Shown here piece by piece: positions 1 to 64,000 of a DNA stretch of 64,000 bases (the stretch's first letter is position 1; every line of letters starts with the position of its first letter). The stretch covers positions 47,519 to 111,518 of the forward strand of contig DASQLM010000413.1 in NCBI GenBank assembly GCA_035630015.1, written 5' to 3'. A program made the translations under genes and the position numbers. The notes under the pieces are model-generated. The model had not been told where the DNA came from, did not search any database, and worked only from the letters and a program-made list of their open reading frames with translations. The stretch is from Thermoleophilaceae bacterium (GTDB taxonomy: Bacteria > Actinomycetota > Thermoleophilia > Solirubrobacterales > Thermoleophilaceae).

Positions 1-835
1 CGGTCCGGAACGGGTAGCCGTGCTCGGCCACCAGGCGCTGGACGAACTCGTCGCAGTTGCGCAGCAGGAAGCTCACCCGCTGGTCGGCCAGCTCGTCCGC
101 CAGCTGCAGGCAGTGGTGCACGTGACCGGAGCCGACGCGGTAGTTGGCCTGGACGCGGAACACCACGTTGCCCTGCTCGAGCCGCCGGCGCGCGATGACC
201 AGCTCGTCGTTGGTGTCGATGTCCAGTGACTCGCGCTCGGCGGTGGGGAACAGCATGTGGTTGGGCGTCACGATCTGGCCGCACTCGAGCAGCGCCTCCG
301 CCCGCACCAACTGGATCGACCCGGTCTCGCGGAGCACCGGGTGCTGGGCCCACTGGCGGTTGATGCGCTCCTTGAACAGGGGGCGGGCGTCGGAGAGGTC
401 CTCCTCCTCCGAGTACCAGAACCCGTGGTTCTCCCTGACCACGGAGGCCAGCGAGTCGGCGCCGCTGGCCCGGAAGGTCTCGAGCGCCTTGCCCAGCGAT
501 TCGGTGGAGCGGAACGGGGAGGTGGGCTGGAACACGCCGACGTCGCCGGTCCAGCCGAGCTCGCGCGTCAGGTGCACGGCCACCTGCGAGATGGTGGAGT
601 CGTCCTGCGCCAGCTCGGGCGGGCGCTCGTGCGTCTCGTAGCCGTGCAGTTCCGCCCAGCGCAGGATCTCCTCGCTCTCGCTGGACACCAGCAGCCGGTC
701 GGCGATTCCCGCGGCCAGGACGGCCTCCACGCTGTAGGCCAGGAGCGGGCGGCGGCCCAGGATGCGCAGGTTCTTCTGCGGCACGCCCTTGCTGCCGCCG
801 CGGGCAGGGATGATCGCAAGCAGCGGCCGGTCCAT
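1..835 (-). CDS. CMP-nonulosonate-type cytidylyltransferase (NeuA/PseF/SpsF-like) fused to a PseG/SpsG-like domain. Its 3' end runs off the window.
   Basis: Absent from the ORF track because there is no in-window stop. My reverse translation from the ATG at 835 reads MDRPLLAIIPARGGSKGVPQKNLRILGRRPLLAYSVE, which carries the IPARGGSKG-P-KN cytidylyltransferase signature. About 200 aa later it reads VVFRVQANYRVGSGHVHHCLQLADEL, a PseG/SpsG-type G-x-GH...C-L-x-LA N-terminus. The start lies 5 nt downstream of the preceding stop. Confidence 0.75.
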   Translation of the reverse strand, partial: MDRPLLAIIPARGGSKGVPQKNLRILGRRPLLAYSVEAVLAAGIADRLLVSSESEEILRWAELHGYETHERPPELAQDDSTISQVAVHLTRELGWTGDVGVFQPTSPFRSTESLGKALETFRASGADSLASVVRENHGFWYSEEEDLSDARPLFKERINRQWAQHPVLRETGSIQLVRAEALLECGQIVTPNHMLFPTAERESLDIDTNDELVIARRRLEQGNVVFRVQANYRVGSGHVHHCLQLADELADQRVSFLLRNCDEFVQRLVAEHGYPFRT

Positions 836-840
836 GGCTC

Positions 841-2463
841 TCAGTTCTCCTCGAGCGACCGGAGCAGCGCCAGCCGGTCGAACTTGCCGCTCGCGCCGAG
901 CGGGAGCTGGTCGAGCAGCTCGAATCGCCGCGGGACCATGTGGGCGGGCAGGCGTCCCTCGAGCTCCGCCTTCACGGCGGGCACGTCCACGCCCCGGTCG
1001 CCCACGAACGCGACGATGCCGTCCGCGCCGGTCAGCGTCCGGGGCCACGCCACGGCGATCACGGCGTCCACGCCGGTGGCCTCGCGCACCGCGGCCTCCA
1101 CCTCGCCAAGCTCGACCCGGACCCCGCGGACCTTGACCTGTGAGTCGGTGCGGCCGAGATAGGCCATCGGGACGCCGGCCGAGCTCGGCCTGCGCACGCG
1201 ATCGCCGGTGCGGTAGTGGACCTCCTCGGAACCGGGGGGAACCACGAAGGCCGTGGCCGTCTGTTCCGGGTCGCGCCAGTAGCCCAGCGTGACCTGCGGT
1301 CCCGCCACGATCAGCTCGCCGATGGCGCCAGGCTCCACCTCGCGCAGCTCGTCGTCCACGACCAGCGGGCGGTTCTGGGCCAGGGGGCCGCCAATGGGCA
1401 CCACGCCCGCCTCGGCAGTGTCACCGGGCTGCCACCGGTGTCCCATGCACAGGATCGTGAGCTCGGTGGGGCCGTAGAGGTTCTCGACGGCGCTCGCGGG
1501 CGCGGCCTCCAGCCACGCCTCGGCCACCGCCACCGGCAGTGGCTCGCCCGCGAAGAGGCTGTAGCGGAGGGTCGGATAGCTGTCGGGCTTGAGCATTCCC
1601 AGCCGCTTCATGAAGACCGCGGTCGAAGGCACCGAGAACCAGATCGTGATGCCCTCCCGGCGGATGAAGCCGCCGGGCTTGATCAGCTCCTTGGTGGAGG
1701 GACAGCAGAGGCACGCGCCGACCTGCCAGGTCACGAACATGTCCCAGACCGAGACGTCGAAGGTCAGCTCGTGCGTTTGGGAGATGCGGTCGTCCTCGGT
1801 CAGGGCGTAGCGCTCGACCTGGTCGTCGATCAGCGGCGGCACGTTCCGGTGGGCCACCGTCACGCCCTTGGGGATCCCGGTGCTGCCCGAGGTGAACAGC
1901 ACGTACGCGGGCTCGTTCTCGTCCACCTGCCGCTCGTCCCAGGCCGCTGCGTCCTCCAGGTCGGCGAGGGTCACGACATCGTGGCCGTCGACCGGTGCGG
2001 GGGCGGCGTCGTCCGGTGCCAGCACGAGGAAGCCGGGGTCGAGTCCCTCGAGCACCTCCTCCACCTGGTCGAGGGACCCGGGGTCGACCACGATCATGCG
2101 CGCACCCGAGCGCTCGAGCATCAGCCGGTTGCGGGCGGCGGGAAGGGTCGGGTTCAGCGGTACGTAGGCACGCCCCGACATCAGCACGCCGAGCACGCCG
2201 GCGAAGGCGGTGACGGCGCGGTGCGAGTAGATCGCGACCAGCGGCGGCACACCGTCGGGCACGCGGGCGTCCAGGGTCGCGGCGATGGCCGCCGAGCGCG
2301 CGTGCAGCTCCGCGTAGCTCAGCGTCTGGCCGCCGACCGCCAGGGCGGGGCGGTCCGGCACCCTGGCGGCGGAGCGCAGGAAGCCCGAGTGCAGCCCGGG
2401 CCCGGCCCGGCGGGTGTCCGACGCGCCGGCGGGCTGCCGGCCCGCGGTGGACTGCTCGCTCAT
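841..2463 (-). CDS. AMP-forming adenylating enzyme (DltA / amino-acid adenylation domain-like)
   Basis: ORF 841..2487. Adenylation core motifs are present: LFTSGSTGIPKGV, YGPTE, YRTGD, GRTDSQVKVRGVRVELGEVE and a terminal GKFDR. I prefer the ATG at 2463 (MSEQSTAG) because it forms an ATGA overlap with the upstream stop. Confidence 0.8.
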   Translation of the reverse strand: MSEQSTAGRQPAGASDTRRAGPGLHSGFLRSAARVPDRPALAVGGQTLSYAELHARSAAIAATLDARVPDGVPPLVAIYSHRAVTAFAGVLGVLMSGRAYVPLNPTLPAARNRLMLERSGARMIVVDPGSLDQVEEVLEGLDPGFLVLAPDDAAPAPVDGHDVVTLADLEDAAAWDERQVDENEPAYVLFTSGSTGIPKGVTVAHRNVPPLIDDQVERYALTEDDRISQTHELTFDVSVWDMFVTWQVGACLCCPSTKELIKPGGFIRREGITIWFSVPSTAVFMKRLGMLKPDSYPTLRYSLFAGEPLPVAVAEAWLEAAPASAVENLYGPTELTILCMGHRWQPGDTAEAGVVPIGGPLAQNRPLVVDDELREVEPGAIGELIVAGPQVTLGYWRDPEQTATAFVVPPGSEEVHYRTGDRVRRPSSAGVPMAYLGRTDSQVKVRGVRVELGEVEAAVREATGVDAVIAVAWPRTLTGADGIVAFVGDRGVDVPAVKAELEGRLPAHMVPRRFELLDQLPLGASGKFDRLALLRSLEEN

Positions 2464-3527
2464 GCGCGCGGCTCCAGGTCGTCCCACGTCAGGATCGTGC
2501 CGCGCGCGGCATCGGCGCGCAGCGTCGCGCCCACCACGGCGTCGGTTTCGTAGGGCGCGATGCCGGTGCCCGGGCGCTTGAAGCCGAGGTCGGCCGTGTC
2601 GAGCGGGACTCCCTTGGCCACGTCGCGCTCGAGCACGATCGAGCGCCGCGCGTTGTCGCGCGCGGGCTGCTCGGAGGCACGGACGCCGATCGACGCCTCG
2701 CCACGCAGGAGGGCCGCACGGTCACACGCGGCGACCATCTGCGCCAGCTCGTCCGGGTCCACGCTCATGGCGTGATCGGGCACGTCGGGAAGACGCTTGT
2801 CGATCGTGTAGTGCTTCTCGATGCAGGTGCCGCCCAGCGCGGCGGTCATCCAGGCGCCCTCCGGCCCCAGCGTGTGGTCGGACATGCCGACGAGGTAGGG
2901 CGCGAACTCGCGCCGGAACGTGGTGATGCGGTCGAAGTGCGCGTCCTCGTCCGGCGTGGGGTAGGTCAGGGTGCAGGCCAGCAAGACGAGCTTGTCCGGG
3001 CCCAGGCCCATCCAGTCGACCGCGCGGGTGACCTCGTCCGCCGTGGCCGCGCCGGTGGAGAGCAGGATCGGCTTGCCGGTCGCGGCGACGGCCTCGAGCA
3101 GCACCCGGTGGGTGATGTCGGCGCTGGCGATCTTGTAGAGGGGGCAGTCCATGCCCTCCAGCGCGTCCACCGCAGGCAGGTCGAACGGCGTGGCGAAGAA
3201 CACGATCCCCAGGTCGCGGCACGCCGCCGCGATCTCCGCATAGTCGGGGTAGTTGAGCTTGTCGGACAGACGGAACGCCTCGTGCTGGGACGAGGTCCCG
3301 AACGGGTCGTTCCAGTACTTGGGCGACGCCGGCACGCTGATCGTGTCGGCCTTGTAGAGCTGGAACTTGATCGCCCACGCGCCGGCCTCCGCCGCCCGCC
3401 GGGACATCTCGATGGCGCGTTCCACCGAGTTGTTGTGGTTCGCGCCGGCCTCGGCTATGACCCGGCACGCGCCCTCCTCCAGCGGCGCCGCGCCCGGGAC
3501 CTCCACACGTGTCCCCGGAGCGCTCAT
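2460..3527 (-). CDS. neuB: N-acylneuraminate / pseudaminate / legionaminate synthase family (NeuB-like) with a C-terminal SAF domain
   Basis: 355 aa containing IAEAGANHNNS, IKFQLYKADT and YKIASADITH, with a C-terminal GFKRPGTGI segment. ATGA overlap with the upstream gene. Substrate specificity (Neu, Pse or Leg) cannot be read from the sequence. Confidence 0.88.
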   Translation of the reverse strand: MSAPGTRVEVPGAAPLEEGACRVIAEAGANHNNSVERAIEMSRRAAEAGAWAIKFQLYKADTISVPASPKYWNDPFGTSSQHEAFRLSDKLNYPDYAEIAAACRDLGIVFFATPFDLPAVDALEGMDCPLYKIASADITHRVLLEAVAATGKPILLSTGAATADEVTRAVDWMGLGPDKLVLLACTLTYPTPDEDAHFDRITTFRREFAPYLVGMSDHTLGPEGAWMTAALGGTCIEKHYTIDKRLPDVPDHAMSVDPDELAQMVAACDRAALLRGEASIGVRASEQPARDNARRSIVLERDVAKGVPLDTADLGFKRPGTGIAPYETDAVVGATLRADAARGTILTWDDLEPRA

Positions 3528-4804
3528 GACCTGCTCAGGGCCCGGACGCGGGAGCCGTACTCCTCGAGCACGTCGAACGGGGCCTCACGGGAGCCGTAGA
3601 CCATCTGGCGCATCAACTCGGCGTAGGCCTCCTCGGGCACCTCGTGGGGCCGCCCCGACGCGTGCGCGCGGAGGTAGTCCACGGCCTCGTCGGCCGACTG
3701 GACCGTGACGGATGCTCCTTCGATGGTGTCGAACACCGTCTTGATCTCGTGGATGTACGCCGGGTTGACCAGCACCTTGCCCTGCATCACCACCTCGAGC
3801 CCGATGGACGAGCCCACGTCGATCACGACGTCACAGGCGTCGATCAGCGAGACCGAGCTCTGGCCGGTCACGTCGTGCACGCGGTCCAGGTCGAAGCCCG
3901 GCTCCTCGAGCAGGGGACCGAAGCTCTTGCGCCCGTGGCGCGGGTGTCCCATCAGCGCCAGGGAGATGCCGTCGAGCTCCTGCAGGCGCAGCACCAGATC
4001 GACCGCCTCCTCGACGCGGGTCCGGTTCTGCCACTTGGGGATCATGAACACGACCTTGACCCGGTCCGTGTCCTCGGGCCACTCGAACCGGGGGGCCAGC
4101 CTGCGGTTCACGTCGAACCACTCGGGCGACCAGCGCAGCGAGCCCCACGTCTGCATCACCGCCGGGTCGCCTCCGGCGTGGTTAAGGAACCACTGCCGGT
4201 GGAACTCGGTGTTGAAGACGAAGGCGTCGAACCGGTTCCGGTCCTTCATCTCCAGCGAGCCGCTCTCGAACATCTCGAGCAGCTGGGTGTTGGTGGCGTT
4301 GTCGAACTTGATGTTCAGGCCGTGTGGGAGGCACACGGTCGGCACGCCAAGCACGCGGGCCGACACGATGAAGTTGCTGCGCACCTGCTGCGGGTCGCTG
4401 CGGGCCTTGAGCAGGGACCGCCCGAAGCTCCTGAGCAGGGCGACCGCGCCGGCCGGGGAGCGCAGCCGGTCGTAACCCGCCGGCAGCCCGTAGCCCCATT
4501 CCACGGCCACCACCCGGGCGCCCGACCTCCGCAACAGCGCGAGCGCGTAGGGCAGGGTGGAGCGCAGGTACGCGCGCGCCGCCCGCAGCCACCGCGGTCC
4601 GGCGGGACGGTCGATCCGGTGGATGTGGAAGCGCTCGAAGCCCCGGAGGAGCTCGAGCCGGTGGTCGGCCTCCGGCTCATAGCCCGGCGAGATCACGGCG
4701 TGCACCTCGTCGCCCTCCTTGAGCAGCTTCCACGCAAGCGGCGCCATGTGATCGACGTCGGGCGATGCGCGGAACACGAACAGGAAGGTGCCGCGACCGT
4801 CCAT
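3524..4804 (-). CDS. Putative GT-B glycosyltransferase with an HP motif (KpsS/KpsC capsule-synthesis-like or sialyltransferase-like). Candidate Kdo or nonulosonate transferase.
   Basis: ORF 3524..5017. I start it at the ATG at 4804 (MDGRGTFLFVF), 5 nt after the upstream stop. LALMGHPRH followed by VVIDVGSSIGLEVVMQGKVLVNPAYIH resembles the K-x-HP ... S-x-x-G-x-E-A ... G-x-x-V motifs of capsule Kdo and sialyl transferases. The functional call is by eye only. Confidence 0.45.
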   Translation of the reverse strand: MDGRGTFLFVFRASPDVDHMAPLAWKLLKEGDEVHAVISPGYEPEADHRLELLRGFERFHIHRIDRPAGPRWLRAARAYLRSTLPYALALLRRSGARVVAVEWGYGLPAGYDRLRSPAGAVALLRSFGRSLLKARSDPQQVRSNFIVSARVLGVPTVCLPHGLNIKFDNATNTQLLEMFESGSLEMKDRNRFDAFVFNTEFHRQWFLNHAGGDPAVMQTWGSLRWSPEWFDVNRRLAPRFEWPEDTDRVKVVFMIPKWQNRTRVEEAVDLVLRLQELDGISLALMGHPRHGRKSFGPLLEEPGFDLDRVHDVTGQSSVSLIDACDVVIDVGSSIGLEVVMQGKVLVNPAYIHEIKTVFDTIEGASVTVQSADEAVDYLRAHASGRPHEVPEEAYAELMRQMVYGSREAPFDVLEEYGSRVRALSRS

Positions 4805-4809
4805 GTTGC

Positions 4810-5478
4810 TCAGCTCGCCGCCCGAGCCGACTCGTACTCCTCGCGGTACTCGTGCCACAGGTCGGCGTGGTCGGCGTCCTCGCAACCCTCCAGCCAGGGC
4901 CCGCCGGAGGTGTAGTGCAGCAGCTTGGTCGGCCCGGTCATGTGGTCCAGCACGTTCCACTCCTCGGACAGGTCGCCGACCTTCTCGTCGGGGATCGGCT
5001 CGAACCGGTGCAGCCACGCGCCGCTCTCGGTCTCCACGGCCTCCTTGGACCAGACGCCGAGCTCCGCGCAGTTCATGAGCATCAGGCTGGACCAGTTCTT
5101 GCGCGGGTACTGGGTCTGGGTCTTGCCGCCCATCTTGACCGTCTCGGTGGGGTTGTACTCGTGCTGGCGCACCCTCAGCGCCAGCCCGTCCATGTCCTCG
5201 TGGAAGAGCTCGCTGATGTCACCGAGCGCGAGCATGTCGGAGTCCATGAACAGCGCGGTGCCCTGGTAGTCCTCGAGCCACGGCACCAGGAACCGGGTGT
5301 AGGTGAACGGGGTCGAGGCCAGCGGGTCGGTGCCACGGCTGAAGTCGATCTGCTCGGCGTCGATGGGGCGCACCAGGACGGGCTCGCTGGCGTGCTTCTC
5401 GAGCGAGTACTTCAGTACCTCGAAGGAGATGTGCTGCGAGGGGTCGTAGCCGATCCATACGTGGTGTGGCTCGGACAT
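4810..5478 (-). CDS. Small GT8-like (DxD) glycosyltransferase
   Basis: 222 aa. YTRFLVPWL ... ALFMDSDMLALGDISELF carries a DxD motif, and the later LHYTSGGPW fits the GT-A/GT8 pattern. Confidence 0.65.
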   Translation of the reverse strand: MSEPHHVWIGYDPSQHISFEVLKYSLEKHASEPVLVRPIDAEQIDFSRGTDPLASTPFTYTRFLVPWLEDYQGTALFMDSDMLALGDISELFHEDMDGLALRVRQHEYNPTETVKMGGKTQTQYPRKNWSSLMLMNCAELGVWSKEAVETESGAWLHRFEPIPDEKVGDLSEEWNVLDHMTGPTKLLHYTSGGPWLEGCEDADHADLWHEYREEYESARAAS

Positions 5479-5480
5479 GG

Positions 5481-6263
5481 CTAACTGCCTCCTTGGGTTG
5501 TGGGCGAAGGGGTCCGCAAGATCGCCAGGCGACTTCCGGTCAGGCGCTGGACGTCGTGCCCTTCGCGCCGGAGCTGCAGGAGCGCCTTGGGCACGCCCGC
5601 GTGCACGAGATGGCAGTCGTCCCAGATGATCGTGCCGCCGGGGCGGATCAGGCGGAGTGCCGTCCGCGAGTCACACAGCGCGTACTCGAACGTGTGCGCG
5701 CCGTCCACGAACACGAGGTCGCACTGGCCGGCAAAGGGGGAGAAGTCGAAGGCGGCGCTGTCGCCCAGGTGCTGGGTGATCGACTCCTCGTAGGAGGTCC
5801 CGCGCCAGGCCTCGCCGACCAGGCCGCCCTCGATCGGGTGATCGCCCTCCTCGGTCCCGAGCGACGCCGCCTCCTGCGTCCCGAGGTCGAGCGTGTCCAC
5901 CTGCGCGTACGGCGCCTGCCGCAGCATCGCCAGGGTGCCGCGGCCGGTGCCCGTCCCGATCTCGAAGATCCGCTTGGGCGCCACCGCGGCCGTCACGAGC
6001 GAGAGCACGTACGCGTCGCCGTACGGCAGTCCCCGCGGCTCGTAGTCGTGCTGCATCGTGATCGACAGCTCGTCGACCGCGGGGAACAGGTCCTTCGGCG
6101 CCACCACGGGCACGTGCCTGAGCCAGCGGCCGGCGGCGGTGGCCCGGCTGACCACCCACGCCTGGCGGCGCAGCGCCTCGGGCACGGGCGCGGCCAGCGT
6201 CTTGCGCAGCGAGCTCACTGCGCGCCCACCCTCGATCCGGGCACCGAGCTGATGATCAGACAT
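5481..6263 (-). CDS. Class I SAM-dependent methyltransferase (O-methyltransferase family 3 / Methyltransf_24-like)
   Basis: Distal part of ORF 5481..6977. RIFEIGTGTGRGTL is motif I, and DLVFVDGAHTFEYAL and LIRPGGTIIWDD follow. The ATG at 6263 (MSDHQLG) overlaps the end of kdsA. An alternative GTG at 6218 would form a GTGA overlap with the kdsA stop. Confidence 0.75.
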   Translation of the reverse strand: MSDHQLGARIEGGRAVSSLRKTLAAPVPEALRRQAWVVSRATAAGRWLRHVPVVAPKDLFPAVDELSITMQHDYEPRGLPYGDAYVLSLVTAAVAPKRIFEIGTGTGRGTLAMLRQAPYAQVDTLDLGTQEAASLGTEEGDHPIEGGLVGEAWRGTSYEESITQHLGDSAAFDFSPFAGQCDLVFVDGAHTFEYALCDSRTALRLIRPGGTIIWDDCHLVHAGVPKALLQLRREGHDVQRLTGSRLAILRTPSPTTQGGS

Positions 6264-7075
6264 TCCTCGAGCAGGGGCGCCACGTCGGGCAGCGCCAGCA
6301 TGTTGGGGCCGTCGCTGGGGGCGTTGTCGGGGTCGGGGTGGCACTCGATGAACAGCGCGTCGACACCGAAGGCCACGGCCGCGCGGGCCAGCGGGGCCAC
6401 GTAGCGGCGCTTGCCGGTGGTGGTCCCGCCGCCACCACCGGGCGACTGGACGCTGTGGGTGGCGTCGAAGACCACGGGCGCGAAGGCGCGCATGACCTCC
6501 AGGCTGCGGTAGTCCACGACCAGGTCGTGGTAGCCGAACGTGGTGCCGCGCTCGGTCAGCATCACGTGGCTGCCGCCGGCGTCCCAGACCTTCTGCACGG
6601 CGTGCCCCATGTCGTCGGGGGCCATGAACTGGCCCTTCTTGATGTTCACCGAGCGGCCCGACGCGCCCGCGGCCACCAGCAGGTCGGTCTGGCGGCACAG
6701 GAACGACGGGATCTGCAGCACGTCGACCACCTCGGCCACCTCCGGCACCTGGGCCGGGTCGTGCACGTCGGTGGTCACCCGCACGCCGAACTCGGACTTC
6801 ACGTCGGCCAGGATCTGCAGGCTCTTGTCGAAGCCGATCGAGCGGAACGAGGAGATCGAGGTCCGGTTGGCCTTGTCGAAGCTGGCCTTGAAGATCAGGT
6901 CCAGGCCCAGCGTCGCTGAGGTCTCGACCAGGTTGCCCGCCACCTCGAACACCAGGTCGCGGCTCTCGATCACGCACGGCCCCGCGATCAGGGCGAACCC
7001 GCCCAGCCCGACGTCGATCCCGGGCGTGAACTCCGTCGCGCGCGGTCCGTCGTTGTCCGCGGGGGGCGGGGGCAT
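6215..7075 (-). CDS. kdsA: 3-deoxy-8-phosphooctulonate (Kdo-8-P) synthase
   Basis: C-terminal 287 aa of composite ORF 6215..8128, taken from the in-frame ATG at 7075. Contains FALIAGPCVIES, FKASFDKANRTS, LQIPSFLCRQTDLL, NIKKGQF and DATHSVQSPGG. Confidence 0.9.
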   Translation of the reverse strand: MPPPPADNDGPRATEFTPGIDVGLGGFALIAGPCVIESRDLVFEVAGNLVETSATLGLDLIFKASFDKANRTSISSFRSIGFDKSLQILADVKSEFGVRVTTDVHDPAQVPEVAEVVDVLQIPSFLCRQTDLLVAAGASGRSVNIKKGQFMAPDDMGHAVQKVWDAGGSHVMLTERGTTFGYHDLVVDYRSLEVMRAFAPVVFDATHSVQSPGGGGGTTTGKRRYVAPLARAAVAFGVDALFIECHPDPDNAPSDGPNMLALPDVAPLLEECLIISSVPGSRVGAQ

Positions 7076-7092
7076 GCGGGGGCTGTCCTCGC

Positions 7093-8094
7093 TCAAGCCG
7101 GGAGGTGGGCCTGCACCGCGTCGTGCAGGCGCAGCAGGCCGACGCAGACGTCTCCGTCCACGACGGGCGCGGTCAGGAACGCCTTCTTGCGCTGCTCGAG
7201 CAGCACCAGGGCCTGCGACAACGGCAGCTCGCGCGAGACCGTCAGCGGGTTCGGGGACATCAGGTCGTCCACCATCGAGCCGCGCAGGTCGTCGGTCTCC
7301 AGCAGCTGGCGCCGGATGTCGCCGTCGGTCACGAATCCGGCCAGGCGGCCGTCGGTGTGCAGTACGCAGACGGCGCCGTAGCCCGTCCGGCTGATCTCGA
7401 TGATGGCGTCCTTGAGGGCGGCCCCGGCGACCACGCTGGGCAGGTCGGACCCGCTGCGCATGACGTCGTTGACCGTCAGGCTCAGGCGTGCTCCCAGCGC
7501 GCCGGCGGGGTGCAGGCGGGCGAAGTCGTCGCGGTCGAAGCCCCGGCCCTGCATCACGGCCGCGGCCAGGGCGTCGCCCATGGCCTGCGCGGCGATCACG
7601 CTGGCCATCGGGGCCGAGTCCAGCGGGCAGCCCTCGATCTCGACGGACGCGTCGAGCGTCAGGTCGCAGTCGCGGCCCAGGGGCGAGTCGGGGGCGCCCA
7701 CGATGGCGATCAGCCGCAACCCGCGGGCGCGCAGGTGGGGAAGGATCTGGGTCAGCTCGCGCGTGGTCCCGCTCTTGGAGAACAGGATTCCCACGTCGGC
7801 GGGGCCGACGAAGCCGATGTCGCCGTGCAGCGCGTCCAGGGAGCTCAGGTAGGAGGCCGGGACGCCGATCGAGCGCAGCGTGCCCGCGACCTTCTCGGCG
7901 GCGTGCCCGGACTTGCCGACGCCCAGCGTCACGACCTTGCCCTCGCCGATGCCGGTCAGCATCTCGGCCGCGCGGTCGAAGCTCTCGTCCAGCGCGGCTC
8001 CGAGGCGCTCCAGCGCGGCCGCCGATGCGGCGACGGACCTGATGGCCGCCTCTCGTGAAACCCGCCCGGTTTCCGTGTCCTCTGTAGCTGTCAT
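7093..8094 (-). CDS. kdsD: Arabinose-5-phosphate isomerase (SIS domain plus tandem CBS, KdsD/KpsF type)
   Basis: ORF 7093..8211, started at the ATG at 8094 (MTATEDT), which forms an ATGA overlap with the kdsB stop. SIS motif VTLGVGKSGH, then GSDLPSV ... CBS-like repeats at the C-terminus. Confidence 0.88.
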   Translation of the reverse strand: MTATEDTETGRVSREAAIRSVAASAAALERLGAALDESFDRAAEMLTGIGEGKVVTLGVGKSGHAAEKVAGTLRSIGVPASYLSSLDALHGDIGFVGPADVGILFSKSGTTRELTQILPHLRARGLRLIAIVGAPDSPLGRDCDLTLDASVEIEGCPLDSAPMASVIAAQAMGDALAAAVMQGRGFDRDDFARLHPAGALGARLSLTVNDVMRSGSDLPSVVAGAALKDAIIEISRTGYGAVCVLHTDGRLAGFVTDGDIRRQLLETDDLRGSMVDDLMSPNPLTVSRELPLSQALVLLEQRKKAFLTAPVVDGDVCVGLLRLHDAVQAHLPA

Positions 8095-8837
8095 AGCTGT
8101 TCTCGTTCCGCGAACGCCACCCGCACACGCTGCAGGTCCGCCGCTGTGTCGACCGAGGGCCCCTGCGCCTCGACCTCGAACCACCGCACCTCTATGCCCG
8201 CTTCGAGCCACCGTAGTTGTTCGAGTCGCTCTGCTTCCTCGAGCTGACTCGCCGATATGTCTGCGAACTCATCGAGGAACCCCCGGGAGTACGCGTAAAT
8301 CCCAGAGTGCCCCCAATGGAGGGGGCTGTCAAGCGCTCTGGGGACGGGCTCGTCGCGTATGTAGGGGATGGGGGCGCGAGAGCAGTACACGACCCGCCCG
8401 TTGCGCGCGCGAACGACCTTCACGGTGTTCGGATCGGCCACGTCCGCGGCGCGACCGAGCGGGTAGACGGCCATCGTGACCGGCGCCCCGCTGTCCTGTG
8501 CCGACCGGGCCGCCGCGGCCACCACCTCGGGGTCGGTCAGCGGCGCGTCGCCCTGCAGGTTGACCACGACGTCGGTGTCGAAGCGCTCGGCCACCGAGGC
8601 GATCCGGGCCGTGCCCGAATCCAGGTCGCCGGCCGTCATCACGGCCTCGCCCCCGAAGCCCTCGACCCGGTCCGCGATCTCGCGCGAGTCGGTCAGCACG
8701 ACCACAGGCCCCGCATCGGCCGCCACCGCCACGTCGTGGGTGCGCTGGATCAGCGGGCGCCCAGCCACGTCCAGCAGCAGCTTGCGCGGCAGCCGGCTGG
8801 ACTGCAGGCGGGCGGGGATGGCCACCACGGCGCTCAC
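8091..8837 (-). CDS. kdsB: 3-deoxy-manno-octulosonate cytidylyltransferase (CMP-Kdo synthetase)
   Basis: 248 aa containing VAIPARLQSSRLPRKLL, VVVNLQGDAPL and WGHSGIYAY. GTG start at 8837 forms a GTGA overlap with the upstream stop. Confidence 0.9.
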   Translation of the reverse strand: MSAVVAIPARLQSSRLPRKLLLDVAGRPLIQRTHDVAVAADAGPVVVLTDSREIADRVEGFGGEAVMTAGDLDSGTARIASVAERFDTDVVVNLQGDAPLTDPEVVAAAARSAQDSGAPVTMAVYPLGRAADVADPNTVKVVRARNGRVVYCSRAPIPYIRDEPVPRALDSPLHWGHSGIYAYSRGFLDEFADISASQLEEAERLEQLRWLEAGIEVRWFEVEAQGPSVDTAADLQRVRVAFAEREQL

Positions 8838-9802
8838 GACGCCGCCGCCCTGGCCGCAAGGGCGGCGTCGAGCCTGGTGCGCACCTCTGCTTCCGCACCG
8901 CCGACGGGCACGAGGCCGAGCGCCTCGACCGCTTCGAAGGCCTCGCTTGCGTTCTCGACATCCTCGTCCTCAAGGGGCTCGGCGGCGACCGTGATGCCGG
9001 CGTCGGTCGCGAGCTCCTCCAGCAACGCGGCCAGCGGGCCGGGCTGCTCGCCCGGATCGGCCAGGCTCAGCCGGCCGCCGACCACCGCCGCCAGGCGCCC
9101 GCCCAGGCGGGAGGGGCGAGACTCCAGCCCGGCCTGGACCTGTTCGAGGCGCCGAACGGTGACCACGGGGCCGTCGGCCCGCTCGTCCGCCAGGTCCAGG
9201 AAGCCGGGGGCCAGGCCGTCGGCCACGGCGAAGGTGAACACCAGATCGCCCTTGCCCGCCCCGCGCGCCCGGGCGAGCGCCGCGTCGAGCGCGGCGGTCA
9301 GCTCCGGCGCCTCCGGCACCCGGGCGATGCCGGCCGCGGTCGCGCGCCGGCGGAGCCGGTCAACGTGCTCGTCGACCAGGAGCGGCCGGCCCCCGTACGT
9401 GCGGCCGCTCTCCACGACGGTTGTGCGCTGCAGCGCCAGCGCCTCGGGCAGCGGCTCGCGCCGGCCCTCGGGCGCCGGAACGCCGAATCCCGGCACCGCA
9501 TAGGCGTCGCCCTCGCGCCAGGCGGTGGTGTGCACCGCCCGGTCGTCCACGTAGACCGCGGCGCTGGGCTTGCCCAGCTGGAGCTCGTCGTAGCGCACGC
9601 CCCAGCGCTGGAGCTGGCCCTCGGTGGTTTCGCGCCAGTCGAGGCCGGTGGCGGTGCCGCGGGCGGTGAAGACGATGATCCGGTGGCCGGCCTCGGCCAG
9701 CGCGTTGACCCGCTCGATCGCCCACGGGAACGGCTCGGCCTCGTCGTAGGCGCCGTAGGTGTTCGTGCACAGGGTGCCGTCCAGGTCGAAGCAGACGGTC
9801 AT
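8834..9802 (-). CDS. HAD-superfamily phosphatase (candidate Kdo-8-P phosphatase) fused to a C-terminal domain resembling a degenerate class IV aminotransferase fold
   Basis: HAD motifs CFDLDGTLC (DxDxT), IIVFTARG and GKPSAAVYVDDRA. The C-terminal half (GRTYGGRPLLVDEHVDRLRRRATAAGI ... GDLVFTFAV) resembles the class IV aminotransferase / PabC N-lobe. The ATG at 9802 is preferred over the TTG at 9826. Confidence 0.6.
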   Translation of the reverse strand: MTVCFDLDGTLCTNTYGAYDEAEPFPWAIERVNALAEAGHRIIVFTARGTATGLDWRETTEGQLQRWGVRYDELQLGKPSAAVYVDDRAVHTTAWREGDAYAVPGFGVPAPEGRREPLPEALALQRTTVVESGRTYGGRPLLVDEHVDRLRRRATAAGIARVPEAPELTAALDAALARARGAGKGDLVFTFAVADGLAPGFLDLADERADGPVVTVRRLEQVQAGLESRPSRLGGRLAAVVGGRLSLADPGEQPGPLAALLEELATDAGITVAAEPLEDEDVENASEAFEAVEALGLVPVGGAEAEVRTRLDAALAARAAAS

Positions 9803-9846
9803 GGCCTGTTCCTGGTCCTCAGCCAAGCGGGGGAGCGTACCCGAGG

Positions 9847-10791
9847 TCAGGCCGCGAGCTCCAGCGGCGGCGGCGAGGCCGTCCGCTGTACGCGGCCGCG
9901 CGCAGCGCGCTCGAGGTCGTCAAGGGTCAGCTCGTCGACCTCCCGGGCCACCGCCAGGTCCCGGCGGGCCAGCTCGGCCGCGATCAGCTGCTGGTGGTCG
10001 TCCACGTGCTCGCCGCGGTGGCCACGGCGGGGAACCAGCAGGGGCGCGTGGCCGGACTGGACCGCGGCCAGCGACGAGCCCACGCCTGCGTGCGCCACGA
10101 CCACGTCGGCCGCGCGCATCGCCTCGTCCATCTCGTGCGCCGGCATGGCCGGTCGTCCGTCGATCGGATAGCGCGAGACGTCGGTCGACCCCGTCTGCCA
10201 GAGCACCTCCGCGCCGGCAGGCAGGATGCTCAGCAAGCGCTCCACCAGCTCCTCGAACCCGTAGGACTTGATGGTCCCGAGCGTGACCACGACCTTCTGC
10301 AGCTGGGTGTGGTCGCGGCTCGGAGCCTGTGCGAAGCCGTCGAACACGGAGCCGGCGTAGCGCCAGTCGCCTGTGGCCCAGCCCGCGTACTGCGTGTAGA
10401 GATTGACGCCGTGGACGCGCGACAGGATCCGCCCGGTCAGCGACGGGCCCTCGCTCCGGGCCGCGCTCTCGACGTAATGGCAGGGGATCGACCGGGCCCG
10501 GGCCAGCGGCATGTAGGTCAGGGCGATCCCGGAGCCGGTGCTGACCACGGCGCTGATCTCGTTCTCCTGGAGGGTGTTCCGGGCCGGACGCAGGCTGCGT
10601 GTCAGGGCGCGGTAGTCGCGGGGCTCGATGGGCGGGGAGAAGACCACCCGCTCGCCCTTCAGGCGTGACCGGCTCTGTGGAGTGTCCGACGTGGCCCAGA
10701 CCACGTCGTGTCCGAGATCGCCGAGACGGGGACGCAGTCGGATCAGCTCGTCCAGGTGTCCGCCGGTCGATGCCGCGAGGAGTGTGGGCAC
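9847..10791 (-). CDS. Alg14-like/Alg13-like fused glycosyltransferase (EpsE/EpsF, CpsF/CpsG, PssD/PssE type; GT28 C-terminal domain)
   Basis: Distal 315 aa of composite ORF 9847..12198. N-terminal LLAASTGGHLDEL (Alg14-type), and C-terminal VVVTLGT ... ADVVVAHAGVGSSL ... PLLVPRR (Alg13/MurG-type). The GTG at 10791 is chosen because the upstream part of the ORF is antisense to the divergent gene. Confidence 0.72.
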   Translation of the reverse strand: MPTLLAASTGGHLDELIRLRPRLGDLGHDVVWATSDTPQSRSRLKGERVVFSPPIEPRDYRALTRSLRPARNTLQENEISAVVSTGSGIALTYMPLARARSIPCHYVESAARSEGPSLTGRILSRVHGVNLYTQYAGWATGDWRYAGSVFDGFAQAPSRDHTQLQKVVVTLGTIKSYGFEELVERLLSILPAGAEVLWQTGSTDVSRYPIDGRPAMPAHEMDEAMRAADVVVAHAGVGSSLAAVQSGHAPLLVPRRGHRGEHVDDHQQLIAAELARRDLAVAREVDELTLDDLERAARGRVQRTASPPPLELAA

Positions 10792-10836
10792 GGCGATCCA
10801 GCGTAGGTCACCACCGAGCGCCGCGCCACACGTTCC

Positions 10837-10842
10837 TATGAT
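10837..10842 (+). promoter_or_regulatory. Candidate -10 hexamer TATGAT, 6 nt upstream of the GTG start at 10849. This implies a leaderless or near-leaderless mRNA.
   Basis: TATGAT then gcgccg then GTG, inside a 57-bp divergent intergenic region. No convincing -35 element seen. Confidence 0.3.
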
Positions 10843-10848
10843 GCGCCG

Positions 10849-12834
10849 GTGAGCTCGCCAGCACGGATCGCCTCCGCGGGCCTGCTCGCGCTCCCCGGCG
10901 CCCTCGTCATCTTCCTGGCGTTCTCGGGCGGCGGCTACTTCCCGGGCACCTTCTCGCTGGCCGGCCTGGTCCTGGCACTGGTGCTGGTGCTGCGCGTGAC
11001 GCTGGCCGACAAGCCGTTCGCGGGGCTCACCGGCCTGTCGGTGGCGATCATCGTGCTGCTGGGCCTGTTCGCCGTGTGGACGCTGGGGTCGGTGATCTGG
11101 TCGGACTCCGGCGGGCGGGCGTTCCTGGAGTTCGAGCGGGCCCTGATGTACCTGCTGGCCTTCACCCTGTGCGCCTCGCTGCCCCAGACGTCGGCCCGGC
11201 TGCGCTGGATGCTGCGCGGCATCGCCGCCGGACTGGTGGTGGTGTGCGGGATCGCCCTGGTCACCCGTGTGGCGGCCGACGTGTGGCCGATATCCGAGAA
11301 CGTGTCCGCCAATCGCCTGAGCTTTCCCCTGACGTACTGGAACTCCCTGGGGCTCATGGCGGCGGGGGGCGGGCTGCTGTGCCTGCACCTCACGGCCGAC
11401 GAGCGCGAGCCGCTCCTGGTGCGGGCGCTGGGAGCGGCGGCGCTGCCGGTCCTGATGGCCACGCTGTTGTTCACGTTCTCGCGCGGGGGGATCGTGGCCG
11501 GTGCGGTGGGGCTGGTCCTGTACGTGGTGCTGGGCCACCCGCGGGGACTGCTCGGCGCGCTGGTCGCCACGCTGGCCCCGGTGGTGATCACGCTGAAGGT
11601 GGCCTACGACGCGGAGCTGCTGCAGACCGGCGACTTCGCCGCCCCCGCGGCCGTGGACCAGGGCCACGAGGTCGCGCTCGTGGTCGTCGGCGCGGCGGTG
11701 GTGGCGGCGCTGGTCCGGGTGGCGATGGCACCGGTGGACAACCGGCTGGCGCGCGTGGAACTTCCGACGCCGCCCCGCGCCGCGCTGGCGGGGGGAGGGC
11801 TGCTCGCGCTCGCCCTCGTGGTGGGCGCGTTGGTGGCCGCGGGCGCGCCGGGCTACGTCTCGGACCAGTACGACGGCTTCGTGAACGGCGGCGGCCTCAA
11901 GGACGACGACGACGACCTGCGCGCGCGCCTGACCAACCCGGCCAACAACGGCCGGCTCGACCACTGGGAGGTCGCGGTGGACGCATACCGCGACCACCGC
12001 GTGCGGGGTGCCGGCGCCGGCACCTACCAGCTGCTGTGGGCGCGGGATCGCCCGATCGCCTTCAGCGTGGTGGACGGGCACTCGCTGTACCTCGAGGTGC
12101 TGGGTGAGCTGGGCCTGGTCGGGCTCGCCCTGATGGTGGCGGCCATCCTGGCGCTGTTGTTCGGCCTCGCCCGGCGCCTCTGGCGGCATCCCGCCCACAG
12201 GGCGCTGTACGCCGCGGTGCTGTCCGTGACCGTGGCGTGGGCACTGCGTGCCGGGGCCGACTGGGACTGGGAGATGCCGGCGGTCACGCTGTGGGTGTGG
12301 TGCCTGGGTGCCCTGGCCGTGGGAGCGCGCCGGGGCAAGCGCCCGCTGGCCATCGACCTGCCGCGCACCGCGCGCGTGGCCATTGCACTCGCCCTGCTGG
12401 CCGTGGCGGTCACGCCGCTGGTCACGATCAAGTCCCAGACCGAGCTGAACCGCAGTCGCAAGGCGTTCGAGCGCAACGACTGCCGGACCTCCATCGACGC
12501 CTCCCTGGCGTCCATCTCGGCGCTGCCGATGCGATCGGAGCCCTGGGAGCTGCTGGGCTACTGCGACCTGCGGCTCGATCGCACGGTCCTGGCCCGGCGC
12601 GCGCTCCGTGAGGCCGTGGCCCGCGACCCCCGCTCATGGGAGCCGCACTACGGCCTCGCGCTCGTGCTGGCCGCCTCGGGGCGCGACCCCCGCACGGCGG
12701 CCCGCCGTGCCCGGGAGCTCAACCCCTTGGAGCCGCGCACCCGCGCCGCCAGTCGGGCGTTCCGGATCTCGGAACGGGCCTCCTGGCGGCGCTGGGCGTT
12801 GCGCGCCCCGCTTCCGCTACCGCCGAGGCGCTAG
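10849..12834 (+). CDS. O-antigen ligase / Wzy-family polytopic membrane protein with a C-terminal TPR-like soluble domain
   Basis: 661 aa with many hydrophobic segments. The Wzy_C-type core is NNGRLDHWEVAVDAY ... GAGAGTY ... DGHSLYLEVLGELGLVGLAL. The C-terminal ~130 aa are helical-repeat-like (ALREAVARDPRSWEPHYGLALVLAASG). Confidence 0.8.
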   Translation: MSSPARIASAGLLALPGALVIFLAFSGGGYFPGTFSLAGLVLALVLVLRVTLADKPFAGLTGLSVAIIVLLGLFAVWTLGSVIWSDSGGRAFLEFERALMYLLAFTLCASLPQTSARLRWMLRGIAAGLVVVCGIALVTRVAADVWPISENVSANRLSFPLTYWNSLGLMAAGGGLLCLHLTADEREPLLVRALGAAALPVLMATLLFTFSRGGIVAGAVGLVLYVVLGHPRGLLGALVATLAPVVITLKVAYDAELLQTGDFAAPAAVDQGHEVALVVVGAAVVAALVRVAMAPVDNRLARVELPTPPRAALAGGGLLALALVVGALVAAGAPGYVSDQYDGFVNGGGLKDDDDDLRARLTNPANNGRLDHWEVAVDAYRDHRVRGAGAGTYQLLWARDRPIAFSVVDGHSLYLEVLGELGLVGLALMVAAILALLFGLARRLWRHPAHRALYAAVLSVTVAWALRAGADWDWEMPAVTLWVWCLGALAVGARRGKRPLAIDLPRTARVAIALALLAVAVTPLVTIKSQTELNRSRKAFERNDCRTSIDASLASISALPMRSEPWELLGYCDLRLDRTVLARRALREAVARDPRSWEPHYGLALVLAASGRDPRTAARRARELNPLEPRTRAASRAFRISERASWRRWALRAPLPLPPRR

Positions 12835-13451
12835 GCGGAGTGGCGCTCTGACGAGGTACGCAGGCGCAGCAGGAATCCACCGCTGAGCATGACCACGCCG
12901 ATCAGGAGCAGCGGCAGAGCCACGAGGCCGGTGAACGGCAGACGGCCGTCGCTGCCGCCGCTGGCGACCTGCTTGGTCTCCTGCGCGTCGTCGCCACCGG
13001 TGTCGGCGGTCGGCGCGGTGTCGCCCTGATCCGGAGTGAGGCTCGGCTTGGTATCGGAGTCCTCCGGGCAGTTGGTCTGCGAGGAGCGGGCACCCGTGGT
13101 GGTGCAGCCGCCCTCGTCCTCGGACGGAGCGACAGCGCCCGTGTCGGGCGTGGTGGTGGTGTTCTGCACGTACTGCGCGACGCCCGCGCTGCCGTCGGTC
13201 GACAGGCCGGACACGGCCAGGCTGGCCCCGCTCCCGCCCACCAGGATGGCGCCGGACACCAGGGAGACCATCGCCAGCCGGGCGGGGGAGAGAAAGCGGC
13301 CGCGGGGGGCATGAGCCCGCGCGGAGGCCGCGGTCACGGCCCGGCGCTTGGCGCGCCCGAGCTCGTCCTCTGTCGGGACGGGCCGGTCGGCGTGGAGCTG
13401 ACGCTCGATGGCGCCGAAGTCTTCGGGGGAGTTGTCGCTCTCGTGGTTCAC
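12831..13451 (-). CDS. Small surface protein with an N-terminal charged region plus a TM/signal segment, a T/D/G-rich linker and a C-terminal LPFTG sortase-type sorting signal
   Basis: 206 aa. The hydrophobic segment LAMVSLVSGAILVGG lies near residue 60. The C-terminus reads LPFTG + LVALPLLLIGVVMLSGGFLL + RLRTSSER, i.e. LPXTG, a hydrophobic stretch and a basic tail. Divergent from the ECF sigma gene across 51 bp. Confidence 0.6.
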   Translation of the reverse strand: MNHESDNSPEDFGAIERQLHADRPVPTEDELGRAKRRAVTAASARAHAPRGRFLSPARLAMVSLVSGAILVGGSGASLAVSGLSTDGSAGVAQYVQNTTTTPDTGAVAPSEDEGGCTTTGARSSQTNCPEDSDTKPSLTPDQGDTAPTADTGGDDAQETKQVASGGSDGRLPFTGLVALPLLLIGVVMLSGGFLLRLRTSSERHSA

Positions 13452-13502
13452 ACAGCCCTATACGAACGAGACAGGCGATTCCTTTTCCAGCATCATCGAG
13501 CA

Positions 13503-13991
13503 ATGCGCGAAGGCGACTTCGAGCGGCTGTTCTCCGACCACGCCGCCCCGCTGTTCGGCTTCCTGGTCTACCGCACCGGCGACCGGGCCCTGGCCGAGGA
13601 CCTCCTCGCGGACACGTTCGAGCGCGCGCTGACCACCCGGGCGCGCCTGGACCGGCGCCGCGGCACCGAGAAGGCCTGGCTGTACACGATCGCGCTCAAC
13701 CTGCTGCGCGACCACGCCCGCCGTGCCGCGGTCGAGGAGAGGGCACTGGAGCGCATCGGCGCCGATCCCGGCACGGATGACCGTTCGCTCGAGGCCGTGG
13801 AGGCCCGCGACGAGGCGATGAAGCTGATGGGCGCGCTCGAGCCCGAAGAGCGCGAGGCCGTGGCCCTGCGCTACGGGGCCGAGCTCACGGTGCCCGAGAT
13901 CGCACGGGTGCTCGACGTCCCGCTGACCACGGCCGAGAGCCGGCTGTACCGGGCCCTGCGGCGCATGCGTCAGCACGGGGACGCGACCTAA
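13503..13991 (+). CDS. ECF-type (group IV) sigma-70 family RNA polymerase sigma factor
   Basis: Distal part of ORF 13311..13991, from the ATG at 13503 (MREGDFERLF). Region 2 reads LFGFLVYRTGDRALAEDLLADTFERAL. Region 4 reads EEREAVALRYGAELTVPEIARVLDVPLTTAESRLYRALRRMR. Confidence 0.85.
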   Translation: MREGDFERLFSDHAAPLFGFLVYRTGDRALAEDLLADTFERALTTRARLDRRRGTEKAWLYTIALNLLRDHARRAAVEERALERIGADPGTDDRSLEAVEARDEAMKLMGALEPEEREAVALRYGAELTVPEIARVLDVPLTTAESRLYRALRRMRQHGDAT

Positions 13992-14078
13992 AAGCGTTAC
14001 ATCACCTGCCCCGGTTTGCGGTACAAGCTCGGTGGACCTAGATTGGGTCACCCGGTGGCATGACCGGGTTGGGCACCC

Positions 14079-15635
14079 GTGAGTAACGAAACCTCCACAT
14101 TGGGAACCGGCGAATCGGCACCCGTGCCGGACGCAGCGCATGCTCCCGAAGACCGGGCGGCGCTCCTTGCCCCCGTCCTGCAGCAGCGTGCCTTCGGCGG
14201 GCGCTACCGCGAGATCCCCGAGGGGGTCGCGGACTCCGAGATCCTGGACCGCGAGCGCACCTACCGGCGGCTGCTGGGGGTGGCGGACGTGCTGTCGGCC
14301 GCGCTGGCGGTCTTCGTCGGCGTCGAGCTCCTGGGCAAGTACGACTCGCTGACCGTCTGGGTGATCCTGGCGCTGCCGGCCGTCCTGCTGGTCAGCAAGA
14401 CCCTCGGTCTCTACGACCGCGACGAGAACGTCGTGAAGAAGACCACCCTGGACGAGGCGCCGGCGCTGTTCCAGGTGGCCACGCTCTACGCCTTCGTGAT
14501 CTGGCTGTGCGAGCCCATCTTCGTCGACGGCGAGCTCGGCACCGGCCAGGTGGTGGGCCTGTGGGGCCTGCTGTTCCTCTCGATGCTGGTCGTGCGGATG
14601 AGCGCCCGCGGCCTCAGCCGGCGCTGGCTGGTCCCCGAGCGCTGCCTCGTGGTCGGCGACGTGGGCAGCGCGGCCCGGGTGTCGCGCAAGTTCGAGGCCC
14701 TGCCGGGCGTGCGCGCCGAGGTCGTCGGCCGGGTGCCGATCCGCTCCGAGCACGACCGCAGCGACTCACCACCCGACCTCCCGTTCGGCGCTCCGCCCAC
14801 GCTGGGCGAGCTCGACGCGCTGGGCCTGGTCCTGGTCGAGGAGGGCGTCCACCGCGTGGTCATCGCTCCTGGCGCCGCGGACTCCCGGGACGTGCTGAAC
14901 GTGGTCCGGCTGGTCAAGTCGATGGGCGTGCGGGTGAGCCTGCTGCCGCGGCTGACCGAGGTCGTGGGCTCGTCGGTGGAGTTCGACGACCTCGAAGGCC
15001 TGACGATGCTCGGCCTGCGCCGCTACGGCCTGTCGCGCTCCTCGCGGGCGCTCAAGCGGACGATGGACCTGGTGGTCTCGGTCTCGATCCTGACGCTTCT
15101 CGCGCCCCTGCTGGCGCTGATCGCCGTCGCCGTGAAGCTCGGCTCGCCCGGTCCGGTGCTCTTCCGCCAGCGGCGGATCGGCCTCGAGGGCCAGTCCTTC
15201 GAGATGTTCAAGTTCCGCTCCATGCGCGACGGCGCCGAGGAGGCCCGGGCCGAGCTGGAAGCGCTGAACGAGGCCGACGAGGGCTTCTTCAAGATCGCCG
15301 ACGACCCGCGCCTGACCACCGTCGGTGGCTACCTGCGGCGCGCGTCGCTGGATGAGCTGCCCCAGCTGCTGAACGTCGTGCGCGGCGACATGAGCCTGGT
15401 CGGCCCGCGGCCGCTGGTGCCCGACGAGGACCGCCAGGTCATGGGCCTGGACCGTCGCCGCCTGCACGTGATGCCCGGCGTCACGGGCGTCTGGCAGATC
15501 TACGGCTCGTCCCGCGTGCCCATGCGGGAGATGGTCACCGTGGACTACCTCTACGGGGCCAACTGGTCGCTGTGGCTGGACGTGAAGATCCTGCTGCGCA
15601 CGGTGCCGCACGCCATCGGCCTGCGGAATCTCTGA
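14079..15635 (+). CDS. Large polyprenyl-phosphate glycosyl-1-phosphate transferase (WbaP/CpsE-type bacterial sugar transferase), copy 1
   Basis: 518 aa with N-terminal TM segments and a central domain. The C-terminal catalytic core is KRTMDLVVS ... LFRQRRIGLEGQSFEMFKFRSM ... DELPQLLNVVRGDMSLVGPRP. GTG start. Confidence 0.9.
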   Translation: MSNETSTLGTGESAPVPDAAHAPEDRAALLAPVLQQRAFGGRYREIPEGVADSEILDRERTYRRLLGVADVLSAALAVFVGVELLGKYDSLTVWVILALPAVLLVSKTLGLYDRDENVVKKTTLDEAPALFQVATLYAFVIWLCEPIFVDGELGTGQVVGLWGLLFLSMLVVRMSARGLSRRWLVPERCLVVGDVGSAARVSRKFEALPGVRAEVVGRVPIRSEHDRSDSPPDLPFGAPPTLGELDALGLVLVEEGVHRVVIAPGAADSRDVLNVVRLVKSMGVRVSLLPRLTEVVGSSVEFDDLEGLTMLGLRRYGLSRSSRALKRTMDLVVSVSILTLLAPLLALIAVAVKLGSPGPVLFRQRRIGLEGQSFEMFKFRSMRDGAEEARAELEALNEADEGFFKIADDPRLTTVGGYLRRASLDELPQLLNVVRGDMSLVGPRPLVPDEDRQVMGLDRRRLHVMPGVTGVWQIYGSSRVPMREMVTVDYLYGANWSLWLDVKILLRTVPHAIGLRNL

Positions 15636-15650
15636 ACGTGCGTAGTCGCG

Positions 15651-15679
15651 CTGGCACCTTTGCGGTATTGACCTAGACT
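15651..15679 (+). promoter_or_regulatory. Candidate sigma-70-type promoter: -35 CTGGCA, 17 bp spacer, -10 TAGACT
   Basis: Lies in the 58-bp gap before the first coiled-coil gene. A GGAGAA Shine-Dalgarno-like element at 15680-15685 sits 8 nt before the ATG, which partly conflicts with this placement. Weak call. Confidence 0.25.
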
Positions 15680-15693
15680 GGAGAACGCACGGC

Positions 15694-17508
15694 ATGAAGC
15701 TCAGGCGAGACAAGCTGGACGGGCCCGAGGGCGGCCCGCCTGAGCACGAGGAGGAGCTTCCCGAACCGATGGACGAGACACCGCTGGACCCAGCCGAGCC
15801 GATGGACGCGACCGAGCCGCCTGCGGCGTTCGCCGCGAGCTCGTCTGAGGTGCAGTCGCTGCTCGACGGCGAGCGCGAAGCGCAGGAGCTGCTGGAGCGC
15901 CGGCGCGCGTCGCTGCGCTCGGCCGTGGTCGCCGAGGGTGAGCGCAGGCTGGCCGAGGCCCAGTCGAACTTCGACCGCGAGCGCCAGGAGCTGGAGAGCC
16001 GCATGGCCGCCGCCCAGGCCGAGGCCGACCAGACCGTCGCCGAATTGCGCACGACCCAGGAGAAGCTGGGCAAGGAGCTCGAGCAGGAGCGCACGCGCAC
16101 GATGGAGCTGCAGGCCGAGACCGAGGAGCTGGGCAGCTCGCTGAGCGCCACCCAGGAGTCGCTGGACCAGGTCCGCTCCGAGCTGGTCAGCGTAGAGGGC
16201 GAGCTCAAGAAGGAGCGCGAGCAGGCCCGGGCCGCCGCCGAGCAGGCCCAGAGCCAGTTGGCCCAGATCCGCGCCCAGGCCGAGCAGCGCACGGCGGAGG
16301 TCCGCAAGGAGCACGAGCAGACCAGCGTCGATCTCGAGCGCGAGCGCACCCGCCGGGGGGAGCTGCAGGAGCAGCTCGAACACGAGACCGCCGAGCTGGA
16401 GCGGGCCCGCGAGGGCCTGACCCACGCCCAGGCCGAGCTGGAGGAGACACGCGGCAAGGCGGATGCGGCCGAGCGCAAGGCCGTGGAGGTCCGCGCCCAG
16501 GCCGAGTCCTGGGTCAAGGAGGTGCGCGGCCGCGTCGAGGCGGGCGAGCAGGAACTGGCCGAGGCGCGTGCGCAGGCCCAGGAGCGGGTCGCCGCCGTCC
16601 GCGAGGATCACGAGCACCTGGTGCTGGGCCTCGAGCGCGAGCGCACCCGCACCGGGGACCTGGAGGCGCGCCTCGAGGAGGCCGTCCGTGCCGCCGAGAA
16701 GGCCGAGACCCAGAGCGCGCGCGCCCAGAGCGAGCGGGACGAGACGCGAGCGGCGCTGGAGAGCGAGCGCGAGCAGAACCGCGAGCGGCTCGCGGCGGCC
16801 GAGGAGCGGCACAAGACCGTCCGGTCCCGGGCCGACGAGCGCGTGGCGGCGGTCCGCGCCAGCCACGAGGAGCTGGGGCAGCAACTGGAGAGCGAGCGAA
16901 CCCGGATCAGCGAGCTGGAGGCGCAGCTGGCCCGCGACAGCCAGGCGCTCGAGCAGGCGCGCGCGGAGACCGAGGACGCGCACGCCCGGCTCGACGAGGC
17001 GCGCACCCGCGCCGACGCCGAGGCCCGCCAGCGTGAGGAGCTGGCCCAGCGCCTGCAGGCGGTCGTCGAGCTCGAGGCGGACGCGCGCGAGTCACGCGAG
17101 CAACGGCTCAAGGAGCTCGAGGACTCGCTGGCGCACGCCGAGGGGTCGGCCCGCGAGGCCTGGCGCCGCGTCGAGGCCGGCGGAGAGCCCGGGGCCGAGG
17201 GGCGGCCCGAGCCCGCGCCCAAGGCACCGAACGGCGCGAGCGTCCACAGCAACGGGGCCGAGACCGACGAGACCGCGAAGGCGCGCAGCCGCCGGGCCCG
17301 GCGGCGGGTACAGCCGTCCGAGGGTGTCAGCGGGGCATGCTCGATCTGCCAGGCGACGCCGCCCGGCAGCAGTGAGGCGGACTTGAGCAAGAAGGGCTGG
17401 CTCAAGCAGGGGGACGTGATCCTGTGCGCGGACTGCCAGGACGAGGGCTGGCAGCTCCCCGCGGGCGCCACGGCACCTGTTCGTCGCCTCTCAGACCGTC
17501 AGGGCTAG
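15694..17508 (+). CDS. Giant cytoplasmic coiled-coil protein with a conserved C-terminal CxxC-25-CxxC motif (paralog 1). Function unknown.
   Basis: 604 aa, starting MKLRRDK with an acidic, Pro-rich head. It then has ~450 aa of E/A/R/Q/L-rich sequence with recurring modules, and a C-terminus CSICQ ... GW ... LCADCQDEGWQLP ... VRRLSDRQG. No signal peptide or TM segment. Confidence 0.75.
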   Translation: MKLRRDKLDGPEGGPPEHEEELPEPMDETPLDPAEPMDATEPPAAFAASSSEVQSLLDGEREAQELLERRRASLRSAVVAEGERRLAEAQSNFDRERQELESRMAAAQAEADQTVAELRTTQEKLGKELEQERTRTMELQAETEELGSSLSATQESLDQVRSELVSVEGELKKEREQARAAAEQAQSQLAQIRAQAEQRTAEVRKEHEQTSVDLERERTRRGELQEQLEHETAELERAREGLTHAQAELEETRGKADAAERKAVEVRAQAESWVKEVRGRVEAGEQELAEARAQAQERVAAVREDHEHLVLGLERERTRTGDLEARLEEAVRAAEKAETQSARAQSERDETRAALESEREQNRERLAAAEERHKTVRSRADERVAAVRASHEELGQQLESERTRISELEAQLARDSQALEQARAETEDAHARLDEARTRADAEARQREELAQRLQAVVELEADARESREQRLKELEDSLAHAEGSAREAWRRVEAGGEPGAEGRPEPAPKAPNGASVHSNGAETDETAKARSRRARRRVQPSEGVSGACSICQATPPGSSEADLSKKGWLKQGDVILCADCQDEGWQLPAGATAPVRRLSDRQG

Positions 17509-17511
17509 CCC

Positions 17512-19875
17512 GTGCGGCTCAGGCGCGACAGATCGGGTCAACCCGAGCCCGAGCAGCCCACAGGCCGGCCGCCGGACGGGGACGACCAGGCGCCCGTCGA
17601 CGAGCCCGGCTCGGTCGACCTGATCGCCGGCCGGGACCCGGGCGACACCGTGAGCGTCGCCGAGCTCGAGGAACTGCAACAGGCCGAGCGCGAGGCGCGT
17701 GAGCTGCTCGAGCGGCGCCAGAACGAGATCCGCTCCGTCGAGCTGGCCCAGGCCCAGCGCCGGATCGAGGCCGCCGAGGCCGAGGTCGAGGCCGCCCGGG
17801 CCGAGGTCCAGACGGCGCGCTCGGAGGCCGAGGACTGGGTCGAGCAGGTACGCGAGGACTACGAGCGCCTGCAGCGGGAGCTTGAAGAGGAGCGGGCCCG
17901 GGCCGGCGAGCTCGAGCAGCAGCTGGCGGGCGAGTCCGAGGCCCTGGAGACCGAGCGCGCCGGGGGAGAGCAGACCCGGGGCGAGCTCGAGGACGTGCGC
18001 GGGCGGCTGGAGCGCCAGGAGGCCGAGGTCGAACGCCTGGAGGGCGAGCTGTCCGCGGAGCGCGAGCAGGCCCGCGAGCAGACTGAGAAGGCGGAGGCTG
18101 ACGCCCAGGAGGCGCGCGCACAGGCGGAGAACGATGTGTCCGAAGCGCGGTCCCAGGCCGAGGAGTGGGTCACGGAGGTCCGCGCCAGCTTCGACGAGCT
18201 GAAGGCCGAGCTGGACGCCGAGCGTGAGCGGGTCACGGACCTGGAGGCGCGGCTGGCCGCCGAGACCGAGGCGGCCGAGGCCGCCCGGGGCGAGGGCGAC
18301 CAGGCTCGCACCGAGCTGGAGCAGGCCCGGGCCGAGGCCCAGGAGCGCAGCGCCGAGGCCGAGCAGGCGCGGAGCCAGGCCGAGGCCGACCGGGCCAGGG
18401 CCCAGGACCTCGAGCAGCGGCTCGCGGCCGAGACCGAGGCGGCCGAGGCCGCCCGGGGCGAGGGCGCGGAGCTGCGCGACGAGCTCGAGCAGGAGCGCCA
18501 GGCCGGGCAGCGCCTGCATGGCGAGCTGCAGGAGGCCAAGGCGGCGGAGGAGGCGGCCCACAAGGAGGTCAAGCCCCGTGCCCAGCGCCGGATCACCGCG
18601 CTGGAGGAGGAGCTGGCAGCGGCCCAGGGTCAGACCGAGGAGCAGCGCGCCGCGCGCGAGCAGGCCGAACAGGCGGTGACCCGGACGGAGGCCGAGCGCG
18701 ACGAGGCCCTGGCGGGCCGGACGGAGGCGCAGGCCGAGACCGAGGAGGCCCGCCGCCAGGCCGAGGAGTGGGTCGAGTCGGTGCGCGAGAGCTACGACCA
18801 GCTCGGCCACGACCTGGAGAACGAGCAGGCGGCCCGGCAGGGCGCCGAGGAGACCGTCGCCCGCGTCGAGAGCGAGCGCGACGAGGCCCTGTCGCGGGTG
18901 GAGGCGGCCGAGCAGGAGCGCGAAGAGGCGCGCGCCCAGGCGCAGGAGATGGAGGCCGCGCTGCACGAGGAGCAGGCACGCGGGGGAGACGTGGACCAGC
19001 GCCTGGAGCAGGAGACCGCGGCGCTCGAGGCCGCCCGGGAAGAGCTGGCCCAGGCCCGCGAGGCCGCGGCCGCCCAGTCCGAGGCCCAGGAGCAGGCCGA
19101 CGCCCGGATCGCCGAGCTGGAGGGCGAGCTGGCCGCCGGCGAGCAGGCCCTGGCCGCCGAGCAGGAGGCCCGCGAACAGGATCGCGCGGAGGCCGACCGG
19201 CGCCGCGACGAATGGCGCGAGGTGGTGGCCGACGCCACCGCGCTGGCCGAGAACGAGAAGCACGAGCGCGAGCACATCGAGCAGCGCCTGCGGGCCATGG
19301 TCGAGCTGGAGGCCGATGCCCGCCGCTCACGCGAGCAGCGGATGAAGCAGCTCGACACCGCCATCCACGACGCCCAGCGCGACGCACGTGAGGCACGCGA
19401 GGAGCTGGAGAACGTGCGTGAGAGCCTGTCCCGGGGCGAGGGCCTGCCGGAGCCACGCGAGGCACGCCCGGACCCTGAGCAGGAGGAGGCGGAGCCCGAG
19501 GTCGAGCCCGACGACGACTACGAGCCCGAGCCGCTGGTCAGCACCAACGGCCATCACGAGGGCCCCGAGCACGACGAGGAGCCCGAGCCGATGCCGCGCC
19601 GGCCCGCCGGCGACCGGCCGCCCCGGATGGCGCCCACACCGCCGCCCGTCGAGCCACAGGGCATCCTGGGCCGCCGCCGCCGGCGCCGTTCGCGCGGCGC
19701 CGAGGCGTGCTCGGCCTGCGCCCGCCCACAGCCGGACGCGAAGCCCGCCGAGCTGGAGCGCTTGGGCTGGGTGGACAACGGCCAGGTCGGCCTGTGCCCC
19801 GAGTGCCAGGGCCAGGGCTGGCACCTGCTGGAGGGCTCGACCGAGCCCTACCGGCGCCTGTCGGACCGGCCCTAG
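17512..19875 (+). CDS. Giant cytoplasmic coiled-coil protein with a conserved C-terminal CxxC-25-CxxC motif (paralog 2). Function unknown.
   Basis: 787 aa with a GTG start 3 nt after the paralog-1 stop. It starts MRLRRDR and repeats AE[ED]WV-x-x-VR modules. The C-terminus reads CSACA ... GW ... LCPECQGQGWHLL ... YRRLSDRP. Confidence 0.75.
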   Translation: MRLRRDRSGQPEPEQPTGRPPDGDDQAPVDEPGSVDLIAGRDPGDTVSVAELEELQQAEREARELLERRQNEIRSVELAQAQRRIEAAEAEVEAARAEVQTARSEAEDWVEQVREDYERLQRELEEERARAGELEQQLAGESEALETERAGGEQTRGELEDVRGRLERQEAEVERLEGELSAEREQAREQTEKAEADAQEARAQAENDVSEARSQAEEWVTEVRASFDELKAELDAERERVTDLEARLAAETEAAEAARGEGDQARTELEQARAEAQERSAEAEQARSQAEADRARAQDLEQRLAAETEAAEAARGEGAELRDELEQERQAGQRLHGELQEAKAAEEAAHKEVKPRAQRRITALEEELAAAQGQTEEQRAAREQAEQAVTRTEAERDEALAGRTEAQAETEEARRQAEEWVESVRESYDQLGHDLENEQAARQGAEETVARVESERDEALSRVEAAEQEREEARAQAQEMEAALHEEQARGGDVDQRLEQETAALEAAREELAQAREAAAAQSEAQEQADARIAELEGELAAGEQALAAEQEAREQDRAEADRRRDEWREVVADATALAENEKHEREHIEQRLRAMVELEADARRSREQRMKQLDTAIHDAQRDAREAREELENVRESLSRGEGLPEPREARPDPEQEEAEPEVEPDDDYEPEPLVSTNGHHEGPEHDEEPEPMPRRPAGDRPPRMAPTPPPVEPQGILGRRRRRRSRGAEACSACARPQPDAKPAELERLGWVDNGQVGLCPECQGQGWHLLEGSTEPYRRLSDRP
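18259..18298 (+). repeat. 40-nt perfect direct repeat, copy 1, inside coiled-coil gene 2
   Basis: gccgagaccgaggcggccgaggccgcccggggcgagggcg, encoding AETEAAEAARGEG. An identical copy lies 168 bp downstream. Confidence 0.9.
18427..18466 (+). repeat. 40-nt perfect direct repeat, copy 2, inside coiled-coil gene 2
   Basis: Identical 40-mer to 18259-18298. The offset of 168 bp equals 56 codons, so the repeat is in frame. Confidence 0.9.
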
Positions 19876-20064
19876 CGCCTTCTTGACGGTTCCCCGTGGC
19901 GCGCGGCGAAAGGCCGTGCCACAATGCCCGCTCGGGAGCAAGGCAGGGGCACGTAGCGCCGAGGGAGTCCTCGCGGATCGAGTTCCCCGTGCCTGGGCAG
20001 GGATGTCGAGCGAAGGCGGGGATCGCGCGTGCTGGAAGACGGGCAGGGATTGCTGGGGCCCCCT

Positions 20065-21288
20065 ATGGCAGTGGGTGTCTCCGCGAAGCCACAGAAGGTG
20101 GCCGTGGTGGTGGGCGCACGGCCCAACTTCATGAAGATGGGCCCGGTGATGGCGGCCCTCAAGCAGCACCCGGACAGCTTCGATCCGCTGCTCGTCCATA
20201 CCGGCCAGCACTACGACGCCACGATGTCGAAGGTCTTCCTCGAGGAGCTGGGAATCGGCGATCCCGACTACTCCCTCGGGGCCGGGCAGGGCGGGGACGG
20301 CAACCAGACGGTTCGGATCATGGAACGGCTGCGCCCCGTGTTCGAGCGCGAGCGCCCCGACCTGATCCTGGTGCCCGGCGACGTGACGTCCACGCTGGCC
20401 GCCGCTCTGGTGGCGGTCGACATGGGCATCACCCTGGGGCACGTCGAGGCGGGCCTGCGCAGCTTCGACGACGGCATGCCCGAGGAGTGGAACCGCGTGC
20501 TCACCGACAGTGCCTCCGACCTGCTGTTCACACACTCGCCCGAGGCCCGCGAGTACCTGCTGAGCGAAGGCTGTCCCGAACGGTCGATCCACTACGTCGG
20601 CAACACCATGATCGACACGCTCGTGGCGCTGAGGCACCGGGTCCAGGACCAGCAGAGCGCGTTGCAGCACGGGATGACGGCAGGCGAGTACCTGCTGGTG
20701 ACCCTGCACCGGCCCGCGCTGGTGGATGGCCCGTTGCTGGAGCCCGTGATGGAGGAGCTCGTCCGGCTCTCGGCGGAGATCCCGGTGCTGTTCCCCGTGC
20801 ACCCGCGGACCCGGAAGGCCATCCAGCGGATGGACTGCGTGGCCGGCGCCGCCGGTTTGCGGCTGGTCGAGCCGCAGGGCTATCTCTCGTTCCTGAGCCT
20901 GCTGGAGGACGCCCAGGGTGTGCTCACCGACTCCGGGGGGATCCAGGAGGAGGCCACCTACCTCGGCGTGCCCTGCCTGACGCTGCGTGAGAACACCGAG
21001 CGCCCGGCAACGGTGACCACCGGCACGAACATGCTCCTGGGGCTGCGTCCGCACATGGTCGCCGAGGTGCCCGCGCTGCTGGAGGAGATCCGTGCCAAGC
21101 CGAGCCGGGTACCGCCGCTGTGGGACGGCCGTGCGGCGGAGCGGATCGTGAACGTGCTGGCCGCCCAGCCGCTGCACGCCGGCGCCACGGCGGCAGCCCC
21201 CGCGGCGCACCGCCAGGGCCACGCGGCCAACGAGCTGGTCCGGGCGACGCCCACGCCCACGCCGCCGCTGGCCGCCGAAGGCGTCTAG
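20065..21288 (+). CDS. wecB: UDP-N-acetylglucosamine 2-epimerase (non-hydrolysing WecB/MnaA type) with a ~40-aa Ala/Pro-rich C-terminal tail
   Basis: ORF 20029..21288, with the ATG at 20065 preferred (MAVGVSAKPQKVAVVVGARPNFMKM). Contains HTGQHYD, LVPGDVTST, HVEAGLRS and TDSGGIQEEA. Confidence 0.88.
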   Translation: MAVGVSAKPQKVAVVVGARPNFMKMGPVMAALKQHPDSFDPLLVHTGQHYDATMSKVFLEELGIGDPDYSLGAGQGGDGNQTVRIMERLRPVFERERPDLILVPGDVTSTLAAALVAVDMGITLGHVEAGLRSFDDGMPEEWNRVLTDSASDLLFTHSPEAREYLLSEGCPERSIHYVGNTMIDTLVALRHRVQDQQSALQHGMTAGEYLLVTLHRPALVDGPLLEPVMEELVRLSAEIPVLFPVHPRTRKAIQRMDCVAGAAGLRLVEPQGYLSFLSLLEDAQGVLTDSGGIQEEATYLGVPCLTLRENTERPATVTTGTNMLLGLRPHMVAEVPALLEEIRAKPSRVPPLWDGRAAERIVNVLAAQPLHAGATAAAPAAHRQGHAANELVRATPTPTPPLAAEGV

Positions 21289-21373
21289 CGGTAGCTTCCC
21301 CCTGGTGCCCGGCGGCCGAAATCTCACGGCGCGCGCGCTTGCCCACAACGCCGTGATCCGCCGGTCGGCCGGC

Positions 21374-22030
21374 ATGGCCCACCGTGGAGGCGCGGTGGAG
21401 TGCCCGGCCTGTGGCCACGGCTACCGGAGCTTCTTCTCGGCGCTGAACGACCAGTGCTGGTGGTGCGGGTCGCTGCCGCGCCACCGCCAGATCGCGCTGC
21501 TGATGAGCGCACGGCCCGAGCTGACCTCACCCGGGATGAGCATCCTGCACATCGCGGCGGAGGCATCGGTGCGCCCGCTGCTGCCTGCCGATGCCGACTA
21601 CGTGGCCGGTGACCTCGATCCCCGGGGCGAGATGGTTGCGCTGGACGTCACGGACCTGCCGTTCGAGGCCGAGCGCTTCGACGCGGTGATCTGCAACCAC
21701 GTGCTCGAGCACGTGCCCGACGACCGGGCCGCGATCTCCGAGCTGCACCGGGTCCTCCGGCGCGGCGGCTGGGGCATCCTCATGACCCCGATCCTCCGCG
21801 AGGTCACCGATGAGGACCCCACGGTCACCGACCCGGGCGAACGCGCCCGCCGCTGGGGCCAGTCCGACCACGTTCGCCGGTACGGGTGGGACTACGTGGA
21901 TCGCCTCCGCGCCGCCGGCTTCGAGGTCGAGGTCCTGAGCGACTACCCGCCCGACCTGGTGCGGCGACACGTGCTCACGAACAACCAGGGGTTCGTCGAG
22001 CCACTGTTCCTGGTCCGGCGCCCGGACTGA
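21374..22030 (+). CDS. Class I SAM methyltransferase (Methyltransf_11-like) with an N-terminal CxxC...CxxC zinc-ribbon
   Basis: CPACGHGYRSFFSALNDQCWWCGSLPRHR, then ILHIAAE ... DVTDLPFEAERFDAVICNHVLEHVPDD ... LRRGGWGILMTP. Start is the ATG at 21374 or the GTG at 21305. Paralog of 32438..33136. Confidence 0.75.
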   Translation: MAHRGGAVECPACGHGYRSFFSALNDQCWWCGSLPRHRQIALLMSARPELTSPGMSILHIAAEASVRPLLPADADYVAGDLDPRGEMVALDVTDLPFEAERFDAVICNHVLEHVPDDRAAISELHRVLRRGGWGILMTPILREVTDEDPTVTDPGERARRWGQSDHVRRYGWDYVDRLRAAGFEVEVLSDYPPDLVRRHVLTNNQGFVEPLFLVRRPD

Positions 22031-22036
22031 GCGGGG

Positions 22037-24187
22037 TCAGGAAGCGCCGGACAGGTCGATGGCCGCGCCCGTCTCGGCCGAACGCAGCGCCGCCAGCGTC
22101 ACGGCCATCGAATCCAGCGGGTCGGGTCCCACGGCAGCCCCGCCCCTGACGGCCACCTCGTGCAGGTGCTCGAACTGGGCCCGGTGGCCCTTGTCGCGTG
22201 GCGCCGGCACGGGTGTGCGGCGGCGGCCGGGGGAGGGGATCAGCGTCTTGAAGTCGTCGATGGCGCCCGAGCGGCCGTCGCAGTGGGCCTCCACGTACTC
22301 CTTCTGCAGCGGCCGGCCGCCGTCGGCCGCGTAGAACACCGTGGCCAGCCCGCCGCCGGGGAAGTCCAGCGACACGGAGAAGGACTGGCCGGCCGCCAGC
22401 GGCTCGCCGGGCGCGGCGCGCATCGTCGTGTTCACGCGCCGCGGCAGCTCGCCCGCGAACCAGCAGGCGAAGTCGATGAAGTGGCAGCCCTCGCCCAGCA
22501 GGCGCCCGCCGCCGTCGTCGGGGTCGTTCAGCCAGTGGTCGGCGGGCAGCGTGCCCGCGTTCACGCGGAACAGCAGCTCGAACGGCCGGCCCGGCCGGTG
22601 GACCTGCCGGCGCAGCTCCAGGGCGAGCGGGGCGTGGCGGCGGTTGAAGCCGGCCAGCAGAGGGAGGCCCGACGAGGCCACGGCCGCGCGCAGCGCCTCC
22701 AGCTCCGCCGCGTTCAGGCACGGGGGCTTCTCGACGAAGACCGCCTTGCCGGCCTCGAGCGCGCGCACCGCCAGGTCGGCGTGGGTCGCGTGGCGGCTCG
22801 CGATGGCCACGACGTCCACGTCGCCCGCCGTCAGGAGCTCGTCCACGCCGGCCACTCGATCGAACCCGAACTGCTGCGCGGCGCCGTGGGCCGAGCGCCC
22901 CGTGGCGCTGGCCACCGCGGTCAGCGCGAAGCCGGCCGCGTCCAGGCCCGGGATCATCGTGCCCTGCGCGAAGCTGCCGGCGCCGATGACCCCGACGCGG
23001 CTGCCGGTCGCGCGGTGGGCGCCCGCACGCGCTCGGCCGGCCGCCAGGGGAGCTGCATCGTCCAGCGGCGTGCTCTCGTAGGTCACGACGATGCCCAGCG
23101 GTGACTGCTCGTCGCCGGCGAGCCGCTCGTAGGCCTGGTCGGCATCGTCGATCGGAACCCGATCGGTGATCAGCGAGCCGACCTGGATGCGCTTCGTGGC
23201 GACCAGGGCGAGGAAGGCCGCGATGTTGCGCCGCTCGGTCCAGCGCACGTAGCCGATCGGGTAGTCCAGGCCTCGCTCCTCGTACTCCTTGTCGTAGCGG
23301 CCGGGCCCGTAGGAGCGGGACAGGCGAAGGTCCAGCTCCTTGCCGTAGTAACTCGCCCGCTGGAGCTCCAGCCCGACGTCACCGACCACCACCACCCGGC
23401 CGCGATCGCGGCACAGGCGGGCGGCCAGCTCGACCGGGTCGGAGGAGGGAGTGGCAGCCGTGATCACCACGGCGTCGCATCCGGCGGCCGCGGCCGGCGG
23501 GTCGCCCTCACCCAACTGCTCGCGCGTGAACGCGTGGTCGGCGGCGCCGTCCGCCAGGGACCGGGCCACCAGCTCCCGGTCGAGGTCGATGCCCACCACC
23601 GAGCATCCCGCGGCCCGGAGCAGCTGGCCGCTGAGCTGGCCGACCAGCCCGAGCCCGATGACCGCCACCCGCTCGCCGAGACGGGAGTCGGCCTGGCGCA
23701 CGCCGTGCAGCGCGATGCTGCCCACGGTGCCGAAGGCTCCGTGCTCGAACTCCAGGCCGTCGGGCAGGGGGGCGCACAGGTTGGAGGGCACATGCACGAT
23801 CTCGGCGTGCACCGCGTAGTCGGCGCCCGCGCAGGCCACGCGATCGCCGGGCACCAGGTCACGCACGCGGTCACCCACCGCCAGGACCACCCCCGCGCAC
23901 GAGTAGCCCATGGCCGACGGCTGCTCGAGCCGGGTCCGCACCGCCCGGACGGTGTCGGCCAGGCCGTCCCGGCGGGCCTTGTCCACGACCTGGCGCACCT
24001 GGTCGGGGCGCGAGCGCGCCTTGCCGATCAGGCTCTGGCGCCCGGTCTGGACCTTCGTGCGCTCCGTTCCCGCGCTGAGCAGGCTGGCGCGGACGTCGAC
24101 CAGCACGCCGTCCGGCGTCAGGGCCGGGGCGGGTATCTCGATCACGTCGATCCGGCCATCACGGAGCCGCTGGGTTATCTGCTTCAC
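22037..24187 (-). CDS. Bi-domain oxidoreductase: N-terminal medium-chain (zinc-type) alcohol dehydrogenase-like domain fused to a C-terminal Gfo/Idh/MocA domain
   Basis: 716 aa. The N-terminal half has GYSCAGVV, VAVIGLGLVGQL (Rossmann) and VVITAATPS. The C-terminal half has VGVIGAGSFAQG, AIASRHATH and VFVEKPP (EKP motif). GTG start. Confidence 0.85.
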   Translation of the reverse strand: MKQITQRLRDGRIDVIEIPAPALTPDGVLVDVRASLLSAGTERTKVQTGRQSLIGKARSRPDQVRQVVDKARRDGLADTVRAVRTRLEQPSAMGYSCAGVVLAVGDRVRDLVPGDRVACAGADYAVHAEIVHVPSNLCAPLPDGLEFEHGAFGTVGSIALHGVRQADSRLGERVAVIGLGLVGQLSGQLLRAAGCSVVGIDLDRELVARSLADGAADHAFTREQLGEGDPPAAAAGCDAVVITAATPSSDPVELAARLCRDRGRVVVVGDVGLELQRASYYGKELDLRLSRSYGPGRYDKEYEERGLDYPIGYVRWTERRNIAAFLALVATKRIQVGSLITDRVPIDDADQAYERLAGDEQSPLGIVVTYESTPLDDAAPLAAGRARAGAHRATGSRVGVIGAGSFAQGTMIPGLDAAGFALTAVASATGRSAHGAAQQFGFDRVAGVDELLTAGDVDVVAIASRHATHADLAVRALEAGKAVFVEKPPCLNAAELEALRAAVASSGLPLLAGFNRRHAPLALELRRQVHRPGRPFELLFRVNAGTLPADHWLNDPDDGGGRLLGEGCHFIDFACWFAGELPRRVNTTMRAAPGEPLAAGQSFSVSLDFPGGGLATVFYAADGGRPLQKEYVEAHCDGRSGAIDDFKTLIPSPGRRRTPVPAPRDKGHRAQFEHLHEVAVRGGAAVGPDPLDSMAVTLAALRSAETGAAIDLSGAS

Positions 24188-24197
24188 GAGTAGGTCC

Positions 24198-25253
24198 TCA
24201 CTGGGCCTCGGGCCCGCCCGCGCACGGTCCTCGCGTGCACAGCGTCATTCGCAGGAGTTGCAGATGCTGCCATGGGAACCCGGCCAGGGCGTCGGCCGGG
24301 GTGCCGGAAAAGTACCCGTCGCCGCCCCGGTAGGGATCGCGGCCCGTGCGGGTCGGGTCCTCACCGAAGAACGCCGTGGCCTTGTGGGTGCGATCGCGGA
24401 CGACGATGCCGTAGCGCTGGGCGGCCCGGGCCATGATGCGGCCCAGGCGGGTCAGGCGCAGGGACTCGACATCCAGCGCCGGGTCCAGCCGCAGCCGGGC
24501 GCCCTCGGGAAGCGTGGCGAGCCCGCCCGTCCCGTCGCTGCGCTGGGCGGGCCAGGAGAACGTCCCCGCGCGGGCGTCGGGGACGTTCAGGGCCAGCGCG
24601 TGGTCGATCCGGCCACGGCGCAGCTCGGCAAGGGTCATCACCCCGCCCACCACGGAGATGCTCGAGGCCGTGGAGCCCCAGTTGTGGCGGCTTCCCGCAT
24701 AGTGGCCGGGGCTCCTGGAGACGCCGCGCAGCACGCCGCCCCAGCGGGCCTCCCATCCGCCGGCGCCGCGGCGGGCCCGCCACAGCTCCCAGAGGGTGTC
24801 CGTGGCGGGCTGGTGGACGGTCAGGTGCCCGTCGCTGCCCGCGGCGGGGCGCGCGCCCGGAGGGATTGGCACCCCGCGCGCCAGCTCGGCAGCCAGCTCC
24901 CGGCCCCACGGGCCCGTTCGCAGGGCCACGGGCACGAGCGGTTGGCGCCGGGGCACGCGGTAGATCGGCGTGCTCGAGTGGTCGGTCTGGATCCAGGGGC
25001 CGGTCCCCTCATCCTGCTCGCGCCGGATCTGGGTCCGGAACGCGTCCATCAGCGGGCCCGAGGCCGTATCGAGCGGCGCGTCACGGGCCAGGCGCCGGTT
25101 CAGGAAGCTGGAGGGGGCGAACAGCGCGGGCCGGGCGTAGGCCGGCTCCGGAGCATCGTCCTCCTGGTCCTCCGGCGCCCCGAGCCAGAGCAGGGTGACC
25201 ACGGCCGCCGCGGCGACGACCACCACCGCGACCGCCGCCCGCTTCGCGCTCAT
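24198..25253 (-). CDS. Secreted or membrane-anchored protein of unknown family, paralog A of three
   Basis: ORF 24198..25415, started at the ATG at 25253 (MSAKRAAVAVVVVAAAAVVTLLWLG, a signal/anchor segment). Motifs shared with paralogs B and C are STPIYRV, GVPIP, GSDGHLTV-QPATDTLWE-W, WGG, WGSTASS, ELRRGRIDHALA, SWPAQR-DGT, ARLRLDP, AAQR-G-VVRDRT and FPW--LQLL ... LC ... PC. Confidence 0.7.
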   Translation of the reverse strand: MSAKRAAVAVVVVAAAAVVTLLWLGAPEDQEDDAPEPAYARPALFAPSSFLNRRLARDAPLDTASGPLMDAFRTQIRREQDEGTGPWIQTDHSSTPIYRVPRRQPLVPVALRTGPWGRELAAELARGVPIPPGARPAAGSDGHLTVHQPATDTLWELWRARRGAGGWEARWGGVLRGVSRSPGHYAGSRHNWGSTASSISVVGGVMTLAELRRGRIDHALALNVPDARAGTFSWPAQRSDGTGGLATLPEGARLRLDPALDVESLRLTRLGRIMARAAQRYGIVVRDRTHKATAFFGEDPTRTGRDPYRGGDGYFSGTPADALAGFPWQHLQLLRMTLCTRGPCAGGPEAQ

Positions 25254-25275
25254 TGCGGGGTCGCGGCCGGAATCC

Positions 25276-25289
25276 GATGCATATGCATC
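25276..25289. promoter_or_regulatory. Perfect 14-bp palindrome GATGCATATGCATC (candidate operator)
   Basis: Self-complementary over all 14 positions and AT-richer than its surroundings. It lies 23 bp upstream of the paralog-A start, inside the longest non-coding gap of the window. Confidence 0.35.
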
Positions 25290-25316
25290 CGGTCCGCCAG
25301 GTATGAACTGGACACG

Positions 25317-25523
25317 ATGCGCGTCGGGATCGAGGTCTTCGCGCTGCTGGGGCTCGCGTGGCTCATGGTCGATCTCGTCCTGGTCGGGGCGGCTCTGCTC
25401 GGGGCTCGGGCGCATGACCGGCGCACAGCGCGGCAGGTCGATCCGCCGCCGTTCGTCGCATCGATCGCCACGCTACGGGCTGCCGGCGCGCACCGTCGCA
25501 GTTGGCGGAACCGGCGCATGTAG
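25317..25523 (+). CDS. Possible 68-aa single-pass membrane peptide (speculative)
   Basis: An in-frame ATG within the tail of ORF 23910..25523 gives MRVGIEVFALLGLAWLMVDLVLVGAALLGARAHDRRTARQ..., one hydrophobic helix followed by a basic tail. There is no homology evidence, and it could be a GC-driven chance ORF. Confidence 0.2.
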   Translation: MRVGIEVFALLGLAWLMVDLVLVGAALLGARAHDRRTARQVDPPPFVASIATLRAAGAHRRSWRNRRM

Positions 25524-25665
25524 CGCTCCGGCATGGCAGACTGCGCTGGCGAATTCCCGTACCTCGCCGTACGGTGTTCGGTGGCAGGAGTGATCAACCA
25601 GGGGGCGACGGCCGGGAACCGCCGCCCCGGATGACGGTCCAGAGGTCTGCCACAGGGACAAAGGA

Positions 25666-27174
25666 ATGTCAGGAAGGGGCAGGGCGACTCAAGACGTGCA
25701 AGGCGAATCCACACCTTCAGTGGTGGCGGGAATGCCACCCCTCACCGGGGTAGTCGACGAGCTGGCGCCGCCGGACCGGGCGCCCGCGACCCCCGAGGCC
25801 GGGGAGGGCGCTCGTCCGGCGCGGACGCTGAACCTCGATCACCGCTACCGGCGCGCGCTGGCGCTGGCCGACGTGCTGGCCTGCGCGTTCGCGGTCACGC
25901 TGTGCATCGGCCTGCTCGGCGCGGGCGACCAGGTCTCGGCCGGGGCGCTGGTATCGCTGCCGCTCGTGGTCGTGATCAGCAAGCTCCTGGGCCTGTACGA
26001 CCGTGACGAGCTCGTGCTGCGCAAGTCGACGCTCGAGGAGGCGCCGCGGCTCTTCCAGCTGGCCACGCTCTGCACGCTCGTCCTGTGGATAGCGGAGAGC
26101 CCGCTCAAGCTCGGTGAGCTCGGCGGGGACCAGGTCCTGGCGTTGTGGATCGTCCTCCTCCTGTCCCTGGTGGGCGCGCGGGTCGCGGCCCGCGGGCTGG
26201 CCCGGCGCAGCACGCCTGCCGAGCGCTGCCTCCTGCTGGGCGACCCGGAGGCGTGCGAGCGCGCCCGGCGCAAGATCGATGGGAGCGCGACGGTGAACGC
26301 CGAGGTCGTGGCCCAGATCACATCGGTGCGGATCGGCGAGACCGAGGTGCCGCTCGAGATGCTCGCCCAGCTGGCCGCCGACCACGAGATCCAGCGCGTG
26401 GTGATCGCGCCGCGCAGCACGGACCACGGCGACGTGCTCAACCTGGTCCGGGCGGTCAAGTCCATCGGCCTGAACGTGAGCGTGCTGCCCCGGCTGCTCG
26501 AGATCGTCGGGTCGTCCGTGGTCGTGGACGACATCGAGGGCCTGCGCGTCCTGGGCGTCGCGCGGTTCGGGCTGACGCGGTCCTCGCGCCTGGTCAAGCG
26601 CAGCCTGGACGTGGGCGGGTCATCCGTCGGGCTGCTGCTCCTGGCCCCGCTGCTGGTCGTCATCGCCGTGGCGGTCAAGATCGGCTCGCGCGGGCCCGTG
26701 CTGTTCCGCCAGCCCCGGATCGGCCGCGACGGGCAGACCTTCTCGGTGTACAAGTTCCGCACGATGGTCGTGGAGGCGGAGGACCTCAAGGAGGCCCTCC
26801 TGTCCCAGAACGAGGCGGAGGGCCTGTTCAAGATCGCCGACGACCCGCGCATCAACCGGGTCGGCCGGGTGCTGCGCCGCGCGTCCGTGGACGAGTTGCC
26901 CCAGCTGTTCAACGTGCTCAAGGGCGAGATGAGCCTGGTGGGGCCCCGCCCGCTGGTCCGCGAGGACGACTCGCAGATCGAGGGCTGGGACCGCCACCGC
27001 CTGCACCTGACGCCCGGGATGACCGGGCCGTGGCAGATACTGGGGCCCGCGCGGCTGCCCCTGAACGAGATGGTCAAGCTGGACTATCTCTACGTGGCCA
27101 CCTGGTCGCTGTGGGGCGACATAAAGATCCTGGTGCGCACGTTCGCGTTCGTGCTGGGCCGCCAGGGCCTCTGA
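25666..27174 (+). CDS. Large polyprenyl-phosphate glycosyl-1-phosphate transferase (WbaP/CpsE type), copy 2
   Basis: 502 aa with the same architecture as 14079..15635. Contains YRRALALADVL, KLLGLYDRDELVLRKSTLEEAP, LFRQPRIGRDGQTFSVYKFRTM and DELPQLFNVLKGEMSLVGPRP. An alternative ATG at 25732 is possible. Confidence 0.9.
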   Translation: MSGRGRATQDVQGESTPSVVAGMPPLTGVVDELAPPDRAPATPEAGEGARPARTLNLDHRYRRALALADVLACAFAVTLCIGLLGAGDQVSAGALVSLPLVVVISKLLGLYDRDELVLRKSTLEEAPRLFQLATLCTLVLWIAESPLKLGELGGDQVLALWIVLLLSLVGARVAARGLARRSTPAERCLLLGDPEACERARRKIDGSATVNAEVVAQITSVRIGETEVPLEMLAQLAADHEIQRVVIAPRSTDHGDVLNLVRAVKSIGLNVSVLPRLLEIVGSSVVVDDIEGLRVLGVARFGLTRSSRLVKRSLDVGGSSVGLLLLAPLLVVIAVAVKIGSRGPVLFRQPRIGRDGQTFSVYKFRTMVVEAEDLKEALLSQNEAEGLFKIADDPRINRVGRVLRRASVDELPQLFNVLKGEMSLVGPRPLVREDDSQIEGWDRHRLHLTPGMTGPWQILGPARLPLNEMVKLDYLYVATWSLWGDIKILVRTFAFVLGRQGL

Positions 27175-27181
27175 GGCGCGC

Positions 27182-28306
27182 TCAGCGAGAGCAGGGCGCG
27201 CGGCGGCAGAGCTGCATCGGCAGCAACTGGAGGCGGTCCCACGGGAACCCGGCGAGCACGCGCGATGCGCTCGAGCGCCCGAACAGCCCGCCGACGCCGG
27301 TGTAGGGCGACCCGCCGGTCGGCGGGGACTCGAGGAAGAACTGGGCGGACACGCGGGTGCGATCGCGGACGATCATGCCGTGGCGCTGGGCGGCCTCGGC
27401 CAGCATGCGGGCCACGGGGTGGAGCCCCAGCGCGGCCACGTTCAGGCCGGGATCCAGCCGCAGGTGGGCGCCGAGGGGGAGGCAGTCGGGGCGGCTCGAC
27501 GTACCGTCGGTGCGCTGGGCCGGCCACGCGAAGACGCCACGGCACGGGTCGGGGACGGCCATCGCCAGCGCGTGGTCGATGCGGCCCCGGCGCAGCTCCT
27601 CGACCGTCACCGTGCCGGCGGCCACCGGGAGGCTGCTGGCGGTGGAACCCCACGTCCATCCGTCCTTGCCGGACAGCCCGGGCCAGGCGTTGCCCGTGTA
27701 GTACCCGGGGTTGCGCGACGCGCGTCGCATCACGCCGCCCCAGCTGGCGTGCCAGCCGTCGGCCCGGCGGTGGGCCCGCCAGAACTCCCAGAGGGTGTCG
27801 GTCGCGGGCTGGTAGACGCTCAGGTGCCCGTCGGATCCCACGGCCTGAGCGGCGCCGTCCGGGATCGGCACACCACCCGCCAGGGCCTTCCTGAGGGCGT
27901 TGCCCCACGAACCGGTCTTCAACGTGACACGCACCCGTGGAGTCAGCGCGGGCACGCGGTAGATGGGTGTGCTGAAGGTCCCCGCGGCCAGGTTGGGAGG
28001 GCCCCCGCCCAGCGCCGCCGGCAGCGCTCGCCGGAGCCGGATCAGATCGGTCAGGGCCTGCACCCGCGCGCCCGAGGTCGGGTCCAGTCCGGCGCCTTGG
28101 GGAAGCGTCCGGTTCCAGACGCTGTCGGCCGCGAACATCCGGCTGCGAGCAGGGCGGGGGCCGTCGGCCGGGCCTCTGACCTTCTCCGGCAGGGCCTTCC
28201 AGCTCTCGCGCTTGGCGGCATGCGCAGGGGCGGGAGTCGCGACCGCAGCCGCGGTAACGACGAGCGCGAGCAGCCAGGGTGAGAAGCGGGGCAGGAGGGC
28301 GGGCAC
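27182..28306 (-). CDS. Secreted protein of unknown family, paralog B
   Basis: 374 aa with a GTG start. The signal peptide is PALLPRFSPWLLALVVTAAAVATPAPAHA/AK. It shares a 29-aa identical run, VYQPATDTLWEFWRAHRRADGWHASWGGV, with paralog C. Confidence 0.75.
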   Translation of the reverse strand: MPALLPRFSPWLLALVVTAAAVATPAPAHAAKRESWKALPEKVRGPADGPRPARSRMFAADSVWNRTLPQGAGLDPTSGARVQALTDLIRLRRALPAALGGGPPNLAAGTFSTPIYRVPALTPRVRVTLKTGSWGNALRKALAGGVPIPDGAAQAVGSDGHLSVYQPATDTLWEFWRAHRRADGWHASWGGVMRRASRNPGYYTGNAWPGLSGKDGWTWGSTASSLPVAAGTVTVEELRRGRIDHALAMAVPDPCRGVFAWPAQRTDGTSSRPDCLPLGAHLRLDPGLNVAALGLHPVARMLAEAAQRHGMIVRDRTRVSAQFFLESPPTGGSPYTGVGGLFGRSSASRVLAGFPWDRLQLLPMQLCRRAPCSR

Positions 28307-28321
28307 GGCCGTAGCGCGAAC

Positions 28322-29380
28322 CTACCGCAGGGAGCGGCGTCCGGGGGAAGGTGCGCAGGGGGAGCTGCTGCACAGATGCAGGGGCAGCAGCTGGAGCCGG
28401 TCGAACGGGAACCGGGCCAGCATCCGCCAGGAGGGGACGCCGCGGTAGAGCCCCCGCGCGCCCGTGTAGGGAGAGCGGGTCCGGGGCGAGGGCGCCTCCA
28501 GGTAGAACGCCAGTGAGCCACCCGTCCTGTCACGCACGATCATCCCGTGGCGCTGTGCGGCCTCGGCCAGGATGCGGGTGACGCGAGGAAGCCGGAGCCG
28601 GTCCAGGTTCACCCGAGGGTCCAGCCGCAGGCGAGCGCCGGCCGGGATGCAGTTGCGTTTCGAGGACGTCCCGTCGGTCCGCTGGGCTGGCCATGAGAAG
28701 ACCTTGCGGCAGGGGTTGGCCACGGCGACGGCCAGCGCGTGGTCCACCCGGCCGCGACGCAGTTCCGCGCGCGTCACCGTGCCGGCGGCCACCGGGAGGC
28801 TGGTGGCGGTGGAGCCCCAGTTCCAGCCGTTGGTGCCGGACAGCCCCGGCCAGGCGCCGGCGGTGTAGTAGCCGGGGTTGCGTGAGACGCCGCGGATCAC
28901 GCCGCCCCAGCTGGCGTGCCAGCCGTCGGCCCGGCGGTGGGCCCGCCAGAACTCCCACAACGTGTCGGTCGCGGGCTGGTAGACCGTCATGTGGCCGTCG
29001 GATCCACTGGCCGCCGCGGCCGCTTCCGGGATCGGCACACCACCGGCCAGGGCCGCCCGCAGGGGGTCGCCCCAGCGGCCGGTGTCCAGGGTGAGGCGGA
29101 CCCGCCGTGCGTTGGCCGGGACGCGGTAGAGAGGGGTGCTGTAGCGGTTGGCCTGGATGTTCGGGTACAGGTTCCGCCGCGCGATCGTGCCCCGGATCTC
29201 GCCGGTCAGCGCCCGTACGCGCTGCCGTGAGGTGGGGTCGAGCGGAGTATTCGCCGAGAGGCGCGCGTTCCAGATGCTGTCGGCCGCGAACAGCCGGTCC
29301 GCGGGGGCGGCATCGGCGGCTTGGGGCGCGGCCACGCAGACCAGCGCCAGCGCCAGGGCGGCGCGGCGAAACGACCGCAT
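28322..29380 (-). CDS. Secreted protein of unknown family, paralog C
   Basis: ORF 28322..29401. The ATG at 29380 gives a typical signal peptide, MRSFRRAALALALVCVAAPQAADA. It carries the same conserved blocks as paralogs A and B. Confidence 0.75.
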   Translation of the reverse strand: MRSFRRAALALALVCVAAPQAADAAPADRLFAADSIWNARLSANTPLDPTSRQRVRALTGEIRGTIARRNLYPNIQANRYSTPLYRVPANARRVRLTLDTGRWGDPLRAALAGGVPIPEAAAAASGSDGHMTVYQPATDTLWEFWRAHRRADGWHASWGGVIRGVSRNPGYYTAGAWPGLSGTNGWNWGSTATSLPVAAGTVTRAELRRGRVDHALAVAVANPCRKVFSWPAQRTDGTSSKRNCIPAGARLRLDPRVNLDRLRLPRVTRILAEAAQRHGMIVRDRTGGSLAFYLEAPSPRTRSPYTGARGLYRGVPSWRMLARFPFDRLQLLPLHLCSSSPCAPSPGRRSLR

Positions 29381-29487
29381 GTGGGAGCGGGGACGGGACA
29401 CTCGTGTCCCATCGGCCGGTAGGCGCCCGCCCTCCAGCCCGGCCGCCCGCGTTTGGACGCCTGTCCACCGGGCCGGCCAGGCGGGTT

Positions 29488-30261
29488 ATGGTGCGCCCGG
29501 TGAGCGGGCTGCACGTGGTCATCCTGGCTGCCGGGAAGGGGAGCCGGCTCGGCGCCCTTGCGGCCGACCGGCCCAAGTGGCTGCTCGACGTCGGCGGCAG
29601 CCCGATCGCCGATCGGCAGATGGCGGCGGTGGCCGGCGCCCGCGAGCGCGACGCGGCCTCCCTGGCCTCGGTGCGTGTGGTGACCGGGCACGCCGACTCG
29701 GCGGTGGCGGCCTACCTGGGCGCCGAGGACGATGTCCAGCTGGTGCACAACCCCCGCTACGCCGATCTGAACAACTGGTACTCGGTGCTGGTGGCGCTGC
29801 GTTCCATCCCCGACGCCGGCGGCGGCGTGGCGGTGATCAACAGCGACCTGTTCGCCCCGGGCCCGTGGATCCAGGCCTTCCTCGAGTCGGCCGCGTCCAC
29901 CGAACACGAGGCGCTGATCGCGGTCGACATGGAACGGCAGCTGACCGACGAGTCGATGAAGGTCTCCGCCTCGGGGGGCGAGCTGGAGGCCATCGGGAAG
30001 GTGGGGATCGAGGACCCGGTCGGCGAGTACGTGGGCATGCTGATGGCCCGAGGCGGGGCGCTGGCCCGCTTTCGCGAGACGCTCGAGGGGTTCGAGGGCG
30101 TGGCCGAGCACGCGGACGAGTGGTACGAGCGGGGGGTGGGGCTGACCGCCGCCGAGGGAGTGCCCTGGACGGTCTGGCCCACGCTGGACACCGGCTGGGT
30201 CGAGATCGACGACGACGGCGACCACGCCGCCGCCGAGCGGCTGGCCGCCGCGGAGGCCTGA
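29488..30261 (+). CDS. Sugar- or polyol-phosphate nucleotidyltransferase (NTP_transf_3 / LicC / IPCT-like). Candidate CTP:glycerol-phosphate cytidylyltransferase.
   Basis: Distal part of ORF 29107..30261, from the ATG at 29488. Contains HVVILAAGKGSRLG ... KWLL ... NWYSVL ... AVINSDL ... WVEIDD. Substrate is inferred from the neighbouring genes only. Confidence 0.7.
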   Translation: MVRPVSGLHVVILAAGKGSRLGALAADRPKWLLDVGGSPIADRQMAAVAGARERDAASLASVRVVTGHADSAVAAYLGAEDDVQLVHNPRYADLNNWYSVLVALRSIPDAGGGVAVINSDLFAPGPWIQAFLESAASTEHEALIAVDMERQLTDESMKVSASGGELEAIGKVGIEDPVGEYVGMLMARGGALARFRETLEGFEGVAEHADEWYERGVGLTAAEGVPWTVWPTLDTGWVEIDDDGDHAAAERLAAAEA

Positions 30262-30264
30262 CCG

Positions 30265-31320
30265 GTGCGGGAGCGCACCATCGCCATCCCCCGCCTGCTC
30301 AACGTGGGCGCGGGGTGCCTGTCGGCGCTGGAGCCGCTGCTGCGCGAGGCCGCCTTCGACCTGCACGCGGTCTGCGTGGGGGCGGGGGAGGGTCCCTCGG
30401 TGCAGTTCGCGGACGCCGCCGTCGAGGGACTTCGCGGAGCGGGGATCGAGCCACTGGAGGTCCACGGGCTGTCGGGCCGGCTTGATCAGGCCGCGGAGCT
30501 GGCCGCCCGGGTGATCGAGGACGGCGTAACCCTGCTGGTGGCGGTCGGCGGCGGGCGCGTGATCGACACCGTCAAGCTGGCGGCCGCGCGGACGGGCACG
30601 GACCTGGTCAGCGTCCCCACGGCGATCTCCCACGACGGCATCAGCTCGCCGGTGGCGTCGCTGGTGCCCAAGGACGGCCCGCGCCAGTCCTACGCCGCGG
30701 CGATGCCCGGCGGCATCATCGTCGACATCGACGTGATCGGATCGGCGCCGCCGCGCACGCTGCGCGCCGGGGTCGGCGACCTGGTCAGCAACCTGACCGC
30801 GCTCATGGACTGGCGGCGCGCGGACGCCCTCGGGCACGACCGCTACGACGCCTTCTCGGCCATGATCGCTGAGCACGCGGCCCGGCCGGTGCTGGACATC
30901 GAGGAGCTCTCCACGGCCGCCAGCCACGAGCTCGTGGCGAAGGGGCTGCTGATGAGCGGGCTCGCGATGGCGGCGGCCGGTACCAGCCGGCCGTGCTCGG
31001 GCGCGGAGCACCTGATCAGCCACGGACTTGACGAGCGTCTGGGCGACCGGGCGGCCATGCACGGCGAGCAGGTGGCCCTGGGCACGCTGGTGGCCGCCGA
31101 GGCGCACGGCTCGCCGATGCGGGCGACGCTCGTGGAGTTCTTCGACCGCCTGGAGCTGCCGTGCCGGCCCGGCCAGCTGGGCATCGGCGACGCTGAGTTG
31201 GAGGACGCGATCCTGGGCGCTCCCGCAACCCGCCCGGACCGCTACACGATCCTGACCGACGTGCTGGAACAGGACGGCGACGTGCCCGCGCTGCTCGAGC
31301 GCGCGTTCGCGAAGGGCTAG
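30265..31320 (+). CDS. Iron/zinc-dependent alcohol dehydrogenase superfamily, sn-glycerol-1-phosphate dehydrogenase-like (EgsA/AraM type)
   Basis: 351 aa with a GTG start. Contains LLVAVGGGRVIDTVKLAA, VPTAISHDGISSP, GVGDLVSNLTALMDW, SGAEHLISHGLD and HGEQVALGT. The D/H/H metal-ligand pattern and spacing match G1P dehydrogenases as I recall them. Confidence 0.65.
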   Translation: MRERTIAIPRLLNVGAGCLSALEPLLREAAFDLHAVCVGAGEGPSVQFADAAVEGLRGAGIEPLEVHGLSGRLDQAAELAARVIEDGVTLLVAVGGGRVIDTVKLAAARTGTDLVSVPTAISHDGISSPVASLVPKDGPRQSYAAAMPGGIIVDIDVIGSAPPRTLRAGVGDLVSNLTALMDWRRADALGHDRYDAFSAMIAEHAARPVLDIEELSTAASHELVAKGLLMSGLAMAAAGTSRPCSGAEHLISHGLDERLGDRAAMHGEQVALGTLVAAEAHGSPMRATLVEFFDRLELPCRPGQLGIGDAELEDAILGAPATRPDRYTILTDVLEQDGDVPALLERAFAKG

Positions 31321-31325
31321 GCCGG

Positions 31326-32441
31326 ATGGGGTTGCTCGCCCGGGTGCCCGGGCTCAGGCAGGTCCCGCAGGTGCTCGGCCCCGTGCTGGACGACGTGATC
31401 CTGTTCGAGAGCTGGCGTGGGCAGTACTCGGACAATCCGCGGGCGATCTCGGAGGAGCTGCACGGGCGCGGCACGCACCACCGCCATGTCTGGGTGATCG
31501 ACCCGGCTCTGGCCCCCGGGGTGCCGGACTGGGTGGAGACCGTCACCCCGGGCAGCCGCGGGCACCTGGCGATGATGGGGCGCGCCGGCCACCTGGTCAC
31601 GAACACGACGGTGCTCGGGTTCCACCACAAGCGCCCGGGCACCCGCCTCATGCAGACCTGGCACGGCACGCCGCTCAAGCGCATCGGCTTCGGGATCCCG
31701 CGTGACGGCTCCCGCGCGGCGCGCCAGGCGGTGGACACCCTGCGCCACAACGTGAAGCGGTGGGACCTGCTCCTGTCGCCGAACCGGTTCAGCACGCCGA
31801 TCTTCCGCGAGGCGTTCGAGTACGAGGGGCCGATCGAGGAGACCGGCTACCCCCGCAACGACCTGCTGGTGGGCCCTCACGGCGACGCGGTGCGCGAGCG
31901 GACCCGATCGGCGCTCGGCATCGCCCCCGGCCAGCGGGTGGTCCTGTACGCGCCGACCTTCCGCGACTCGGTGCAGTTCGCGCTCGAGCCGCAGGTCGAC
32001 CGGCTGGCCCAGGAGCTGGGCGAGTCGCACGTGGTGCTGCTGCGCACCCACAAGGTCGATGCCGGGGTCGCGCGCACGGGCCGCTTCGTCGACGTGTCCG
32101 CCTACCCCGACAACCGCGAGCTCTACCTGGCGGCCGACGTGCTGGTCACCGACTACTCCTCGGTCATGTTCGACTTCGCGGTCACGGGCAAGCCGATGGT
32201 GTTCTTCACCTACGACCTGGCCGACTACCGCGACCGCGCGCGCGGCTTCTATTTCGACCTCGAGGCGGAGGCGCCGGGGCCGCTCGTGGCGACGGCCGAG
32301 GAGCTCGCCGAGGCGGTTGCCGGGGCCGACGCGGATGCGCCCCGCCTCCGGGAGGCCTATCAGTGCTTTGCCGAGCGCTTCTGCCACCTGGAGGACGGGC
32401 GGGCGTCGGCCCGCGTGGTCAACCTGCTGCTGGCGGGCTAG
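31326..32441 (+). CDS. CDP-glycerol glycerophosphotransferase family protein (TagF/TagB-like), copy 1
   Basis: 371 aa containing FESWRGQYSDNPRAI, WHGTPLKRIGF, GYPRNDLL, VLYAPTFRD, DVLVTDYSSVMFDFAVTGKPMVFF and RGFYFD. Confidence 0.85.
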   Translation: MGLLARVPGLRQVPQVLGPVLDDVILFESWRGQYSDNPRAISEELHGRGTHHRHVWVIDPALAPGVPDWVETVTPGSRGHLAMMGRAGHLVTNTTVLGFHHKRPGTRLMQTWHGTPLKRIGFGIPRDGSRAARQAVDTLRHNVKRWDLLLSPNRFSTPIFREAFEYEGPIEETGYPRNDLLVGPHGDAVRERTRSALGIAPGQRVVLYAPTFRDSVQFALEPQVDRLAQELGESHVVLLRTHKVDAGVARTGRFVDVSAYPDNRELYLAADVLVTDYSSVMFDFAVTGKPMVFFTYDLADYRDRARGFYFDLEAEAPGPLVATAEELAEAVAGADADAPRLREAYQCFAERFCHLEDGRASARVVNLLLAG

Positions 32442-33136
32442 GCGGCCCTACGGCAGACGTACAGGTCGTTGCGGAGCGGGTCCGGGCGCGGTACGAGGCC
32501 GTAGCGCTCGATCGAACCGTCGGGTAGGTCGTAGGCGTACTCGGAGACCGTGACCTCGAAGCCGGCGCCCCCGAGCCGGTCGACCAGGTCGCGGCCGTAG
32601 ACGCGTACGTGGTCGTCCTGCGAGAACAGCCTCAGGCGCTCGGCCGGGTCGGTTACGGACGGGTCCTCGAAGGTGGTGGCCATGTCGTAGTTCACCGGCG
32701 TCTGGACCACCACGGTCCCACCGTCGGCCAGCACGCGGCCCATCTCGGACATCGCCGCGGCGTCGTCGGCGACGTGCTCGAGGACGTGGCTGCACAGGAC
32801 CAGGTCGAAGCGGCCGTCCTCGAACGGGAGATCCGTGATGTCGGCCTTCACCTCGGCCCGTGGGCTGAACAGGTCGGCCGACACGTATTCCCCGGCGGCG
32901 TCGCGGAGGGGCCGCTCGAGCGCGATCTCGGGCGCGAAGTGCAGCACCCGCAGGGCACCCTCCGGTAGTGGGGTCTCGGCGTTCAGGTAGAGCCAGAGCA
33001 CCCGGTGGCGCGGGCGCGATCCGCACTTCGGACAGTCCGCGCTGAAGGGCCGCGAGGCAACCGTCTTGAAGCGCCGGAAGCGGCCGCCGCAGCACGGGCA
33101 CTCGTATTTCCGCCCCCAAGACCGCAGGTGGCCCAT
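32438..33136 (-). CDS. Class I SAM methyltransferase with an N-terminal zinc-ribbon, paralog of 21374..22030
   Basis: ORF 32438..33217, with the ATG at 33136 preferred (MGHLRSWGRKYECPCCGG ... CPKCGSRPRHR). Contains DITDLPFEDGRFDLVLCSHVLEHVADD and SQDDHVRVYG. Confidence 0.75.
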   Translation of the reverse strand: MGHLRSWGRKYECPCCGGRFRRFKTVASRPFSADCPKCGSRPRHRVLWLYLNAETPLPEGALRVLHFAPEIALERPLRDAAGEYVSADLFSPRAEVKADITDLPFEDGRFDLVLCSHVLEHVADDAAAMSEMGRVLADGGTVVVQTPVNYDMATTFEDPSVTDPAERLRLFSQDDHVRVYGRDLVDRLGGAGFEVTVSEYAYDLPDGSIERYGLVPRPDPLRNDLYVCRRAA

Positions 33137-33140
33137 CCGG

Positions 33141-33863
33141 TCAGGCAGGGCGCTCGAGTCGCACGACGCAGTACTGGGTGCCCTCGCCCACCACGTGGGC
33201 GACCTCCAGGCCGGCATCGCTCGCGGCTTGCCTCAGGTCGGGCATCGACACGGCGGAGCCGAGCCAGTTCGGGTTGCCCAGGCCACTCGCGCCCTTGTGG
33301 TTGCCGCGCCCGGCGCGCCACCACATCCGCGCCCGCCGGAGCGGGGAGGGGGAGTGCACCGCGGGATCGGTGGACACCTGGAATGCGCTCCAGCCTCCGG
33401 GACGCAGGATGCGGCCCATCTCGCGAACGTATCCGAGCGTGATGGCGGCCTCGGGCACGTGCTGGAAGACCACGTGCGACACGCAGGCGTCGGCAGAGCT
33501 GGAGTCGATGCCCGCGAGCGAGGTGCCGTCCCCGTGCAGCCAGGTCACTCCCTCCAGGGAGGGGTTGAGCTCACGGGCCTGCTGGAGCATCTCGGCCGAC
33601 ACGTCAAGGGCTCGGACGGTGGCGGCACGCGCGGCGAGCCCGCGTGTCAGGCGTCCGAGCCCGCAGCCGATCTCCACCACGTCATCGCCCGGCCCGACTG
33701 CGGCCCCGGCCATGTTCAGCAGCGTGGCCAGGTCCTCCTCGCCCTGGGCCCAGAAGCGGTCGGTGTCGGGGTTCTCGAAGTCCAGCCGGCTGTCGACGAA
33801 GAAGTACGCGTTCTCCTTGGCGCGCTCGTCCCAGAAGCTCGCCATCTCGTCCCCGGTGCCCAT
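33141..33863 (-). CDS. Class I SAM-dependent methyltransferase
   Basis: 240 aa containing VVEIGCGLGRLTRGL (motif I), ALDVSAEML, ADACVSHVVFQHV and LRPGGW. Confidence 0.8.
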   Translation of the reverse strand: MGTGDEMASFWDERAKENAYFFVDSRLDFENPDTDRFWAQGEEDLATLLNMAGAAVGPGDDVVEIGCGLGRLTRGLAARAATVRALDVSAEMLQQARELNPSLEGVTWLHGDGTSLAGIDSSSADACVSHVVFQHVPEAAITLGYVREMGRILRPGGWSAFQVSTDPAVHSPSPLRRARMWWRAGRGNHKGASGLGNPNWLGSAVSMPDLRQAASDAGLEVAHVVGEGTQYCVVRLERPA

Positions 33864-33910
33864 GCGTGGGTCGATGGTACGTGTTGCATCGCCCCCGGGG
33901 TCGCGGGCTT

Positions 33911-33916
33911 TAGGCT
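33911..33916 (+). promoter_or_regulatory. Candidate -10 hexamer TAGGCT, 9 nt upstream of the ATG at 33926
   Basis: A TANNNT pattern inside a 62-bp divergent gap. The opposite strand has TACCAT (33874-33879) 10 nt before the minus-strand ATG at 33863. Confidence 0.3.
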
Positions 33917-33925
33917 GCGCCGTTC

Positions 33926-34651
33926 ATGCCCTACGAGCCCCGTACCTACTGGAGCAAGCGCCTTGATGAGCACTTCTCGCTCCAGGGCGTGGGCCACGTG
34001 GCGTACACCGACGGGTACAACCGCTGGCTCTACCGGGCCAAGCGCGATGCACTCGACAAGGCGCTGGCGGGCGTCGGTCAGGGTCCCGACGCCCTGGACG
34101 TCGGCTCCGGCGTCGGCTGGGTCGTGGCCGAGCTGCGCGCCCGCGGGCTCCACGTGCAGGGCTGCGACATCACCGACGTCGCGGTGGAGCGGCTGACCGA
34201 GCGCTTCCCCGACTCGCGCTTCTTCCAGGCCTCGGTGGGAGAGCGGCCGCTGCCGTGCGAGGACGACAGCTTCGACGTGATCACGATGATGGACGTGGCG
34301 TACCACATCACCGACGACGCGCTTTGGAAGGCGGCAGTGGCGGACCTGGGCCGGGTGCTCAGGCCCGGCGGGCGCCTGGTGGTCACCGACGGGATGCGCG
34401 ACGAGCCGGCCAACCCGGCGAGCCACGTCCGGTTTCGCACGCGCGCGCAGTGGACGGAGGCCGCGCGGCCCGCGGGGATGGAGATGCTCGGACAGGGATC
34501 CCTGTACCGCTGGCTGTCGCGCGACCGTGGCCTGCGTGGGTGGCGCCGGCTTCCCGACGGGCCGCGGGGCGCGGTGGAGTACGCGCTCGAGCGGTTGCAC
34601 GCCGGGTCGCCCCACATGTCATGGGCCAGCCTGGAGAAGCAGCCCGCCTGA
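33926..34651 (+). CDS. Class I SAM-dependent methyltransferase
   Basis: 241 aa containing ALDVGSGVGWVVAEL, FDVITMMDVAYHI and LRPGGRLVVTD. Confidence 0.8.
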   Translation: MPYEPRTYWSKRLDEHFSLQGVGHVAYTDGYNRWLYRAKRDALDKALAGVGQGPDALDVGSGVGWVVAELRARGLHVQGCDITDVAVERLTERFPDSRFFQASVGERPLPCEDDSFDVITMMDVAYHITDDALWKAAVADLGRVLRPGGRLVVTDGMRDEPANPASHVRFRTRAQWTEAARPAGMEMLGQGSLYRWLSRDRGLRGWRRLPDGPRGAVEYALERLHAGSPHMSWASLEKQPA

Positions 34652-34673
34652 GGCCATCCAGGGTCGCGCAGCC

Positions 34674-35648
34674 ATGACCGAGCCTGAAGTCAGCGTGATC
34701 GTCCCCGCCCGCAACGCCGTGGAGACGCTGCCACGCCTGTTCGATGCCCTGGACCGGTCGACCTTCGAGGGTGAGCACGAGGTGATCCTGGTGGACGACG
34801 GGTCCACCGACGGCACACCGGAGCTCGCGCGGGAGCGGGGCGCCGCCGTCGTGTCGCTGCAGGGCCAGGGGGGGCCGGCGCAGGCACGCAACGCGGGGCT
34901 TGAGGCGGCACGCGGACCGCTGATCGCCTTCACCGACGCCGACTGCGAACCGTGCGCCCAATGGCTGTCGGAGGTGGTGGCCGCGCTCCGGGCCGGTGCG
35001 GGCCTGGTGCGCGGTCCCGTCAAGCCGGATCCGCGGGCCACCGTGGGCCCGTACGACCGCACGCTGTGGATCGACGAGTCCTCACCGCTGTTCGAGACCG
35101 CAAACTTGGCCGTGACGCGCGCCGTGGCCGACCGCGTCGGGGGCTTCATCCCGTTCGCGCCCGGGCCCGGCGCCGCGCCGGGTCTGCGCCCGCGCGTGGA
35201 CGAGGGCCACTTCGGCGAGGACGTGGTGTTCGGGTGGTCGGCCCGCCGGGCCGGGGCCCGGGTGGTCTACGCCGAGCGCGCCCTGGTGCACCACGCGGTG
35301 TTCCCGCGCGGGCCGCGTGGGTTCATCGCGGAGCGGCGCCGGCTGCGGTTCTTTCCGGCGCTGGTGCGTGAGATCCCGGAACTGCGCGGCGCACTGCCGG
35401 GCCGGTACTTCCTGGCCACGCGCAGCGCGCAGGTCGACCTGGCGGTGGCAGGGGTGGCGCTCGCGCTGGCACGGCGCCGCGTCTGGCCGCTCGCGGCGGT
35501 GGTGCCCTACGCCACCGCGCGGCTGCAATGGCGATCGGCCTGGAGGCGCTCCGTGGCGCGCCGGAACCTGGCCTACGTAGCCGCGGACGGGGTCGGTCTG
35601 GTGGCCCTGGTCCGGGGCAGTCTGGCCGCCCGCAGACTGCTTCTCTGA
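34674..35648 (+). CDS. GT2-family glycosyltransferase
   Basis: ORF 34527..35648 from the ATG at 34674. Contains VSVIVPARN, ILVDDGSTDGT, ARNAGL and FTDADCEP. Confidence 0.85.
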   Translation: MTEPEVSVIVPARNAVETLPRLFDALDRSTFEGEHEVILVDDGSTDGTPELARERGAAVVSLQGQGGPAQARNAGLEAARGPLIAFTDADCEPCAQWLSEVVAALRAGAGLVRGPVKPDPRATVGPYDRTLWIDESSPLFETANLAVTRAVADRVGGFIPFAPGPGAAPGLRPRVDEGHFGEDVVFGWSARRAGARVVYAERALVHHAVFPRGPRGFIAERRRLRFFPALVREIPELRGALPGRYFLATRSAQVDLAVAGVALALARRRVWPLAAVVPYATARLQWRSAWRRSVARRNLAYVAADGVGLVALVRGSLAARRLLL

Positions 35649-35675
35649 GGCGCGGCGCGGGTCTACACTGACCGC

Positions 35676-37232
35676 GTGGGCGCGGCCGGCCGGGACACCA
35701 TGGACGCGGAGCCGCCCGATGCCGTGACCGTCGCCGGCCCGGTCGACACGGGCCGGTTCGACAACACCACCGGCGAAGGACGCCGGGGCCGGGCCGCGCG
35801 CGGGACGGTCATCAACTCGGCCTTCCTGATCGGCCTGAACATGCTCGCCCTGATCAAGGGCTTCGCGGTCGCCGGCTTCGTCTCGGTGTCCGACTACGGC
35901 GTATGGGGGCTGGTGATCGTCTCGTTCACGACCCTGTATGGCCTGATCCAGGTCGGGGTCAACGACAAGTACATCCAGCAGGACCACGAGGACCAGGAGA
36001 GCGCGTTCCAGCTCGCGTTCACGCTCCAGCTCGCCCTCAGCGGCGCGTTCACGGTGCTGATCGTGGCCGTGATGCCCCTGTACGCGCTCGCCTACGACAC
36101 CAACGAGATCCTGTACCCCGGTTGGGTCCTGGCGCTGGCGATGCCCGCCAGCGCCTTCCAGGCCCCGCTGTGGACCTTCTACCGGCGGATGGACTACCTG
36201 CGCCAGCGCAAGCTCCAGGTGTTCGACCCCGTGGTCGGCTTCGTGGTCACTCTCGGCCTGGCCGTCGCCGGCTTCGGCGTCTGGTCGCTGGTGCTGGGCA
36301 CCGTCCTGGGCGCGTGGACCGCGGCCGCAGTCGCGGTCAGGGCCTCTCCGTACAAGCTGCGGCTGCGCTACGAGCCGGGCACGCTGCGCGAGTACGCGAC
36401 CTTCTCGGGGCCGCTGATGTTCCAGGGGCTGTGCGTCGCGGTCATCGGGTTCGGCCCGGTGCTGGTGGCCCAGCGCGCGCTCGGCACCGCCGCGATCGGG
36501 GCGATGGCGATCGCCAACAACATCTCCGTGTACACCCAGAAGGTCGACGAGGTGGTCACGAACACGCTCTACCCCGTGATCTGCGCGGTCAAGGACCAGG
36601 CCGCCCTGATGCAGGAGGCGTTCCTCAAGTCAAACCGGATGGGCATGCTCTGGGCCACCCCGACGGGACTCGCGATCTTCCTGTTCGCTCCCGACCTCGT
36701 GCACTTCGTGATCGGGTCGCGTTGGGACGAAGCCATCCCGGTGATCCAGGCCTTCGGCCTGATCGCCGTGTTCAACCAGATCGCCTTCAACTGGACTGCC
36801 TTCTTCCGGGCCATCGGTGACACCAAGCCGGTGGCCGTGGGCGCGTTCGCCATGGCCGTGGTGGTCACGGGCATCGCGGTGCCGCTGCTGGCCGCCTACG
36901 GGCTGGTGGGCTTCGCCGTGGGCATGGCAGTGGGCAACGTGGTGCTGGTCGGGGTGCGGGTGGGATATCTGACCCGGATAGTCCCGCTGGGGCCGATGGC
37001 GCGCAACGTGATCCGGGGCATGCTGCCCGCCGCGGCGGCGTTGAGCGTCACGGGCGCGGCGCGGCTGGCTACCTGGGGCGGCGAACGCACCGAGCTCCAC
37101 GCCGCGGCCGAGCTGGCGCTGTTCCTGGTCCTGTCGATGGCCATCACGCTGGTGGCGGAGCGGGGCCTGCTCAACGAGTTCCGCGGCTACCTGCGCCGGC
37201 GCCCGGGGGCAGCGGCAGGCCAGCCGGGATGA
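35676..37232 (+). CDS. wzx: Wzx-type oligosaccharide flippase (polysaccharide transporter / MOP superfamily), copy 1
   Basis: 518 aa with more than 10 hydrophobic segments. N-terminal RGTVINSAFLIGLNMLALIKGFAVAGFV and mid-protein FSGPLMFQGL are typical of the PST family. An alternative ATG start lies at 35700. Confidence 0.8.
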   Translation: MGAAGRDTMDAEPPDAVTVAGPVDTGRFDNTTGEGRRGRAARGTVINSAFLIGLNMLALIKGFAVAGFVSVSDYGVWGLVIVSFTTLYGLIQVGVNDKYIQQDHEDQESAFQLAFTLQLALSGAFTVLIVAVMPLYALAYDTNEILYPGWVLALAMPASAFQAPLWTFYRRMDYLRQRKLQVFDPVVGFVVTLGLAVAGFGVWSLVLGTVLGAWTAAAVAVRASPYKLRLRYEPGTLREYATFSGPLMFQGLCVAVIGFGPVLVAQRALGTAAIGAMAIANNISVYTQKVDEVVTNTLYPVICAVKDQAALMQEAFLKSNRMGMLWATPTGLAIFLFAPDLVHFVIGSRWDEAIPVIQAFGLIAVFNQIAFNWTAFFRAIGDTKPVAVGAFAMAVVVTGIAVPLLAAYGLVGFAVGMAVGNVVLVGVRVGYLTRIVPLGPMARNVIRGMLPAAAALSVTGAARLATWGGERTELHAAAELALFLVLSMAITLVAERGLLNEFRGYLRRRPGAAAGQPG

Positions 37233-38021
37233 GTGTGGAAGACTCCGCGCGTGGGCGCTGATCTCCGCCGCAAGGTGCTGGGCAGGCTGCGGCCACGGCC
37301 ACGCGCCGCGCCCCCTGCCGAACCCGCCGAGCCGTCGCTGGTCAGTGCCGAGGACCAGGCGATCATCGATCGCGCCCGCCCCTTCACCATGACCTCGGAG
37401 GCCCGTCTGCAGGCGGTGATTGACGCCGTCCGCCACTGCCAGCGGCGCGGTCTGCCAGGAGCCTACGCCGAGTGCGGCGTATGGCGCGGTGGCTCGGTGA
37501 TGGCCATGATCCTGACGCTGCAGGAGCTCGGCGCCGAGCGGGACATCTACCTGTACGACACCTTCCAGGGCATGACCGAGCCCACCGAGCACGATGTGTC
37601 CCCGGTGGACCGCCCCGCGCTCGAGGACTGGAAGGAGGCACAGGCCGCCGGCAAGCGACCCTATGAGGACGTGTTCGGTGCCGAGGCCTTCGACGAGCAG
37701 TCGGTCCGCAGGACGTTGCTGGACACCGGCTACCCGTCCGAGCGCCTCCACCTGGTCGCGGGGCCGGTGGAGCAGACGATCCCGGGCACGTCGCCCGGCC
37801 CGATGGCGCTGCTGCGGCTGGACACCGACTGGTACGAGTCGACCCGCCACGAGCTGACCCATCTCTATCCCCTGCTGACGACCGGGGGTGTGCTGATCAT
37901 CGACGACTACGGGCACTGGGAGGGCGCTCGCAAGGCGGTGGACGAGTACTTCGCCTCGCACGCCGAGCCGCTGCTGCTCAACCGGATCGACTACACCGGG
38001 AGGGTGGCCGTCAAGGCCTGA
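37233..38021 (+). CDS. TylF/MycF-family (macrocin-type) sugar O-methyltransferase
   Basis: 262 aa containing GAYAECGVWRGGS, LYDTFQGM, LLRLDTDWYEST and GGVLIIDDY. GTG start immediately after the wzx stop. Confidence 0.85.
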   Translation: MWKTPRVGADLRRKVLGRLRPRPRAAPPAEPAEPSLVSAEDQAIIDRARPFTMTSEARLQAVIDAVRHCQRRGLPGAYAECGVWRGGSVMAMILTLQELGAERDIYLYDTFQGMTEPTEHDVSPVDRPALEDWKEAQAAGKRPYEDVFGAEAFDEQSVRRTLLDTGYPSERLHLVAGPVEQTIPGTSPGPMALLRLDTDWYESTRHELTHLYPLLTTGGVLIIDDYGHWEGARKAVDEYFASHAEPLLLNRIDYTGRVAVKA

Positions 38022-38892
38022 GCCGCGCCCGCACGCCGCGCAGGACGTTGCGCGGAGTGCGGCCCTCCATCCGCACCCGCGGCCACGGCGTGCGCGCGCG
38101 GTGGCGCAGGTAGGCCGAGCGCGTGCCCGGGTCGCTGAGGTAGTGCCACGGCTTGTTCTGCGCCGGACCCTCGTAGTGCCGGATCGCCGGGTGCTGGCGC
38201 GCCTCCTCCACGGCCTCGGCGCCGAACACGTCGGCGCTCTGCGGGAAGTTGAGCACGGCGTTCATGGCGTTCCAGCGCGGGTGCAGCGCCAGGCGGCGGT
38301 GCCCGAGCACCACGTTCAGGGTGTCCTGGTCGCGCCACTCCAGCCGGTCGGCGTTGCGCCGCGCGTAGTCGAGCATCCGCTCGGACTGGCCGTCGGCGCG
38401 CAGGGCGGCCAGGTTCAGGAGCAGCACCCCCGCGTTGAAGTAGGTCTCCGGCCCGTCCAGCCCGAGCTGTCCGGGCCGGTGTAGGTGGTGGTCCATGAAC
38501 ACGTTCGTCACCGCGCCCAGGTAGTGGCCGCCGAGCTCGGTCTCCCACAGAGGGACGAGGTCGTCGACCGCGATCAGGTCGGCGTCCAGGTGCAGCACCC
38601 GGTCGATGTCGGGGAGCAGCTCGGGCAGGAACAGCCGGTACCAGGTGGCCTTGCCGGTGAAGCCCACGGTGGGCAGCCCCTCGACCCGCTCGTCGGCGAT
38701 GTCCAGGAACGTGACCCGGGCCCCGCGCTCGTCCAGCATCCCGCGCAACAGCCGTTCGGACTCCGGAGTGAAGTCGGGTCCGTGCAGATAGTGCACGTGC
38801 ACCCCGCAGCCACCGCTGTGCTCGATCACCGAGTCCAGCATGGCCGCGCTGTGGGGGACGTAGTCGCCCTCCACCGCGCACGACACGTGCAT
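38011..38892 (-). CDS. GT8-family glycosyltransferase (RfaJ / LPS glycosyltransferase-like)
   Basis: Distal part of ORF 38011..39237, from the ATG at 38892, where TGATG gives a 1-nt overlap with the upstream stop. Contains ATWYRLFLPELL, VLHLDADLIAVDDL, YFNAGVLLLNL and DQDTLN. Confidence 0.85.
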   Translation of the reverse strand: MHVSCAVEGDYVPHSAAMLDSVIEHSGGCGVHVHYLHGPDFTPESERLLRGMLDERGARVTFLDIADERVEGLPTVGFTGKATWYRLFLPELLPDIDRVLHLDADLIAVDDLVPLWETELGGHYLGAVTNVFMDHHLHRPGQLGLDGPETYFNAGVLLLNLAALRADGQSERMLDYARRNADRLEWRDQDTLNVVLGHRRLALHPRWNAMNAVLNFPQSADVFGAEAVEEARQHPAIRHYEGPAQNKPWHYLSDPGTRSAYLRHRARTPWPRVRMEGRTPRNVLRGVRARLRP

Positions 38893-39632
38893 CACGGCTT
38901 CTCGGCCACCACGGCGTAGACCTGCGCGTTGAGGTCCCGGGCGGCTTGCGCCTGGAGGCGGTCCGCCAGGGCCACCAGGCTCTGCATCACGAACGCGTAC
39001 ACCGGCCGCAGCGGGCGCGGAAGGTGGTAGTAGGTGGCGTCCTGGACGAACTGCAAGCCGGTGGCCAGCAGGCCGATGACGCCCTCGAACCGGGCCACCC
39101 TGAACCCGGCCTCCTCGATCACGTGCCTGAGGCCCGCGCAGGTCCAGCGCCAGTAGTCGACCGGGTCGGGGTGGTAGATGAACATGCCATGGGTGGACAG
39201 CAGCATCCGCCCGCCCGGGCGCAGCACGCGGAAACACTCCGACAGGTACAGCTCGGGGTCGCCCACGTGCTCGAGCACCTGGGTCGACAGCACCGCGTCG
39301 AAGCTGTCGTCGGGAGCGGGGATCGTGGTGTCCGGGTTCAGGTCGAGCGTGGCGGCCGGGTTCCCCGGCAGGTCCGCCGCCACGAACTCCGCGTCGGCCG
39401 GGAAGAAGTGCCGGTAGGGCACGTCGGCGCAGCCGTAGTCCAGCACCCGCCCGCCGGGCGGGAGGCGCAGATCCACCGAGAGTGCCTCCAGCCGCGCCGG
39501 CAGCGTCCGGATGTGGTGCGCGTAGCGGTGCCCTGGCGTAGCGCGACGGATGTCCGCCGGCCGGTGGTCCACGTAGCGGGTCGAGTCGCTGGGCGCCGGC
39601 GGTTCCAGCGGGGTGTGACGGTCCGTGTCCAT
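38892..39632 (-). CDS. Class I SAM-dependent methyltransferase
   Basis: ORF 38892..39752, with the ATG at 39632 (MDTDRH) preferred. Contains RVLDYGCADVPY, FDAVLSTQVLEHVGDP and LRPGGRMLLST. Confidence 0.78.
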   Translation of the reverse strand: MDTDRHTPLEPPAPSDSTRYVDHRPADIRRATPGHRYAHHIRTLPARLEALSVDLRLPPGGRVLDYGCADVPYRHFFPADAEFVAADLPGNPAATLDLNPDTTIPAPDDSFDAVLSTQVLEHVGDPELYLSECFRVLRPGGRMLLSTHGMFIYHPDPVDYWRWTCAGLRHVIEEAGFRVARFEGVIGLLATGLQFVQDATYYHLPRPLRPVYAFVMQSLVALADRLQAQAARDLNAQVYAVVAEKP

Positions 39633-39696
39633 GGCGACCCGCCGTGGGCGGGTGGGGATAGTAACGCGGTGGGTCTCGTATGCTGCCCAGCGACCG

Positions 39697-40512
39697 ATGG
39701 CGGACGTAGAGCAGAATCGGTCCGTCTGGGAGGCCGGGTGGGACTGGTCCACGGCGGGCGATGAGTGGTCCTCATGGTGGGGGGGTACGCCCGCGCTGTG
39801 GCATGGCGCGCTGCTGCCGCGAATCCACTCGTTCGTCCCGACCGGGACGATCCTCGAGATCGCACCGGGCTACGGGCGCTGGACCCAGTACCTCAAGGAC
39901 CTGTGTGACGACCTCGTCATCGTCGACCTGACCGAGCGCTGCATCGAAGGCTGCAAGGTGCGCTTCGCGGATGCCACGAACATCGACTACCACGTGAACG
40001 ACGGCCGCTCGCTCGACATGGTCGCCGACGGCTCGGTGGACTTCGTGTTCAGCTTCGACTCGCTCGTTCACGCCGAGGCCGAGGTACTGGAGGCCTACGC
40101 CGGCCAGCTGGCCCGCAAGCTCAAGCCGGACGGGATCGGGTTCTTCCACCACTCCAACTGGGGCGGGCTACGGTCCCTCGGCTCGCTCACCAAGCGGCTG
40201 CCGGAGCGCGCCCGCCGTCCGCTGGTCACCCGGGGCGTGCTTCCCGACGTCTACGCCTGGCGGGCCCAGAGCGTCACGGCCGAACTATTCGCGGGCCAGT
40301 GCGACGCCGCGGGACTGTCGGTGGTGGCTCAGGAGAAGATCAACTGGGAGTGGGGCTACTACCTGATGGACGCCCTGACCGTGTTCACCCCGCGCGGATC
40401 GCGCTGGGACCGTCCCCGCGCTGTGCGGCGCAACCCGCTGTTCCACGCCGAGGCCGAGCGCATGGCCGATCTCTACTCGGCCAACGGCTTCCCGAAAGGA
40501 GCAGGACGATGA
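39697..40512 (+). CDS. Class I SAM-dependent methyltransferase
   Basis: ORF 39625..40512, with the ATG at 39697 (MADVEQN) preferred. Contains ILEIAPGYGRWTQYL, VDFVFSFDSLVHAE and LKPDGIGFFHHSN. Confidence 0.78.
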   Translation: MADVEQNRSVWEAGWDWSTAGDEWSSWWGGTPALWHGALLPRIHSFVPTGTILEIAPGYGRWTQYLKDLCDDLVIVDLTERCIEGCKVRFADATNIDYHVNDGRSLDMVADGSVDFVFSFDSLVHAEAEVLEAYAGQLARKLKPDGIGFFHHSNWGGLRSLGSLTKRLPERARRPLVTRGVLPDVYAWRAQSVTAELFAGQCDAAGLSVVAQEKINWEWGYYLMDALTVFTPRGSRWDRPRAVRRNPLFHAEAERMADLYSANGFPKGAGR

Positions 40513-41216
40513 GCGGTACGCGAAGGGCTGCGTCCAAGGCCCGCAAGCAGGGCATCGCGGGGTTCGTGCGCTGGTGGCCCCGGACCGGGCGCAAGCCCGT
40601 GGCCAAGCTGTTCCACGCGGACCTGATCGCGAAGACGATGAACTTCGAGACCGTCCGCTGGATGGGAATCGAGATGCGGCAGAACGTGCTCGACGTGTGG
40701 ACGATCCAGGAGACCATCACCGAGGTGCGCCCGGCCCTGCTGATCGAGACCGGCACCTGGGACGGTGGATCCGCCCTGTTCTACGCGCAGCTGATGGACC
40801 TGCTCGGTGAGGGTCGCGTCCTGACCATCGACATCGACGACAAGAACGAGCTCGATCATCCGCGGGTGGAGTTCCTGCACGGCAGCTCGACGGCCCCGGA
40901 GACGGTCGAGCAGGTGCGCGCCAAGGTCGACGAGGTCGACGGCCCGGTGATGGTGATCCTCGACGGAGATCACTCCCAGAGCCACGTGGCGGAGGAGCTG
41001 GAGTTGTACGCCCCGTTGGTCACGCCCGGGAGCTTCCTGCTGAGCCAGGACGGGGTGATCGACGAGATGGAGCTGTTCCGTGAGAGCCGGCCGGGGCCGC
41101 TACCGGCCAACCGCGACTTCCTGGCCCGCCATCCCGAGTTCGAGCACGATGCCGAGCGCAACGAGCGGTTCCTGCTCACCCACCACCCGCTCGGGTGGCT
41201 GAAGCGGGTGCGTTAG
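40509..41216 (+). CDS. CmcI / cephalosporin-hydroxylase-family methyltransferase (rhamnosyl-O-methyltransferase-like)
   Basis: Distal part of ORF 40299..41216, from the ATG at 40509 (ATGA overlap). Contains WMGIEMRQNVLDVWTIQE, LIETGTWDGGSALF and VILDGDHS. Confidence 0.78.
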   Translation: MSGTRRAASKARKQGIAGFVRWWPRTGRKPVAKLFHADLIAKTMNFETVRWMGIEMRQNVLDVWTIQETITEVRPALLIETGTWDGGSALFYAQLMDLLGEGRVLTIDIDDKNELDHPRVEFLHGSSTAPETVEQVRAKVDEVDGPVMVILDGDHSQSHVAEELELYAPLVTPGSFLLSQDGVIDEMELFRESRPGPLPANRDFLARHPEFEHDAERNERFLLTHHPLGWLKRVR

Positions 41217-41974
41217 CCCAACCGGTCCGGGGGCTCCGTCACGGGCGCGCGGCCCTTGGCGTGAAGGACCACGTGGGGGATTGACAGTTCCTTGCCGCCC
41301 GCGGACGCGATGGTCTGCCGGAAACGGCCGTGCTCGCGGACGTCGTCGAAGCCGGCCGTGTGGGTCATCCGCTTCCAGGTCTGCCGCGAGGGCAGCCAGA
41401 ACACCACCGCCGCCTCCCGGTCCGCGTGGTATCGCGCCACGGGTATGGGCAGGAGGCTGGTCAGCCGGTCGTACTCCTCGGCCAGGATCAGCTGCCCGTG
41501 GCACAGGTTCGCGAACCGCTCCAGCGCCAGCAGCTGGTCTCGCAGGTGCACCAGCACCACGCCGCAGAACACCAGGTCGAAGGTCCCGAGCTTCTCGGGG
41601 GTGGCCTCGTAGATGTTGCAGTGCACCCGCTCGACCTGGGAGCCGGTGATCTCCTTGATCAACCGGAACCCGTCGCCTCGTTGCAGGTCGGCGAACTGGG
41701 CCGGGCGCCGCCGTGGCGGCCAGTCGTATTCGCTCTCGTGCTCCACGTCGAGCGCCACCACCTCGGCACCGCGGCGCTCCATCTCGAAAGCCCAGAAGCC
41801 GTCCCAGGTGCCGATGTCCAGCACCCGCATGCCGTCCATCCGCTCGGGCAGCCCGTAGTGGTGCACATGGGGGCGGTTGTCGAACCAGCCGTCGGTCACC
41901 AGCCCGTCGCCCAGGTCGATCGTGTGGTACCAGCTCATCTCGCGGACACGCGTAGCCGCGTCACCTGTGGGCAT
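41213..41974 (-). CDS. Class I SAM-dependent methyltransferase
   Basis: 253 aa containing WYHTIDLG, MRVLDIGTWDGFWAFEM and FDLVFCGVVLVHLRD. Confidence 0.78.
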   Translation of the reverse strand: MPTGDAATRVREMSWYHTIDLGDGLVTDGWFDNRPHVHHYGLPERMDGMRVLDIGTWDGFWAFEMERRGAEVVALDVEHESEYDWPPRRRPAQFADLQRGDGFRLIKEITGSQVERVHCNIYEATPEKLGTFDLVFCGVVLVHLRDQLLALERFANLCHGQLILAEEYDRLTSLLPIPVARYHADREAAVVFWLPSRQTWKRMTHTAGFDDVREHGRFRQTIASAGGKELSIPHVVLHAKGRAPVTEPPDRLG

Positions 41975-42038
41975 CTGGACGCCTCCTCCTGCTTGCGGGC
42001 CCGAAGTGCAACGGCACCGTACAGGGCTGGGCTAGGCT

Positions 42039-44102
42039 GTGCGCGCTGTGGCGGGCGGGGAATACGCAGTCGGTCTGCTCATCTTCGCCGCAACGGCGGG
42101 CTCCGCGGCCGCCGTGGCCGCGCTGCTTCTGCGTGCCCGCCTCGACGGGCCGCGCGGTGCCACATGGTGGGTTGCCTGGTCGGTGCTGTTCACCGCGGCG
42201 CTCCTGCTCTCACACGTGCTCCCGGGAGCGCTGGGCGTGCTCACGCGCTGGTCGGCGCTCGCCTGCTCGGTGCTCCTGCTGGCGGCCTGTTGGCCCCTGT
42301 ACCGGCGCCGGGCCAGGCCGTCCACGCCGGCGGACGACACGGCACCCGAACCGCTGTGGACGCTGGCGATCGGCGTCGTGGCGGTGGGCATGGTCGCCAC
42401 GTGGGTGCTCGCGTTCCTGCGCAAGGACTTCGCCAACCAGATCGTGCACAGCGACACGCTCAACTACCACTTCGCCGTGGTGGCCGACTGGATCGGCAAC
42501 CAGAGCATGTGGGGCATCGCCCAGTTCGAGCCGGGACTGGCCGCCGGCAACTACCCGCAGAACGGTGACGTGCCGATCCTGGCCGCCGTCCTGCCCTGGG
42601 GCGACGATGCGTTCGCGCGCTTCGCGACCGTCCCCTACCTGGCGATGGCGGGGCTGGTGGTCTTCGCGCTCTGCCGGGAGCTGAGGGTGCCGCGCTCCAC
42701 CGGGCTCGTCGCGGCCGCGATCGTGACCAGCACCTACACGCTGCTCTACCCGACCGTCGCGCTGGCGCTGCCGGACGCGGTCGCCGCGGCGATGCTCGGG
42801 GCCGGAGCGCTGTTCCTGGTGCGCCACCTGCGCACCCGCGACGGCTGGGACCTGGTCGTGGGCGGCGCGGCCCTGGGCATCGCCTTTGGCTCCAAGTGGT
42901 ACGCGGTCCCGGCCGTGGTCGTTTTCGTGACCTTCTGGGCCGGGGTGTGGCTGTGGCGGGCGCGTGACCCGCGCTGGGTCTCCCTCCGCGTCGCCGCCGT
43001 CGCCGGGTTGCTGGTGCTGTTCGGTGGGTTCTGGCTGGTGCGCAACTGGGTCGAGTCCGGAAGCCCCGTGTTCCCGTCGGGTGTGGGCCCGCTGTTCGAC
43101 GTCCCGCCGGACTACTACGCGGAACGCTTCGGCCACTCGGTTGCGGAGTACCTGTTCGACCTCGACGTGTGGCGGACGTATCTGGTGCCGGCCTACCGCG
43201 ACGCGCTGGGATTGGCCGGGCCGGCCCTGGTGGTCGGCTTCGCGCTGGCGCTGGCGCGCCTGGTGCGGCTGGGGCGGGCGGGAGTGGCGGCCCGGGCCGG
43301 TCTGATGCCCGTGGCGTTCATGGCCGCGGCCACCCTGCTCCTGGTGGCCGTCTACCTCAAGACGCCCTACTCGGCGCTGGGAGAGGAGGGCGCCCCCATC
43401 CTGGTCAAGCAGAACGCGCGCTACCTGCTGCCCGCCCTGATGCTCGCGGCGCCGCTGCTGGCCTGGGGGTTGCAGCTGCTCGGCCGGTTCACACCCTGGG
43501 CGGAGCTCGCGCTGCTGGTGGTGGTGGCCGAGGGGCTCCACAACTCGCTGGCGCCGGGCGCCCGGGCCGTCGCCGAGGTGCTGGTCGCTCTGGCGCTTCT
43601 CGCGGCGCTGGCCTTCGCGGTCTGGCGCCTGTCGGCTTCGCTTCCGCGTCCGCTCGTCGGCGCCGCGGTCGCGCTGGCTGCCGTGCTGGCCGTAGCCGTG
43701 GCCGGGCTGGGCGTGGAACGCAAGGTCGACGACCGCCGGTTCGCCGGCAAGGACGCCACCATCGACTGGGTCGAGCGTCACGCGCCCTCGGGGGCCCGGA
43801 TCGGGCTCGCCGGCACCAATGCCTTCGACGGCACGCCTCCGGCGTACCCGATGTTCGGGCCCGAGCTGGGCAACGAGGTGTCCTACGTCGGCCCGCAGGT
43901 CAAGGGCGGGTTGCGCCATCACCGCAGCCGCCGGGCGTTCGTGCGGGCGCTGCGCCAAGGCGATTACGACCTAGTGGTCGTCGGCCGGGCGAGCCAATTC
44001 GACGATCGGGGCACGCACCCGCTGGAGTGGGCCCGGTCGGCCGATTTCGAACCGGTCGCGCGGAGTCAGTGGTTGACCCTTCTGCGCGCTCCTTCCGACT
44101 AG
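42039..44102 (+). CDS. Large polytopic membrane protein, GT-C-fold glycosyltransferase-like (ArnT/PMT/GT39-83 type)
   Basis: 687 aa with ~12 or more hydrophobic segments in the N-terminal 500 aa, then a soluble C-terminal domain. The first loop carries acidic and aromatic residues (FLRKDFANQIVHSDTLNYH). The family call is based on architecture only. Confidence 0.55.
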   Translation: MRAVAGGEYAVGLLIFAATAGSAAAVAALLLRARLDGPRGATWWVAWSVLFTAALLLSHVLPGALGVLTRWSALACSVLLLAACWPLYRRRARPSTPADDTAPEPLWTLAIGVVAVGMVATWVLAFLRKDFANQIVHSDTLNYHFAVVADWIGNQSMWGIAQFEPGLAAGNYPQNGDVPILAAVLPWGDDAFARFATVPYLAMAGLVVFALCRELRVPRSTGLVAAAIVTSTYTLLYPTVALALPDAVAAAMLGAGALFLVRHLRTRDGWDLVVGGAALGIAFGSKWYAVPAVVVFVTFWAGVWLWRARDPRWVSLRVAAVAGLLVLFGGFWLVRNWVESGSPVFPSGVGPLFDVPPDYYAERFGHSVAEYLFDLDVWRTYLVPAYRDALGLAGPALVVGFALALARLVRLGRAGVAARAGLMPVAFMAAATLLLVAVYLKTPYSALGEEGAPILVKQNARYLLPALMLAAPLLAWGLQLLGRFTPWAELALLVVVAEGLHNSLAPGARAVAEVLVALALLAALAFAVWRLSASLPRPLVGAAVALAAVLAVAVAGLGVERKVDDRRFAGKDATIDWVERHAPSGARIGLAGTNAFDGTPPAYPMFGPELGNEVSYVGPQVKGGLRHHRSRRAFVRALRQGDYDLVVVGRASQFDDRGTHPLEWARSADFEPVARSQWLTLLRAPSD

Positions 44103-44115
44103 GCTGCCCACGCGC

Positions 44116-45084
44116 ATGAGCGAGCCCGCGGTCTCAGTGGTGATCCCGTCGCACGCGCGGCGGCTTCGTCTGCGCTGGCTGCTCAACGCGCTCGAGGAGC
44201 AGACCCTGCCGCGTGAGCGGTTCGAGGTGATCGTGGTGCACGACTACGTGGGCGCGGAGGCCGAGCTGGTGGCGGGCCACCCGCTGGCGCAGGACGGCAC
44301 GTTGCGTGAGCTGCGGATCGAGCCGGGGACGGGCCGCCCCTCGGTGCAGCGCAACATGGGCTGGCGTGCTGCCAGGGCGCCGCTGGTGGCCTTCATCGAT
44401 GACGACTGCCGCGCCGACGAGGGCTGGCTGGACGCGGTGGTGGCGGCGGCCGAGGCGCTTCCCGGGGCCATCCTCCAGGGCACCACCCGGCCCGACCCGT
44501 TCGAGACCGCGTCGCTGGCCGGCCCCCACGCTCGCTCGCTGTGGGTCACGCCACCCGACGACTTCGCCCAGACCTGCAACATCGCCTACCCGAGGGCGGT
44601 CCTGGAGGCCACCGAGGGGTTCGACGAGAAGTTGCCGGCACCAGCGGGCGAGGACACGGACCTGGCGCTGCGAGCGCGTGCCGGGGGCGCGCCGCTGGAG
44701 GCGGTCCCCGACGCCAAGGTGTTCCACGCCGTGGACTCCTATTCGCTTCCGGACGCCATCAAGCTGAACCTGAAGTGGCAGCACCTGGCGTTTGTGATCA
44801 AGCGCCATCCGCAGCTGCGCAACCACTTCACCCAGCGCATCTTCTGGCGCCGCTCCCACCGCGACCTCGTGCTGCTGCTGGCCGGGCTGGCGGCCGCCAG
44901 GTGGGTGCCGCCCGCGCTGCTGCTGGGCGGGCCGTGGGTCTACCGCAGGCTGACCCGCCGGGGCACGCACAAGCGCGCCCTGGTCGTGGGCGCGGTCGAG
45001 CTGCCCGGCGGCCTGGTCGTGGACCTGGCGGAGCTGGTGACCATGTGCATGGGCAGCGCGAAGTACCGGACGCTCGTGCTGTGA
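44116..45084 (+). CDS. GT2-family glycosyltransferase with a hydrophobic C-terminal segment (possible polyprenyl-phosphate glycosyltransferase)
   Basis: 322 aa containing VSVVIPSHAR, QRNMGW, FIDDDCRADEGW and GEDTDLALR. A C-terminal hydrophobic stretch reads DLVLLLAGLAAARWVPPALLLGGPWV. Confidence 0.8.
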   Translation: MSEPAVSVVIPSHARRLRLRWLLNALEEQTLPRERFEVIVVHDYVGAEAELVAGHPLAQDGTLRELRIEPGTGRPSVQRNMGWRAARAPLVAFIDDDCRADEGWLDAVVAAAEALPGAILQGTTRPDPFETASLAGPHARSLWVTPPDDFAQTCNIAYPRAVLEATEGFDEKLPAPAGEDTDLALRARAGGAPLEAVPDAKVFHAVDSYSLPDAIKLNLKWQHLAFVIKRHPQLRNHFTQRIFWRRSHRDLVLLLAGLAAARWVPPALLLGGPWVYRRLTRRGTHKRALVVGAVELPGGLVVDLAELVTMCMGSAKYRTLVL

Positions 45085-46187
45085 GCACCGCGCGGACGCC
45101 GCTGGCGGTGGCGCTGATGAACCCCTTCTTCTGGCCGGAGGTGCGCCGCGGCTCGGAGCGGCTGATGCACGATCTGGCCGTCGACCTGCTCAGCCTGGGA
45201 GACCGGCCGCGCGTGATCACCAGCCACCCGGGAAGGCCCGGCACGACCGTCGAGGACGGTTTCCCCGTCGTGCGCAACTGGCGCCCACCCGAGAAGCCGC
45301 TGACTCTCCGGAGCGTCGAGCCCCATCTCTCGCACGTGCCGTTCAGCTACCGATCGCTGGCCCGGGGCGAGGACGACGTGGCGCACGCCTTCTATCCCAC
45401 CGACGCCCTCGCCGCCCTGCGCTGGGGCCGCCGGACCGGTCGCCCCTCGATCTTCTCCTACATGGGTATCCCGAGCCGTCAGGTCCTGGCCCGCAACAGG
45501 CTGCGCAAGACGATCCTCGAGCAGGCGATCGCGGAGACGGACGCCGTCACGGCCCTCAGCCGAGCCGCGCGAGATGGGCTGTGGCGGTGGTTCGGCGTCG
45601 AGGCGCCCGTGGTCTACCCGGGAGTCGATCTGGCCGCGTTCAGTCCCGGCGGCCGGCGCGCGGAGCATCCGACCGTCGCCTGCGCCGGCGCGGCCGACGA
45701 TGGCCGCAAGCGGATCGGCCTGCTGGTCCGCGCCTTCGCGCTGGTGCGCGCGCAACGCCCCTCGGCGCGCCTGCTCCTGACCAGGCCCGACGCGCCCGAG
45801 CTGGCACGCGAGCTGGACGAGCAGCCGGGCGTGGAGCTCGTGCCCAAGGAGCACTCGGTCGAAGCGATGTTCCAGGAGGCCTGGGCCACCGGCCTGGCGT
45901 CCCGCGACGAGGCGTTCGGGCTGGTGCTCGTCGAGTCCATGGCCTGCGGCACGCCCGTGTTCGGCGCTCGCGAGGGCGGTATCCCGGAGATCGTGGACCG
46001 GCCGGAGGTCGGGCGGCTGTTCGATGGCGACGACGAGCGCGAGGTCGCTCGCACCGTGCTGGAGACGCTGGAGCTGGCCGAGGACCCGGGCACCGCGGCG
46101 GCGTGCCGCGCCCGTGCCGAGGCGTTCGACACGCTCTCGGGCGCACGCGCCTACAGCGATCTGTACCGGCAGCTGATCGCGGGCTAG
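45081..46187 (+). CDS. GT4-family (group 1) glycosyltransferase
   Basis: Distal part of ORF 44541..46187, from the GTG at 45081 (GTGA overlap). The E-x7-E region reads DEAFGLVLVESMACGTPVFGAREGGIPEIV. Confidence 0.82.
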   Translation: MSTARTPLAVALMNPFFWPEVRRGSERLMHDLAVDLLSLGDRPRVITSHPGRPGTTVEDGFPVVRNWRPPEKPLTLRSVEPHLSHVPFSYRSLARGEDDVAHAFYPTDALAALRWGRRTGRPSIFSYMGIPSRQVLARNRLRKTILEQAIAETDAVTALSRAARDGLWRWFGVEAPVVYPGVDLAAFSPGGRRAEHPTVACAGAADDGRKRIGLLVRAFALVRAQRPSARLLLTRPDAPELARELDEQPGVELVPKEHSVEAMFQEAWATGLASRDEAFGLVLVESMACGTPVFGAREGGIPEIVDRPEVGRLFDGDDEREVARTVLETLELAEDPGTAAACRARAEAFDTLSGARAYSDLYRQLIAG

Positions 46188-46882
46188 GACCGGCCGGCGA
46201 GGGCGCGCGCCCGCTGGCGCAGTCCCCGCCGCGGCGGGGGAGGCCGATCGGGCATGTGGCGCGAGACGAAACCGGCCAGGTCCTCGTCCAGCTCGCCCGG
46301 CCCGAACAGCAGCACCTCGCGGGTCTCGAACGAGCCCGTCCACCAGAGCCGCTCCACCCGCTGTTCCTCGGTGAGGCCCGTCCAGAAGGAGTGCGGGAAC
46401 CAGAACTCCTCGCGGCTGTGGATGATGTGCGGCTTGAACAGGAAGTCGAAGCGGTCGCCCTCGAGCTCGATCAGCCAGTGGTGGTGTCCCCAGCCGACCC
46501 AGTCTCCCTGTAGCCCGCGCGACTGCTCCTCCAGCCGCGAGGGCACCTCGACGTAGCCGGCCTTGGCGACGCGCGAGAGCTCCGATGCGACCCAGAGGGG
46601 GTCACGGATGTCCTCGAGCACGTGCGAGCAGACCACGAAGTCGAACTGGTCGTCCTCGAAGGGCCACGGCGTGCGGTCGCAGATGTCGCGCTCGACCCAG
46701 GTCTCTTCGCCGAACCGTTCGGGCCCGTCGCCATCGCTACCCAGCAGTCCGCGGGTCGCATACGGCATCACGTCGAGCACCCAGTCGGCGCGCGTCAGCG
46801 GCTTCGCCCAGCCGCCCACGTCGAGGACGCTGGCGGACGCGGGGACCTCGCGATCGAACCGTTCGAGGCTCTCGGCCAGCAT
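46184..46882 (-). CDS. SAM-dependent methyltransferase-like protein
   Basis: 232 aa containing SVLDVGGWAKP, FDFVVCSHVLEDIRDP and AKAGYVEVPS. Confidence 0.7.
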   Translation of the reverse strand: MLAESLERFDREVPASASVLDVGGWAKPLTRADWVLDVMPYATRGLLGSDGDGPERFGEETWVERDICDRTPWPFEDDQFDFVVCSHVLEDIRDPLWVASELSRVAKAGYVEVPSRLEEQSRGLQGDWVGWGHHHWLIELEGDRFDFLFKPHIIHSREEFWFPHSFWTGLTEEQRVERLWWTGSFETREVLLFGPGELDEDLAGFVSRHMPDRPPPPRRGLRQRARALAGRS

Positions 46883-46937
46883 GGTCGGCGGCAGTCTATT
46901 CCGAGGCGAGGCGGCCCGCGCCTGCCCGGCGTGAGGG

Positions 46938-46943
46938 TAGGAT
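46938..46943 (+). promoter_or_regulatory. Candidate -10 hexamer TAGGAT, 10 nt upstream of the GTG at 46954
   Basis: A TANNNT pattern inside a 71-bp divergent gap. Confidence 0.3.
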
Positions 46944-46953
46944 CGGCGCCTTC

Positions 46954-48111
46954 GTGACGGACCAGGCTCCGACGAACGGCACCATCGGCCACGTGGTGCG
47001 CGAGTACCTGCCGCGCTCCGCCACGTTCATCTACACGGTCCTGCGCCACCAGCGTGGGTTCGCGCCGGTCGTGTTCGCCAAGCGCGCGATGAACCTGGAC
47101 GAGTTCCCACTGGACGACGTCCGGCATCTGACTCCGATGGAGCCGGTGCTGCACCGAGCACGGCGCAAGGGCACCGCGCTCGCCTCGGGCTACACCGGTA
47201 CCTACCCGCACCGGATCGCCACGCACGCCCGCAGCGAGGGCTGCGTGGCCCTGCACGCCCACTTCGGCTGGTCGGGCGTGGCGGCCGTGCCCGCCGCGAA
47301 GCGCCTGGACATCCCTCTGGTGACCACGTTCTACGGCAGGGACCTCTCGGATCCCGAGCGTGCCAATTCGCGCCGCAGCCCGCATCGGCGGCTGTTCGCC
47401 GAGGGCACGCTGTTCATGTGTGAGGGACCGGCCATGGCCAAGCACCTTGGCGAGACGGGGTGCCCGCCCGAGCGCATCCGGATCCAGCGGATCGGGCTGG
47501 ACGTGTCGCGATGGCCGTTCGACCCGCCCGTGCGCCGGCGGCCGCTGATCATCGTGCAGATCAGCCGGTTCGTGGAGAAGAAGGGGCTGGACCTCTCGCT
47601 GCGGGCATTCGCCGCCGCGCGCGACGAGCTCGGCCCGAGCGAGCTCTGGATGGTGGGCGACGGGCGGCTGCGGGAGGACCTCGAAGCGCTGGCGGCCCGG
47701 CTGGGCATTGCCGAGCACGTCCACTTCCTGGGCATGGTCTCCTACTCGGAGTACCAGGAGGTGATGCGTCGGGCGCACATCTGCCTGCAGCCCAGCCGGA
47801 CCGCGCGGGACGGGGACACCGAGGGCGGCGCGCCCACCGTGCTCCTGGAGATGCAGGCCGCCGGGATCCCGGTGGTCAGCACCCGCCACGCCGACATCCC
47901 GTTCGTGGTGGCCGACCCGGGCGAACTGGTCGAGGAGGAGGACGTGGAGGGCATCTCGGATGCCCTGATCCGCGTCGCCGGGCTGAGCGACGCGGACTGG
48001 CAGGAGCGGGCTCGCCGGGGGCGCGCGGTGGTCCAGGAGCGCCACGACGCGGCCACGCTGGCCTCGAAGCTCGACGAGATCTACGCGGAGGCGCTGCGGC
48101 TGCACGGCTAG
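46954..48111 (+). CDS. GT4-family glycosyltransferase
   Basis: Distal part of ORF 46585..48111, from the GTG at 46954. Contains ISRFVEKKGLDL and GDTEGGAPTVLLEMQAAGIPVVSTRHADIPFVV. Confidence 0.82.
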   Translation: MTDQAPTNGTIGHVVREYLPRSATFIYTVLRHQRGFAPVVFAKRAMNLDEFPLDDVRHLTPMEPVLHRARRKGTALASGYTGTYPHRIATHARSEGCVALHAHFGWSGVAAVPAAKRLDIPLVTTFYGRDLSDPERANSRRSPHRRLFAEGTLFMCEGPAMAKHLGETGCPPERIRIQRIGLDVSRWPFDPPVRRRPLIIVQISRFVEKKGLDLSLRAFAAARDELGPSELWMVGDGRLREDLEALAARLGIAEHVHFLGMVSYSEYQEVMRRAHICLQPSRTARDGDTEGGAPTVLLEMQAAGIPVVSTRHADIPFVVADPGELVEEEDVEGISDALIRVAGLSDADWQERARRGRAVVQERHDAATLASKLDEIYAEALRLHG

Positions 48112-49616
48112 GAGGCCGGGGCCGGCTTGCGGCCCGGCCGCACGGCCCCCACGATCAGCATCGCGTCCGCCCACGCGGCCGGGAACAGTCGCCAGATCAC
48201 CGTCACGGCGATCGCGGCGGCGACCGGCACGGCGGCGAGCAGCACCAGCACGTCACCGACGCCGGCGGCCGACAGGCGGTCCACCAGCGGGTAGGTCACC
48301 GCGAGCAGGGCGGCGCCCGCGCACGCACCCGGTGCCACCTCGGCCCACAGCCCGCTGACGGGAATGCCCAGCATGCGCTGGAGCAGGAAGTAGTGGGTGG
48401 CTCCGAAGTTCACCGTCTGCACCGCGAGCACCCCGAGGCAGACCGCGGTCAGGCCGTGCGGGGCCATCACGTAGACCGCCAGCGCGTACACGGCCAGCGT
48501 GACCAGGTTGTAGATCATCAGCTCGCGCGGCTTGCCGGCGGCCAGCATCAGGGGCCCGATGCCGGTCACGATGGCCGCTCCCATGCCCACGATCGCCAGG
48601 AGCTGGGCGGGCACCACCGCGCCTTCCCAGGCCGACCCGTAGAGGAAGGGGATGAACACGGGCGCGATGGCGATGAACGTGGCCAGCGGCGGCACCACCA
48701 GCGCGGCGTGAAGGCGGACCACACGGGTCCTGATGGCACGCATGTCCTTGCGGGATGCCGTGCGCGAGAAGATCGGGAACGTCACGCGCAGCATGACCGT
48801 CGTGATCTTCGTCTGGTACTCCACGCCCAGCTGGTAGGCCCGCCAGTAGAGGCCCACGTCGCCTGCGGACATCCGCCCGGCCAGGATCACGTAGTCGACC
48901 TGGCGGAAGACGGTGTAGGCCAGGGTCGCCAGCCCGCTGTGGATGCCGAACGACGCGATCCGGGCGGCTGCGGCCCGGTGCCAGCGGGGAGCCGTGAAGG
49001 GCACGTAGGCCATCGCCATGATCGACCCGAGCCCGGCGGAGACCAGCGCGCCGGCCACCAGGGCCTCGGCGTTGGCGTCGATCGTCGCGGCCAGCACGAC
49101 GGAGGCGATCGTGCCGCACACCATCGGCGCCACCTGGACCGCGGCCACGCGCCGGAACTGGAGCTCGCGCTGCAGCCGCGCCTGGGAGACCGCACCGGGC
49201 GCGGCCAGGAGGAACGTCAGCGAGCTGAGCTCGATCAGCGCGCCGATCCGGTCCCCGAGGACAGGCGGCACGGCGTAGCGGCCCACGACGAAGGTCACGG
49301 CGGTCAGGACGACGCCCATCAGGAGCGCGAGCAGCGTCGCGCTCTGGAGGTCGGAGCGCTCGGCGGAGCGCATCTGGACCAGCGCAGCCCCGATGCCCTG
49401 GCTCATCACCACGCCTGCGATCGCGGCCACGATCAGGGCCACGGCGCCGCGGCCGAACTCGGCCGGCACGATCAGGCGGGCGAGCGCCACGCTGGCCGTG
49501 AGCGTGAACAGCTCGGCGACCACGCGCGACAACGTGATCCAGCGAATCCCCGCCAGCGTGGCCTTCCGCAGCTCGGCACGAGAGTGGCCGGCCGGCGGTT
49601 GATCGGAGCCGCTCAC
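48108..49616 (-). CDS. wzx: Wzx-type oligosaccharide flippase (PST/MOP family), copy 2
   Basis: 502 aa with a GTG start and ~12 or more hydrophobic segments. Contains LAGIRWITLSRVVAELFTLTASVALARLIVPAEFG and LLQRMLGIP. Confidence 0.8.
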   Translation of the reverse strand: MSGSDQPPAGHSRAELRKATLAGIRWITLSRVVAELFTLTASVALARLIVPAEFGRGAVALIVAAIAGVVMSQGIGAALVQMRSAERSDLQSATLLALLMGVVLTAVTFVVGRYAVPPVLGDRIGALIELSSLTFLLAAPGAVSQARLQRELQFRRVAAVQVAPMVCGTIASVVLAATIDANAEALVAGALVSAGLGSIMAMAYVPFTAPRWHRAAAARIASFGIHSGLATLAYTVFRQVDYVILAGRMSAGDVGLYWRAYQLGVEYQTKITTVMLRVTFPIFSRTASRKDMRAIRTRVVRLHAALVVPPLATFIAIAPVFIPFLYGSAWEGAVVPAQLLAIVGMGAAIVTGIGPLMLAAGKPRELMIYNLVTLAVYALAVYVMAPHGLTAVCLGVLAVQTVNFGATHYFLLQRMLGIPVSGLWAEVAPGACAGAALLAVTYPLVDRLSAAGVGDVLVLLAAVPVAAAIAVTVIWRLFPAAWADAMLIVGAVRPGRKPAPAS

Positions 49617-49677
49617 AGCGCCGCCACGTTAGGGTGCCGGGGCCAAGCGCGCGGCAGGAGAGGTGGACAGGTGGGCG

Positions 49678-50826
49678 ATGCGTGACTCATTCCTGGTGTT
49701 CGGCAGTCCCCTGATCGAGGAGGCCGAGATCGCCGAGGTGGTGGACTCCCTGCGCTCGGGGTGGGTCGGGTCGGGCCCGAAGGTCAACCGCTTCGAGCGC
49801 ATGCTCGAGGAGTACACCGGGGCCGGTCACGTCCGCTGCCTGTCCTCGTGCACCGCCGCGCTGACGCTGGGCATGAAGGTGCTGGGGGTGGGGCCGGGCG
49901 ACGAGGTGATCGTGCCGGCGATGACGTTCGTGGCCTCCGCCAACGCGGTCGAGCACACCGGCGCCACGCCCGTGCTGGTGGACTCGGACCCGGACACCGG
50001 GCTGATGTCGCTGGACGCGGCGGAGCGGGCCATCGGCGAGCGGACCAAGGCGATCATGGCCGTTCACCTGGCCGGCCGCCCGATCGACATGGACAGGCTC
50101 AACGCCCTGCGTGACGCGCACGGGCTCGTGATCATCGAGGACGCGGCCCACGCGCTCGGCGCCGAATGGGGCTCGCGCCGGATCGGGACCCACGGCAACC
50201 TGACCGCGTACTCGTTCTACGTCACGAAGAACATCACCACCATCGAGGGCGGTGCGGTGGCCACCGACGATCCGGACGTGGCGGCCAGGATCGAGCAGCT
50301 GGCCCTGCACGGGCTGTCGGTCGGCGCCTGGCAGCGATTCTCGGATCGCGGCTTCCGCCACTACGAGGTCGTGGACCCCGGCTTCAAATACAACATGACC
50401 GACGTGCAGGCGGCGCTGGGCCTGCACCAGCTGCCGCACCTGGACGAGTGGATCGGCGTCCGGGCCCGGCTGGCCGCCCGGTACGACGAGATGCTGGCGG
50501 GGCTCGCCGTGCAGACGCCCCCTGCCGCGCCGGCGAACGCACGGCACGCGCAGCACCTCTATCCCGTGCTGCTGGACGCCGGCGCCGGGATCGGCCGCGA
50601 CGAGCTGCTCGACCGTCTGGTCCAGGCCAACATCGGCACCGGGGTGCACTACCGCGGCGTGCACCTGCACCCCTACTACCGCGACACGTACGCGATCGAC
50701 CCCGCCAGCCTCCCGGTGGCCACGGACATCTCCGAGCGGACGCTGAGCCTTCCGCTCAGTCCGAAGCTGGACGAGAGAGACCAGCACGACGTGGTCGACG
50801 CCCTGCGCGAAGCCCTGCCGGCCTAG
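49678..50826 (+). CDS. DegT/DnrJ/EryC1/StrS-family PLP-dependent sugar aminotransferase
   Basis: ORF 49663..50826, with the ATG at 49678 preferred. Contains FGSPLIEEAEI, SCTAALTL, IVPAMTFVASANAV, IIEDAAHALGA and YSFYVTKNITTIEGG (PLP lysine). Confidence 0.88.
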   Translation: MRDSFLVFGSPLIEEAEIAEVVDSLRSGWVGSGPKVNRFERMLEEYTGAGHVRCLSSCTAALTLGMKVLGVGPGDEVIVPAMTFVASANAVEHTGATPVLVDSDPDTGLMSLDAAERAIGERTKAIMAVHLAGRPIDMDRLNALRDAHGLVIIEDAAHALGAEWGSRRIGTHGNLTAYSFYVTKNITTIEGGAVATDDPDVAARIEQLALHGLSVGAWQRFSDRGFRHYEVVDPGFKYNMTDVQAALGLHQLPHLDEWIGVRARLAARYDEMLAGLAVQTPPAAPANARHAQHLYPVLLDAGAGIGRDELLDRLVQANIGTGVHYRGVHLHPYYRDTYAIDPASLPVATDISERTLSLPLSPKLDERDQHDVVDALREALPA

Positions 50827-51356
50827 CGCGCGAGCCGGCGGCGCACGGCCCCCAGCGTGCCCCGGATTCCCCTGCGGCGGCCAGTGGGCGCCTTCGGCCT
50901 CTCGCCTTTCAGGTGGCCGCCCCAGCGCTCGTACATGGGCTGGTGGCCGTCGCGGTCGATGTAGAAGATCCCGCCCTCGTGCTCGGGGAAGCGGCGGAAC
51001 ATCTCCGTGACCATCGCCGCCAGGAGCCGGTGGCCACGGTGCTCGGGTACGACCGCGGCGTAATGGATCTGGCCGTAGTGCTCGATGCCCAGCTCGTTCT
51101 CGGTGCAGGCATAGGCGAGTCCCACGACCGACCCCTCGTACTGCACGCAGAGCACGCCCCGCTCGGTCAGGCCGGGCAGCCGCCGGTCGAACGGGATCTC
51201 CCAGTGCGGGAACTCGGACTGGAGCAGCTCGCGCTCGCCGTCGCGGTCGACCTCCTCCATGAACGAGTAGCCGGGCGGTAGCTCCTGCCAGCGCGTGTAG
51301 TCCTCGCGGGCCAGCTTGATCAGCTGGTAGCGGTCCATCGGCTCGGAGAAGGGCAC
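50823..51356 (-). CDS. GNAT-family N-acetyltransferase-like protein
   Basis: 177 aa. VVPEHRGHRLLAAMV fits the acetyl-CoA-binding R/Q-x-x-G-x-G/A motif region. The call is moderate only. Confidence 0.55.
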   Translation of the reverse strand: MPFSEPMDRYQLIKLAREDYTRWQELPPGYSFMEEVDRDGERELLQSEFPHWEIPFDRRLPGLTERGVLCVQYEGSVVGLAYACTENELGIEHYGQIHYAAVVPEHRGHRLLAAMVTEMFRRFPEHEGGIFYIDRDGHQPMYERWGGHLKGERPKAPTGRRRGIRGTLGAVRRRLAR

Positions 51357-51395
51357 ACGGCTACGGTGCCACGAATCCCGCTTCTCCGGTAGGGC

Positions 51396-52652
51396 CTACC
51401 GTCCCAGCGGGCCCGACTGGGCGTCCGCGATCCAGCCGGACAGCCTGCCCGTCTCGGTGTGGACGTCGGCGATGCGGGCCACGTGGGTGCGCGCCATCGC
51501 CCCGAGCTCCCTGCGCCGTTCGGGGTCCTGCGCGAGAAGCTCGCCGATGGCGTCGGCCAGACCATCGTGGTCACCCGGGCGCACCAGCCGGCCCCACGGC
51601 TCCTCGACCAGCTCCGGCAGCCCCACCTCGTCGGAGGCCACCACGCACAGCTGCATCGCCATCGCCTCCTTGACCACCACCGGCATCGAGTCACGGTCGC
51701 CGTCGGCGGCCACGACGCACGGCATGCACAGGAGGTCGGCGCGCTCCAGCAGCGCGCGGATCCCGGCCTGGGGCAGTGCCCCGAGCAGGCTGACGCGGTC
51801 GCCGACCCCGAGCCGGCCGATCTCCGCCTCCAGCCGCCCGCGCTCCGGACCCTCGCCGGCGATGGAGATGGTCACATCGGGGAGCCGTGCCGCGGCGCGC
51901 ACGAGGTGGATGAAGCCCTTCTTCTCGACCAGGCGGCCCACCGCCGCAACGTGGCGGCCGCCCGGCAGCGGCGCGGAGCGCTCGAACGCCGACGGGTCGA
52001 CGCCCATGATCTGCTTGAAGATCGACTGCGCGTGATCGGGCCCGGCCACCTCACGCAGATGGGCGACCGTGTAGTCGCAGCCCGAGGTCGAGAAGTGGCT
52101 GCGCCTGAGGCGGCCGGCCAGGGTGTCCGGCCGGAGGTAGATGTCGTACGCATGCGCGGTGAGGCTCGTCGGCGCCCCGATCACGCGGGCGATCCGATGC
52201 GCCTCGTCGGCGTCGACGGTCGCGAAGTGCGTGTGCAGGTGGACGGCCGGCGTGAGCCGTGCCAGCCGCCGCGCGCGTGGGGCCAGCTGGCGGAGCGGAA
52301 CCCCGCGCCTGTCGACCCGTGCTCGCTGCCCGCGTACGTCTGCCAGTGCCCGGAGTGGATGCCGGGTGATCACCCAGAGCAGGGCCCGCAGACGCTCGGG
52401 CCGGGTCTCGTCCTCGACCCAGCTGACCGGCACCCCCTTCGGTGCCAGGGCCGACGAGTCGCCCGATCGGCGACGCGCCTCGACGGAGACGCGGTGCCCG
52501 AGCGCGGTGAGGGCCGACGCCTCGAGGGCCACGAACGTCTCGGACAGGACGGGGAACCGGTGGACGAAGATGCAGACGGCGGGCTTAATGGGGTGCGAGC
52601 CTAACCACCCTGCGTTACCTAGAGTCTCCTCCGTGCAGGGTCGGCCACGCAT
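51396..52652 (-). CDS. GT4-family glycosyltransferase (WcaL-like)
   Basis: Distal part of ORF 51396..52979. Contains VCIFVHRFPVLSETFV, GRLVEKKGF and DSMPVVVKEAMAMQLCVVASDEVGLPELV. The start is uncertain. The nearest canonical start, the ATG at 52652, overlaps the divergent GT2 start. An ATT at 52589 would give the family-typical N-terminus (M)KPAVCIFVHRFP. Confidence 0.78.
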   Translation of the reverse strand: MRGRPCTEETLGNAGWLGSHPIKPAVCIFVHRFPVLSETFVALEASALTALGHRVSVEARRRSGDSSALAPKGVPVSWVEDETRPERLRALLWVITRHPLRALADVRGQRARVDRRGVPLRQLAPRARRLARLTPAVHLHTHFATVDADEAHRIARVIGAPTSLTAHAYDIYLRPDTLAGRLRRSHFSTSGCDYTVAHLREVAGPDHAQSIFKQIMGVDPSAFERSAPLPGGRHVAAVGRLVEKKGFIHLVRAAARLPDVTISIAGEGPERGRLEAEIGRLGVGDRVSLLGALPQAGIRALLERADLLCMPCVVAADGDRDSMPVVVKEAMAMQLCVVASDEVGLPELVEEPWGRLVRPGDHDGLADAIGELLAQDPERRRELGAMARTHVARIADVHTETGRLSGWIADAQSGPLGR

Positions 52653-53526
52653 CGACGCGGTTCTTCCCGTGGGCGGCGAGTCGCCGCTGCTGGATGGCTG
52701 CCTCGAACGACTGGCGGCGCAGACGGAGCCGCCCGGCGTGGTGTTCCTGGTGGACGACTCGCCGCAGGGGACGATCGCCGAACGCCCCGGCGTCCAGATG
52801 CTGCGCAGCCGCGGCCGGGGCCCGTACGCCGCCCGCAACGCGGGCTGGCGTGCCAGCCAGGCGGACGTGGTCCTGTTCCTGGACGTACGCAGCCGGCCAC
52901 GCCCGGAATGGGTCCAGCGCCTGGGCGATGCCCTCGCCCAGCCCGAGGTCAGCCTGGCGAGCTCCGACGTGCGCGTCATCGGGGGATCCTCGCTGGGCTC
53001 GCGCGTGGGCCAGCACCACCGGTTCTTCCGCCGGGAGGTCTACACCCGCGACGGCCTGTTCCGTCCCTACGCGCCCACCTGCAACCTCGGCGCCCGGCGC
53101 GAGGCGCTGGAGGCGGTCGGAGGGTTCAGGGAGGTGCGCAGCTCGGCCGACGTGGACATGTGCTGGCGGATCCTGGCCGACCCGCGCCGGCAACTCGTGT
53201 CGCTGGCCGAGCCGCTGATGGAGTGGGTGGCCCGCGACCGCCTGCGCGACTACTTCGAGCAGAACTACCGCTACGGCAAGGCCCACTATTCGATGTACGC
53301 CAACTGGGCGGCCGAGGGCGCGCCGCAGAAGGACGTGATGCCCTACCGCGAGATCACCCGCCGGGGCGTGCGGCTCGGGGTGCGCACCGCGCGCGCCGGA
53401 ATCGTGCGCCGAGACGGTGAGGAGTTCGTCGGCTGCCTGCGCGAGGCCGGCGGGCTCGCCTACGAGCTGGGCTATCGGGGCGCCTCCGGCAAGCCGGGCC
53501 CGTCGACCGCCCTGGGGCCGACATGA
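52633..53526 (+). CDS. GT2-family glycosyltransferase
   Basis: Distal part of ORF 52141..53526, from the GTG at 52633 (QGRPRIDAVLPVGG). Contains VFLVDDSP, ARNAGW, VLFLDVRS and SADVDMCWR. Confidence 0.75.
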   Translation: MQGRPRIDAVLPVGGESPLLDGCLERLAAQTEPPGVVFLVDDSPQGTIAERPGVQMLRSRGRGPYAARNAGWRASQADVVLFLDVRSRPRPEWVQRLGDALAQPEVSLASSDVRVIGGSSLGSRVGQHHRFFRREVYTRDGLFRPYAPTCNLGARREALEAVGGFREVRSSADVDMCWRILADPRRQLVSLAEPLMEWVARDRLRDYFEQNYRYGKAHYSMYANWAAEGAPQKDVMPYREITRRGVRLGVRTARAGIVRRDGEEFVGCLREAGGLAYELGYRGASGKPGPSTALGPT

Positions 53527-54665
53527 GCCTGGCGGCGCGGGCCCGGCGCATGGCCGTGGGCGCCGGCCAGAACGCGCGGCGGATCGATCCGGGACTGGTC
53601 TACTTCAACAGCTTCCAGGGCCGCTATTCGGACAGCCCGCGGGCCATCGCCGAGGAGCTCGAGCGGACCGGCGCGCCGCTCCGGCAGGTGTGGCGCACCG
53701 GCGCCGCCGGCACCGAGGGCCTGCCCGCCCGGTACGACGGCGTGACCGGGGGCACGTGGGACCACGTCAGGGCGCTGGGCAGCGCCGGGCGGGTGGTGGT
53801 CAACGGGTGGATGGCCACCCATCCCAAGCGCCGGGGCCAGGTGTGGCTCCAGACCTGGCACGGCACGCCGCTGAAGCGGATCGCGTTCGATGCGCTCAGT
53901 GGGGTGGACGCGGAGGCCCGGCGGACGATGGCCCGTGACGTGGCCAAGTGGGACCACCTGATCTCGCCGAACCCGTTCAGCACCGAGGTCTTCCGCAGCG
54001 CCTTCGGGTACGAGGGCTCGATGCTCGAGACCGGATATCCCCGCAACGACGTGCTCAGCTCGCCGGACGCGGACGCTGTGCGCACGCGCGTCCGCGAAGC
54101 GCTGGGCCTAGAGCCCGGTCGCACCGCGGTGCTCTACGCGCCCACGTGGAGGGACCGGGTGGTGGCGGAGGACGACCCCGCCGGTGTGTCGTTGCTGCTC
54201 GACCACGAGCAGTTCTCCCGGGAGCTGGGCCAGACCCACACGTTGCTGCTGCGCCTGCACCACTTCATCGCCGGCCGCTTTGCGGACGTCGGGGGAGACG
54301 GGTGCTTGAACGTCTCGTCCCATCCCGACATCAGCGAGCTCTACCTGGCCGCGGACGTGCTGGTCACCGACTACTCGTCCGCGATGTTCGACTTCGCGGT
54401 CACGGGCAAGCCCCAGGTGTTCCTGGCGCCCGACCTCGAGGAGTACCGGGACCGGATGCGCGGGTTCTACTTCGACTTCGAGGCGGAGGCACCCGGCCCG
54501 ATCGTGGCCGATACCGCCGAGCTGATCGCGCACGTCGCCGAGCCGGAGGCAGCGGCGCCACACGGCCCAGCGTACGCGCGGTTCAGGGAACGCTTCTGCC
54601 CGTTCGACGACGGCCACGCCTCGCGGCGGGTGGTGGAGGCGGTGTTCGGGGACGCGGTCGCGTGA
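53523..54665 (+). CDS. CDP-glycerol glycerophosphotransferase family protein (TagF/TagB-like), copy 2
   Basis: 380 aa with an ATGA overlap. Contains FNSFQGRYSDSPRAI, WHGTPLKRIAF, GYPRNDVL, VLYAPTWRD, DVLVTDYSSAMFDFAVTGKPQVFL and RGFYFD. Confidence 0.85.
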   Translation: MSLAARARRMAVGAGQNARRIDPGLVYFNSFQGRYSDSPRAIAEELERTGAPLRQVWRTGAAGTEGLPARYDGVTGGTWDHVRALGSAGRVVVNGWMATHPKRRGQVWLQTWHGTPLKRIAFDALSGVDAEARRTMARDVAKWDHLISPNPFSTEVFRSAFGYEGSMLETGYPRNDVLSSPDADAVRTRVREALGLEPGRTAVLYAPTWRDRVVAEDDPAGVSLLLDHEQFSRELGQTHTLLLRLHHFIAGRFADVGGDGCLNVSSHPDISELYLAADVLVTDYSSAMFDFAVTGKPQVFLAPDLEEYRDRMRGFYFDFEAEAPGPIVADTAELIAHVAEPEAAAPHGPAYARFRERFCPFDDGHASRRVVEAVFGDAVA

Positions 54666-55840
54666 GCCCGCGCGTGGCCATCGTGCACCACGGCTTCGTG
54701 CCGACCTACCGGGTCGCCTTCTTCGAGCGGCTCGCGCAGGCCGGCGACGTCGAGTACGTGGTCTTCCACGGTCCCGCGCCCGGCGGCACCGGCCATCAGG
54801 CGGCCACCGGCCCGTTCGCCTTCCCGGACAGGTGGGTGGCCAACCGTGAGATCGGCGTCCGCGGGCGCACGGTGATCGCCCAGCCGATCGTAGGCCCGAT
54901 CGCGCGCGGGCGGTTCGACGGGGTGGTTGTGGGGGCGGAGTTCAAGTTCCCCGCCAGCTGGGCCGCCGCGGCGGTGACCAGGGCGCGCGGTGGCGCTCTG
55001 GTGCTGTGGGGGCACGGCTACGACAAGGTCGAGGACGAGGGCGCTTCCCGGATCGCGGCCGGCACCGCCCTGAAGGCGGCGTACGCGCGCCGGGCCGACG
55101 CCTACCTCGTCTACACCGAGGGCGGCGCGGACCGGCTGGTGCAGGCCGGGCTGGACCCCGAGCGGGTGACGGTGGTGCGCAACACGCTGGACGTGGAGGC
55201 CCAGCGCGCCCTGCACGCCGGGCTGGCCGAGACCGACGAGGCCGAGCTGCGGGACCAGCTGGGCCTCGCCCCCGACTCGGCCGTGCTGGTCTACCTGGGG
55301 CGGCTGTACCGCGAGAAGCGCCTCGACGAGCTGGTGGAGGCGGCCCGCCTGCTGGCGGCCCGGCCGGGTGTGCCGCCCGTCGAGGTGGTCGTGCTCGGCG
55401 ACGGGCCCGAGCTCGAGCCCACCCGCGCGCTGGCCCGCGACGTCCCGTCGGTCCGGCTGCTCGGCGGCGTGTACGACGACATGGAGATCGCGCGCTGGCT
55501 ACGGGTGGCCGCCGCGCTGGTCATGCCGGGGAAGGTGGGGCTGGCGGTGAACCACGCGCTGGCCCACGGCGTCCCGGTGCTGACGCGAGCGAGCGACCTG
55601 CACGCGCCCGAGGTCGAGTACCTCGAGCACGACGTCAACTCGTTGCTGGTGCCCGGGGACCTCGGCGCCTACGTGGACGCACTGGCGGAGGTGGTCAGCG
55701 CGCCGGTGGTGCGGGAGCGTCTGGCCGCGGGCGCCCTGAGCTCGAGCGAGCGCCTCGGGCTCGACCACATGGTGCACGCGTTCGACAGCGGGGTCCGCCG
55801 GGCGCTGGCCGCGCGGGGACGCATGAGCACCCCGCCGTAG
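54662..55840 (+). CDS. GT4-family glycosyltransferase
   Basis: Distal part of ORF 53948..55840, from the GTG at 54662 (GTGA overlap). Contains GRLYREKRLDEL and PGKVGLAVNHALAHGVPVLT. Confidence 0.78.
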   Translation: MSPRVAIVHHGFVPTYRVAFFERLAQAGDVEYVVFHGPAPGGTGHQAATGPFAFPDRWVANREIGVRGRTVIAQPIVGPIARGRFDGVVVGAEFKFPASWAAAAVTRARGGALVLWGHGYDKVEDEGASRIAAGTALKAAYARRADAYLVYTEGGADRLVQAGLDPERVTVVRNTLDVEAQRALHAGLAETDEAELRDQLGLAPDSAVLVYLGRLYREKRLDELVEAARLLAARPGVPPVEVVVLGDGPELEPTRALARDVPSVRLLGGVYDDMEIARWLRVAAALVMPGKVGLAVNHALAHGVPVLTRASDLHAPEVEYLEHDVNSLLVPGDLGAYVDALAEVVSAPVVRERLAAGALSSSERLGLDHMVHAFDSGVRRALAARGRMSTPP

Positions 55841-55857
55841 ACTCTCCGCCCGGGGCC

Positions 55858-56544
55858 GTGCCGATTCCCAACCTCAGAAAGACCCTTGCCGATCCTGAGC
55901 GGCTCTCGCCTGCCGCTTTCGCGCGCAAACGCCGCTTCTCCCTCCTGCACGAGCGGTTCCCGCAGCTGCCGGAGATGCACGTGCTGGACCTCGGCGGCGA
56001 GGCGCACACCTGGGTCCGCGAGGAACGGCGTCCGCGGCACGTGACGCTGCTCAACTTCGGCATGAAGCTCGATGCGACCCGCGAGCAGATCGAGCGCGAG
56101 GGGGCGTCCTCCTGGCTCACGGCCGTCGGCGGCGATGCATGCGACCCCCCGGAGGAGGTCAGGGACCAGGACTTCGACCTGGTGTACAGCAACTCCGTCT
56201 TCGAGCACGTGGGCGGCCACGGCCCGCGCAGGCACTTCGCCTACTGGGCACAGACCCTGGCGAAGCACCACTGGGTACAGACGCCCAACCGCTACTTCCC
56301 CGTGGAGCCGCACTGGCTGGCGCCCGGCTTCCAGTTCGCCTCGCCGCGCCTGCAGGCGGTCCTGCTGGGCCACTGGCCCCTGGCCAGCCCGTTCTACCGC
56401 AAGGCGGAGTGGCCCGAGCGGGTCCAGCGGGCGATGAGCATCGAGCTCCTCTCGCCGGCCATGATGCGCATCTACTTCCCGGAGTCGGAACTGGTCCGGG
56501 AGCGGATGGCGGGGTTGGCCAAGTCGCTGATCGCGGTTCGCTGA
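55858..56544 (+). CDS. Class I SAM-dependent methyltransferase
   Basis: Distal part of ORF 55006..56544, from the GTG at 55858. Contains HVLDLGGEAHTW and FDLVYSNSVFEHVGG. Confidence 0.72.
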   Translation: MPIPNLRKTLADPERLSPAAFARKRRFSLLHERFPQLPEMHVLDLGGEAHTWVREERRPRHVTLLNFGMKLDATREQIEREGASSWLTAVGGDACDPPEEVRDQDFDLVYSNSVFEHVGGHGPRRHFAYWAQTLAKHHWVQTPNRYFPVEPHWLAPGFQFASPRLQAVLLGHWPLASPFYRKAEWPERVQRAMSIELLSPAMMRIYFPESELVRERMAGLAKSLIAVR

Positions 56545-58434
56545 TCAGCCGCCGGAGGGCCCGAACTCGCGGTGCCACAGCTCGAAGTTGAGCAGCGTCC
56601 AGATGCCCTGTGAGTGGTCCTGCACCGAGTCGGCATGGCGGTCCAGCAGCCCGCGCACGTAGCGCTCGTCGAACCAGCCCCGGTCCAGCGCGTCCCGGTC
56701 CAGCAGGATCTCGCGGGCGAACGCGCGCAGGTCGCCGCGGAACCACTCGGCCATCGGCACCTTGAACCCGCGCTTGGGCGCGTCCAGCACCTCGTCGGGC
56801 ACCCATCCCCGCAACGCCGCTCGCAACGCCGCCTTCTTCTGCCCGCGGTGGAGCTTGGCCGACGGCGGCAGCGTGGCGCAGAACTCCATCCACTCGTGGT
56901 CGAGCAACGGCGACCGGGCCTCGAGGGACGCTGCCATCGAGGCGATGTCCATCTTGGTCAGCAGGTCGTCGACGAGGTAGGTCTGCACGTCCACGTCCAG
57001 CATCACGTCGACCACGTCGGTGCCGGTCGACGCCTCCCACGGGCCGCGCACGACCTGCTCGACGATGGACGGGCCGATGCGCTCGCGGTGCTCCGGCGTG
57101 TACAGCCGCGCCCGGTCGAGACCGTTCAGCTCCGTGGCGTAGGCCAGGTAGCGGCCCGCGCCGTCGAGGGGCAGCGCGTGGCCGAAGCGGCGGGCCCGGC
57201 TGGGCCAGGAGTTGATGCGGCCGCTGGCGGGCAGCCGCTCGGACAGGCTGCGTAGGCCGCGCCGGGCGGGCCCGGGCAGCCGCGCGGCGCGGGCCAGCAG
57301 CGCCTGCGCCACGTAGCGCGGGTAGCCGGCGAAGCTCTCGTCGCCGCCGTCGCCGTTCAGCGCCACGGTCACGTGCCGCCGCGCCATCTCCGCCACGTAG
57401 AAGCTGGGGATCGACGACGCGTCCGCGAAGGGCTCGCCGTGGTGACGCACGATCCGGGGGATGATCTCCATCGCGTCCGGCTGGACCGTGAGCTCGTGGT
57501 GCTCGGTGCCGAACCGCTCGGCCACCAGCCGGGCCAGCGGCAGCTCGTCGTACTCCTCGACCCCGAAGCCGACCGAGAAGGTCCGCACGGGCCCGGTCGA
57601 GGCCTCCGCCATGGCCGCCACCACCGCGGCCGAGTCCACCCCGCCCGACAGGAAGGCGCCCAGCGGCACGTCGGAGACCAGCCGTTTGCGGGTGGCCGCG
57701 CGGATCCGCTCGCGGATCTGCTCGTGCAGCTCCCCGGGCGCCAGCGCCGGCTGCTTGGGGTTGTAGGTCAGGCGCCAGTAGCGCCGCGTGGAGACACGCC
57801 CGTCCTCGAACACCAGGGTGGTGGCGGGCTCGAGCTTGCGCACGTGCCGGTAGGCGGTGCGCGGGCCCGGGACCCAGCGGAAGGCGAGGTAGGCGTCCAG
57901 GGCCTGGTGGTCGATGTCGCGGGGAACGCCGGGGTCGCGGACCAGCGCCGGCAGCTCGGAGGCGAACGACAGCGTGCCCTCGCGCTCGCAGTAGTACAGC
58001 GGCTTCTTGCCCAGCCGGTCCCGGGCCAGCAGCAGTCGCCGGCGGCGGACGTCCCAGATGGCCAGCCCGAACATGCCGTGCAGCTGGTCGACGCAGTCCG
58101 CGCCGAGCTCCTCGTAGAGGTGGACGATCACCTCGGTGTCCGACCTGGTGGAGAACACGTGCCCGGACTGCTCCAGGCGGCGGCGCAGCTCGCGGTAGTT
58201 GTAGATCTCGCCGTTGAGCACCACCACCACCTGGCCGTCCTCGCTGAAGATCGGCTGGTCGCCGGTGGCCAGGTCGATGATGCGCAGTCGCTGGATGCCC
58301 AGGCCGACGCCGGCATCCGTGTGCACGCCCCGGGAATCGGGGCCGCGGTGCTCCAGCGCCTGGCACATCTGCCCGATCAGGGCGGGCGCCACCTCGCTCC
58401 CGTCCCCGCGGGCCTGCCCGACTATCCCGCACAC
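56545..58434 (-). CDS. asnB: Asparagine synthase (glutamine-hydrolysing) family amidotransferase
   Basis: Distal 629 aa of composite ORF 56545..59664. The GTG at 58434 is followed by the Cys nucleophile in (M)CGIVG. Contains LNGEIYNY, RSDTEVI and the PP-loop FLSGGVDSAAV. Confidence 0.88.
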   Translation of the reverse strand: MCGIVGQARGDGSEVAPALIGQMCQALEHRGPDSRGVHTDAGVGLGIQRLRIIDLATGDQPIFSEDGQVVVVLNGEIYNYRELRRRLEQSGHVFSTRSDTEVIVHLYEELGADCVDQLHGMFGLAIWDVRRRRLLLARDRLGKKPLYYCEREGTLSFASELPALVRDPGVPRDIDHQALDAYLAFRWVPGPRTAYRHVRKLEPATTLVFEDGRVSTRRYWRLTYNPKQPALAPGELHEQIRERIRAATRKRLVSDVPLGAFLSGGVDSAAVVAAMAEASTGPVRTFSVGFGVEEYDELPLARLVAERFGTEHHELTVQPDAMEIIPRIVRHHGEPFADASSIPSFYVAEMARRHVTVALNGDGGDESFAGYPRYVAQALLARAARLPGPARRGLRSLSERLPASGRINSWPSRARRFGHALPLDGAGRYLAYATELNGLDRARLYTPEHRERIGPSIVEQVVRGPWEASTGTDVVDVMLDVDVQTYLVDDLLTKMDIASMAASLEARSPLLDHEWMEFCATLPPSAKLHRGQKKAALRAALRGWVPDEVLDAPKRGFKVPMAEWFRGDLRAFAREILLDRDALDRGWFDERYVRGLLDRHADSVQDHSQGIWTLLNFELWHREFGPSGG

Positions 58435-58464
58435 CGGTTCGAGTCTACGGTGGGGGCCGTGACG

Positions 58465-59700
58465 ATGAGGATCGCCTATCTGGGCTTCAGCTATCCGGCC
58501 CTGTCGCAGACGTTCGTGGTGCGTGAGGTCCAGGGCCTGCGCGCCCAGGGCTTCGAGGTCGAGACCTGGGGCATCCGTGCCGCCGAGCCCGAAGTCCTGC
58601 GCACCGAGGAGTACCGGGCCGAGGCCGCCGCGACCCGCGCCCTGCGGCCCGTGCGCCCGGGTGCGCTCGCGCGCGCCCATCTGCGGGCCCTGCGCACGGC
58701 GCCCCGCGCCTACGCGGCCACGCTGGTCCGCGCGGTCCGCGACCGCCCGCCGGGCGCCCGGGCGCTGGGGCTTGCGCTGGCCTCGTTCGCGGTGGCCATC
58801 GGCATGTGGGCCGACCTGGAGCGCAGCGGCACGCGCCATCTGCACGTGCACTTCGCGGGCTCGCCCACGCACGTGGCGGCCCTGGTGACCGCCTTCGGCG
58901 GCCCCGAGTGGTCGTGGAGCGTCAGCGTGCACGGCCCGGTCGAGTTCACCGACCTGACCGCCAGCCGCCTGCCCGAGCGCCTGCGACAGGCGCTGTTCGT
59001 GACCGCCATCAGCGACTTCGCCCGCAGCCAGCTGCTGGCGCTGCTGCCCGAGGACCAGTGGCACAAGGTGCGTGTGGTGCGCTGCGGGATCGAGCCCGCG
59101 GCGTTCGCGCCCGAGCACGACACCGCCCCGGCCGGCGGGCCCGTCCGGATCCTGTACGTGGGGAGGCTGGTGTCGCTCAAGGGCCAGCCGGTGCTGCTTG
59201 ACGCCATGGCCCGCCTGGCCGAGGCGGGCGTGGAGGCCGAGCTGATCCTGGTGGGGGACGGCCCGGAGCGGGACGCCCTGGAGCGCCGCGCCGCCCGCCT
59301 GGGCCTGGACGGGCGGGTCGCGTTCGCCGGGCCACTGGGGCAGGACGAGGTGCGCGAGCACTACGCCCGCGCCGACGTGTTCTGCCTGCCCAGCTTCGCC
59401 GAAGGGGTCCCGGTGGTGTTGATGGAGGCGATGGCCGCCGGCCTGCCGGTGGTCACGACCAGGATCGCGGGCGTGCCCGAGCTGGTGGAGGACGGGGTGG
59501 AGGGCCTGCTCACGCTTCCCGGGCGGGCGGACGACCTCGAGGCCGCGCTCACGCGGCTGGCCGCCGATCCACAGCTGCGTGCGGAGATGGGACGGCGGGG
59601 CCGGGCCAAGGTCGACAGCCGGCACGACATCGCCACGACTGCCGCCGAGCTGGCGGAACTGCACCTAGAGTTCCGCCAGGCCCCGGAATGCACCGCCTAG
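58465..59700 (+). CDS. GT4-family glycosyltransferase (WcaL-like), related to 51396..52652
   Basis: Distal part of ORF 57373..59700, from the ATG at 58465. Contains MRIAYLGFSYPALSQTFVVREV, GRLVSLKGQ and AEGVPVVLMEAMAAGLPVVTTRIAGVPELV. Confidence 0.85.
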   Translation: MRIAYLGFSYPALSQTFVVREVQGLRAQGFEVETWGIRAAEPEVLRTEEYRAEAAATRALRPVRPGALARAHLRALRTAPRAYAATLVRAVRDRPPGARALGLALASFAVAIGMWADLERSGTRHLHVHFAGSPTHVAALVTAFGGPEWSWSVSVHGPVEFTDLTASRLPERLRQALFVTAISDFARSQLLALLPEDQWHKVRVVRCGIEPAAFAPEHDTAPAGGPVRILYVGRLVSLKGQPVLLDAMARLAEAGVEAELILVGDGPERDALERRAARLGLDGRVAFAGPLGQDEVREHYARADVFCLPSFAEGVPVVLMEAMAAGLPVVTTRIAGVPELVEDGVEGLLTLPGRADDLEAALTRLAADPQLRAEMGRRGRAKVDSRHDIATTAAELAELHLEFRQAPECTA

Positions 59701-60458
59701 AACCCCGACCCAGCCGTGCCGACGTCGCGGGTTGCCAGATCGACCGGCTGGACATGGCGCAGACGGTGGACCGCTGCGAGCAGTTGATCCGTGCCGGCGG
59801 GGTGGCCCAGCACGTGGCCATCAACGCGGCCAAGGTCGTGGCCATGCAGGACGACCCGGAGCTGCGGGACATCGTCGGCGCGTGCGAGCTGGTGTCGGCC
59901 GACGGGCAGTCGATCGTGTGGGCCTCCCGTCTGCTGGGCGACCCGTTGCCCACCCGCGTGGCCGGGATCGACCTGATGGACGAGCTGCTGGCGCTGGCCG
60001 CCGCGCGCGGCTACGGCGTGTACGTGCTCGGCGCCCGCGACGACGTGCTCCAGACCGCGCTGGCCCGGATCCGCGAGCGCCATCCGGGTCTGCGCATCGC
60101 GGGGGCCCGGGACGGCTACTTCAGCGACGAAGAGGGCGAGGCGGTGGCCGACGCGATCCGTGCCGCCGCCCCGGACATCCTGTTCGTGGCCATGTCGTCG
60201 CCGAGGAAGGAGTACTGGCTCAGCCGTTACGGCCGTCGCATCGATGTGCCCTTCGTGATGGGCGTCGGCGGGTCGGTGGACGTGATCGCGGGCGTGACGC
60301 GCCGCGCCCCTGTCGTGTTGCAGAGACTCGGCCTGGAGTGGGCGTACCGGCTGGCCCAGGAGCCGCGCCGGCTGTTCCGGCGCTATCTGGTCACCAACGC
60401 CAGGTTCGCGGTGCTGGTCGTGCGTCACGGCATCCGGCGGCGCCCCGCCGGGGGGTGA
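59688..60458 (+). CDS. WecG/TagA/CpsF-family (GT26) glycosyltransferase
   Basis: 256 aa containing HVAINAAKVV, LVSADGQSIVWASRLLG, VYVLGA, ILFVAMSSPRKEYW, GVGGSVD and EWAYRL. Confidence 0.85.
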   Translation: MHRLEPRPSRADVAGCQIDRLDMAQTVDRCEQLIRAGGVAQHVAINAAKVVAMQDDPELRDIVGACELVSADGQSIVWASRLLGDPLPTRVAGIDLMDELLALAAARGYGVYVLGARDDVLQTALARIRERHPGLRIAGARDGYFSDEEGEAVADAIRAAAPDILFVAMSSPRKEYWLSRYGRRIDVPFVMGVGGSVDVIAGVTRRAPVVLQRLGLEWAYRLAQEPRRLFRRYLVTNARFAVLVVRHGIRRRPAGG

Positions 60459-60503
60459 GGAGGGCTGCGTCGCCGGCTGCTGATCGCCCTGCTCGCGCTG
60501 GCG

Positions 60504-60902
60504 GTGACGGTGGCCGTCGCGGTGGTGGGCATGGGGCTGACCAGCGCCTACGACAGCGTGCCGCTGGGCTACATCTCCAGGCCCGGGGATCGTGTCCCGC
60601 CTACCTGGTCGCGGCCGTGCTGGCGCCGCAATGCGGGTGACGGCTCGCGCTACGTCCTGCCCTGCGGGCGCGCGCAAGGGGTGATCCTGTTCCGGCAGGG
60701 CCACGATCCCGACGGCGACGGCGACGTGCACGGGGTGGTGCAGGGGGGCATGCGGCTCGTCGTGCTCAAGAGCCGGTCGGAGAGTCCGCGCGCCGCGCGC
60801 ATCCCGGGGGCCGGGCACCGGGTGGACCTGGCCGGGCCGGTCATTCCCGGCAAGCCCGGGCTGATCACACTTGATGTGAGGCGTTCGGCGCCCTCCCGGT
60901 GA
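60504..60902 (+). CDS. Hypothetical small exported or membrane-anchored protein
   Basis: 132-aa ORF from a GTG. An in-frame CTG at 60465 would add RRRLLIALLALA and give a signal-peptide-like N-terminus. No recognisable motifs. Confidence 0.35.
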   Translation: MTVAVAVVGMGLTSAYDSVPLGYISRPGDRVPPTWSRPCWRRNAGDGSRYVLPCGRAQGVILFRQGHDPDGDGDVHGVVQGGMRLVVLKSRSESPRAARIPGAGHRVDLAGPVIPGKPGLITLDVRRSAPSR

Positions 60903-60983
60903 CGGGTGGGTCTGGCGGCCCGGATGTGGCCGCGCTACGGTGTTGCCGGTTCAGGCCCCGGCTGGGCGGGATCGGGGCACCCG

Positions 60984-61850
60984 ATGGCAGAGCGCGACGA
61001 CACCACACAGGGACTGCTGGACCGTTTCGTCCCGCGGATCGGGCCGCTGGAGGCCGTGCGCCGCCACAAGCTGCTGGCGGTCATGCCCACGATCGTGTTC
61101 TTGGCGCTGGCCCTGCTCTACACGCAGCAGCGGACGCCGATCTACACCGCAGAGGCCCGCCAGACGATCGGCCGCATCGACGTCAGCGCCCCAGGGGCCC
61201 TGGCCGGCTTCTCCAGCGCCACCCGCGCGCTCGCGAGCTCCTACAGTCGGGCAATCGTGGCGCCCGAGGTGGTCGAGCCGGTCGCGCGCAGGACGGGGCT
61301 CTCACCGGCACTGGTGCGCGCCCGCCTGTCGGCCACACCGATCCCCGAGAGCGCGGTGATCGCGGTGACGGGCATCGGCCCCACCAAGGCGGACGCCATC
61401 GCGGTGGCGGGACAGGGCGCCCGGGCGCTGGAGTCCTACGTGGCCAGGCTCAACCGCAGCAACCCCAACGGCGACCGCCTGTTCAAGGAGTTCCGCCGTG
61501 CCTCGCTGCGGCAGTCCAGGCTCAAGGATCGGCTGGCCGAGCTCCAGCGGCGGCCGGACGGGTCCCTCAGCGCCGCCGACCGGGAGCAGCTGTCGCAGGT
61601 GCGCGAGGAGGTGGCCGCCGCCGACCTGTCGGTGCTCGTGGCCAAGGAGAACTACGCCATCAGCAGGCGAAGCGAGAGCAACGTGTCGATCCTGCAGACC
61701 ATCAGCGTGCCCCAGACCGCCTCCAGCGACAAGGGGGAGCGAGCACAGCTCGCGCTGTTCGTCGCGCTGATCGCCGGCATCCTGGTGGGCATCGCGCTGG
61801 CCAGCCTGCGCGCCAACCTCGCAGTTCGGCACGCCTTCGCGGCCCAGTGA
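60984..61850 (+). CDS. wzz: Wzz-type polysaccharide co-polymerase (chain-length determinant) without a kinase domain
   Basis: ORF 60906..61850, with the ATG at 60984 preferred. N-terminal TM LLAVMPTIVFLALALLY followed by PIYTAEARQTI, a central helical region, and a C-terminal TM LALFVALIAGILVGIALASL. Confidence 0.7.
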   Translation: MAERDDTTQGLLDRFVPRIGPLEAVRRHKLLAVMPTIVFLALALLYTQQRTPIYTAEARQTIGRIDVSAPGALAGFSSATRALASSYSRAIVAPEVVEPVARRTGLSPALVRARLSATPIPESAVIAVTGIGPTKADAIAVAGQGARALESYVARLNRSNPNGDRLFKEFRRASLRQSRLKDRLAELQRRPDGSLSAADREQLSQVREEVAAADLSVLVAKENYAISRRSESNVSILQTISVPQTASSDKGERAQLALFVALIAGILVGIALASLRANLAVRHAFAAQ

Positions 61851-61851
61851 C

Positions 61852-63267
61852 ATGGCGCTGCGCCTCAGCCGCGATCAGCTCCTGGCGGCCGGCCTGGCCG
61901 CGGCACTGGTCACCGTCGGGCTGCTAGGGCCCCTGTCGCCGGCACGCGGGCCGATCATCGGCGTGGCGCTCCTGGTCGGCGGCGCCTACCTCGTGTGGCA
62001 CGTTCATCCCGCCTGGACGCTCAGCGCCGGGATCTGCCTCTCGGTGGTGGCGGGCAACTGGGAGAACCTGGGCATCCCCGGCTTCCTGGCGCCGGACCGG
62101 TGGCTTCTGGTCGGCGGGGTGGCGGCCGTGCTCTTCCGCGCGCCTCCGATCCGCGACCGGCCGCCCCTGCGCTTCGGCGCCGTCCACTGGGTCATGGTGC
62201 TGACCGTGGTCTGGATGTGGGGGGAGGGGACGTTCGCGCAGACGCTGTCTGACAAGGCCGAGGTGTTCAAGCTGTTCGAGCGTCTCGGCGTGCTGCCCTA
62301 CCTGCTGTTCCTGGTGGCCCCGGTCGTGTTCGCCGAGGAGTCTCGTCGTCGCACCCTGCTGGCCGCGCTCGTGGGCCTGGGTGGATACCTGGGGTTCACC
62401 GCGTTCATGGAGACCGCCAACATCGGGCCGCTCGTGGTGCCCTCGTTCATCAACGACACGAGCATCGGCTTCCATCCCGACCGGGCTCGCGGCCCGTTCC
62501 TCGAGGCGGTGACCAACGGAGCCGGCCTCTACACGGGCGTGCTGGCTGCTGCCGTGGCCCTCTACTTCTGGCGCGGCACACGTAGCAGGCAGGCCGCCCT
62601 GGCGGTTCTGGGGCTGTGCGCCGTGGGGATGCTGTTCACCGAGACGCGGTCGGTCTGGCTCGGCGGCGTGGTGGCCACGGTGGTGGCGCTGCTGGCAGTG
62701 CGGGAGCTGCGGGTCTGGTTCCTTCCGGTCGTCGGGCTCGTGGCGGCGCTGATGGCCATCAGCCTGACCACGGTCCCGGGGCTGGCGGATCGCGTCACCG
62801 AGCGCAGCAACGACCAGCGCACCGTCTGGGACCGCAAGAACCTGGGAACGGCGGCGGCGAACATGGTCGAGGCACACCCGCTGGTGGGGGTGGGGTGGGG
62901 CCGGTTCCAGGCCGAGAGCGCGCCCTACTTCGAGGAGAACCAGGACTTCCCGTTGACGGCCACCGACGAGATCATCCACAACGTCTTCCTGACCTATGCC
63001 GCCGAGACCGGCCTGATCGGCCTTTCGCTGTGGCTGCTGACGCTGGGAATGGGCGCCGCGGCGGCGCTCAGACCCGGCACGCGCCCGGAGGCGCGACCCT
63101 GGAAGGTGGCCGCGGGGGCCTTCCTCGTCTTCTACCTCACGATCGCCAGCTTCGTGTTCTCGCAGGTGTACCCGAACAACATGGTCTGGCTGCTGATGGG
63201 CGTGGCCGTGGGCGCCGGCGGCGCGATCCGGCCGGGCGGGGCGCCGGAGGCGGCGCCCGAGGGGTGA
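61852..63267 (+). CDS. O-antigen polymerase / ligase (Wzy-family) membrane protein, copy 2
   Basis: 471 aa, polytopic. Contains LFTETRSVWLG, HPLVGVGWGRF and IIHNVFLTYAAETGLIGLSLWLL. Confidence 0.78.
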   Translation: MALRLSRDQLLAAGLAAALVTVGLLGPLSPARGPIIGVALLVGGAYLVWHVHPAWTLSAGICLSVVAGNWENLGIPGFLAPDRWLLVGGVAAVLFRAPPIRDRPPLRFGAVHWVMVLTVVWMWGEGTFAQTLSDKAEVFKLFERLGVLPYLLFLVAPVVFAEESRRRTLLAALVGLGGYLGFTAFMETANIGPLVVPSFINDTSIGFHPDRARGPFLEAVTNGAGLYTGVLAAAVALYFWRGTRSRQAALAVLGLCAVGMLFTETRSVWLGGVVATVVALLAVRELRVWFLPVVGLVAALMAISLTTVPGLADRVTERSNDQRTVWDRKNLGTAAANMVEAHPLVGVGWGRFQAESAPYFEENQDFPLTATDEIIHNVFLTYAAETGLIGLSLWLLTLGMGAAAALRPGTRPEARPWKVAAGAFLVFYLTIASFVFSQVYPNNMVWLLMGVAVGAGGAIRPGGAPEAAPEG

Positions 63268-64000
63268 ACCCCGACGCACCCGCGCACGCGGCGCGGGAGC
63301 TCTGCCGCACCGCACGCCGGGCACAGTGGACCGGACCCGACATCTACGACGGGCTCGCCGCCCGGTGGCCGCGGGTTCTCACCGGTGGGCGCCGCCGGCG
63401 CCAGGCGCTGATCCAGCTGCACGCGCGCAGCCCCGTGGACCTGCGCCCACTGTCGCGCCGGACCCACGCTCCGATCGCCAAGGGCGTGGCCCTGTTCGCC
63501 CAGGCCGAGCTGGCGCTGGCGAGCCTCGGTGATCGGGATGCCCACCATGCGGCAGCCGAGGCCGCGCTGCAGCGCGTCGCGGCCGACCACGGCGCCGGCC
63601 CGGTGGCCTGGGGCTACCCGTGGGACGTGCAGACGCGCTGGAGCCACTACCGCGCCGGCACGCCCAACGTGATCGTGACCGCGTTCGCCGCCCGCGCCCT
63701 GGAGCAGGGAGCAGCGGCGCTGGACCGTCCGGAGTTCGCCGAGCGCGCCCGGGCGGGCGCCCATTGGGTCCAGGAGGCCCTGTTCATGCCGGACGCCGGG
63801 GCCTACGCCTACCACCCGGGCAGCCCCGCGGTGATCCACAACGCCAGCCTCCTGGGCGCACGCGCGGCGTGGACCGAGCGCGCCCGGGACCCTCGGGTCC
63901 AGCCGGCGGTGGCCCAGGCGGTGCGCCGCGTGCTGGCGGCGCAGCGCCCCGATGGCGCGTTCCCCTATGGGGAGGGGCCGGGGCTGGAGTTCGTGGACTC
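63264..64000 (+). CDS. Hypothetical protein, 5' part only (runs off the window). Possibly an alpha/alpha-toroid-type polysaccharide-modifying enzyme.
   Basis: Absent from the ORF track because there is no in-window stop. My translation from the GTG at 63264 (GTGA overlap) is stop-free to the end of the window: VNPDAPAHAARELCRT ... WGYPWDVQTRWSHYRAGTPNVIVTAF ... IHNASLLGA ... QRPDGAFPYGEG. The functional guess is weak. Confidence 0.5.
   Translation, partial: MNPDAPAHAARELCRTARRAQWTGPDIYDGLAARWPRVLTGGRRRRQALIQLHARSPVDLRPLSRRTHAPIAKGVALFAQAELALASLGDRDAHHAAAEAALQRVAADHGAGPVAWGYPWDVQTRWSHYRAGTPNVIVTAFAARALEQGAAALDRPEFAERARAGAHWVQEALFMPDAGAYAYHPGSPAVIHNASLLGARAAWTERARDPRVQPAVAQAVRRVLAAQRPDGAFPYGEGPGLEFVD

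Follow-up and report, generated by a model that had tools for sequence, protein, structure and literature searches.

PslG (GH39), the hydrolase domain of PelA (GH166), BcsZ (GH8) and AlgL (PL5) are exported and are encoded within the gene cluster for a polymer, often beside core assembly genes. In phages, tail proteins are the usual site of depolymerases and receptor-binding modules. Tailspike depolymerases, for example, have a parallel beta-helix, pectate-lyase-like structure, are borne on the tail, and cut the capsule or exopolysaccharide of the host. Here we describe three paralogous proteins, A, B and C, that are similar to the bacterial glycanases in having export signals and in being encoded in a glycan cluster. 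However, they have no sequence or fold relation to PslG, PelA, BcsZ or AlgL, there are three copies rather than one, and cleavage is putative. The module that they share is homologous to part of the phage proteins in PHROG 17388 (such as Guillaume gp9, Getalong gp35 and Stormageddon gp18). We postulate that A, B and C are extracytoplasmic enzymes of a new fold that cleave or otherwise process glycan, a proposal that we regard as an even call.

The genes for A, B and C sit inside a glycan-assembly supercluster of 64 kb, the whole stretch of DNA that was analysed (the window), where they bracket the gene for a Bac_transf priming transferase. The relevant features are:

22037-24187, minus strand: bi-domain Zn-ADH plus GFO/IDH/MocA oxidoreductase
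24198-25253, minus strand: paralog A, 351 aa, ATG at 25253, predicted N-terminal signal anchor plus the module
25666-27174, plus strand: priming sugar-phosphate transferase (Bac_transf, E 8e-62)
27182-28306, minus strand: paralog B, 374 aa, GTG start, predicted signal peptide ending APAHA
28322-29380, minus strand: paralog C, 352 aa, ATG at 29380, predicted signal peptide MRSFRRAALALALVCVAAPQAADA

An earlier note on this DNA had described three paralogs of about 350 aa, and the open reading frames bear this out, all on the minus strand. The layout is also as the note described it. A is divergent from the transferase gene, and B and C are convergent on it. C and B are in tandem, with B second after a gap of 15 bp, and the stop codon of B faces that of the transferase across 7 bp. 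A is upstream of the oxidoreductase gene on the same strand, with a gap of 10 bp, and the oxidoreductase is probably co-transcribed downstream of A. The reading frame of A is open to a possible start at 25415 at the farthest, and a GTG at 29401 is an alternative start for C.

The cluster is Wzx/Wzy- and TagF-type, with two TagF-like transferases, a TagA/WecG protein and a CDP-glycerol module, and judging from these genes its product is predicted to be a teichoic-acid-like polymer containing phosphodiesters. No conventional glycoside hydrolase, lyase, esterase or LCP ligase was matched among the 43 window proteins scanned, and A, B and C are thus the sole candidates for an extracytoplasmic processing step. 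There are no phage genes among their neighbours in the window.

The kinship of the three proteins is far beyond chance. B and C are 66.5% identical, identity to A is 53% for B and 51% for C in the three-way alignment, and all three match the family HMM with E values of 1e-138 to 1e-143. The same HMM found no fourth copy in the window. The motif blocks listed in the earlier note are present and colinear, and two of them needed correction: A has L51 in place of the near-invariant Trp of the S-x-W-N motif, where W or F had been given, and the end of the AAQR block is G-[MI]-[IV]-VRDRT. The terminal LCxxxPC is found in the paralogs. The extra Cys pair claimed for B and C was seen (C255/C275 in B and C224/C244 in C), and A has no such pair.

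Each paralog begins with a hydrophobic segment, as expected from the earlier claim of a signal peptide or anchor. B (...APAHA|AK) and C (...AADA|AP) have what look like cleavable signal peptides, and the N-terminus of A resembles a signal anchor more than a cleavable peptide. An RR motif in the signal peptide of C (MRSFRRAALALALVCVAAPQAADA) could possibly direct it to the Tat route. Similar segments were present in 168 of the 195 family members with complete N-termini; all of these calls come from a hydropathy heuristic rather than a dedicated signal-peptide predictor. Some distant members rely on T9SS or RTX domains for export. Together, the N-terminal segments and these domains support an extracytoplasmic location for the family.

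The module is new to the curated families and to the PDB, in agreement with the claim of an undescribed family. Pfam searches with A, B and C gave sub-threshold noise alone (best E 0.01, with 16 bits where the cutoff is 27), with no match to LytR_cpsA_psr, and NCBIfam gave nothing at E<=10. None of 74 diverse family members has a Pfam match over the module, and where a source names a member, the name is "hypothetical protein." Searches of PDB sequences by hmmsearch, using 3- and 51-sequence profiles, had best E values of 1-1.8. We modelled paralog C with AlphaFold (pLDDT 88.2, pTM 0.87) and, independently, P0276, a distant member that is 22-24% identical (pLDDT 84.4). Foldseek against the PDB gave best E values of 0.9 for C and 1.3 for P0276, and the query-normalised TM was <=0.12 for both models. 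Thus, neither the profile searches nor the Foldseek searches found a match among the curated families or in the PDB. In the models, the module is a single globular unit of about 310 aa with mixed alpha/beta secondary structure, short strands and four or five helices, and this predicted fold has no representative in the PDB. Since there is no structural relative, the type of reaction (hydrolase, lyase, transglycosylase or phosphodiesterase) cannot be inferred by homology.

The phage tail module is homologous to A, B and C. Foldseek against BFVD matched the C model to the minor tail protein of Gordonia phage Guillaume (E 8.7e-18, TM 0.60, 317 columns), and the PHROG 17388 profile, 'minor tail protein', matched A, B and C with E values of 6.5e-9, 1.8e-13 and 5.8e-11. 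The match spans only positions ~317-426 of the 702 in the profile, which is the shared module. Motifs common to the two groups include F-A-A-D-S-I-W-N, G-[ST]-D, H-A-L, W-P-A..D, P-x-G and Q-x-Y-G...D. By tblastn, the module is present in 48 Gordonia phages and one Microcystis phage, and the phage proteins match the family HMM with E values of 1e-16 to 4e-23. They are 625-749 aa long and comprise, in addition to the module, an N-terminal region for virion attachment, a coiled coil and a beta-rich domain at the C-terminus; the module itself has no Pfam match there. In contrast, A, B and C lack those three regions and amount to the module alone, preceded by a signal peptide and encoded in a cellular glycan cluster. 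In phage Getalong, the module gene closes the tail block and adjoins an O-acyltransferase gene. One phage-module protein is labelled 'glycosylhydrolase', which is annotation only. The BFVD search also matched a phage protein labelled 'Parallel beta-helix repeat', a viral relative that recalls the tailspikes. We rejected a parallel beta-helix for the module itself, as the models are mixed alpha/beta and no PDB beta-helix was matched.

The module lies between the coiled coil and the C-terminal beta domain of the phage proteins, and such a placement would suit a receptor-binding protein. The module could be non-catalytic and bind glycan, serving as a surface lectin or anchor that holds or organises the polymer in bacteria and as a receptor-binding domain in phage tails, and a purely receptor-binding role there would count against an enzyme. 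A binding module would also fit its Trp content (13 W in the 358-position consensus) and its fusion to long arrays of Ig-like domains, which are typical of adhesins. However, lectins and receptor-binding proteins tend to vary at their binding sites according to the ligand, and here a set of Asn, Asp, Glu, His and Gln residues has been kept. We therefore consider a binding role quite improbable. The residues and their codons in paralog C are:

28529-29035, minus strand: conserved core of C, residues 116-284
29267-29272, minus strand: W37-N38 pair of the N-terminal F-A-x-D-S-x-W-N motif
28997-28999, minus strand: D128
28763-28765, minus strand: E206
28739-28741, minus strand: H214
28673-28675, minus strand: D236
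28553-28555, minus strand: Q276
28529-28531, minus strand: D284

The polar set conserved across the superfamily (N38, D128, E206, H214, D236, Q276 and D284 in C) is invariant or nearly so from Thermoleophilia to phages, and soil Actinomycetota and a cyanophage still share it at overall identities of 20-30%. N38 is invariant throughout, including the phage proteins, and H214 is the only His conserved across the superfamily. All three paralogs of the window retain the whole set, which also argues against a binding role; the core residues correspond to D141/E210/H218/D240/Q279/D287 in A and D159/E237/H245/D267/Q307/D315 in B. The earlier note had proposed active-site residues in three motifs. One residue of each, D128 (DGH), H214 (DH) and D236 (RxDG), is kept family-wide. 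H130, D213 and R234, and all four Cys, are features of the close subfamily only, and H130 is lost in phage and distant members. D128, E206, D236 and D284, with H214, N38 and Q276, could form the active site, and we infer that the module is catalytic. A LAS/M23-type metallo-peptidoglycan hydrolase, with HxxxD and HxH (or H..D..H) zinc motifs on the LAS fold, was considered and rejected, as there is one conserved His only and the Foldseek hit to LytM had an E value of 5.7.

The family is large and old. It has 7,460 clusters (50% identity) at E<=1e-3 and 1,198 at E<=1e-30, and is found in Actinomycetota, Bdellovibrionia, Acidobacteriota and one cyanophage; a T9SS-tagged member suggests that it extends to Bacteroidota. 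The fusions of the module to CBM6 and CBM60 (P0184), to a ConA-like Laminin_G_3 domain and to Ig-like arrays are typical of surface carbohydrate-active enzymes. P0184, having its own CBM6 and CBM60, would need no second binding module. The module of P0123 is fused to Peptidase_M23, which points toward peptidoglycan and counts against an enzyme that acts on exopolysaccharide.

The P0123 fusion raises the possibility that the module is a peptidoglycan hydrolase of the autolysin type that opens the wall locally for the machinery of polymer export or attachment, with the phage copies being tail-associated lysins that pierce peptidoglycan during infection. Phages of Gram-positive hosts often carry wall hydrolases on their tails. 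The family spans phyla whose exopolysaccharides differ greatly and whose peptidoglycan is common to all, and a residue set that is constant across many glycan loci fits a common substrate. Even so, we think that this is unlikely, because the module is not like known muramidase, amidase, LAS/M23, NlpC/P60 or lytic-transglycosylase folds or profiles, because the census of fusions has CBM6/CBM60 and ConA-like domains and no LysM, SH3 or PG_binding domain, and because Getalong has a distinct lysin B gene of its own close to its tail genes. In addition, the neighbours of family genes are glycosyltransferases and priming transferases, not genes for cell division or wall synthesis.

We surveyed those neighbours at 74 homolog loci, a survey that the earlier note had suggested. 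The 138 immediate neighbours include GT2 (20), GT1/GT4 (~11), Bac_transf (8), NTP_transferase (6) and Wzy_C (3), so glycan genes do dominate; these counts are inflated by shared ancestry, since most of the surveyed loci are from one class (Thermoleophilia MAGs). A syntenic homolog locus also supports placement in glycan loci, and the distant P0276 lies among GT2, GT4 and PIG-L genes. However, P0270 is beside GGDEF signalling genes and P0279 is beside unrelated genes. The association with glycan loci across the family is therefore strong, but not universal. A homolog of the bi-domain oxidoreductase was within 10 kb and on the same strand in 13 of 75 loci. Of 78 loci, 19 had a Bac_transf within 10 kb of the family gene, and roughly three in four had none in that range.

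In 8 of 75 loci the undecaprenyl-phosphate priming transferase (Bac_transf) was less than 500 bp away, mostly on the opposite strand. This proximity is consistent with an extracytoplasmic enzyme, either a transferase or a phosphodiesterase, that would act on the lipid- or wall-linked end of a polymer, for example in release of the polymer from undecaprenyl pyrophosphate, ligation to the wall as a substitute for an LCP enzyme, or cleavage of glycerol- or sugar-phosphate linkages. The phosphodiesters predicted for the polymer of the window cluster would suit such a role, the scanned window proteins include no LCP ligase (which speaks for those reading frames rather than for every one in the window), and a substrate moiety common to all such pathways would explain the invariance of the active site. 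Nevertheless, we doubt this alternative. The conserved set has one His and several carboxylates rather than metal motifs with multiple His and Asp, as in known phosphodiesterases, and a role as a ligase leaves the phage tail copies unexplained.

We return to the proposal that A, B and C process glycan. B and C would be secreted and A would be anchored in the membrane, and the module would work outside the cytoplasmic membrane on the glycopolymer built by the Wzx/Wzy- and TagF-type cluster. Cutting or trimming of the polymer could control chain length, release it from the cell, or clear stalled product. PslG, PelA, BcsZ and AlgL carry out such processing in other exopolysaccharide loci. The substrate of A, B and C is presumably the polymer of their own locus, and the three may differ in preference for linkage or substrate. 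The phage tail module might bind the surface glycan of the host and cut a path through it by the same chemistry. More generally, we speculate, with somewhat less confidence, that the module defines a new CAZyme family, of which it would be the catalytic domain, with a fold that the PDB lacks, and that it serves self-processing in the surface-glycopolymer loci of bacteria and penetration of host glycan in phages.

If the module is catalytic, then it represents a new enzyme family and fold in polysaccharide processing, and it would be the "missing glycanase" of the glycan clusters found in Thermoleophilia and in other soil bacteria that have received little study. Several thousand "hypothetical" proteins would have a function, in a glycoside hydrolase or lyase family with thousands of members overlooked by current annotation. 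The module would likewise define a new class of depolymerase in phages and explain an unannotated part of the tail proteins in dozens of sequenced Gordonia phages. This would matter for the host range of phages and for depolymerase-finding tools, whose training is on known folds. Tests should be easy, as the proteins are small, single-domain and secreted.

Two minor observations might be useful. Both models had noise-level Foldseek hits to the double-psi beta-barrel group of carbohydrate-active proteins (barwin, cerato-platanin, RlpA/MltA, GH45 and expansins): cerato-platanin 3sul for C (E 6.8) and barwin-like 4jp6 for P0276 (E 4.8), each with a target-normalised TM of 0.22 and a probability of <=0.02, a lead only. 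Lastly, the run of 29 identical residues reported for B and C, VYQPATDTLWEFWRAHRRADGWHASWGGV, was located in both genes:

28901-28987, minus strand: the identical stretch in C
27734-27820, minus strand: the identical stretch in B

Given that 27 of its 29 codons are the same in the two genes, this patch may be the result of gene conversion.

The paralogous exported proteins A, B and C are built on a single globular unit of ~310 aa, here called the module. It defines a family that is large, unannotated, directly testable and, judging from predicted structures, new in both sequence and fold. The three genes surround the second of the window's two priming sugar-phosphate transferases (Bac_transf) as follows:

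24198-25253, minus strand: paralog A, 351 aa from an ATG at 25253; the open frame extends to 25415
25666-27174, plus strand: second priming transferase
27182-28306, minus strand: paralog B, 374 aa, GTG start
28322-29380, minus strand: paralog C, 352 aa; alternative GTG start at 29401

An earlier note, made from the sequence alone, had described a triplicated secreted family at these positions. The ORF list, the alignment and the family HMM bear this out, and the arrangement around the transferase agrees with the ORF list and the domain scan. The HMM matched exactly A, B and C (E 1e-138 to 1e-143) and found no fourth copy in the window. B and C are 53% and 51% identical to A and 66.5% identical to each other, and 134 columns are invariant in the three-way alignment. 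All of the motif blocks listed in the note were found in the claimed order, but A had to be corrected: the near-invariant Trp of S-x-W-N is Leu here (L51, 25101-25103), and the internal Cys pair is absent (the A site listed alongside L51 is 24570-24572). Each protein has a hydrophobic N-terminal segment, as expected from the claim of a signal peptide or anchor. Cleavage contexts are of the Ala-x-Ala type in B and C, and C additionally has an RR motif. In A the N-terminus resembles a signal anchor more than a cleavable signal peptide; together with the Leu substitution and the missing Cys pair, this may reflect a diverged, membrane-tethered role.

B and C also share the 29-aa identical run reported earlier (28901-28987 in C, 27734-27820 in B), which the B-C alignment confirms. 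Within the run 27 of the 29 codons are identical (nucleotide identity 0.94), whereas elsewhere in the two genes about half of the codons for identical residues are the same (~33-83% per 30-column window). The excess points to local gene conversion between the two tandem genes. The closest genome matches come from metagenome-assembled genomes (MAGs) of Solirubrobacterales and other Thermoleophilia. One syntenic MAG has a single family copy, convergent on the priming transferase, and thus the triplication is lineage-specific.

Scanned against Pfam and NCBIfam at E<=10, A, B and C had no usable match, and PDB sequence searches with 3- and 51-sequence profiles returned only a spurious match to V-ATPase subunit E. 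A word-indexed search found >1,238 family matches, none of them functionally named, and the only Pfam match on any of these members was an extensin-like repeat. An exhaustive profile search, counted as representative clusters at 50% identity, recovered 7,460 clusters at E<=1e-3, 4,061 at E<=1e-10 and 1,198 at E<=1e-30. Where the source (NCBI) names a member, the name is "hypothetical protein", and a full-text literature search found no description of the module. The AlphaFold2 model of C, from a 51-sequence alignment, is a confident single domain (pLDDT 88.2, pTM 0.87). P0276, a distant member 22-24% identical to A, B and C, was modelled independently (pLDDT 84.4, core >90). Foldseek found no PDB relative for either model (best E 0.9 for C and 1.3 for P0276); double-psi beta-barrel proteins, the only recurring feature of both lists, appear at noise level and are a lead rather than a result. 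The earlier note had called the family undescribed and had proposed profile and structural-model searches as checks. Both kinds of search support it, with no match in Pfam, NCBIfam, PDB sequences or PDB folds.

The module does have relatives in phages. Five strong matches came from a viral structure library. One of them is a Caudovirales protein with the annotation "Parallel beta-helix repeat"; the best (E 8.7e-18, TM 0.60, 317 columns) is the Gordonia phage Guillaume minor tail protein. A, B and C also match the "minor tail protein" family PHROG 17388 (E 2e-13 to 6e-9). The module of this PHROG is the only family to which the three proteins belong; they have it without the full architecture and virion context of the PHROG. 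By tblastn the module is present in phages of Gordonia (48) and Microcystis (one), and five of the phage proteins are recognized by the family HMM (E 1e-16 to 4e-23). In the phage proteins (625-749 aa) the module sits between a coiled coil, itself preceded by an N-terminal region, and a C-terminal beta-rich domain. Five phage homologs scanned against Pfam showed no domain, so the "glycosylhydrolase" label on Stormageddon gp18 has no support that could be reproduced. A search seeded with the phage module gave only 19 matches, and all cellular ones lacked a functional name.

In phage Getalong the module gene is the last of the tail-gene block, with an O-acyltransferase gene coming next. The two (gp35 and gp36; L004, 4981-8231) are convergent and overlap at their ends. 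Host surface glycans are frequent targets of phage acyltransferases, and this adjacency fits a glycan receptor for the module-bearing phages. In Guillaume (L001, 5044-7293) and LuckyLeo (L005, 3182-5059) the module gene directly follows the portal gene, and in Guillaume it precedes the capsid maturation protease. This is an unusual position for a tail gene, and the "minor tail protein" annotation may be uncertain in these two phages. The window itself contains no phage genes, which rules out a prophage remnant.

The genomic context of cellular homologs, a further check proposed in the earlier note, points to surface glycans. We called genes in 78 loci and took the nearest non-family neighbor on each side at 74 non-redundant loci (138 proteins). 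By Pfam, these neighbors include GT2 (20) and GT1/GT4 (~11) glycosyltransferases, Bac_transf (8), NTP_transferase (6), SAM methyltransferases (6) and Wzy_C (3). Glycan-assembly genes, in categories that can overlap slightly, make up about one third of the 138, against a few percent in a genome as a whole. Thermoleophilia dominate the survey because subfamily-specific DNA patterns were used, and the contexts of distant members were mixed (one glycosyltransferase-rich locus, one GGDEF neighborhood and one uninformative locus). In 19 of the 78 loci a family gene has a Bac_transf homolog within 10 kb, and 31 of the 78 hold two to four family copies within 20 kb. In 8 of 75 loci (L006, L010, L017, L046, L061 and three more) the two genes are <500 bp apart, on opposite strands in six, as in the window. 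That this arrangement recurs in Solirubrobacterales MAGs whose transferases are only 37-79% identical suggests that it is under selection.

We postulate, with moderate confidence, that the module in A, B and C is an extracytoplasmic enzyme that cleaves or remodels the glycan made by the locus. We infer catalysis, substrate and bond type from export, the glycan-assembly loci, fusions to carbohydrate-binding domains, a conserved carboxylate/His/Asn/Gln set in an aromatic-rich module, and the phage tail homologs. A, B and C would act on the polymer outside the cytoplasmic membrane, and the phage copies would bind and cut the host surface glycan. The earlier idea of an extracellular polysaccharide-processing enzyme is partly supported, and gains weight from the phage relatives and the neighbor survey. 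The closest functional analogues would be the locus-encoded exopolysaccharide glycanases PslG, PelA, BcsZ and AlgL and the phage tail depolymerases; by sequence and fold the family belongs to none of these.

Conservation, scored on 74 representatives of <=50% mutual identity, defines a candidate site. P116, D128, G170, G189, H214, P231, D236, G237, G248, R252, A274, Q276, G279 and P325 (C numbering) are invariant, and D139, E143, R234 and D284 are conserved in >=90%. When phage-like distant members are added, the polar core is N38, D128, E206, H214, D236, Q276 and D284. The active or metal site proposed earlier from the DGH, DH and RxDG motifs therefore stands in part: D128, H214 and D236 are kept family-wide, but H130, D213 and R234 are confined to the close subfamily. 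So are all four cysteines, and a disulfide-dependent function is therefore rejected as a trait of the whole family. The module is also Trp-rich (13 of 358 consensus positions; ~3% in A, B and C).

The conserved positions include neither a Ser or Cys nucleophile nor an HExxH or multi-His metal motif. A non-catalytic binding module, the least probable of the alternatives, would accord with the aromatic content of the module; the family-wide polar core speaks against it. The fusion partners of longer members are CBM6 and CBM60, a ConA-like Laminin_G_3 domain and Ig-like arrays (up to 20 domains). One longer member is fused to an M23 peptidase, the kind of partner that a peptidoglycan hydrolase might have. 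We consider that reading unlikely, given the glycan-assembly neighbors; a LAS-type zinc peptidase (H130-x8-D139 plus H214) is ruled out since H130 is not conserved. Among 74 longer members surveyed with Pfam, the N-terminal extensions were mostly domain-free and look like low-complexity linkers, and distant members have T9SS sorting domains or RTX repeats.

Nearly all scanned window genes are assigned by Pfam to surface-glycan assembly: two priming transferases (the first at 14079-15635), two Wzy_C proteins, two Wzx-type flippases, GT2 and GT4 glycosyltransferases, one WecG/TagA transferase, two TagF-like CDP-glycerol glycerophosphotransferases (one preceded by a nucleotidyltransferase and a glycerol-1-phosphate-dehydrogenase-like Fe-ADH_2), UDP-GlcNAc 2-epimerase, NeuB, a DegT aminotransferase, an Asn-synthase-like amidotransferase, an ECF sigma factor and at least nine SAM methyltransferases. 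No recognizable glycoside hydrolase, lyase, esterase or LCP ligase was found among the scanned proteins. The TagF-like enzymes and the lack of a recognizable LCP ligase among the scanned proteins would suit an enzyme acting on a lipid- or wall-linked polymer end, or on phosphodiester bonds; we regard this reading as improbable too.

Several other features of the cluster were observed. An ECF-type sigma factor gene (13311-13991, plus strand) lies directly upstream of the first priming transferase and may encode a dedicated regulator of the cluster. Between this transferase and the UDP-GlcNAc 2-epimerase are two plus-strand ORFs, 15694-17508 (604 aa) and 17512-19875 (787 aa), with no convincing Pfam family; the sole match is a sub-threshold 17-residue repeat in the larger. 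The region they occupy has strong AT skew (+0.41 and +0.43) and the highest G+C of the window. The syntenic MAG locus, L084, has 967-aa and 580-aa genes, also without Pfam matches, at the equivalent position. These ORFs may encode chain-length or export components of an unrecognized type. No promoter or terminator sites were predicted in 21900-29800, a result that is uninformative at this organism's 73% G+C (~73% in the window). The amidotransferase (56545-59664, minus strand, 1,039 aa) has a ~440-aa N-terminal extension without a domain assignment. The nucleotidyltransferase, Fe-ADH_2, TagF-like and WecG/TagA genes (29500-32441, 53523-54665 and 59688-60458) make up a teichoic-acid-like module in a Thermoleophilia-type genome, and the Fe-ADH_2 hints at sn-glycerol-1-phosphate rather than 3-phosphate chemistry. 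Lastly, methyltransferase genes lie at 21305-22030, 32438-34651, 37233-38021, 38892-41974 and 46184-46882, one of the TylF O-methyltransferase type, and so many in one cluster imply a heavily methylated polymer.

Follow-up and report, generated by a model that had tools for sequence, protein, structure and literature searches.

A candidate operon for making and using activated sn-1 glycerol phosphate without TagD in a Thermoleophilaceae bacterium

Three consecutive genes in a 64,000-nucleotide stretch of DNA from a Thermoleophilaceae bacterium (hereafter the window) probably constitute one operon that supplies and uses activated glycerol phosphate, in its sn-1 form, without TagD. In the route that we propose, the G1PDH-like dehydrogenase P0002 would reduce DHAP with NAD(P)H to sn-glycerol-1-phosphate at a Zn/Ni site, a reaction known from archaeal EgsA and Bacillus AraM. 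The LicC/IPCT-fold nucleotidyltransferase P0001 would then convert sn-glycerol-1-phosphate and CTP to CDP-1-Gro (sn-1 CDP-glycerol), and P0003, probably together with a paralogue encoded elsewhere in the window, would move the glycerol phosphate to a glycan, releasing CMP. The glycan that accepts it is probably a repeat unit of the Wzx/Wzy polysaccharide encoded around the operon, modified while lipid-linked and still facing the cytoplasm. A first-pass annotation had suggested such a G1P/CDP-glycerol reading from the sequence alone, and comparative genomics supports it.

A dedicated bacterial CDP-1-glycerol route, if true, would contradict a 2021 paper by specialists, which holds that bacteria probably lack free Gro1P and CDP-1-glycerol and that phosphatidylglycerol is the source of every Gro1P surface structure known in them (PMC8262930). 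We found no description of a route combining a G1PDH-like protein, a cytidylyltransferase and TagF in the searchable literature. Its existence would explain the donor source of those Actinomycetota that possess TagF-type enzymes but almost never TagD. Glycerol-phosphate wall polymers in organisms bearing the transferase-dehydrogenase pair would then be built from sn-G1P via CDP-1-glycerol, as mirror images of the wall teichoic acids of Firmicutes, and it is this stereochemistry that decides by which glycerophosphodiesterases and antibodies they can be recognised. Bacterial G1PDH homologues have been discussed as putative lipid genes in the debate on the 'lipid divide' (PMC6431249, PMC5059525); under the proposed route, these 'archaeal-type' homologues would serve cell-envelope glycopolymers and not lipids.

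Gene arrangement and the surrounding polysaccharide cluster

The locus at 29488-32441 is a clean and compact example of this arrangement, with TagF directly attached to the pair. The first-pass annotation had described three consecutive, closely packed genes, and we recovered all three ORFs, co-directional on the plus strand, at the coordinates it gave (Table 1), with gaps of 3 nt (30262-30264) and 5 nt (31321-31325). The motifs that it quoted were also found: VILAAGKGSRLG in P0001 and GGGRVIDTVK, GDLVSNLTALMDW, SGAEHLISH and HGEQVALG in P0002. The GC3 of the three ORFs (0.91-0.95) is that of genuine genes in a window of 72% GC. Upstream, the neighbouring gene is divergent (28322-29401, minus strand); downstream, a convergent methyltransferase gene (32438-33217, minus strand) overlaps the stop of the operon by 4 nt. 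The segment between the upstream gene and the ATG at 29488 is presumed to be the promoter region of the operon. A sigma-70 consensus scan of this segment found no match, which is uninformative for an actinobacterium of such GC content. In a public gene call, P0001 starts four codons later at a GTG (position 29500), and in databases the protein has no name beyond 'NTP transferase domain-containing protein' or, at JGI, 'choline kinase'.

The families encoded around the operon indicate a Wzx/Wzy-type surface-polysaccharide cluster, which probably provides the acceptor glycan. Apart from the genes listed in Table 1, this cluster encodes a TylF methyltransferase, a GT8, many SAM methyltransferases, and a GT-C-like protein together with a GT2. 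Beyond it are found a second flippase, a GT1, a GT2, a Wzz-like protein and a Wzy_C protein.

Table 1. Coordinates of the operon, its paralogous transferase and the polysaccharide genes in the window
Feature	Coordinates	Strand	Basis or context
Wzx/Wzy-type surface-polysaccharide cluster	20029-45084		family content around operon
UDP-GlcNAc 2-epimerase	20029-21288		in Wzx/Wzy-type cluster
Bac_transf priming transferase	25666-27174		in Wzx/Wzy-type cluster
Divergent intergenic segment, 86 bp (presumed promoter region)	29402-29487		between minus-strand gene 28322-29401 and ATG at 29488
P0001, LicC/PntC/IPCT-type nucleotidyltransferase, 257 aa	29488-30261	+	NTP_transf_3, AlphaFold/Foldseek, orthologue adjacency
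P0002, G1PDH-like Fe-ADH_2 protein, 351 aa, GTG start	30265-31320	+	Fe-ADH_2, NF002022, PDB comparison, tree
P0003, single-domain TagF/TarF-type CDP-glycerol glycerophosphotransferase, 371 aa	31326-32441	+	Glyphos_transf, TarF-like, 3l7i alignment
GT2	34527-35648		in Wzx/Wzy-type cluster
Polysacc_synt_3 flippase	35676-37232		in Wzx/Wzy-type cluster
Second TagF-like glycerophosphotransferase	53523-54665	+	PF04464, 330 bits (whole-genome search)

The dehydrogenase and its predicted substrate

Profile, PDB and tree comparisons all place P0002 with the G1PDHs, as initially annotated, and away from GldA and DHQS. The protein matches Fe-ADH_2 (PF13685) at 109 bits (cut-off 28), and its best NCBIfam match is the G1PDH model NF002022 (252 bits, against 73 bits for glycerol dehydrogenase). 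Among PDB structures, the archaeal G1PDHs 5fb3 and 4rgq score 146 and 131 bits, respectively, whereas GldA reaches at most 64 bits and DHQS 29 bits. The metal ligands D172, H249 and H266 are kept and align with those of 5fb3 and 4rgq. P0002 also shares with archaeal EgsA the features that are specific to G1PDHs: S241-R242-P243-x-S245-G246, H253, D256, R323 and R326. Its SRP arginine is likewise present in 5fb3, 4rgq and 9h4x, and R242, R323 and R326 may bind the phosphate of the substrate. Across archaeal EgsA and 38 transferase-paired homologues jointly, 39 columns are invariant, including the D/H/H ligands and the G1PDH-only motifs. In the dehydrogenase tree, in which E. coli GldA branches far outside the other sequences, P0002 falls within a Solirubrobacterales clade (SH-aLRT 99) whose members all adjoin a transferase. 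These results suggest that P0002 is a candidate NAD(P)H-dependent DHAP reductase, with sn-G1P as the predicted enantiomer of its product. No published assay for any dehydrogenase of the transferase-paired clade was found in the literature that we searched.

The Fe-ADH_2 fold, the D/H/H site and the SRPxSG-EH and RPDRYT motifs are common to P0002, archaeal EgsA (4rgq, 5fb3) and Bacillus subtilis AraM. P0002 is nearer to archaeal EgsA (131-146 bits) than to 9h4x (87 bits), which we take to be AraM-like. The partners differ, since EgsA and AraM are associated with GGGPS/PcrB whereas P0002 is accompanied by a cytidylyltransferase and a glycan transferase. Because P0002 is not paired with GGGPS/PcrB, its product is predicted to be destined for a wall glycan and not for an ether lipid. 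PcrB/GGGPS was found in none of six dehydrogenase-carrying genomes; five of these (G000, G071, G201, G213 and G154) have a dehydrogenase over the family cut-off, and that of the sixth (G331) is below it at 20 bits.

P0002 scores below the equivalog cut-off of NF002022 (252 vs 413 bits) and would therefore receive no G1PDH label from curated annotation; in 14 control genomes, only three of the eight with a match passed this cut-off. The low score is what one might see if the same logic applied to another alcohol, with P0002 reducing a tetrulose phosphate, a pentulose phosphate or the like to feed a different CDP-alditol, comparable to TarJ/TarI and CDP-ribitol. Moreover, one archaeon (G429) keeps a canonical EgsA (446 bits) plus a transferase-paired paralogue (288 bits), which could mean that the paired clade uses a different substrate, rather than that the paralogue is a dedicated copy. 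Erythritol, arabinitol, mannitol and ribitol phosphates do occur in actinomycete teichoic acids, and a mannitol-dehydrogenase-family gene adjoins TagF in four related loci. However, all the active-site motifs common to archaeal G1PDHs are unchanged in P0002, and we consider a substrate other than DHAP to be unlikely.

The nucleotidyltransferase, its pairing with the dehydrogenase and the distribution of TagD

The predicted fold of P0001 is closest to the small-phosphoalcohol cytidylyltransferases PntC, LicC and IPCT, in agreement with its earlier description as a LicC/IPCT-type enzyme. The protein matches NTP_transf_3 (PF12804) at 53 bits, and the Pfam/NCBIfam search returned no match to PF01467 or TIGR01518. 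For its AlphaFold model (pLDDT 95.6), the best Foldseek matches are PntC 6pd2, LicC 1jyk and IPCT 2xme (E 1e-13 to 1e-16, TM 0.65-0.80), with GlmU and RmlA close behind. Sequence identity to LicC, PntC and IPCT is only 19-23%, but the G-x-G-x-R(L) loop is common to all of them. The alignment of 34 P0001 orthologues contains 20 invariant columns; in the L-A-A-G-x-G-x-R-L loop, L13, A15, G16 and R20 never vary, and A14, G18 and L21 are almost invariant. LicC, PntC and IPCT use phosphocholine, aminoethylphosphonate and inositol-1-phosphate, respectively, whereas the predicted substrate here is glycerol-1-phosphate. P0001 is a candidate CTP:glycerol-1-phosphate cytidylyltransferase, with CTP as the predicted nucleotide.

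Adjacency of a P0001 orthologue to the dehydrogenase recurs in 36 loci, which are distributed over Actinomycetota, Bacillota, Chloroflexota and some archaea, and the taxa bearing this pair include Solirubrobacterales, Gaiellaceae, Acidimicrobiia, Thermoactinomycetaceae, Chloroflexota and Nitrososphaerota. The recurrent neighbours of the pair are CDP-alcohol phosphatidyltransferases (PF01066; 13 loci, plus four DUF5941 fusions), TagF (PF04464; nine loci) and ABC-2 exporters. No recurrent kinase was found in the 36 loci. The CDP-alcohol-using neighbours, the lack of a recurrent kinase and the PntC/LicC/IPCT-like fold together suggest that the product of P0001 is a CDP-alcohol.

The only characterised bacterial pathway that joins a reductase and a LicC-like cytidylyltransferase for glycerol phosphate is the CDP-2-glycerol pathway of Streptococcus pneumoniae (Gtp1/Gtp2/Gtp3), whose biochemistry was reportedly described by Wang et al. 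in 2010. By analogy, the Fe-ADH could make glycerol from dihydroxyacetone, a kinase could yield glycerol-2-phosphate, and the transferase could activate it. The gtp genes are listed for pneumococcal capsule loci, where they accompany WchX (types 15 and 23F) in a Wzx/Wzy setting like the present one (PMC1391919). In that system, glycerol phosphate is a substituent of the repeat unit, as predicted for the present operon. However, the Gtp route starts from non-phosphorylated dihydroxyacetone and needs the glycerol-2-phosphotransferase Gtp3, whereas a kinase gene is found neither within nor beside the operon and none recurs in the related loci. P0002 also retains the G1PDH-only arginines, as expected with a phosphorylated substrate. 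We consider a Gtp-like route very improbable. To our knowledge, WchX is not a TagF-family enzyme.

Returning to the sn-1 route, a TIGR01518 search of the whole assembly identified no TagD, in line with the initial remark that no TagD-like gene was seen. This absence is weak evidence because the assembly is only 70% complete, and the argument rests on a 97%-complete, single-contig relative with the same gene trio (G071), in which TagD was not found either. Across 301 actinobacterial genomes, among which related ones do not represent independent samples, the dehydrogenase was present in 40 and TagD in seven, and the two never co-occurred. TagF was found in 19 of these genomes, 14 of which possess the dehydrogenase, two TagD and three neither. 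A survey of 151 genomes belonging to the same class found strong TagF genes next to either TagD (G122, G058 and G052) or the pair (G000 and G071), never both. Such mutual exclusivity is as expected if the pair functionally replaces TagD, the CDP-glycerol synthase. The chances appear about even that Actinomycetota, as well as scattered Bacillota, Chloroflexota and archaea, generally obtain their CDP-glycerol through the pair instead of TagD.

Alternatively, the adjacency of the genes might be incidental, with P0002 making G1P for archaeal-type ether lipids, P0001 activating an unrelated sugar-1-phosphate and CDP-glycerol coming from an unassembled TagD. The incompleteness of the assembly and the good Foldseek scores of P0001 to GlmU and RmlA are compatible with this scenario, and the G1PDH homologues of actinobacteria have been taken for lipid genes in phylogenetic papers (PMC6431249). 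The recurrence of the pair across several phyla, the absence of PcrB/GGGPS from the six genomes searched, the gene content of G071 and the lack of any genome with both dehydrogenase and TagD argue against it, and we regard it as very improbable.

The glycerophosphotransferases and comparison with known systems

P0003 contains a full Glyphos_transf domain (PF04464, 339 bits, profile positions 10-366 of 367) and both catalytic histidines, which bears out its original assignment as a TagF-type enzyme. It scores 254 bits to the TarF-like model and 209 bits to the catalytic domain of S. epidermidis TagF (3l7i, residues 353-713). In this alignment, H113 and H242 of P0003 occupy the positions of TagF H444 and H584, and the motif around H113 (QTWHGTPLKR) is identical. 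In size, the protein resembles TarF and TagB. Ribitol-phosphate transferases such as TarL also belong to the Glyphos_transf family, which is compatible with a route to another alditol, but P0003 is far nearer to TarF and TagF than to TarL (94-95 bits), and the exclusivity of the pair with TagD further favours glycerol.

The second TagF-like protein of the window is a paralogue that shares 50% identity with P0003 across 361 residues and is preceded by a GT2 gene (52141-53526); it is likely a second user of the same donor. In the TagF tree, no clean clade separates pair-linked from TagD-linked enzymes, and no donor-specific clade was identified. The natural donor of known TagF enzymes is CDP-sn-3-glycerol, which counts against the sn-1 form. 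In vitro, the sn-1 enantiomer can be accepted by TagF-like enzymes and cytidylyltransferases (PMC8262930).

The proposed route shares a CDP-activated glycerol phosphate and Glyphos_transf-type transfer with the TagD/TarD and TagB/TagF/TarF systems of Bacillus and Staphylococcus. In those systems, activation relies on the PF01467/TIGR01518 fold and the polymer is exported by TagGH, whereas the present operon encodes a LicC/IPCT-fold transferase and lies in a Wzx/Wzy heteropolysaccharide cluster. TagD/TarD systems draw on the G3P pool whereas this operon has a dedicated G1PDH-like reductase, and the donor is therefore predicted to be the enantiomer. The pairing proposed here, of a keto-phosphate reductase and a cytidylyltransferase feeding a TagF-family transferase, is found in CDP-ribitol synthesis by TarJ/TarI of Staphylococcus and Bcs1 of Haemophilus. 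TarJ, however, belongs to the medium-chain Zn-ADHs and TarI to the IspD-like proteins, families that differ from those of P0002 and P0001, and the substrate of TarJ/TarI is ribulose-5-phosphate.

Organization of the operon and its surroundings

The nearest relatives of the window are metagenome-assembled genomes of Solirubrobacterales and Thermoleophilia. Its GC content is 72% and its assembly comprises 3.40 Mb in 424 contigs (70% complete). Frame-specific GC3 and the ORF listing define three co-directional genes that encode a nucleotidyltransferase (P0001), a dehydrogenase resembling glycerol-1-phosphate dehydrogenase (G1PDH; P0002) and a TagF-like enzyme (P0003). The first-pass annotation had described these genes as tightly spaced, and we indeed observed gaps of 3 and 5 nt; all the motifs that it quoted were also found in the encoded proteins. 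A divergent gene lies upstream and the stop of the P0003 gene is overlapped by a convergent methyltransferase gene downstream. These three genes form a real, compact operon. A scan with the sigma-70 consensus found no promoter, which is uninformative for an actinobacterium of this GC content, and the sole terminator-like site falls within the P0003 gene and is equally uninformative.

The operon is set in a large surface-polysaccharide cluster of the Wzx/Wzy type, which includes a UDP-GlcNAc 2-epimerase, a Bac_transf priming transferase, GT2, GT8 and GT1 enzymes, two flippases, one Wzz-like protein, one Wzy_C protein and numerous methyltransferases. The same cluster encodes a 1039-aa protein whose C-terminal 600 residues hold a glutamine-amidotransferase and an asparagine-synthase domain and whose N-terminal part (~440 residues) is without Pfam match.

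Coordinates of the features discussed, in the window and in fetched homologous loci (L numbers)
Feature	Sequence	Positions	Strand
Divergent gene upstream of the operon (ORF listing)	window	ends 29401	-
Nucleotidyltransferase, P0001	window	29488-30261	+
G1PDH-like dehydrogenase, P0002	window	30265-31320	+
TagF-like enzyme, P0003	window	31326-32441	+
Second flippase, near the P0003 paralogue	window	48108-49628	-
Neighbour of the P0003 paralogue	window	51396-52979	-
Neighbour of the P0003 paralogue	window	52141-53526	+
Second TagF-like glycerophosphotransferase (P0003 paralogue)	window	53523-54665	+
1039-aa amidotransferase/asparagine-synthase protein	window	56545-59664	-
Mannitol-dehydrogenase-family gene beside TagF	L002	6802-8295	
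G1PDH-like gene with HAD hydrolase and TagD-family gene	L030	9326-11513	
Teichoic-acid-like gene arrangement	L016	8314-13578	
Archaeal paralogue and nucleotidyltransferase	L053	9992-11919	
Archaeal paralogue and nucleotidyltransferase	L026	3856-8017	
Arginine-less dehydrogenase with HAD-type phosphatase	L027	9323-11041	
Arginine-less dehydrogenase with HAD-type phosphatase	L045	9233-11041	
Arginine-less dehydrogenase with HAD-type phosphatase	L029	9699-11453	

Identity of the encoded enzymes

P0002 (351 aa) is an Fe-ADH_2 protein. Among solved structures it scored highest against archaeal G1PDHs (5fb3, 146 bits; 4rgq, 131 bits), with 87 bits for 9h4x and at most 64 bits for glycerol dehydrogenases. 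The solved G1PDHs align with P0002 at the metal ligands D172, H249 and H266 and at the motif G-T-S-R-P-C-S-G-A-E-H-L-I-S-H. A maximum-likelihood tree was computed from 95 homologues; it was rooted on E. coli GldA and included archaeal EgsA from the fetched loci but neither AraM nor Gtp1-3. P0002 falls within a Solirubrobacterales clade (SH-aLRT 99), which groups with sequences of Acidimicrobiia, Gaiellaceae and Streptomyces type beside the archaeal EgsA clade, the deep branches being poorly supported. The placement by phylogeny and profile that had been proposed as a check thus put the protein on the G1PDH side, with GldA as outgroup and NCBIfam scores of 252 bits for the G1PDH equivalog (cut-off 413) versus 73 bits for glycerol dehydrogenase.

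Across six archaeal EgsA and 38 transferase-paired homologues, 39 columns were jointly invariant or nearly so, and these include both residues shared with GldA and positions specific to G1PDH. In P0002 the latter are S142, D182, S241-R242-P243-x-S245-G246 (an insertion relative to GldA), H253, D256, R323 and R326. A phosphorylated substrate would fit the presence of three arginines and one histidine that are conserved here and missing from glycerol dehydrogenase.

P0001 (257 aa) presents an NTP_transf_3 domain. Its AlphaFold model, based on an alignment of 34 orthologues, reached a pLDDT of 95.6, and Foldseek ranked PntC, LicC and IPCT first (the cytidylyltransferases for phosphonate, phosphocholine and inositol-1-phosphate, respectively) with GlmU and RmlA close behind, in agreement with the earlier assignment to the LicC/IPCT type. 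Public pipelines label the protein merely "NTP transferase domain-containing protein", or "choline kinase" for its orthologues at JGI; the latter name is probably an error inherited from LicA/LicC-type orthology groups.

The third gene had been read as a TagF-type glycerophosphotransferase, and its product (371 aa) indeed carries a complete Glyphos_transf domain (339 bits). P0003 aligns to residues 353-713 of S. epidermidis TagF (209 bits), with H113 and H242 at the positions of the catalytic H444 and H584. The single-domain size suggests that one or few units are added rather than a long polymer. The paralogue, 50% identical to P0003, is encoded 21 kb downstream of the operon and adjoins GT2 and GT1 genes. 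Genes for the second flippase, a DegT-type aminotransferase and a GNAT-type acetyltransferase also lie near this second TagF-like gene. On this arrangement, two glycans bearing glycerol phosphate may be encoded in the window and supplied by one donor module.

Conservation of the pair and its relation to TagD

An orthologue of P0001 directly adjoins the dehydrogenase in 36 loci, which derive from Solirubrobacterales, Gaiellaceae, Acidimicrobiia, large Streptomyces-size and small actinobacterial genomes, Thermoactinomycetaceae, Fictibacillus, Chloroflexota and two Nitrososphaerota archaea. All genes lying up to 5 kb from these pairs were clustered, and the recurrent clusters were searched with Pfam. 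The recurrent partners were a CDP-alcohol phosphatidyltransferase (PF01066; 13 loci plus four DUF5941 fusions), a TagF-like enzyme (nine loci) and an ABC-2/ABC exporter pair (6-7 loci); no kinase recurred in these neighborhoods. Both transferase families use CDP-activated alcohols. These neighbors provide independent evidence that the dehydrogenase product is the direct substrate of the nucleotidyltransferase, which would then be a cytidylyltransferase, and hence that this product is already phosphorylated. A search for fusions of the two enzymes among longer proteins returned just a distant FGGY-kinase fusion (38% identity, 96 bits), which does not support the coupling and argues only weakly against the existence of such fusions.

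Strong full-length TagF was found in 5 of the 151 genomes of our class sample. Three genomes (G122, G058 and G052) present an above-cut-off TagD (the classical glycerol-3-phosphate cytidylyltransferase) immediately beside TagF and no P0002 homologue. TagF instead adjoins the pair in the window's genome and in G071 (one contig, 97% complete), and no TagD was detected in either, in line with the earlier remark that none is seen in the window. Across a phylum sample of 301 genomes, each at least 90% complete, the dehydrogenase was detected in 40 (a tally that counts the unpublished genomes G151, G195 and G262, whose sequences were not otherwise drawn on) and TagD in seven, and no genome had both. 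One family had the dehydrogenase in 20 of its 21 genomes, and the Streptomyces-size family in all nine. Among the 19 TagF-bearing genomes, 14 had the dehydrogenase, two had TagD (beside TagF) and three had neither, related genomes being non-independent samples in all these co-occurrence counts. All three genes of the operon are missing from the same-genus genome G029 (98% complete), which indicates that the module is an accessory, locus-specific trait in this lineage. No PcrB/GGGPS, which would channel glycerol-1-phosphate (G1P) into ether lipids, was detected in the genome of the window, and none scored over the cut-off in five other carriers.

Our results indicate that the operon is a new form of the CDP-glycerol/teichoic-acid type of pathway, in which the stereochemistry is probably inverted. 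P0002 would reduce DHAP to sn-G1P, P0001 would join G1P and CTP into CDP-1-glycerol, and P0003 and its paralogue would move glycerol phosphate onto repeat units of the Wzx/Wzy glycan encoded around the operon, with release of CMP. Three results count against the G1P reading: P0002 scores under the equivalog cut-off, the archaeon G429 has a transferase-paired paralogue besides its canonical EgsA, and the TagF tree, which has long branches, does not cleanly separate pair-linked from TagD-linked enzymes, those of genome G302 nesting inside the pair-linked ones. The chemistry would be that of the TagD/TagF route, but with another activating enzyme and the opposite enantiomer predicted. The logic of a reductase and a cytidylyltransferase is shared with TarJ/TarI, although the enzyme families differ. 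A similar setting is seen for the pneumococcal CDP-2-glycerol route (Gtp1-3), which reportedly needs a kinase that has no counterpart at the operon.

A 2021 study of TagF-like capsule polymerases considered CDP-1-glycerol to be probably missing in bacteria and showed in vitro that the sn-1 enantiomer is taken by such cytidylyltransferases and by one TagF-like polymerase (PMC8262930). Actinobacterial G1PDH homologues have been noted and read as possible lipid genes (PMC6431249, PMC5059525). Our full-text search for links between G1PDH or its product and CDP-glycerol, cytidylyltransferases or teichoic acids, whose coverage mostly excludes subscription journals, turned up no account of the pair or pathway.

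Variants in other lineages

Several loci present related arrangements. A G1PDH-like gene of gut alphaproteobacterial genomes, which retains the SRP arginine, is flanked by genes for a HAD hydrolase and for a cytidylyltransferase of 147 aa from the TagD family (PF01467); this pairing follows the same logic of dehydrogenase plus cytidylyltransferase via another family. Marininema and its relatives (Thermoactinomycetaceae) encode, in order, a CDP-alcohol phosphatidyltransferase, the nucleotidyltransferase, the G1PDH-like enzyme, an ABC-2 permease, an ABC ATPase and a second CDP-alcohol phosphatidyltransferase, which looks like teichoic-acid-like polymer synthesis without TagF. In four Solirubrobacterales/Thermoleophilaceae loci with all three genes (L002, L004, L007 and L008), a mannitol-dehydrogenase-family gene (PF01232/PF08125) adjoins TagF.

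In Nitrososphaerota archaea, the same type of nucleotidyltransferase is paired with a second G1PDH paralogue, which is bacterial-like; in one case (L026) genes for a type I phosphodiesterase and for a polysaccharide flippase are close by. The archaeon G429 carries both a canonical EgsA (446 bits) and a transferase-paired paralogue (288 bits) on contigs C9 and C12; given these two copies, the transferase-paired clade might have diverged in substrate.

The SRP arginine was lost in one derived clade of the dehydrogenase tree (support 98), which has 3ce9, a Clostridial protein from structural genomics, as its typical member; this clade is a separate functional group. We considered this loss as a sign of a non-phosphorylated, Gtp1-like substrate and rejected this reading because the neighbors are HAD phosphatases rather than kinases or transferases. 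The SRP arginine was therefore used solely as a shared G1PDH feature and not as a marker of substrate phosphorylation. Members of the clade include relatives of 3ce9 from Clostridia, Lachnospiraceae and one Ignavibacteriales genome, and they adjoin, or are fused to, HAD-type phosphatases; the PDB entry of 3ce9 was deposited as "glycerol dehydrogenase".
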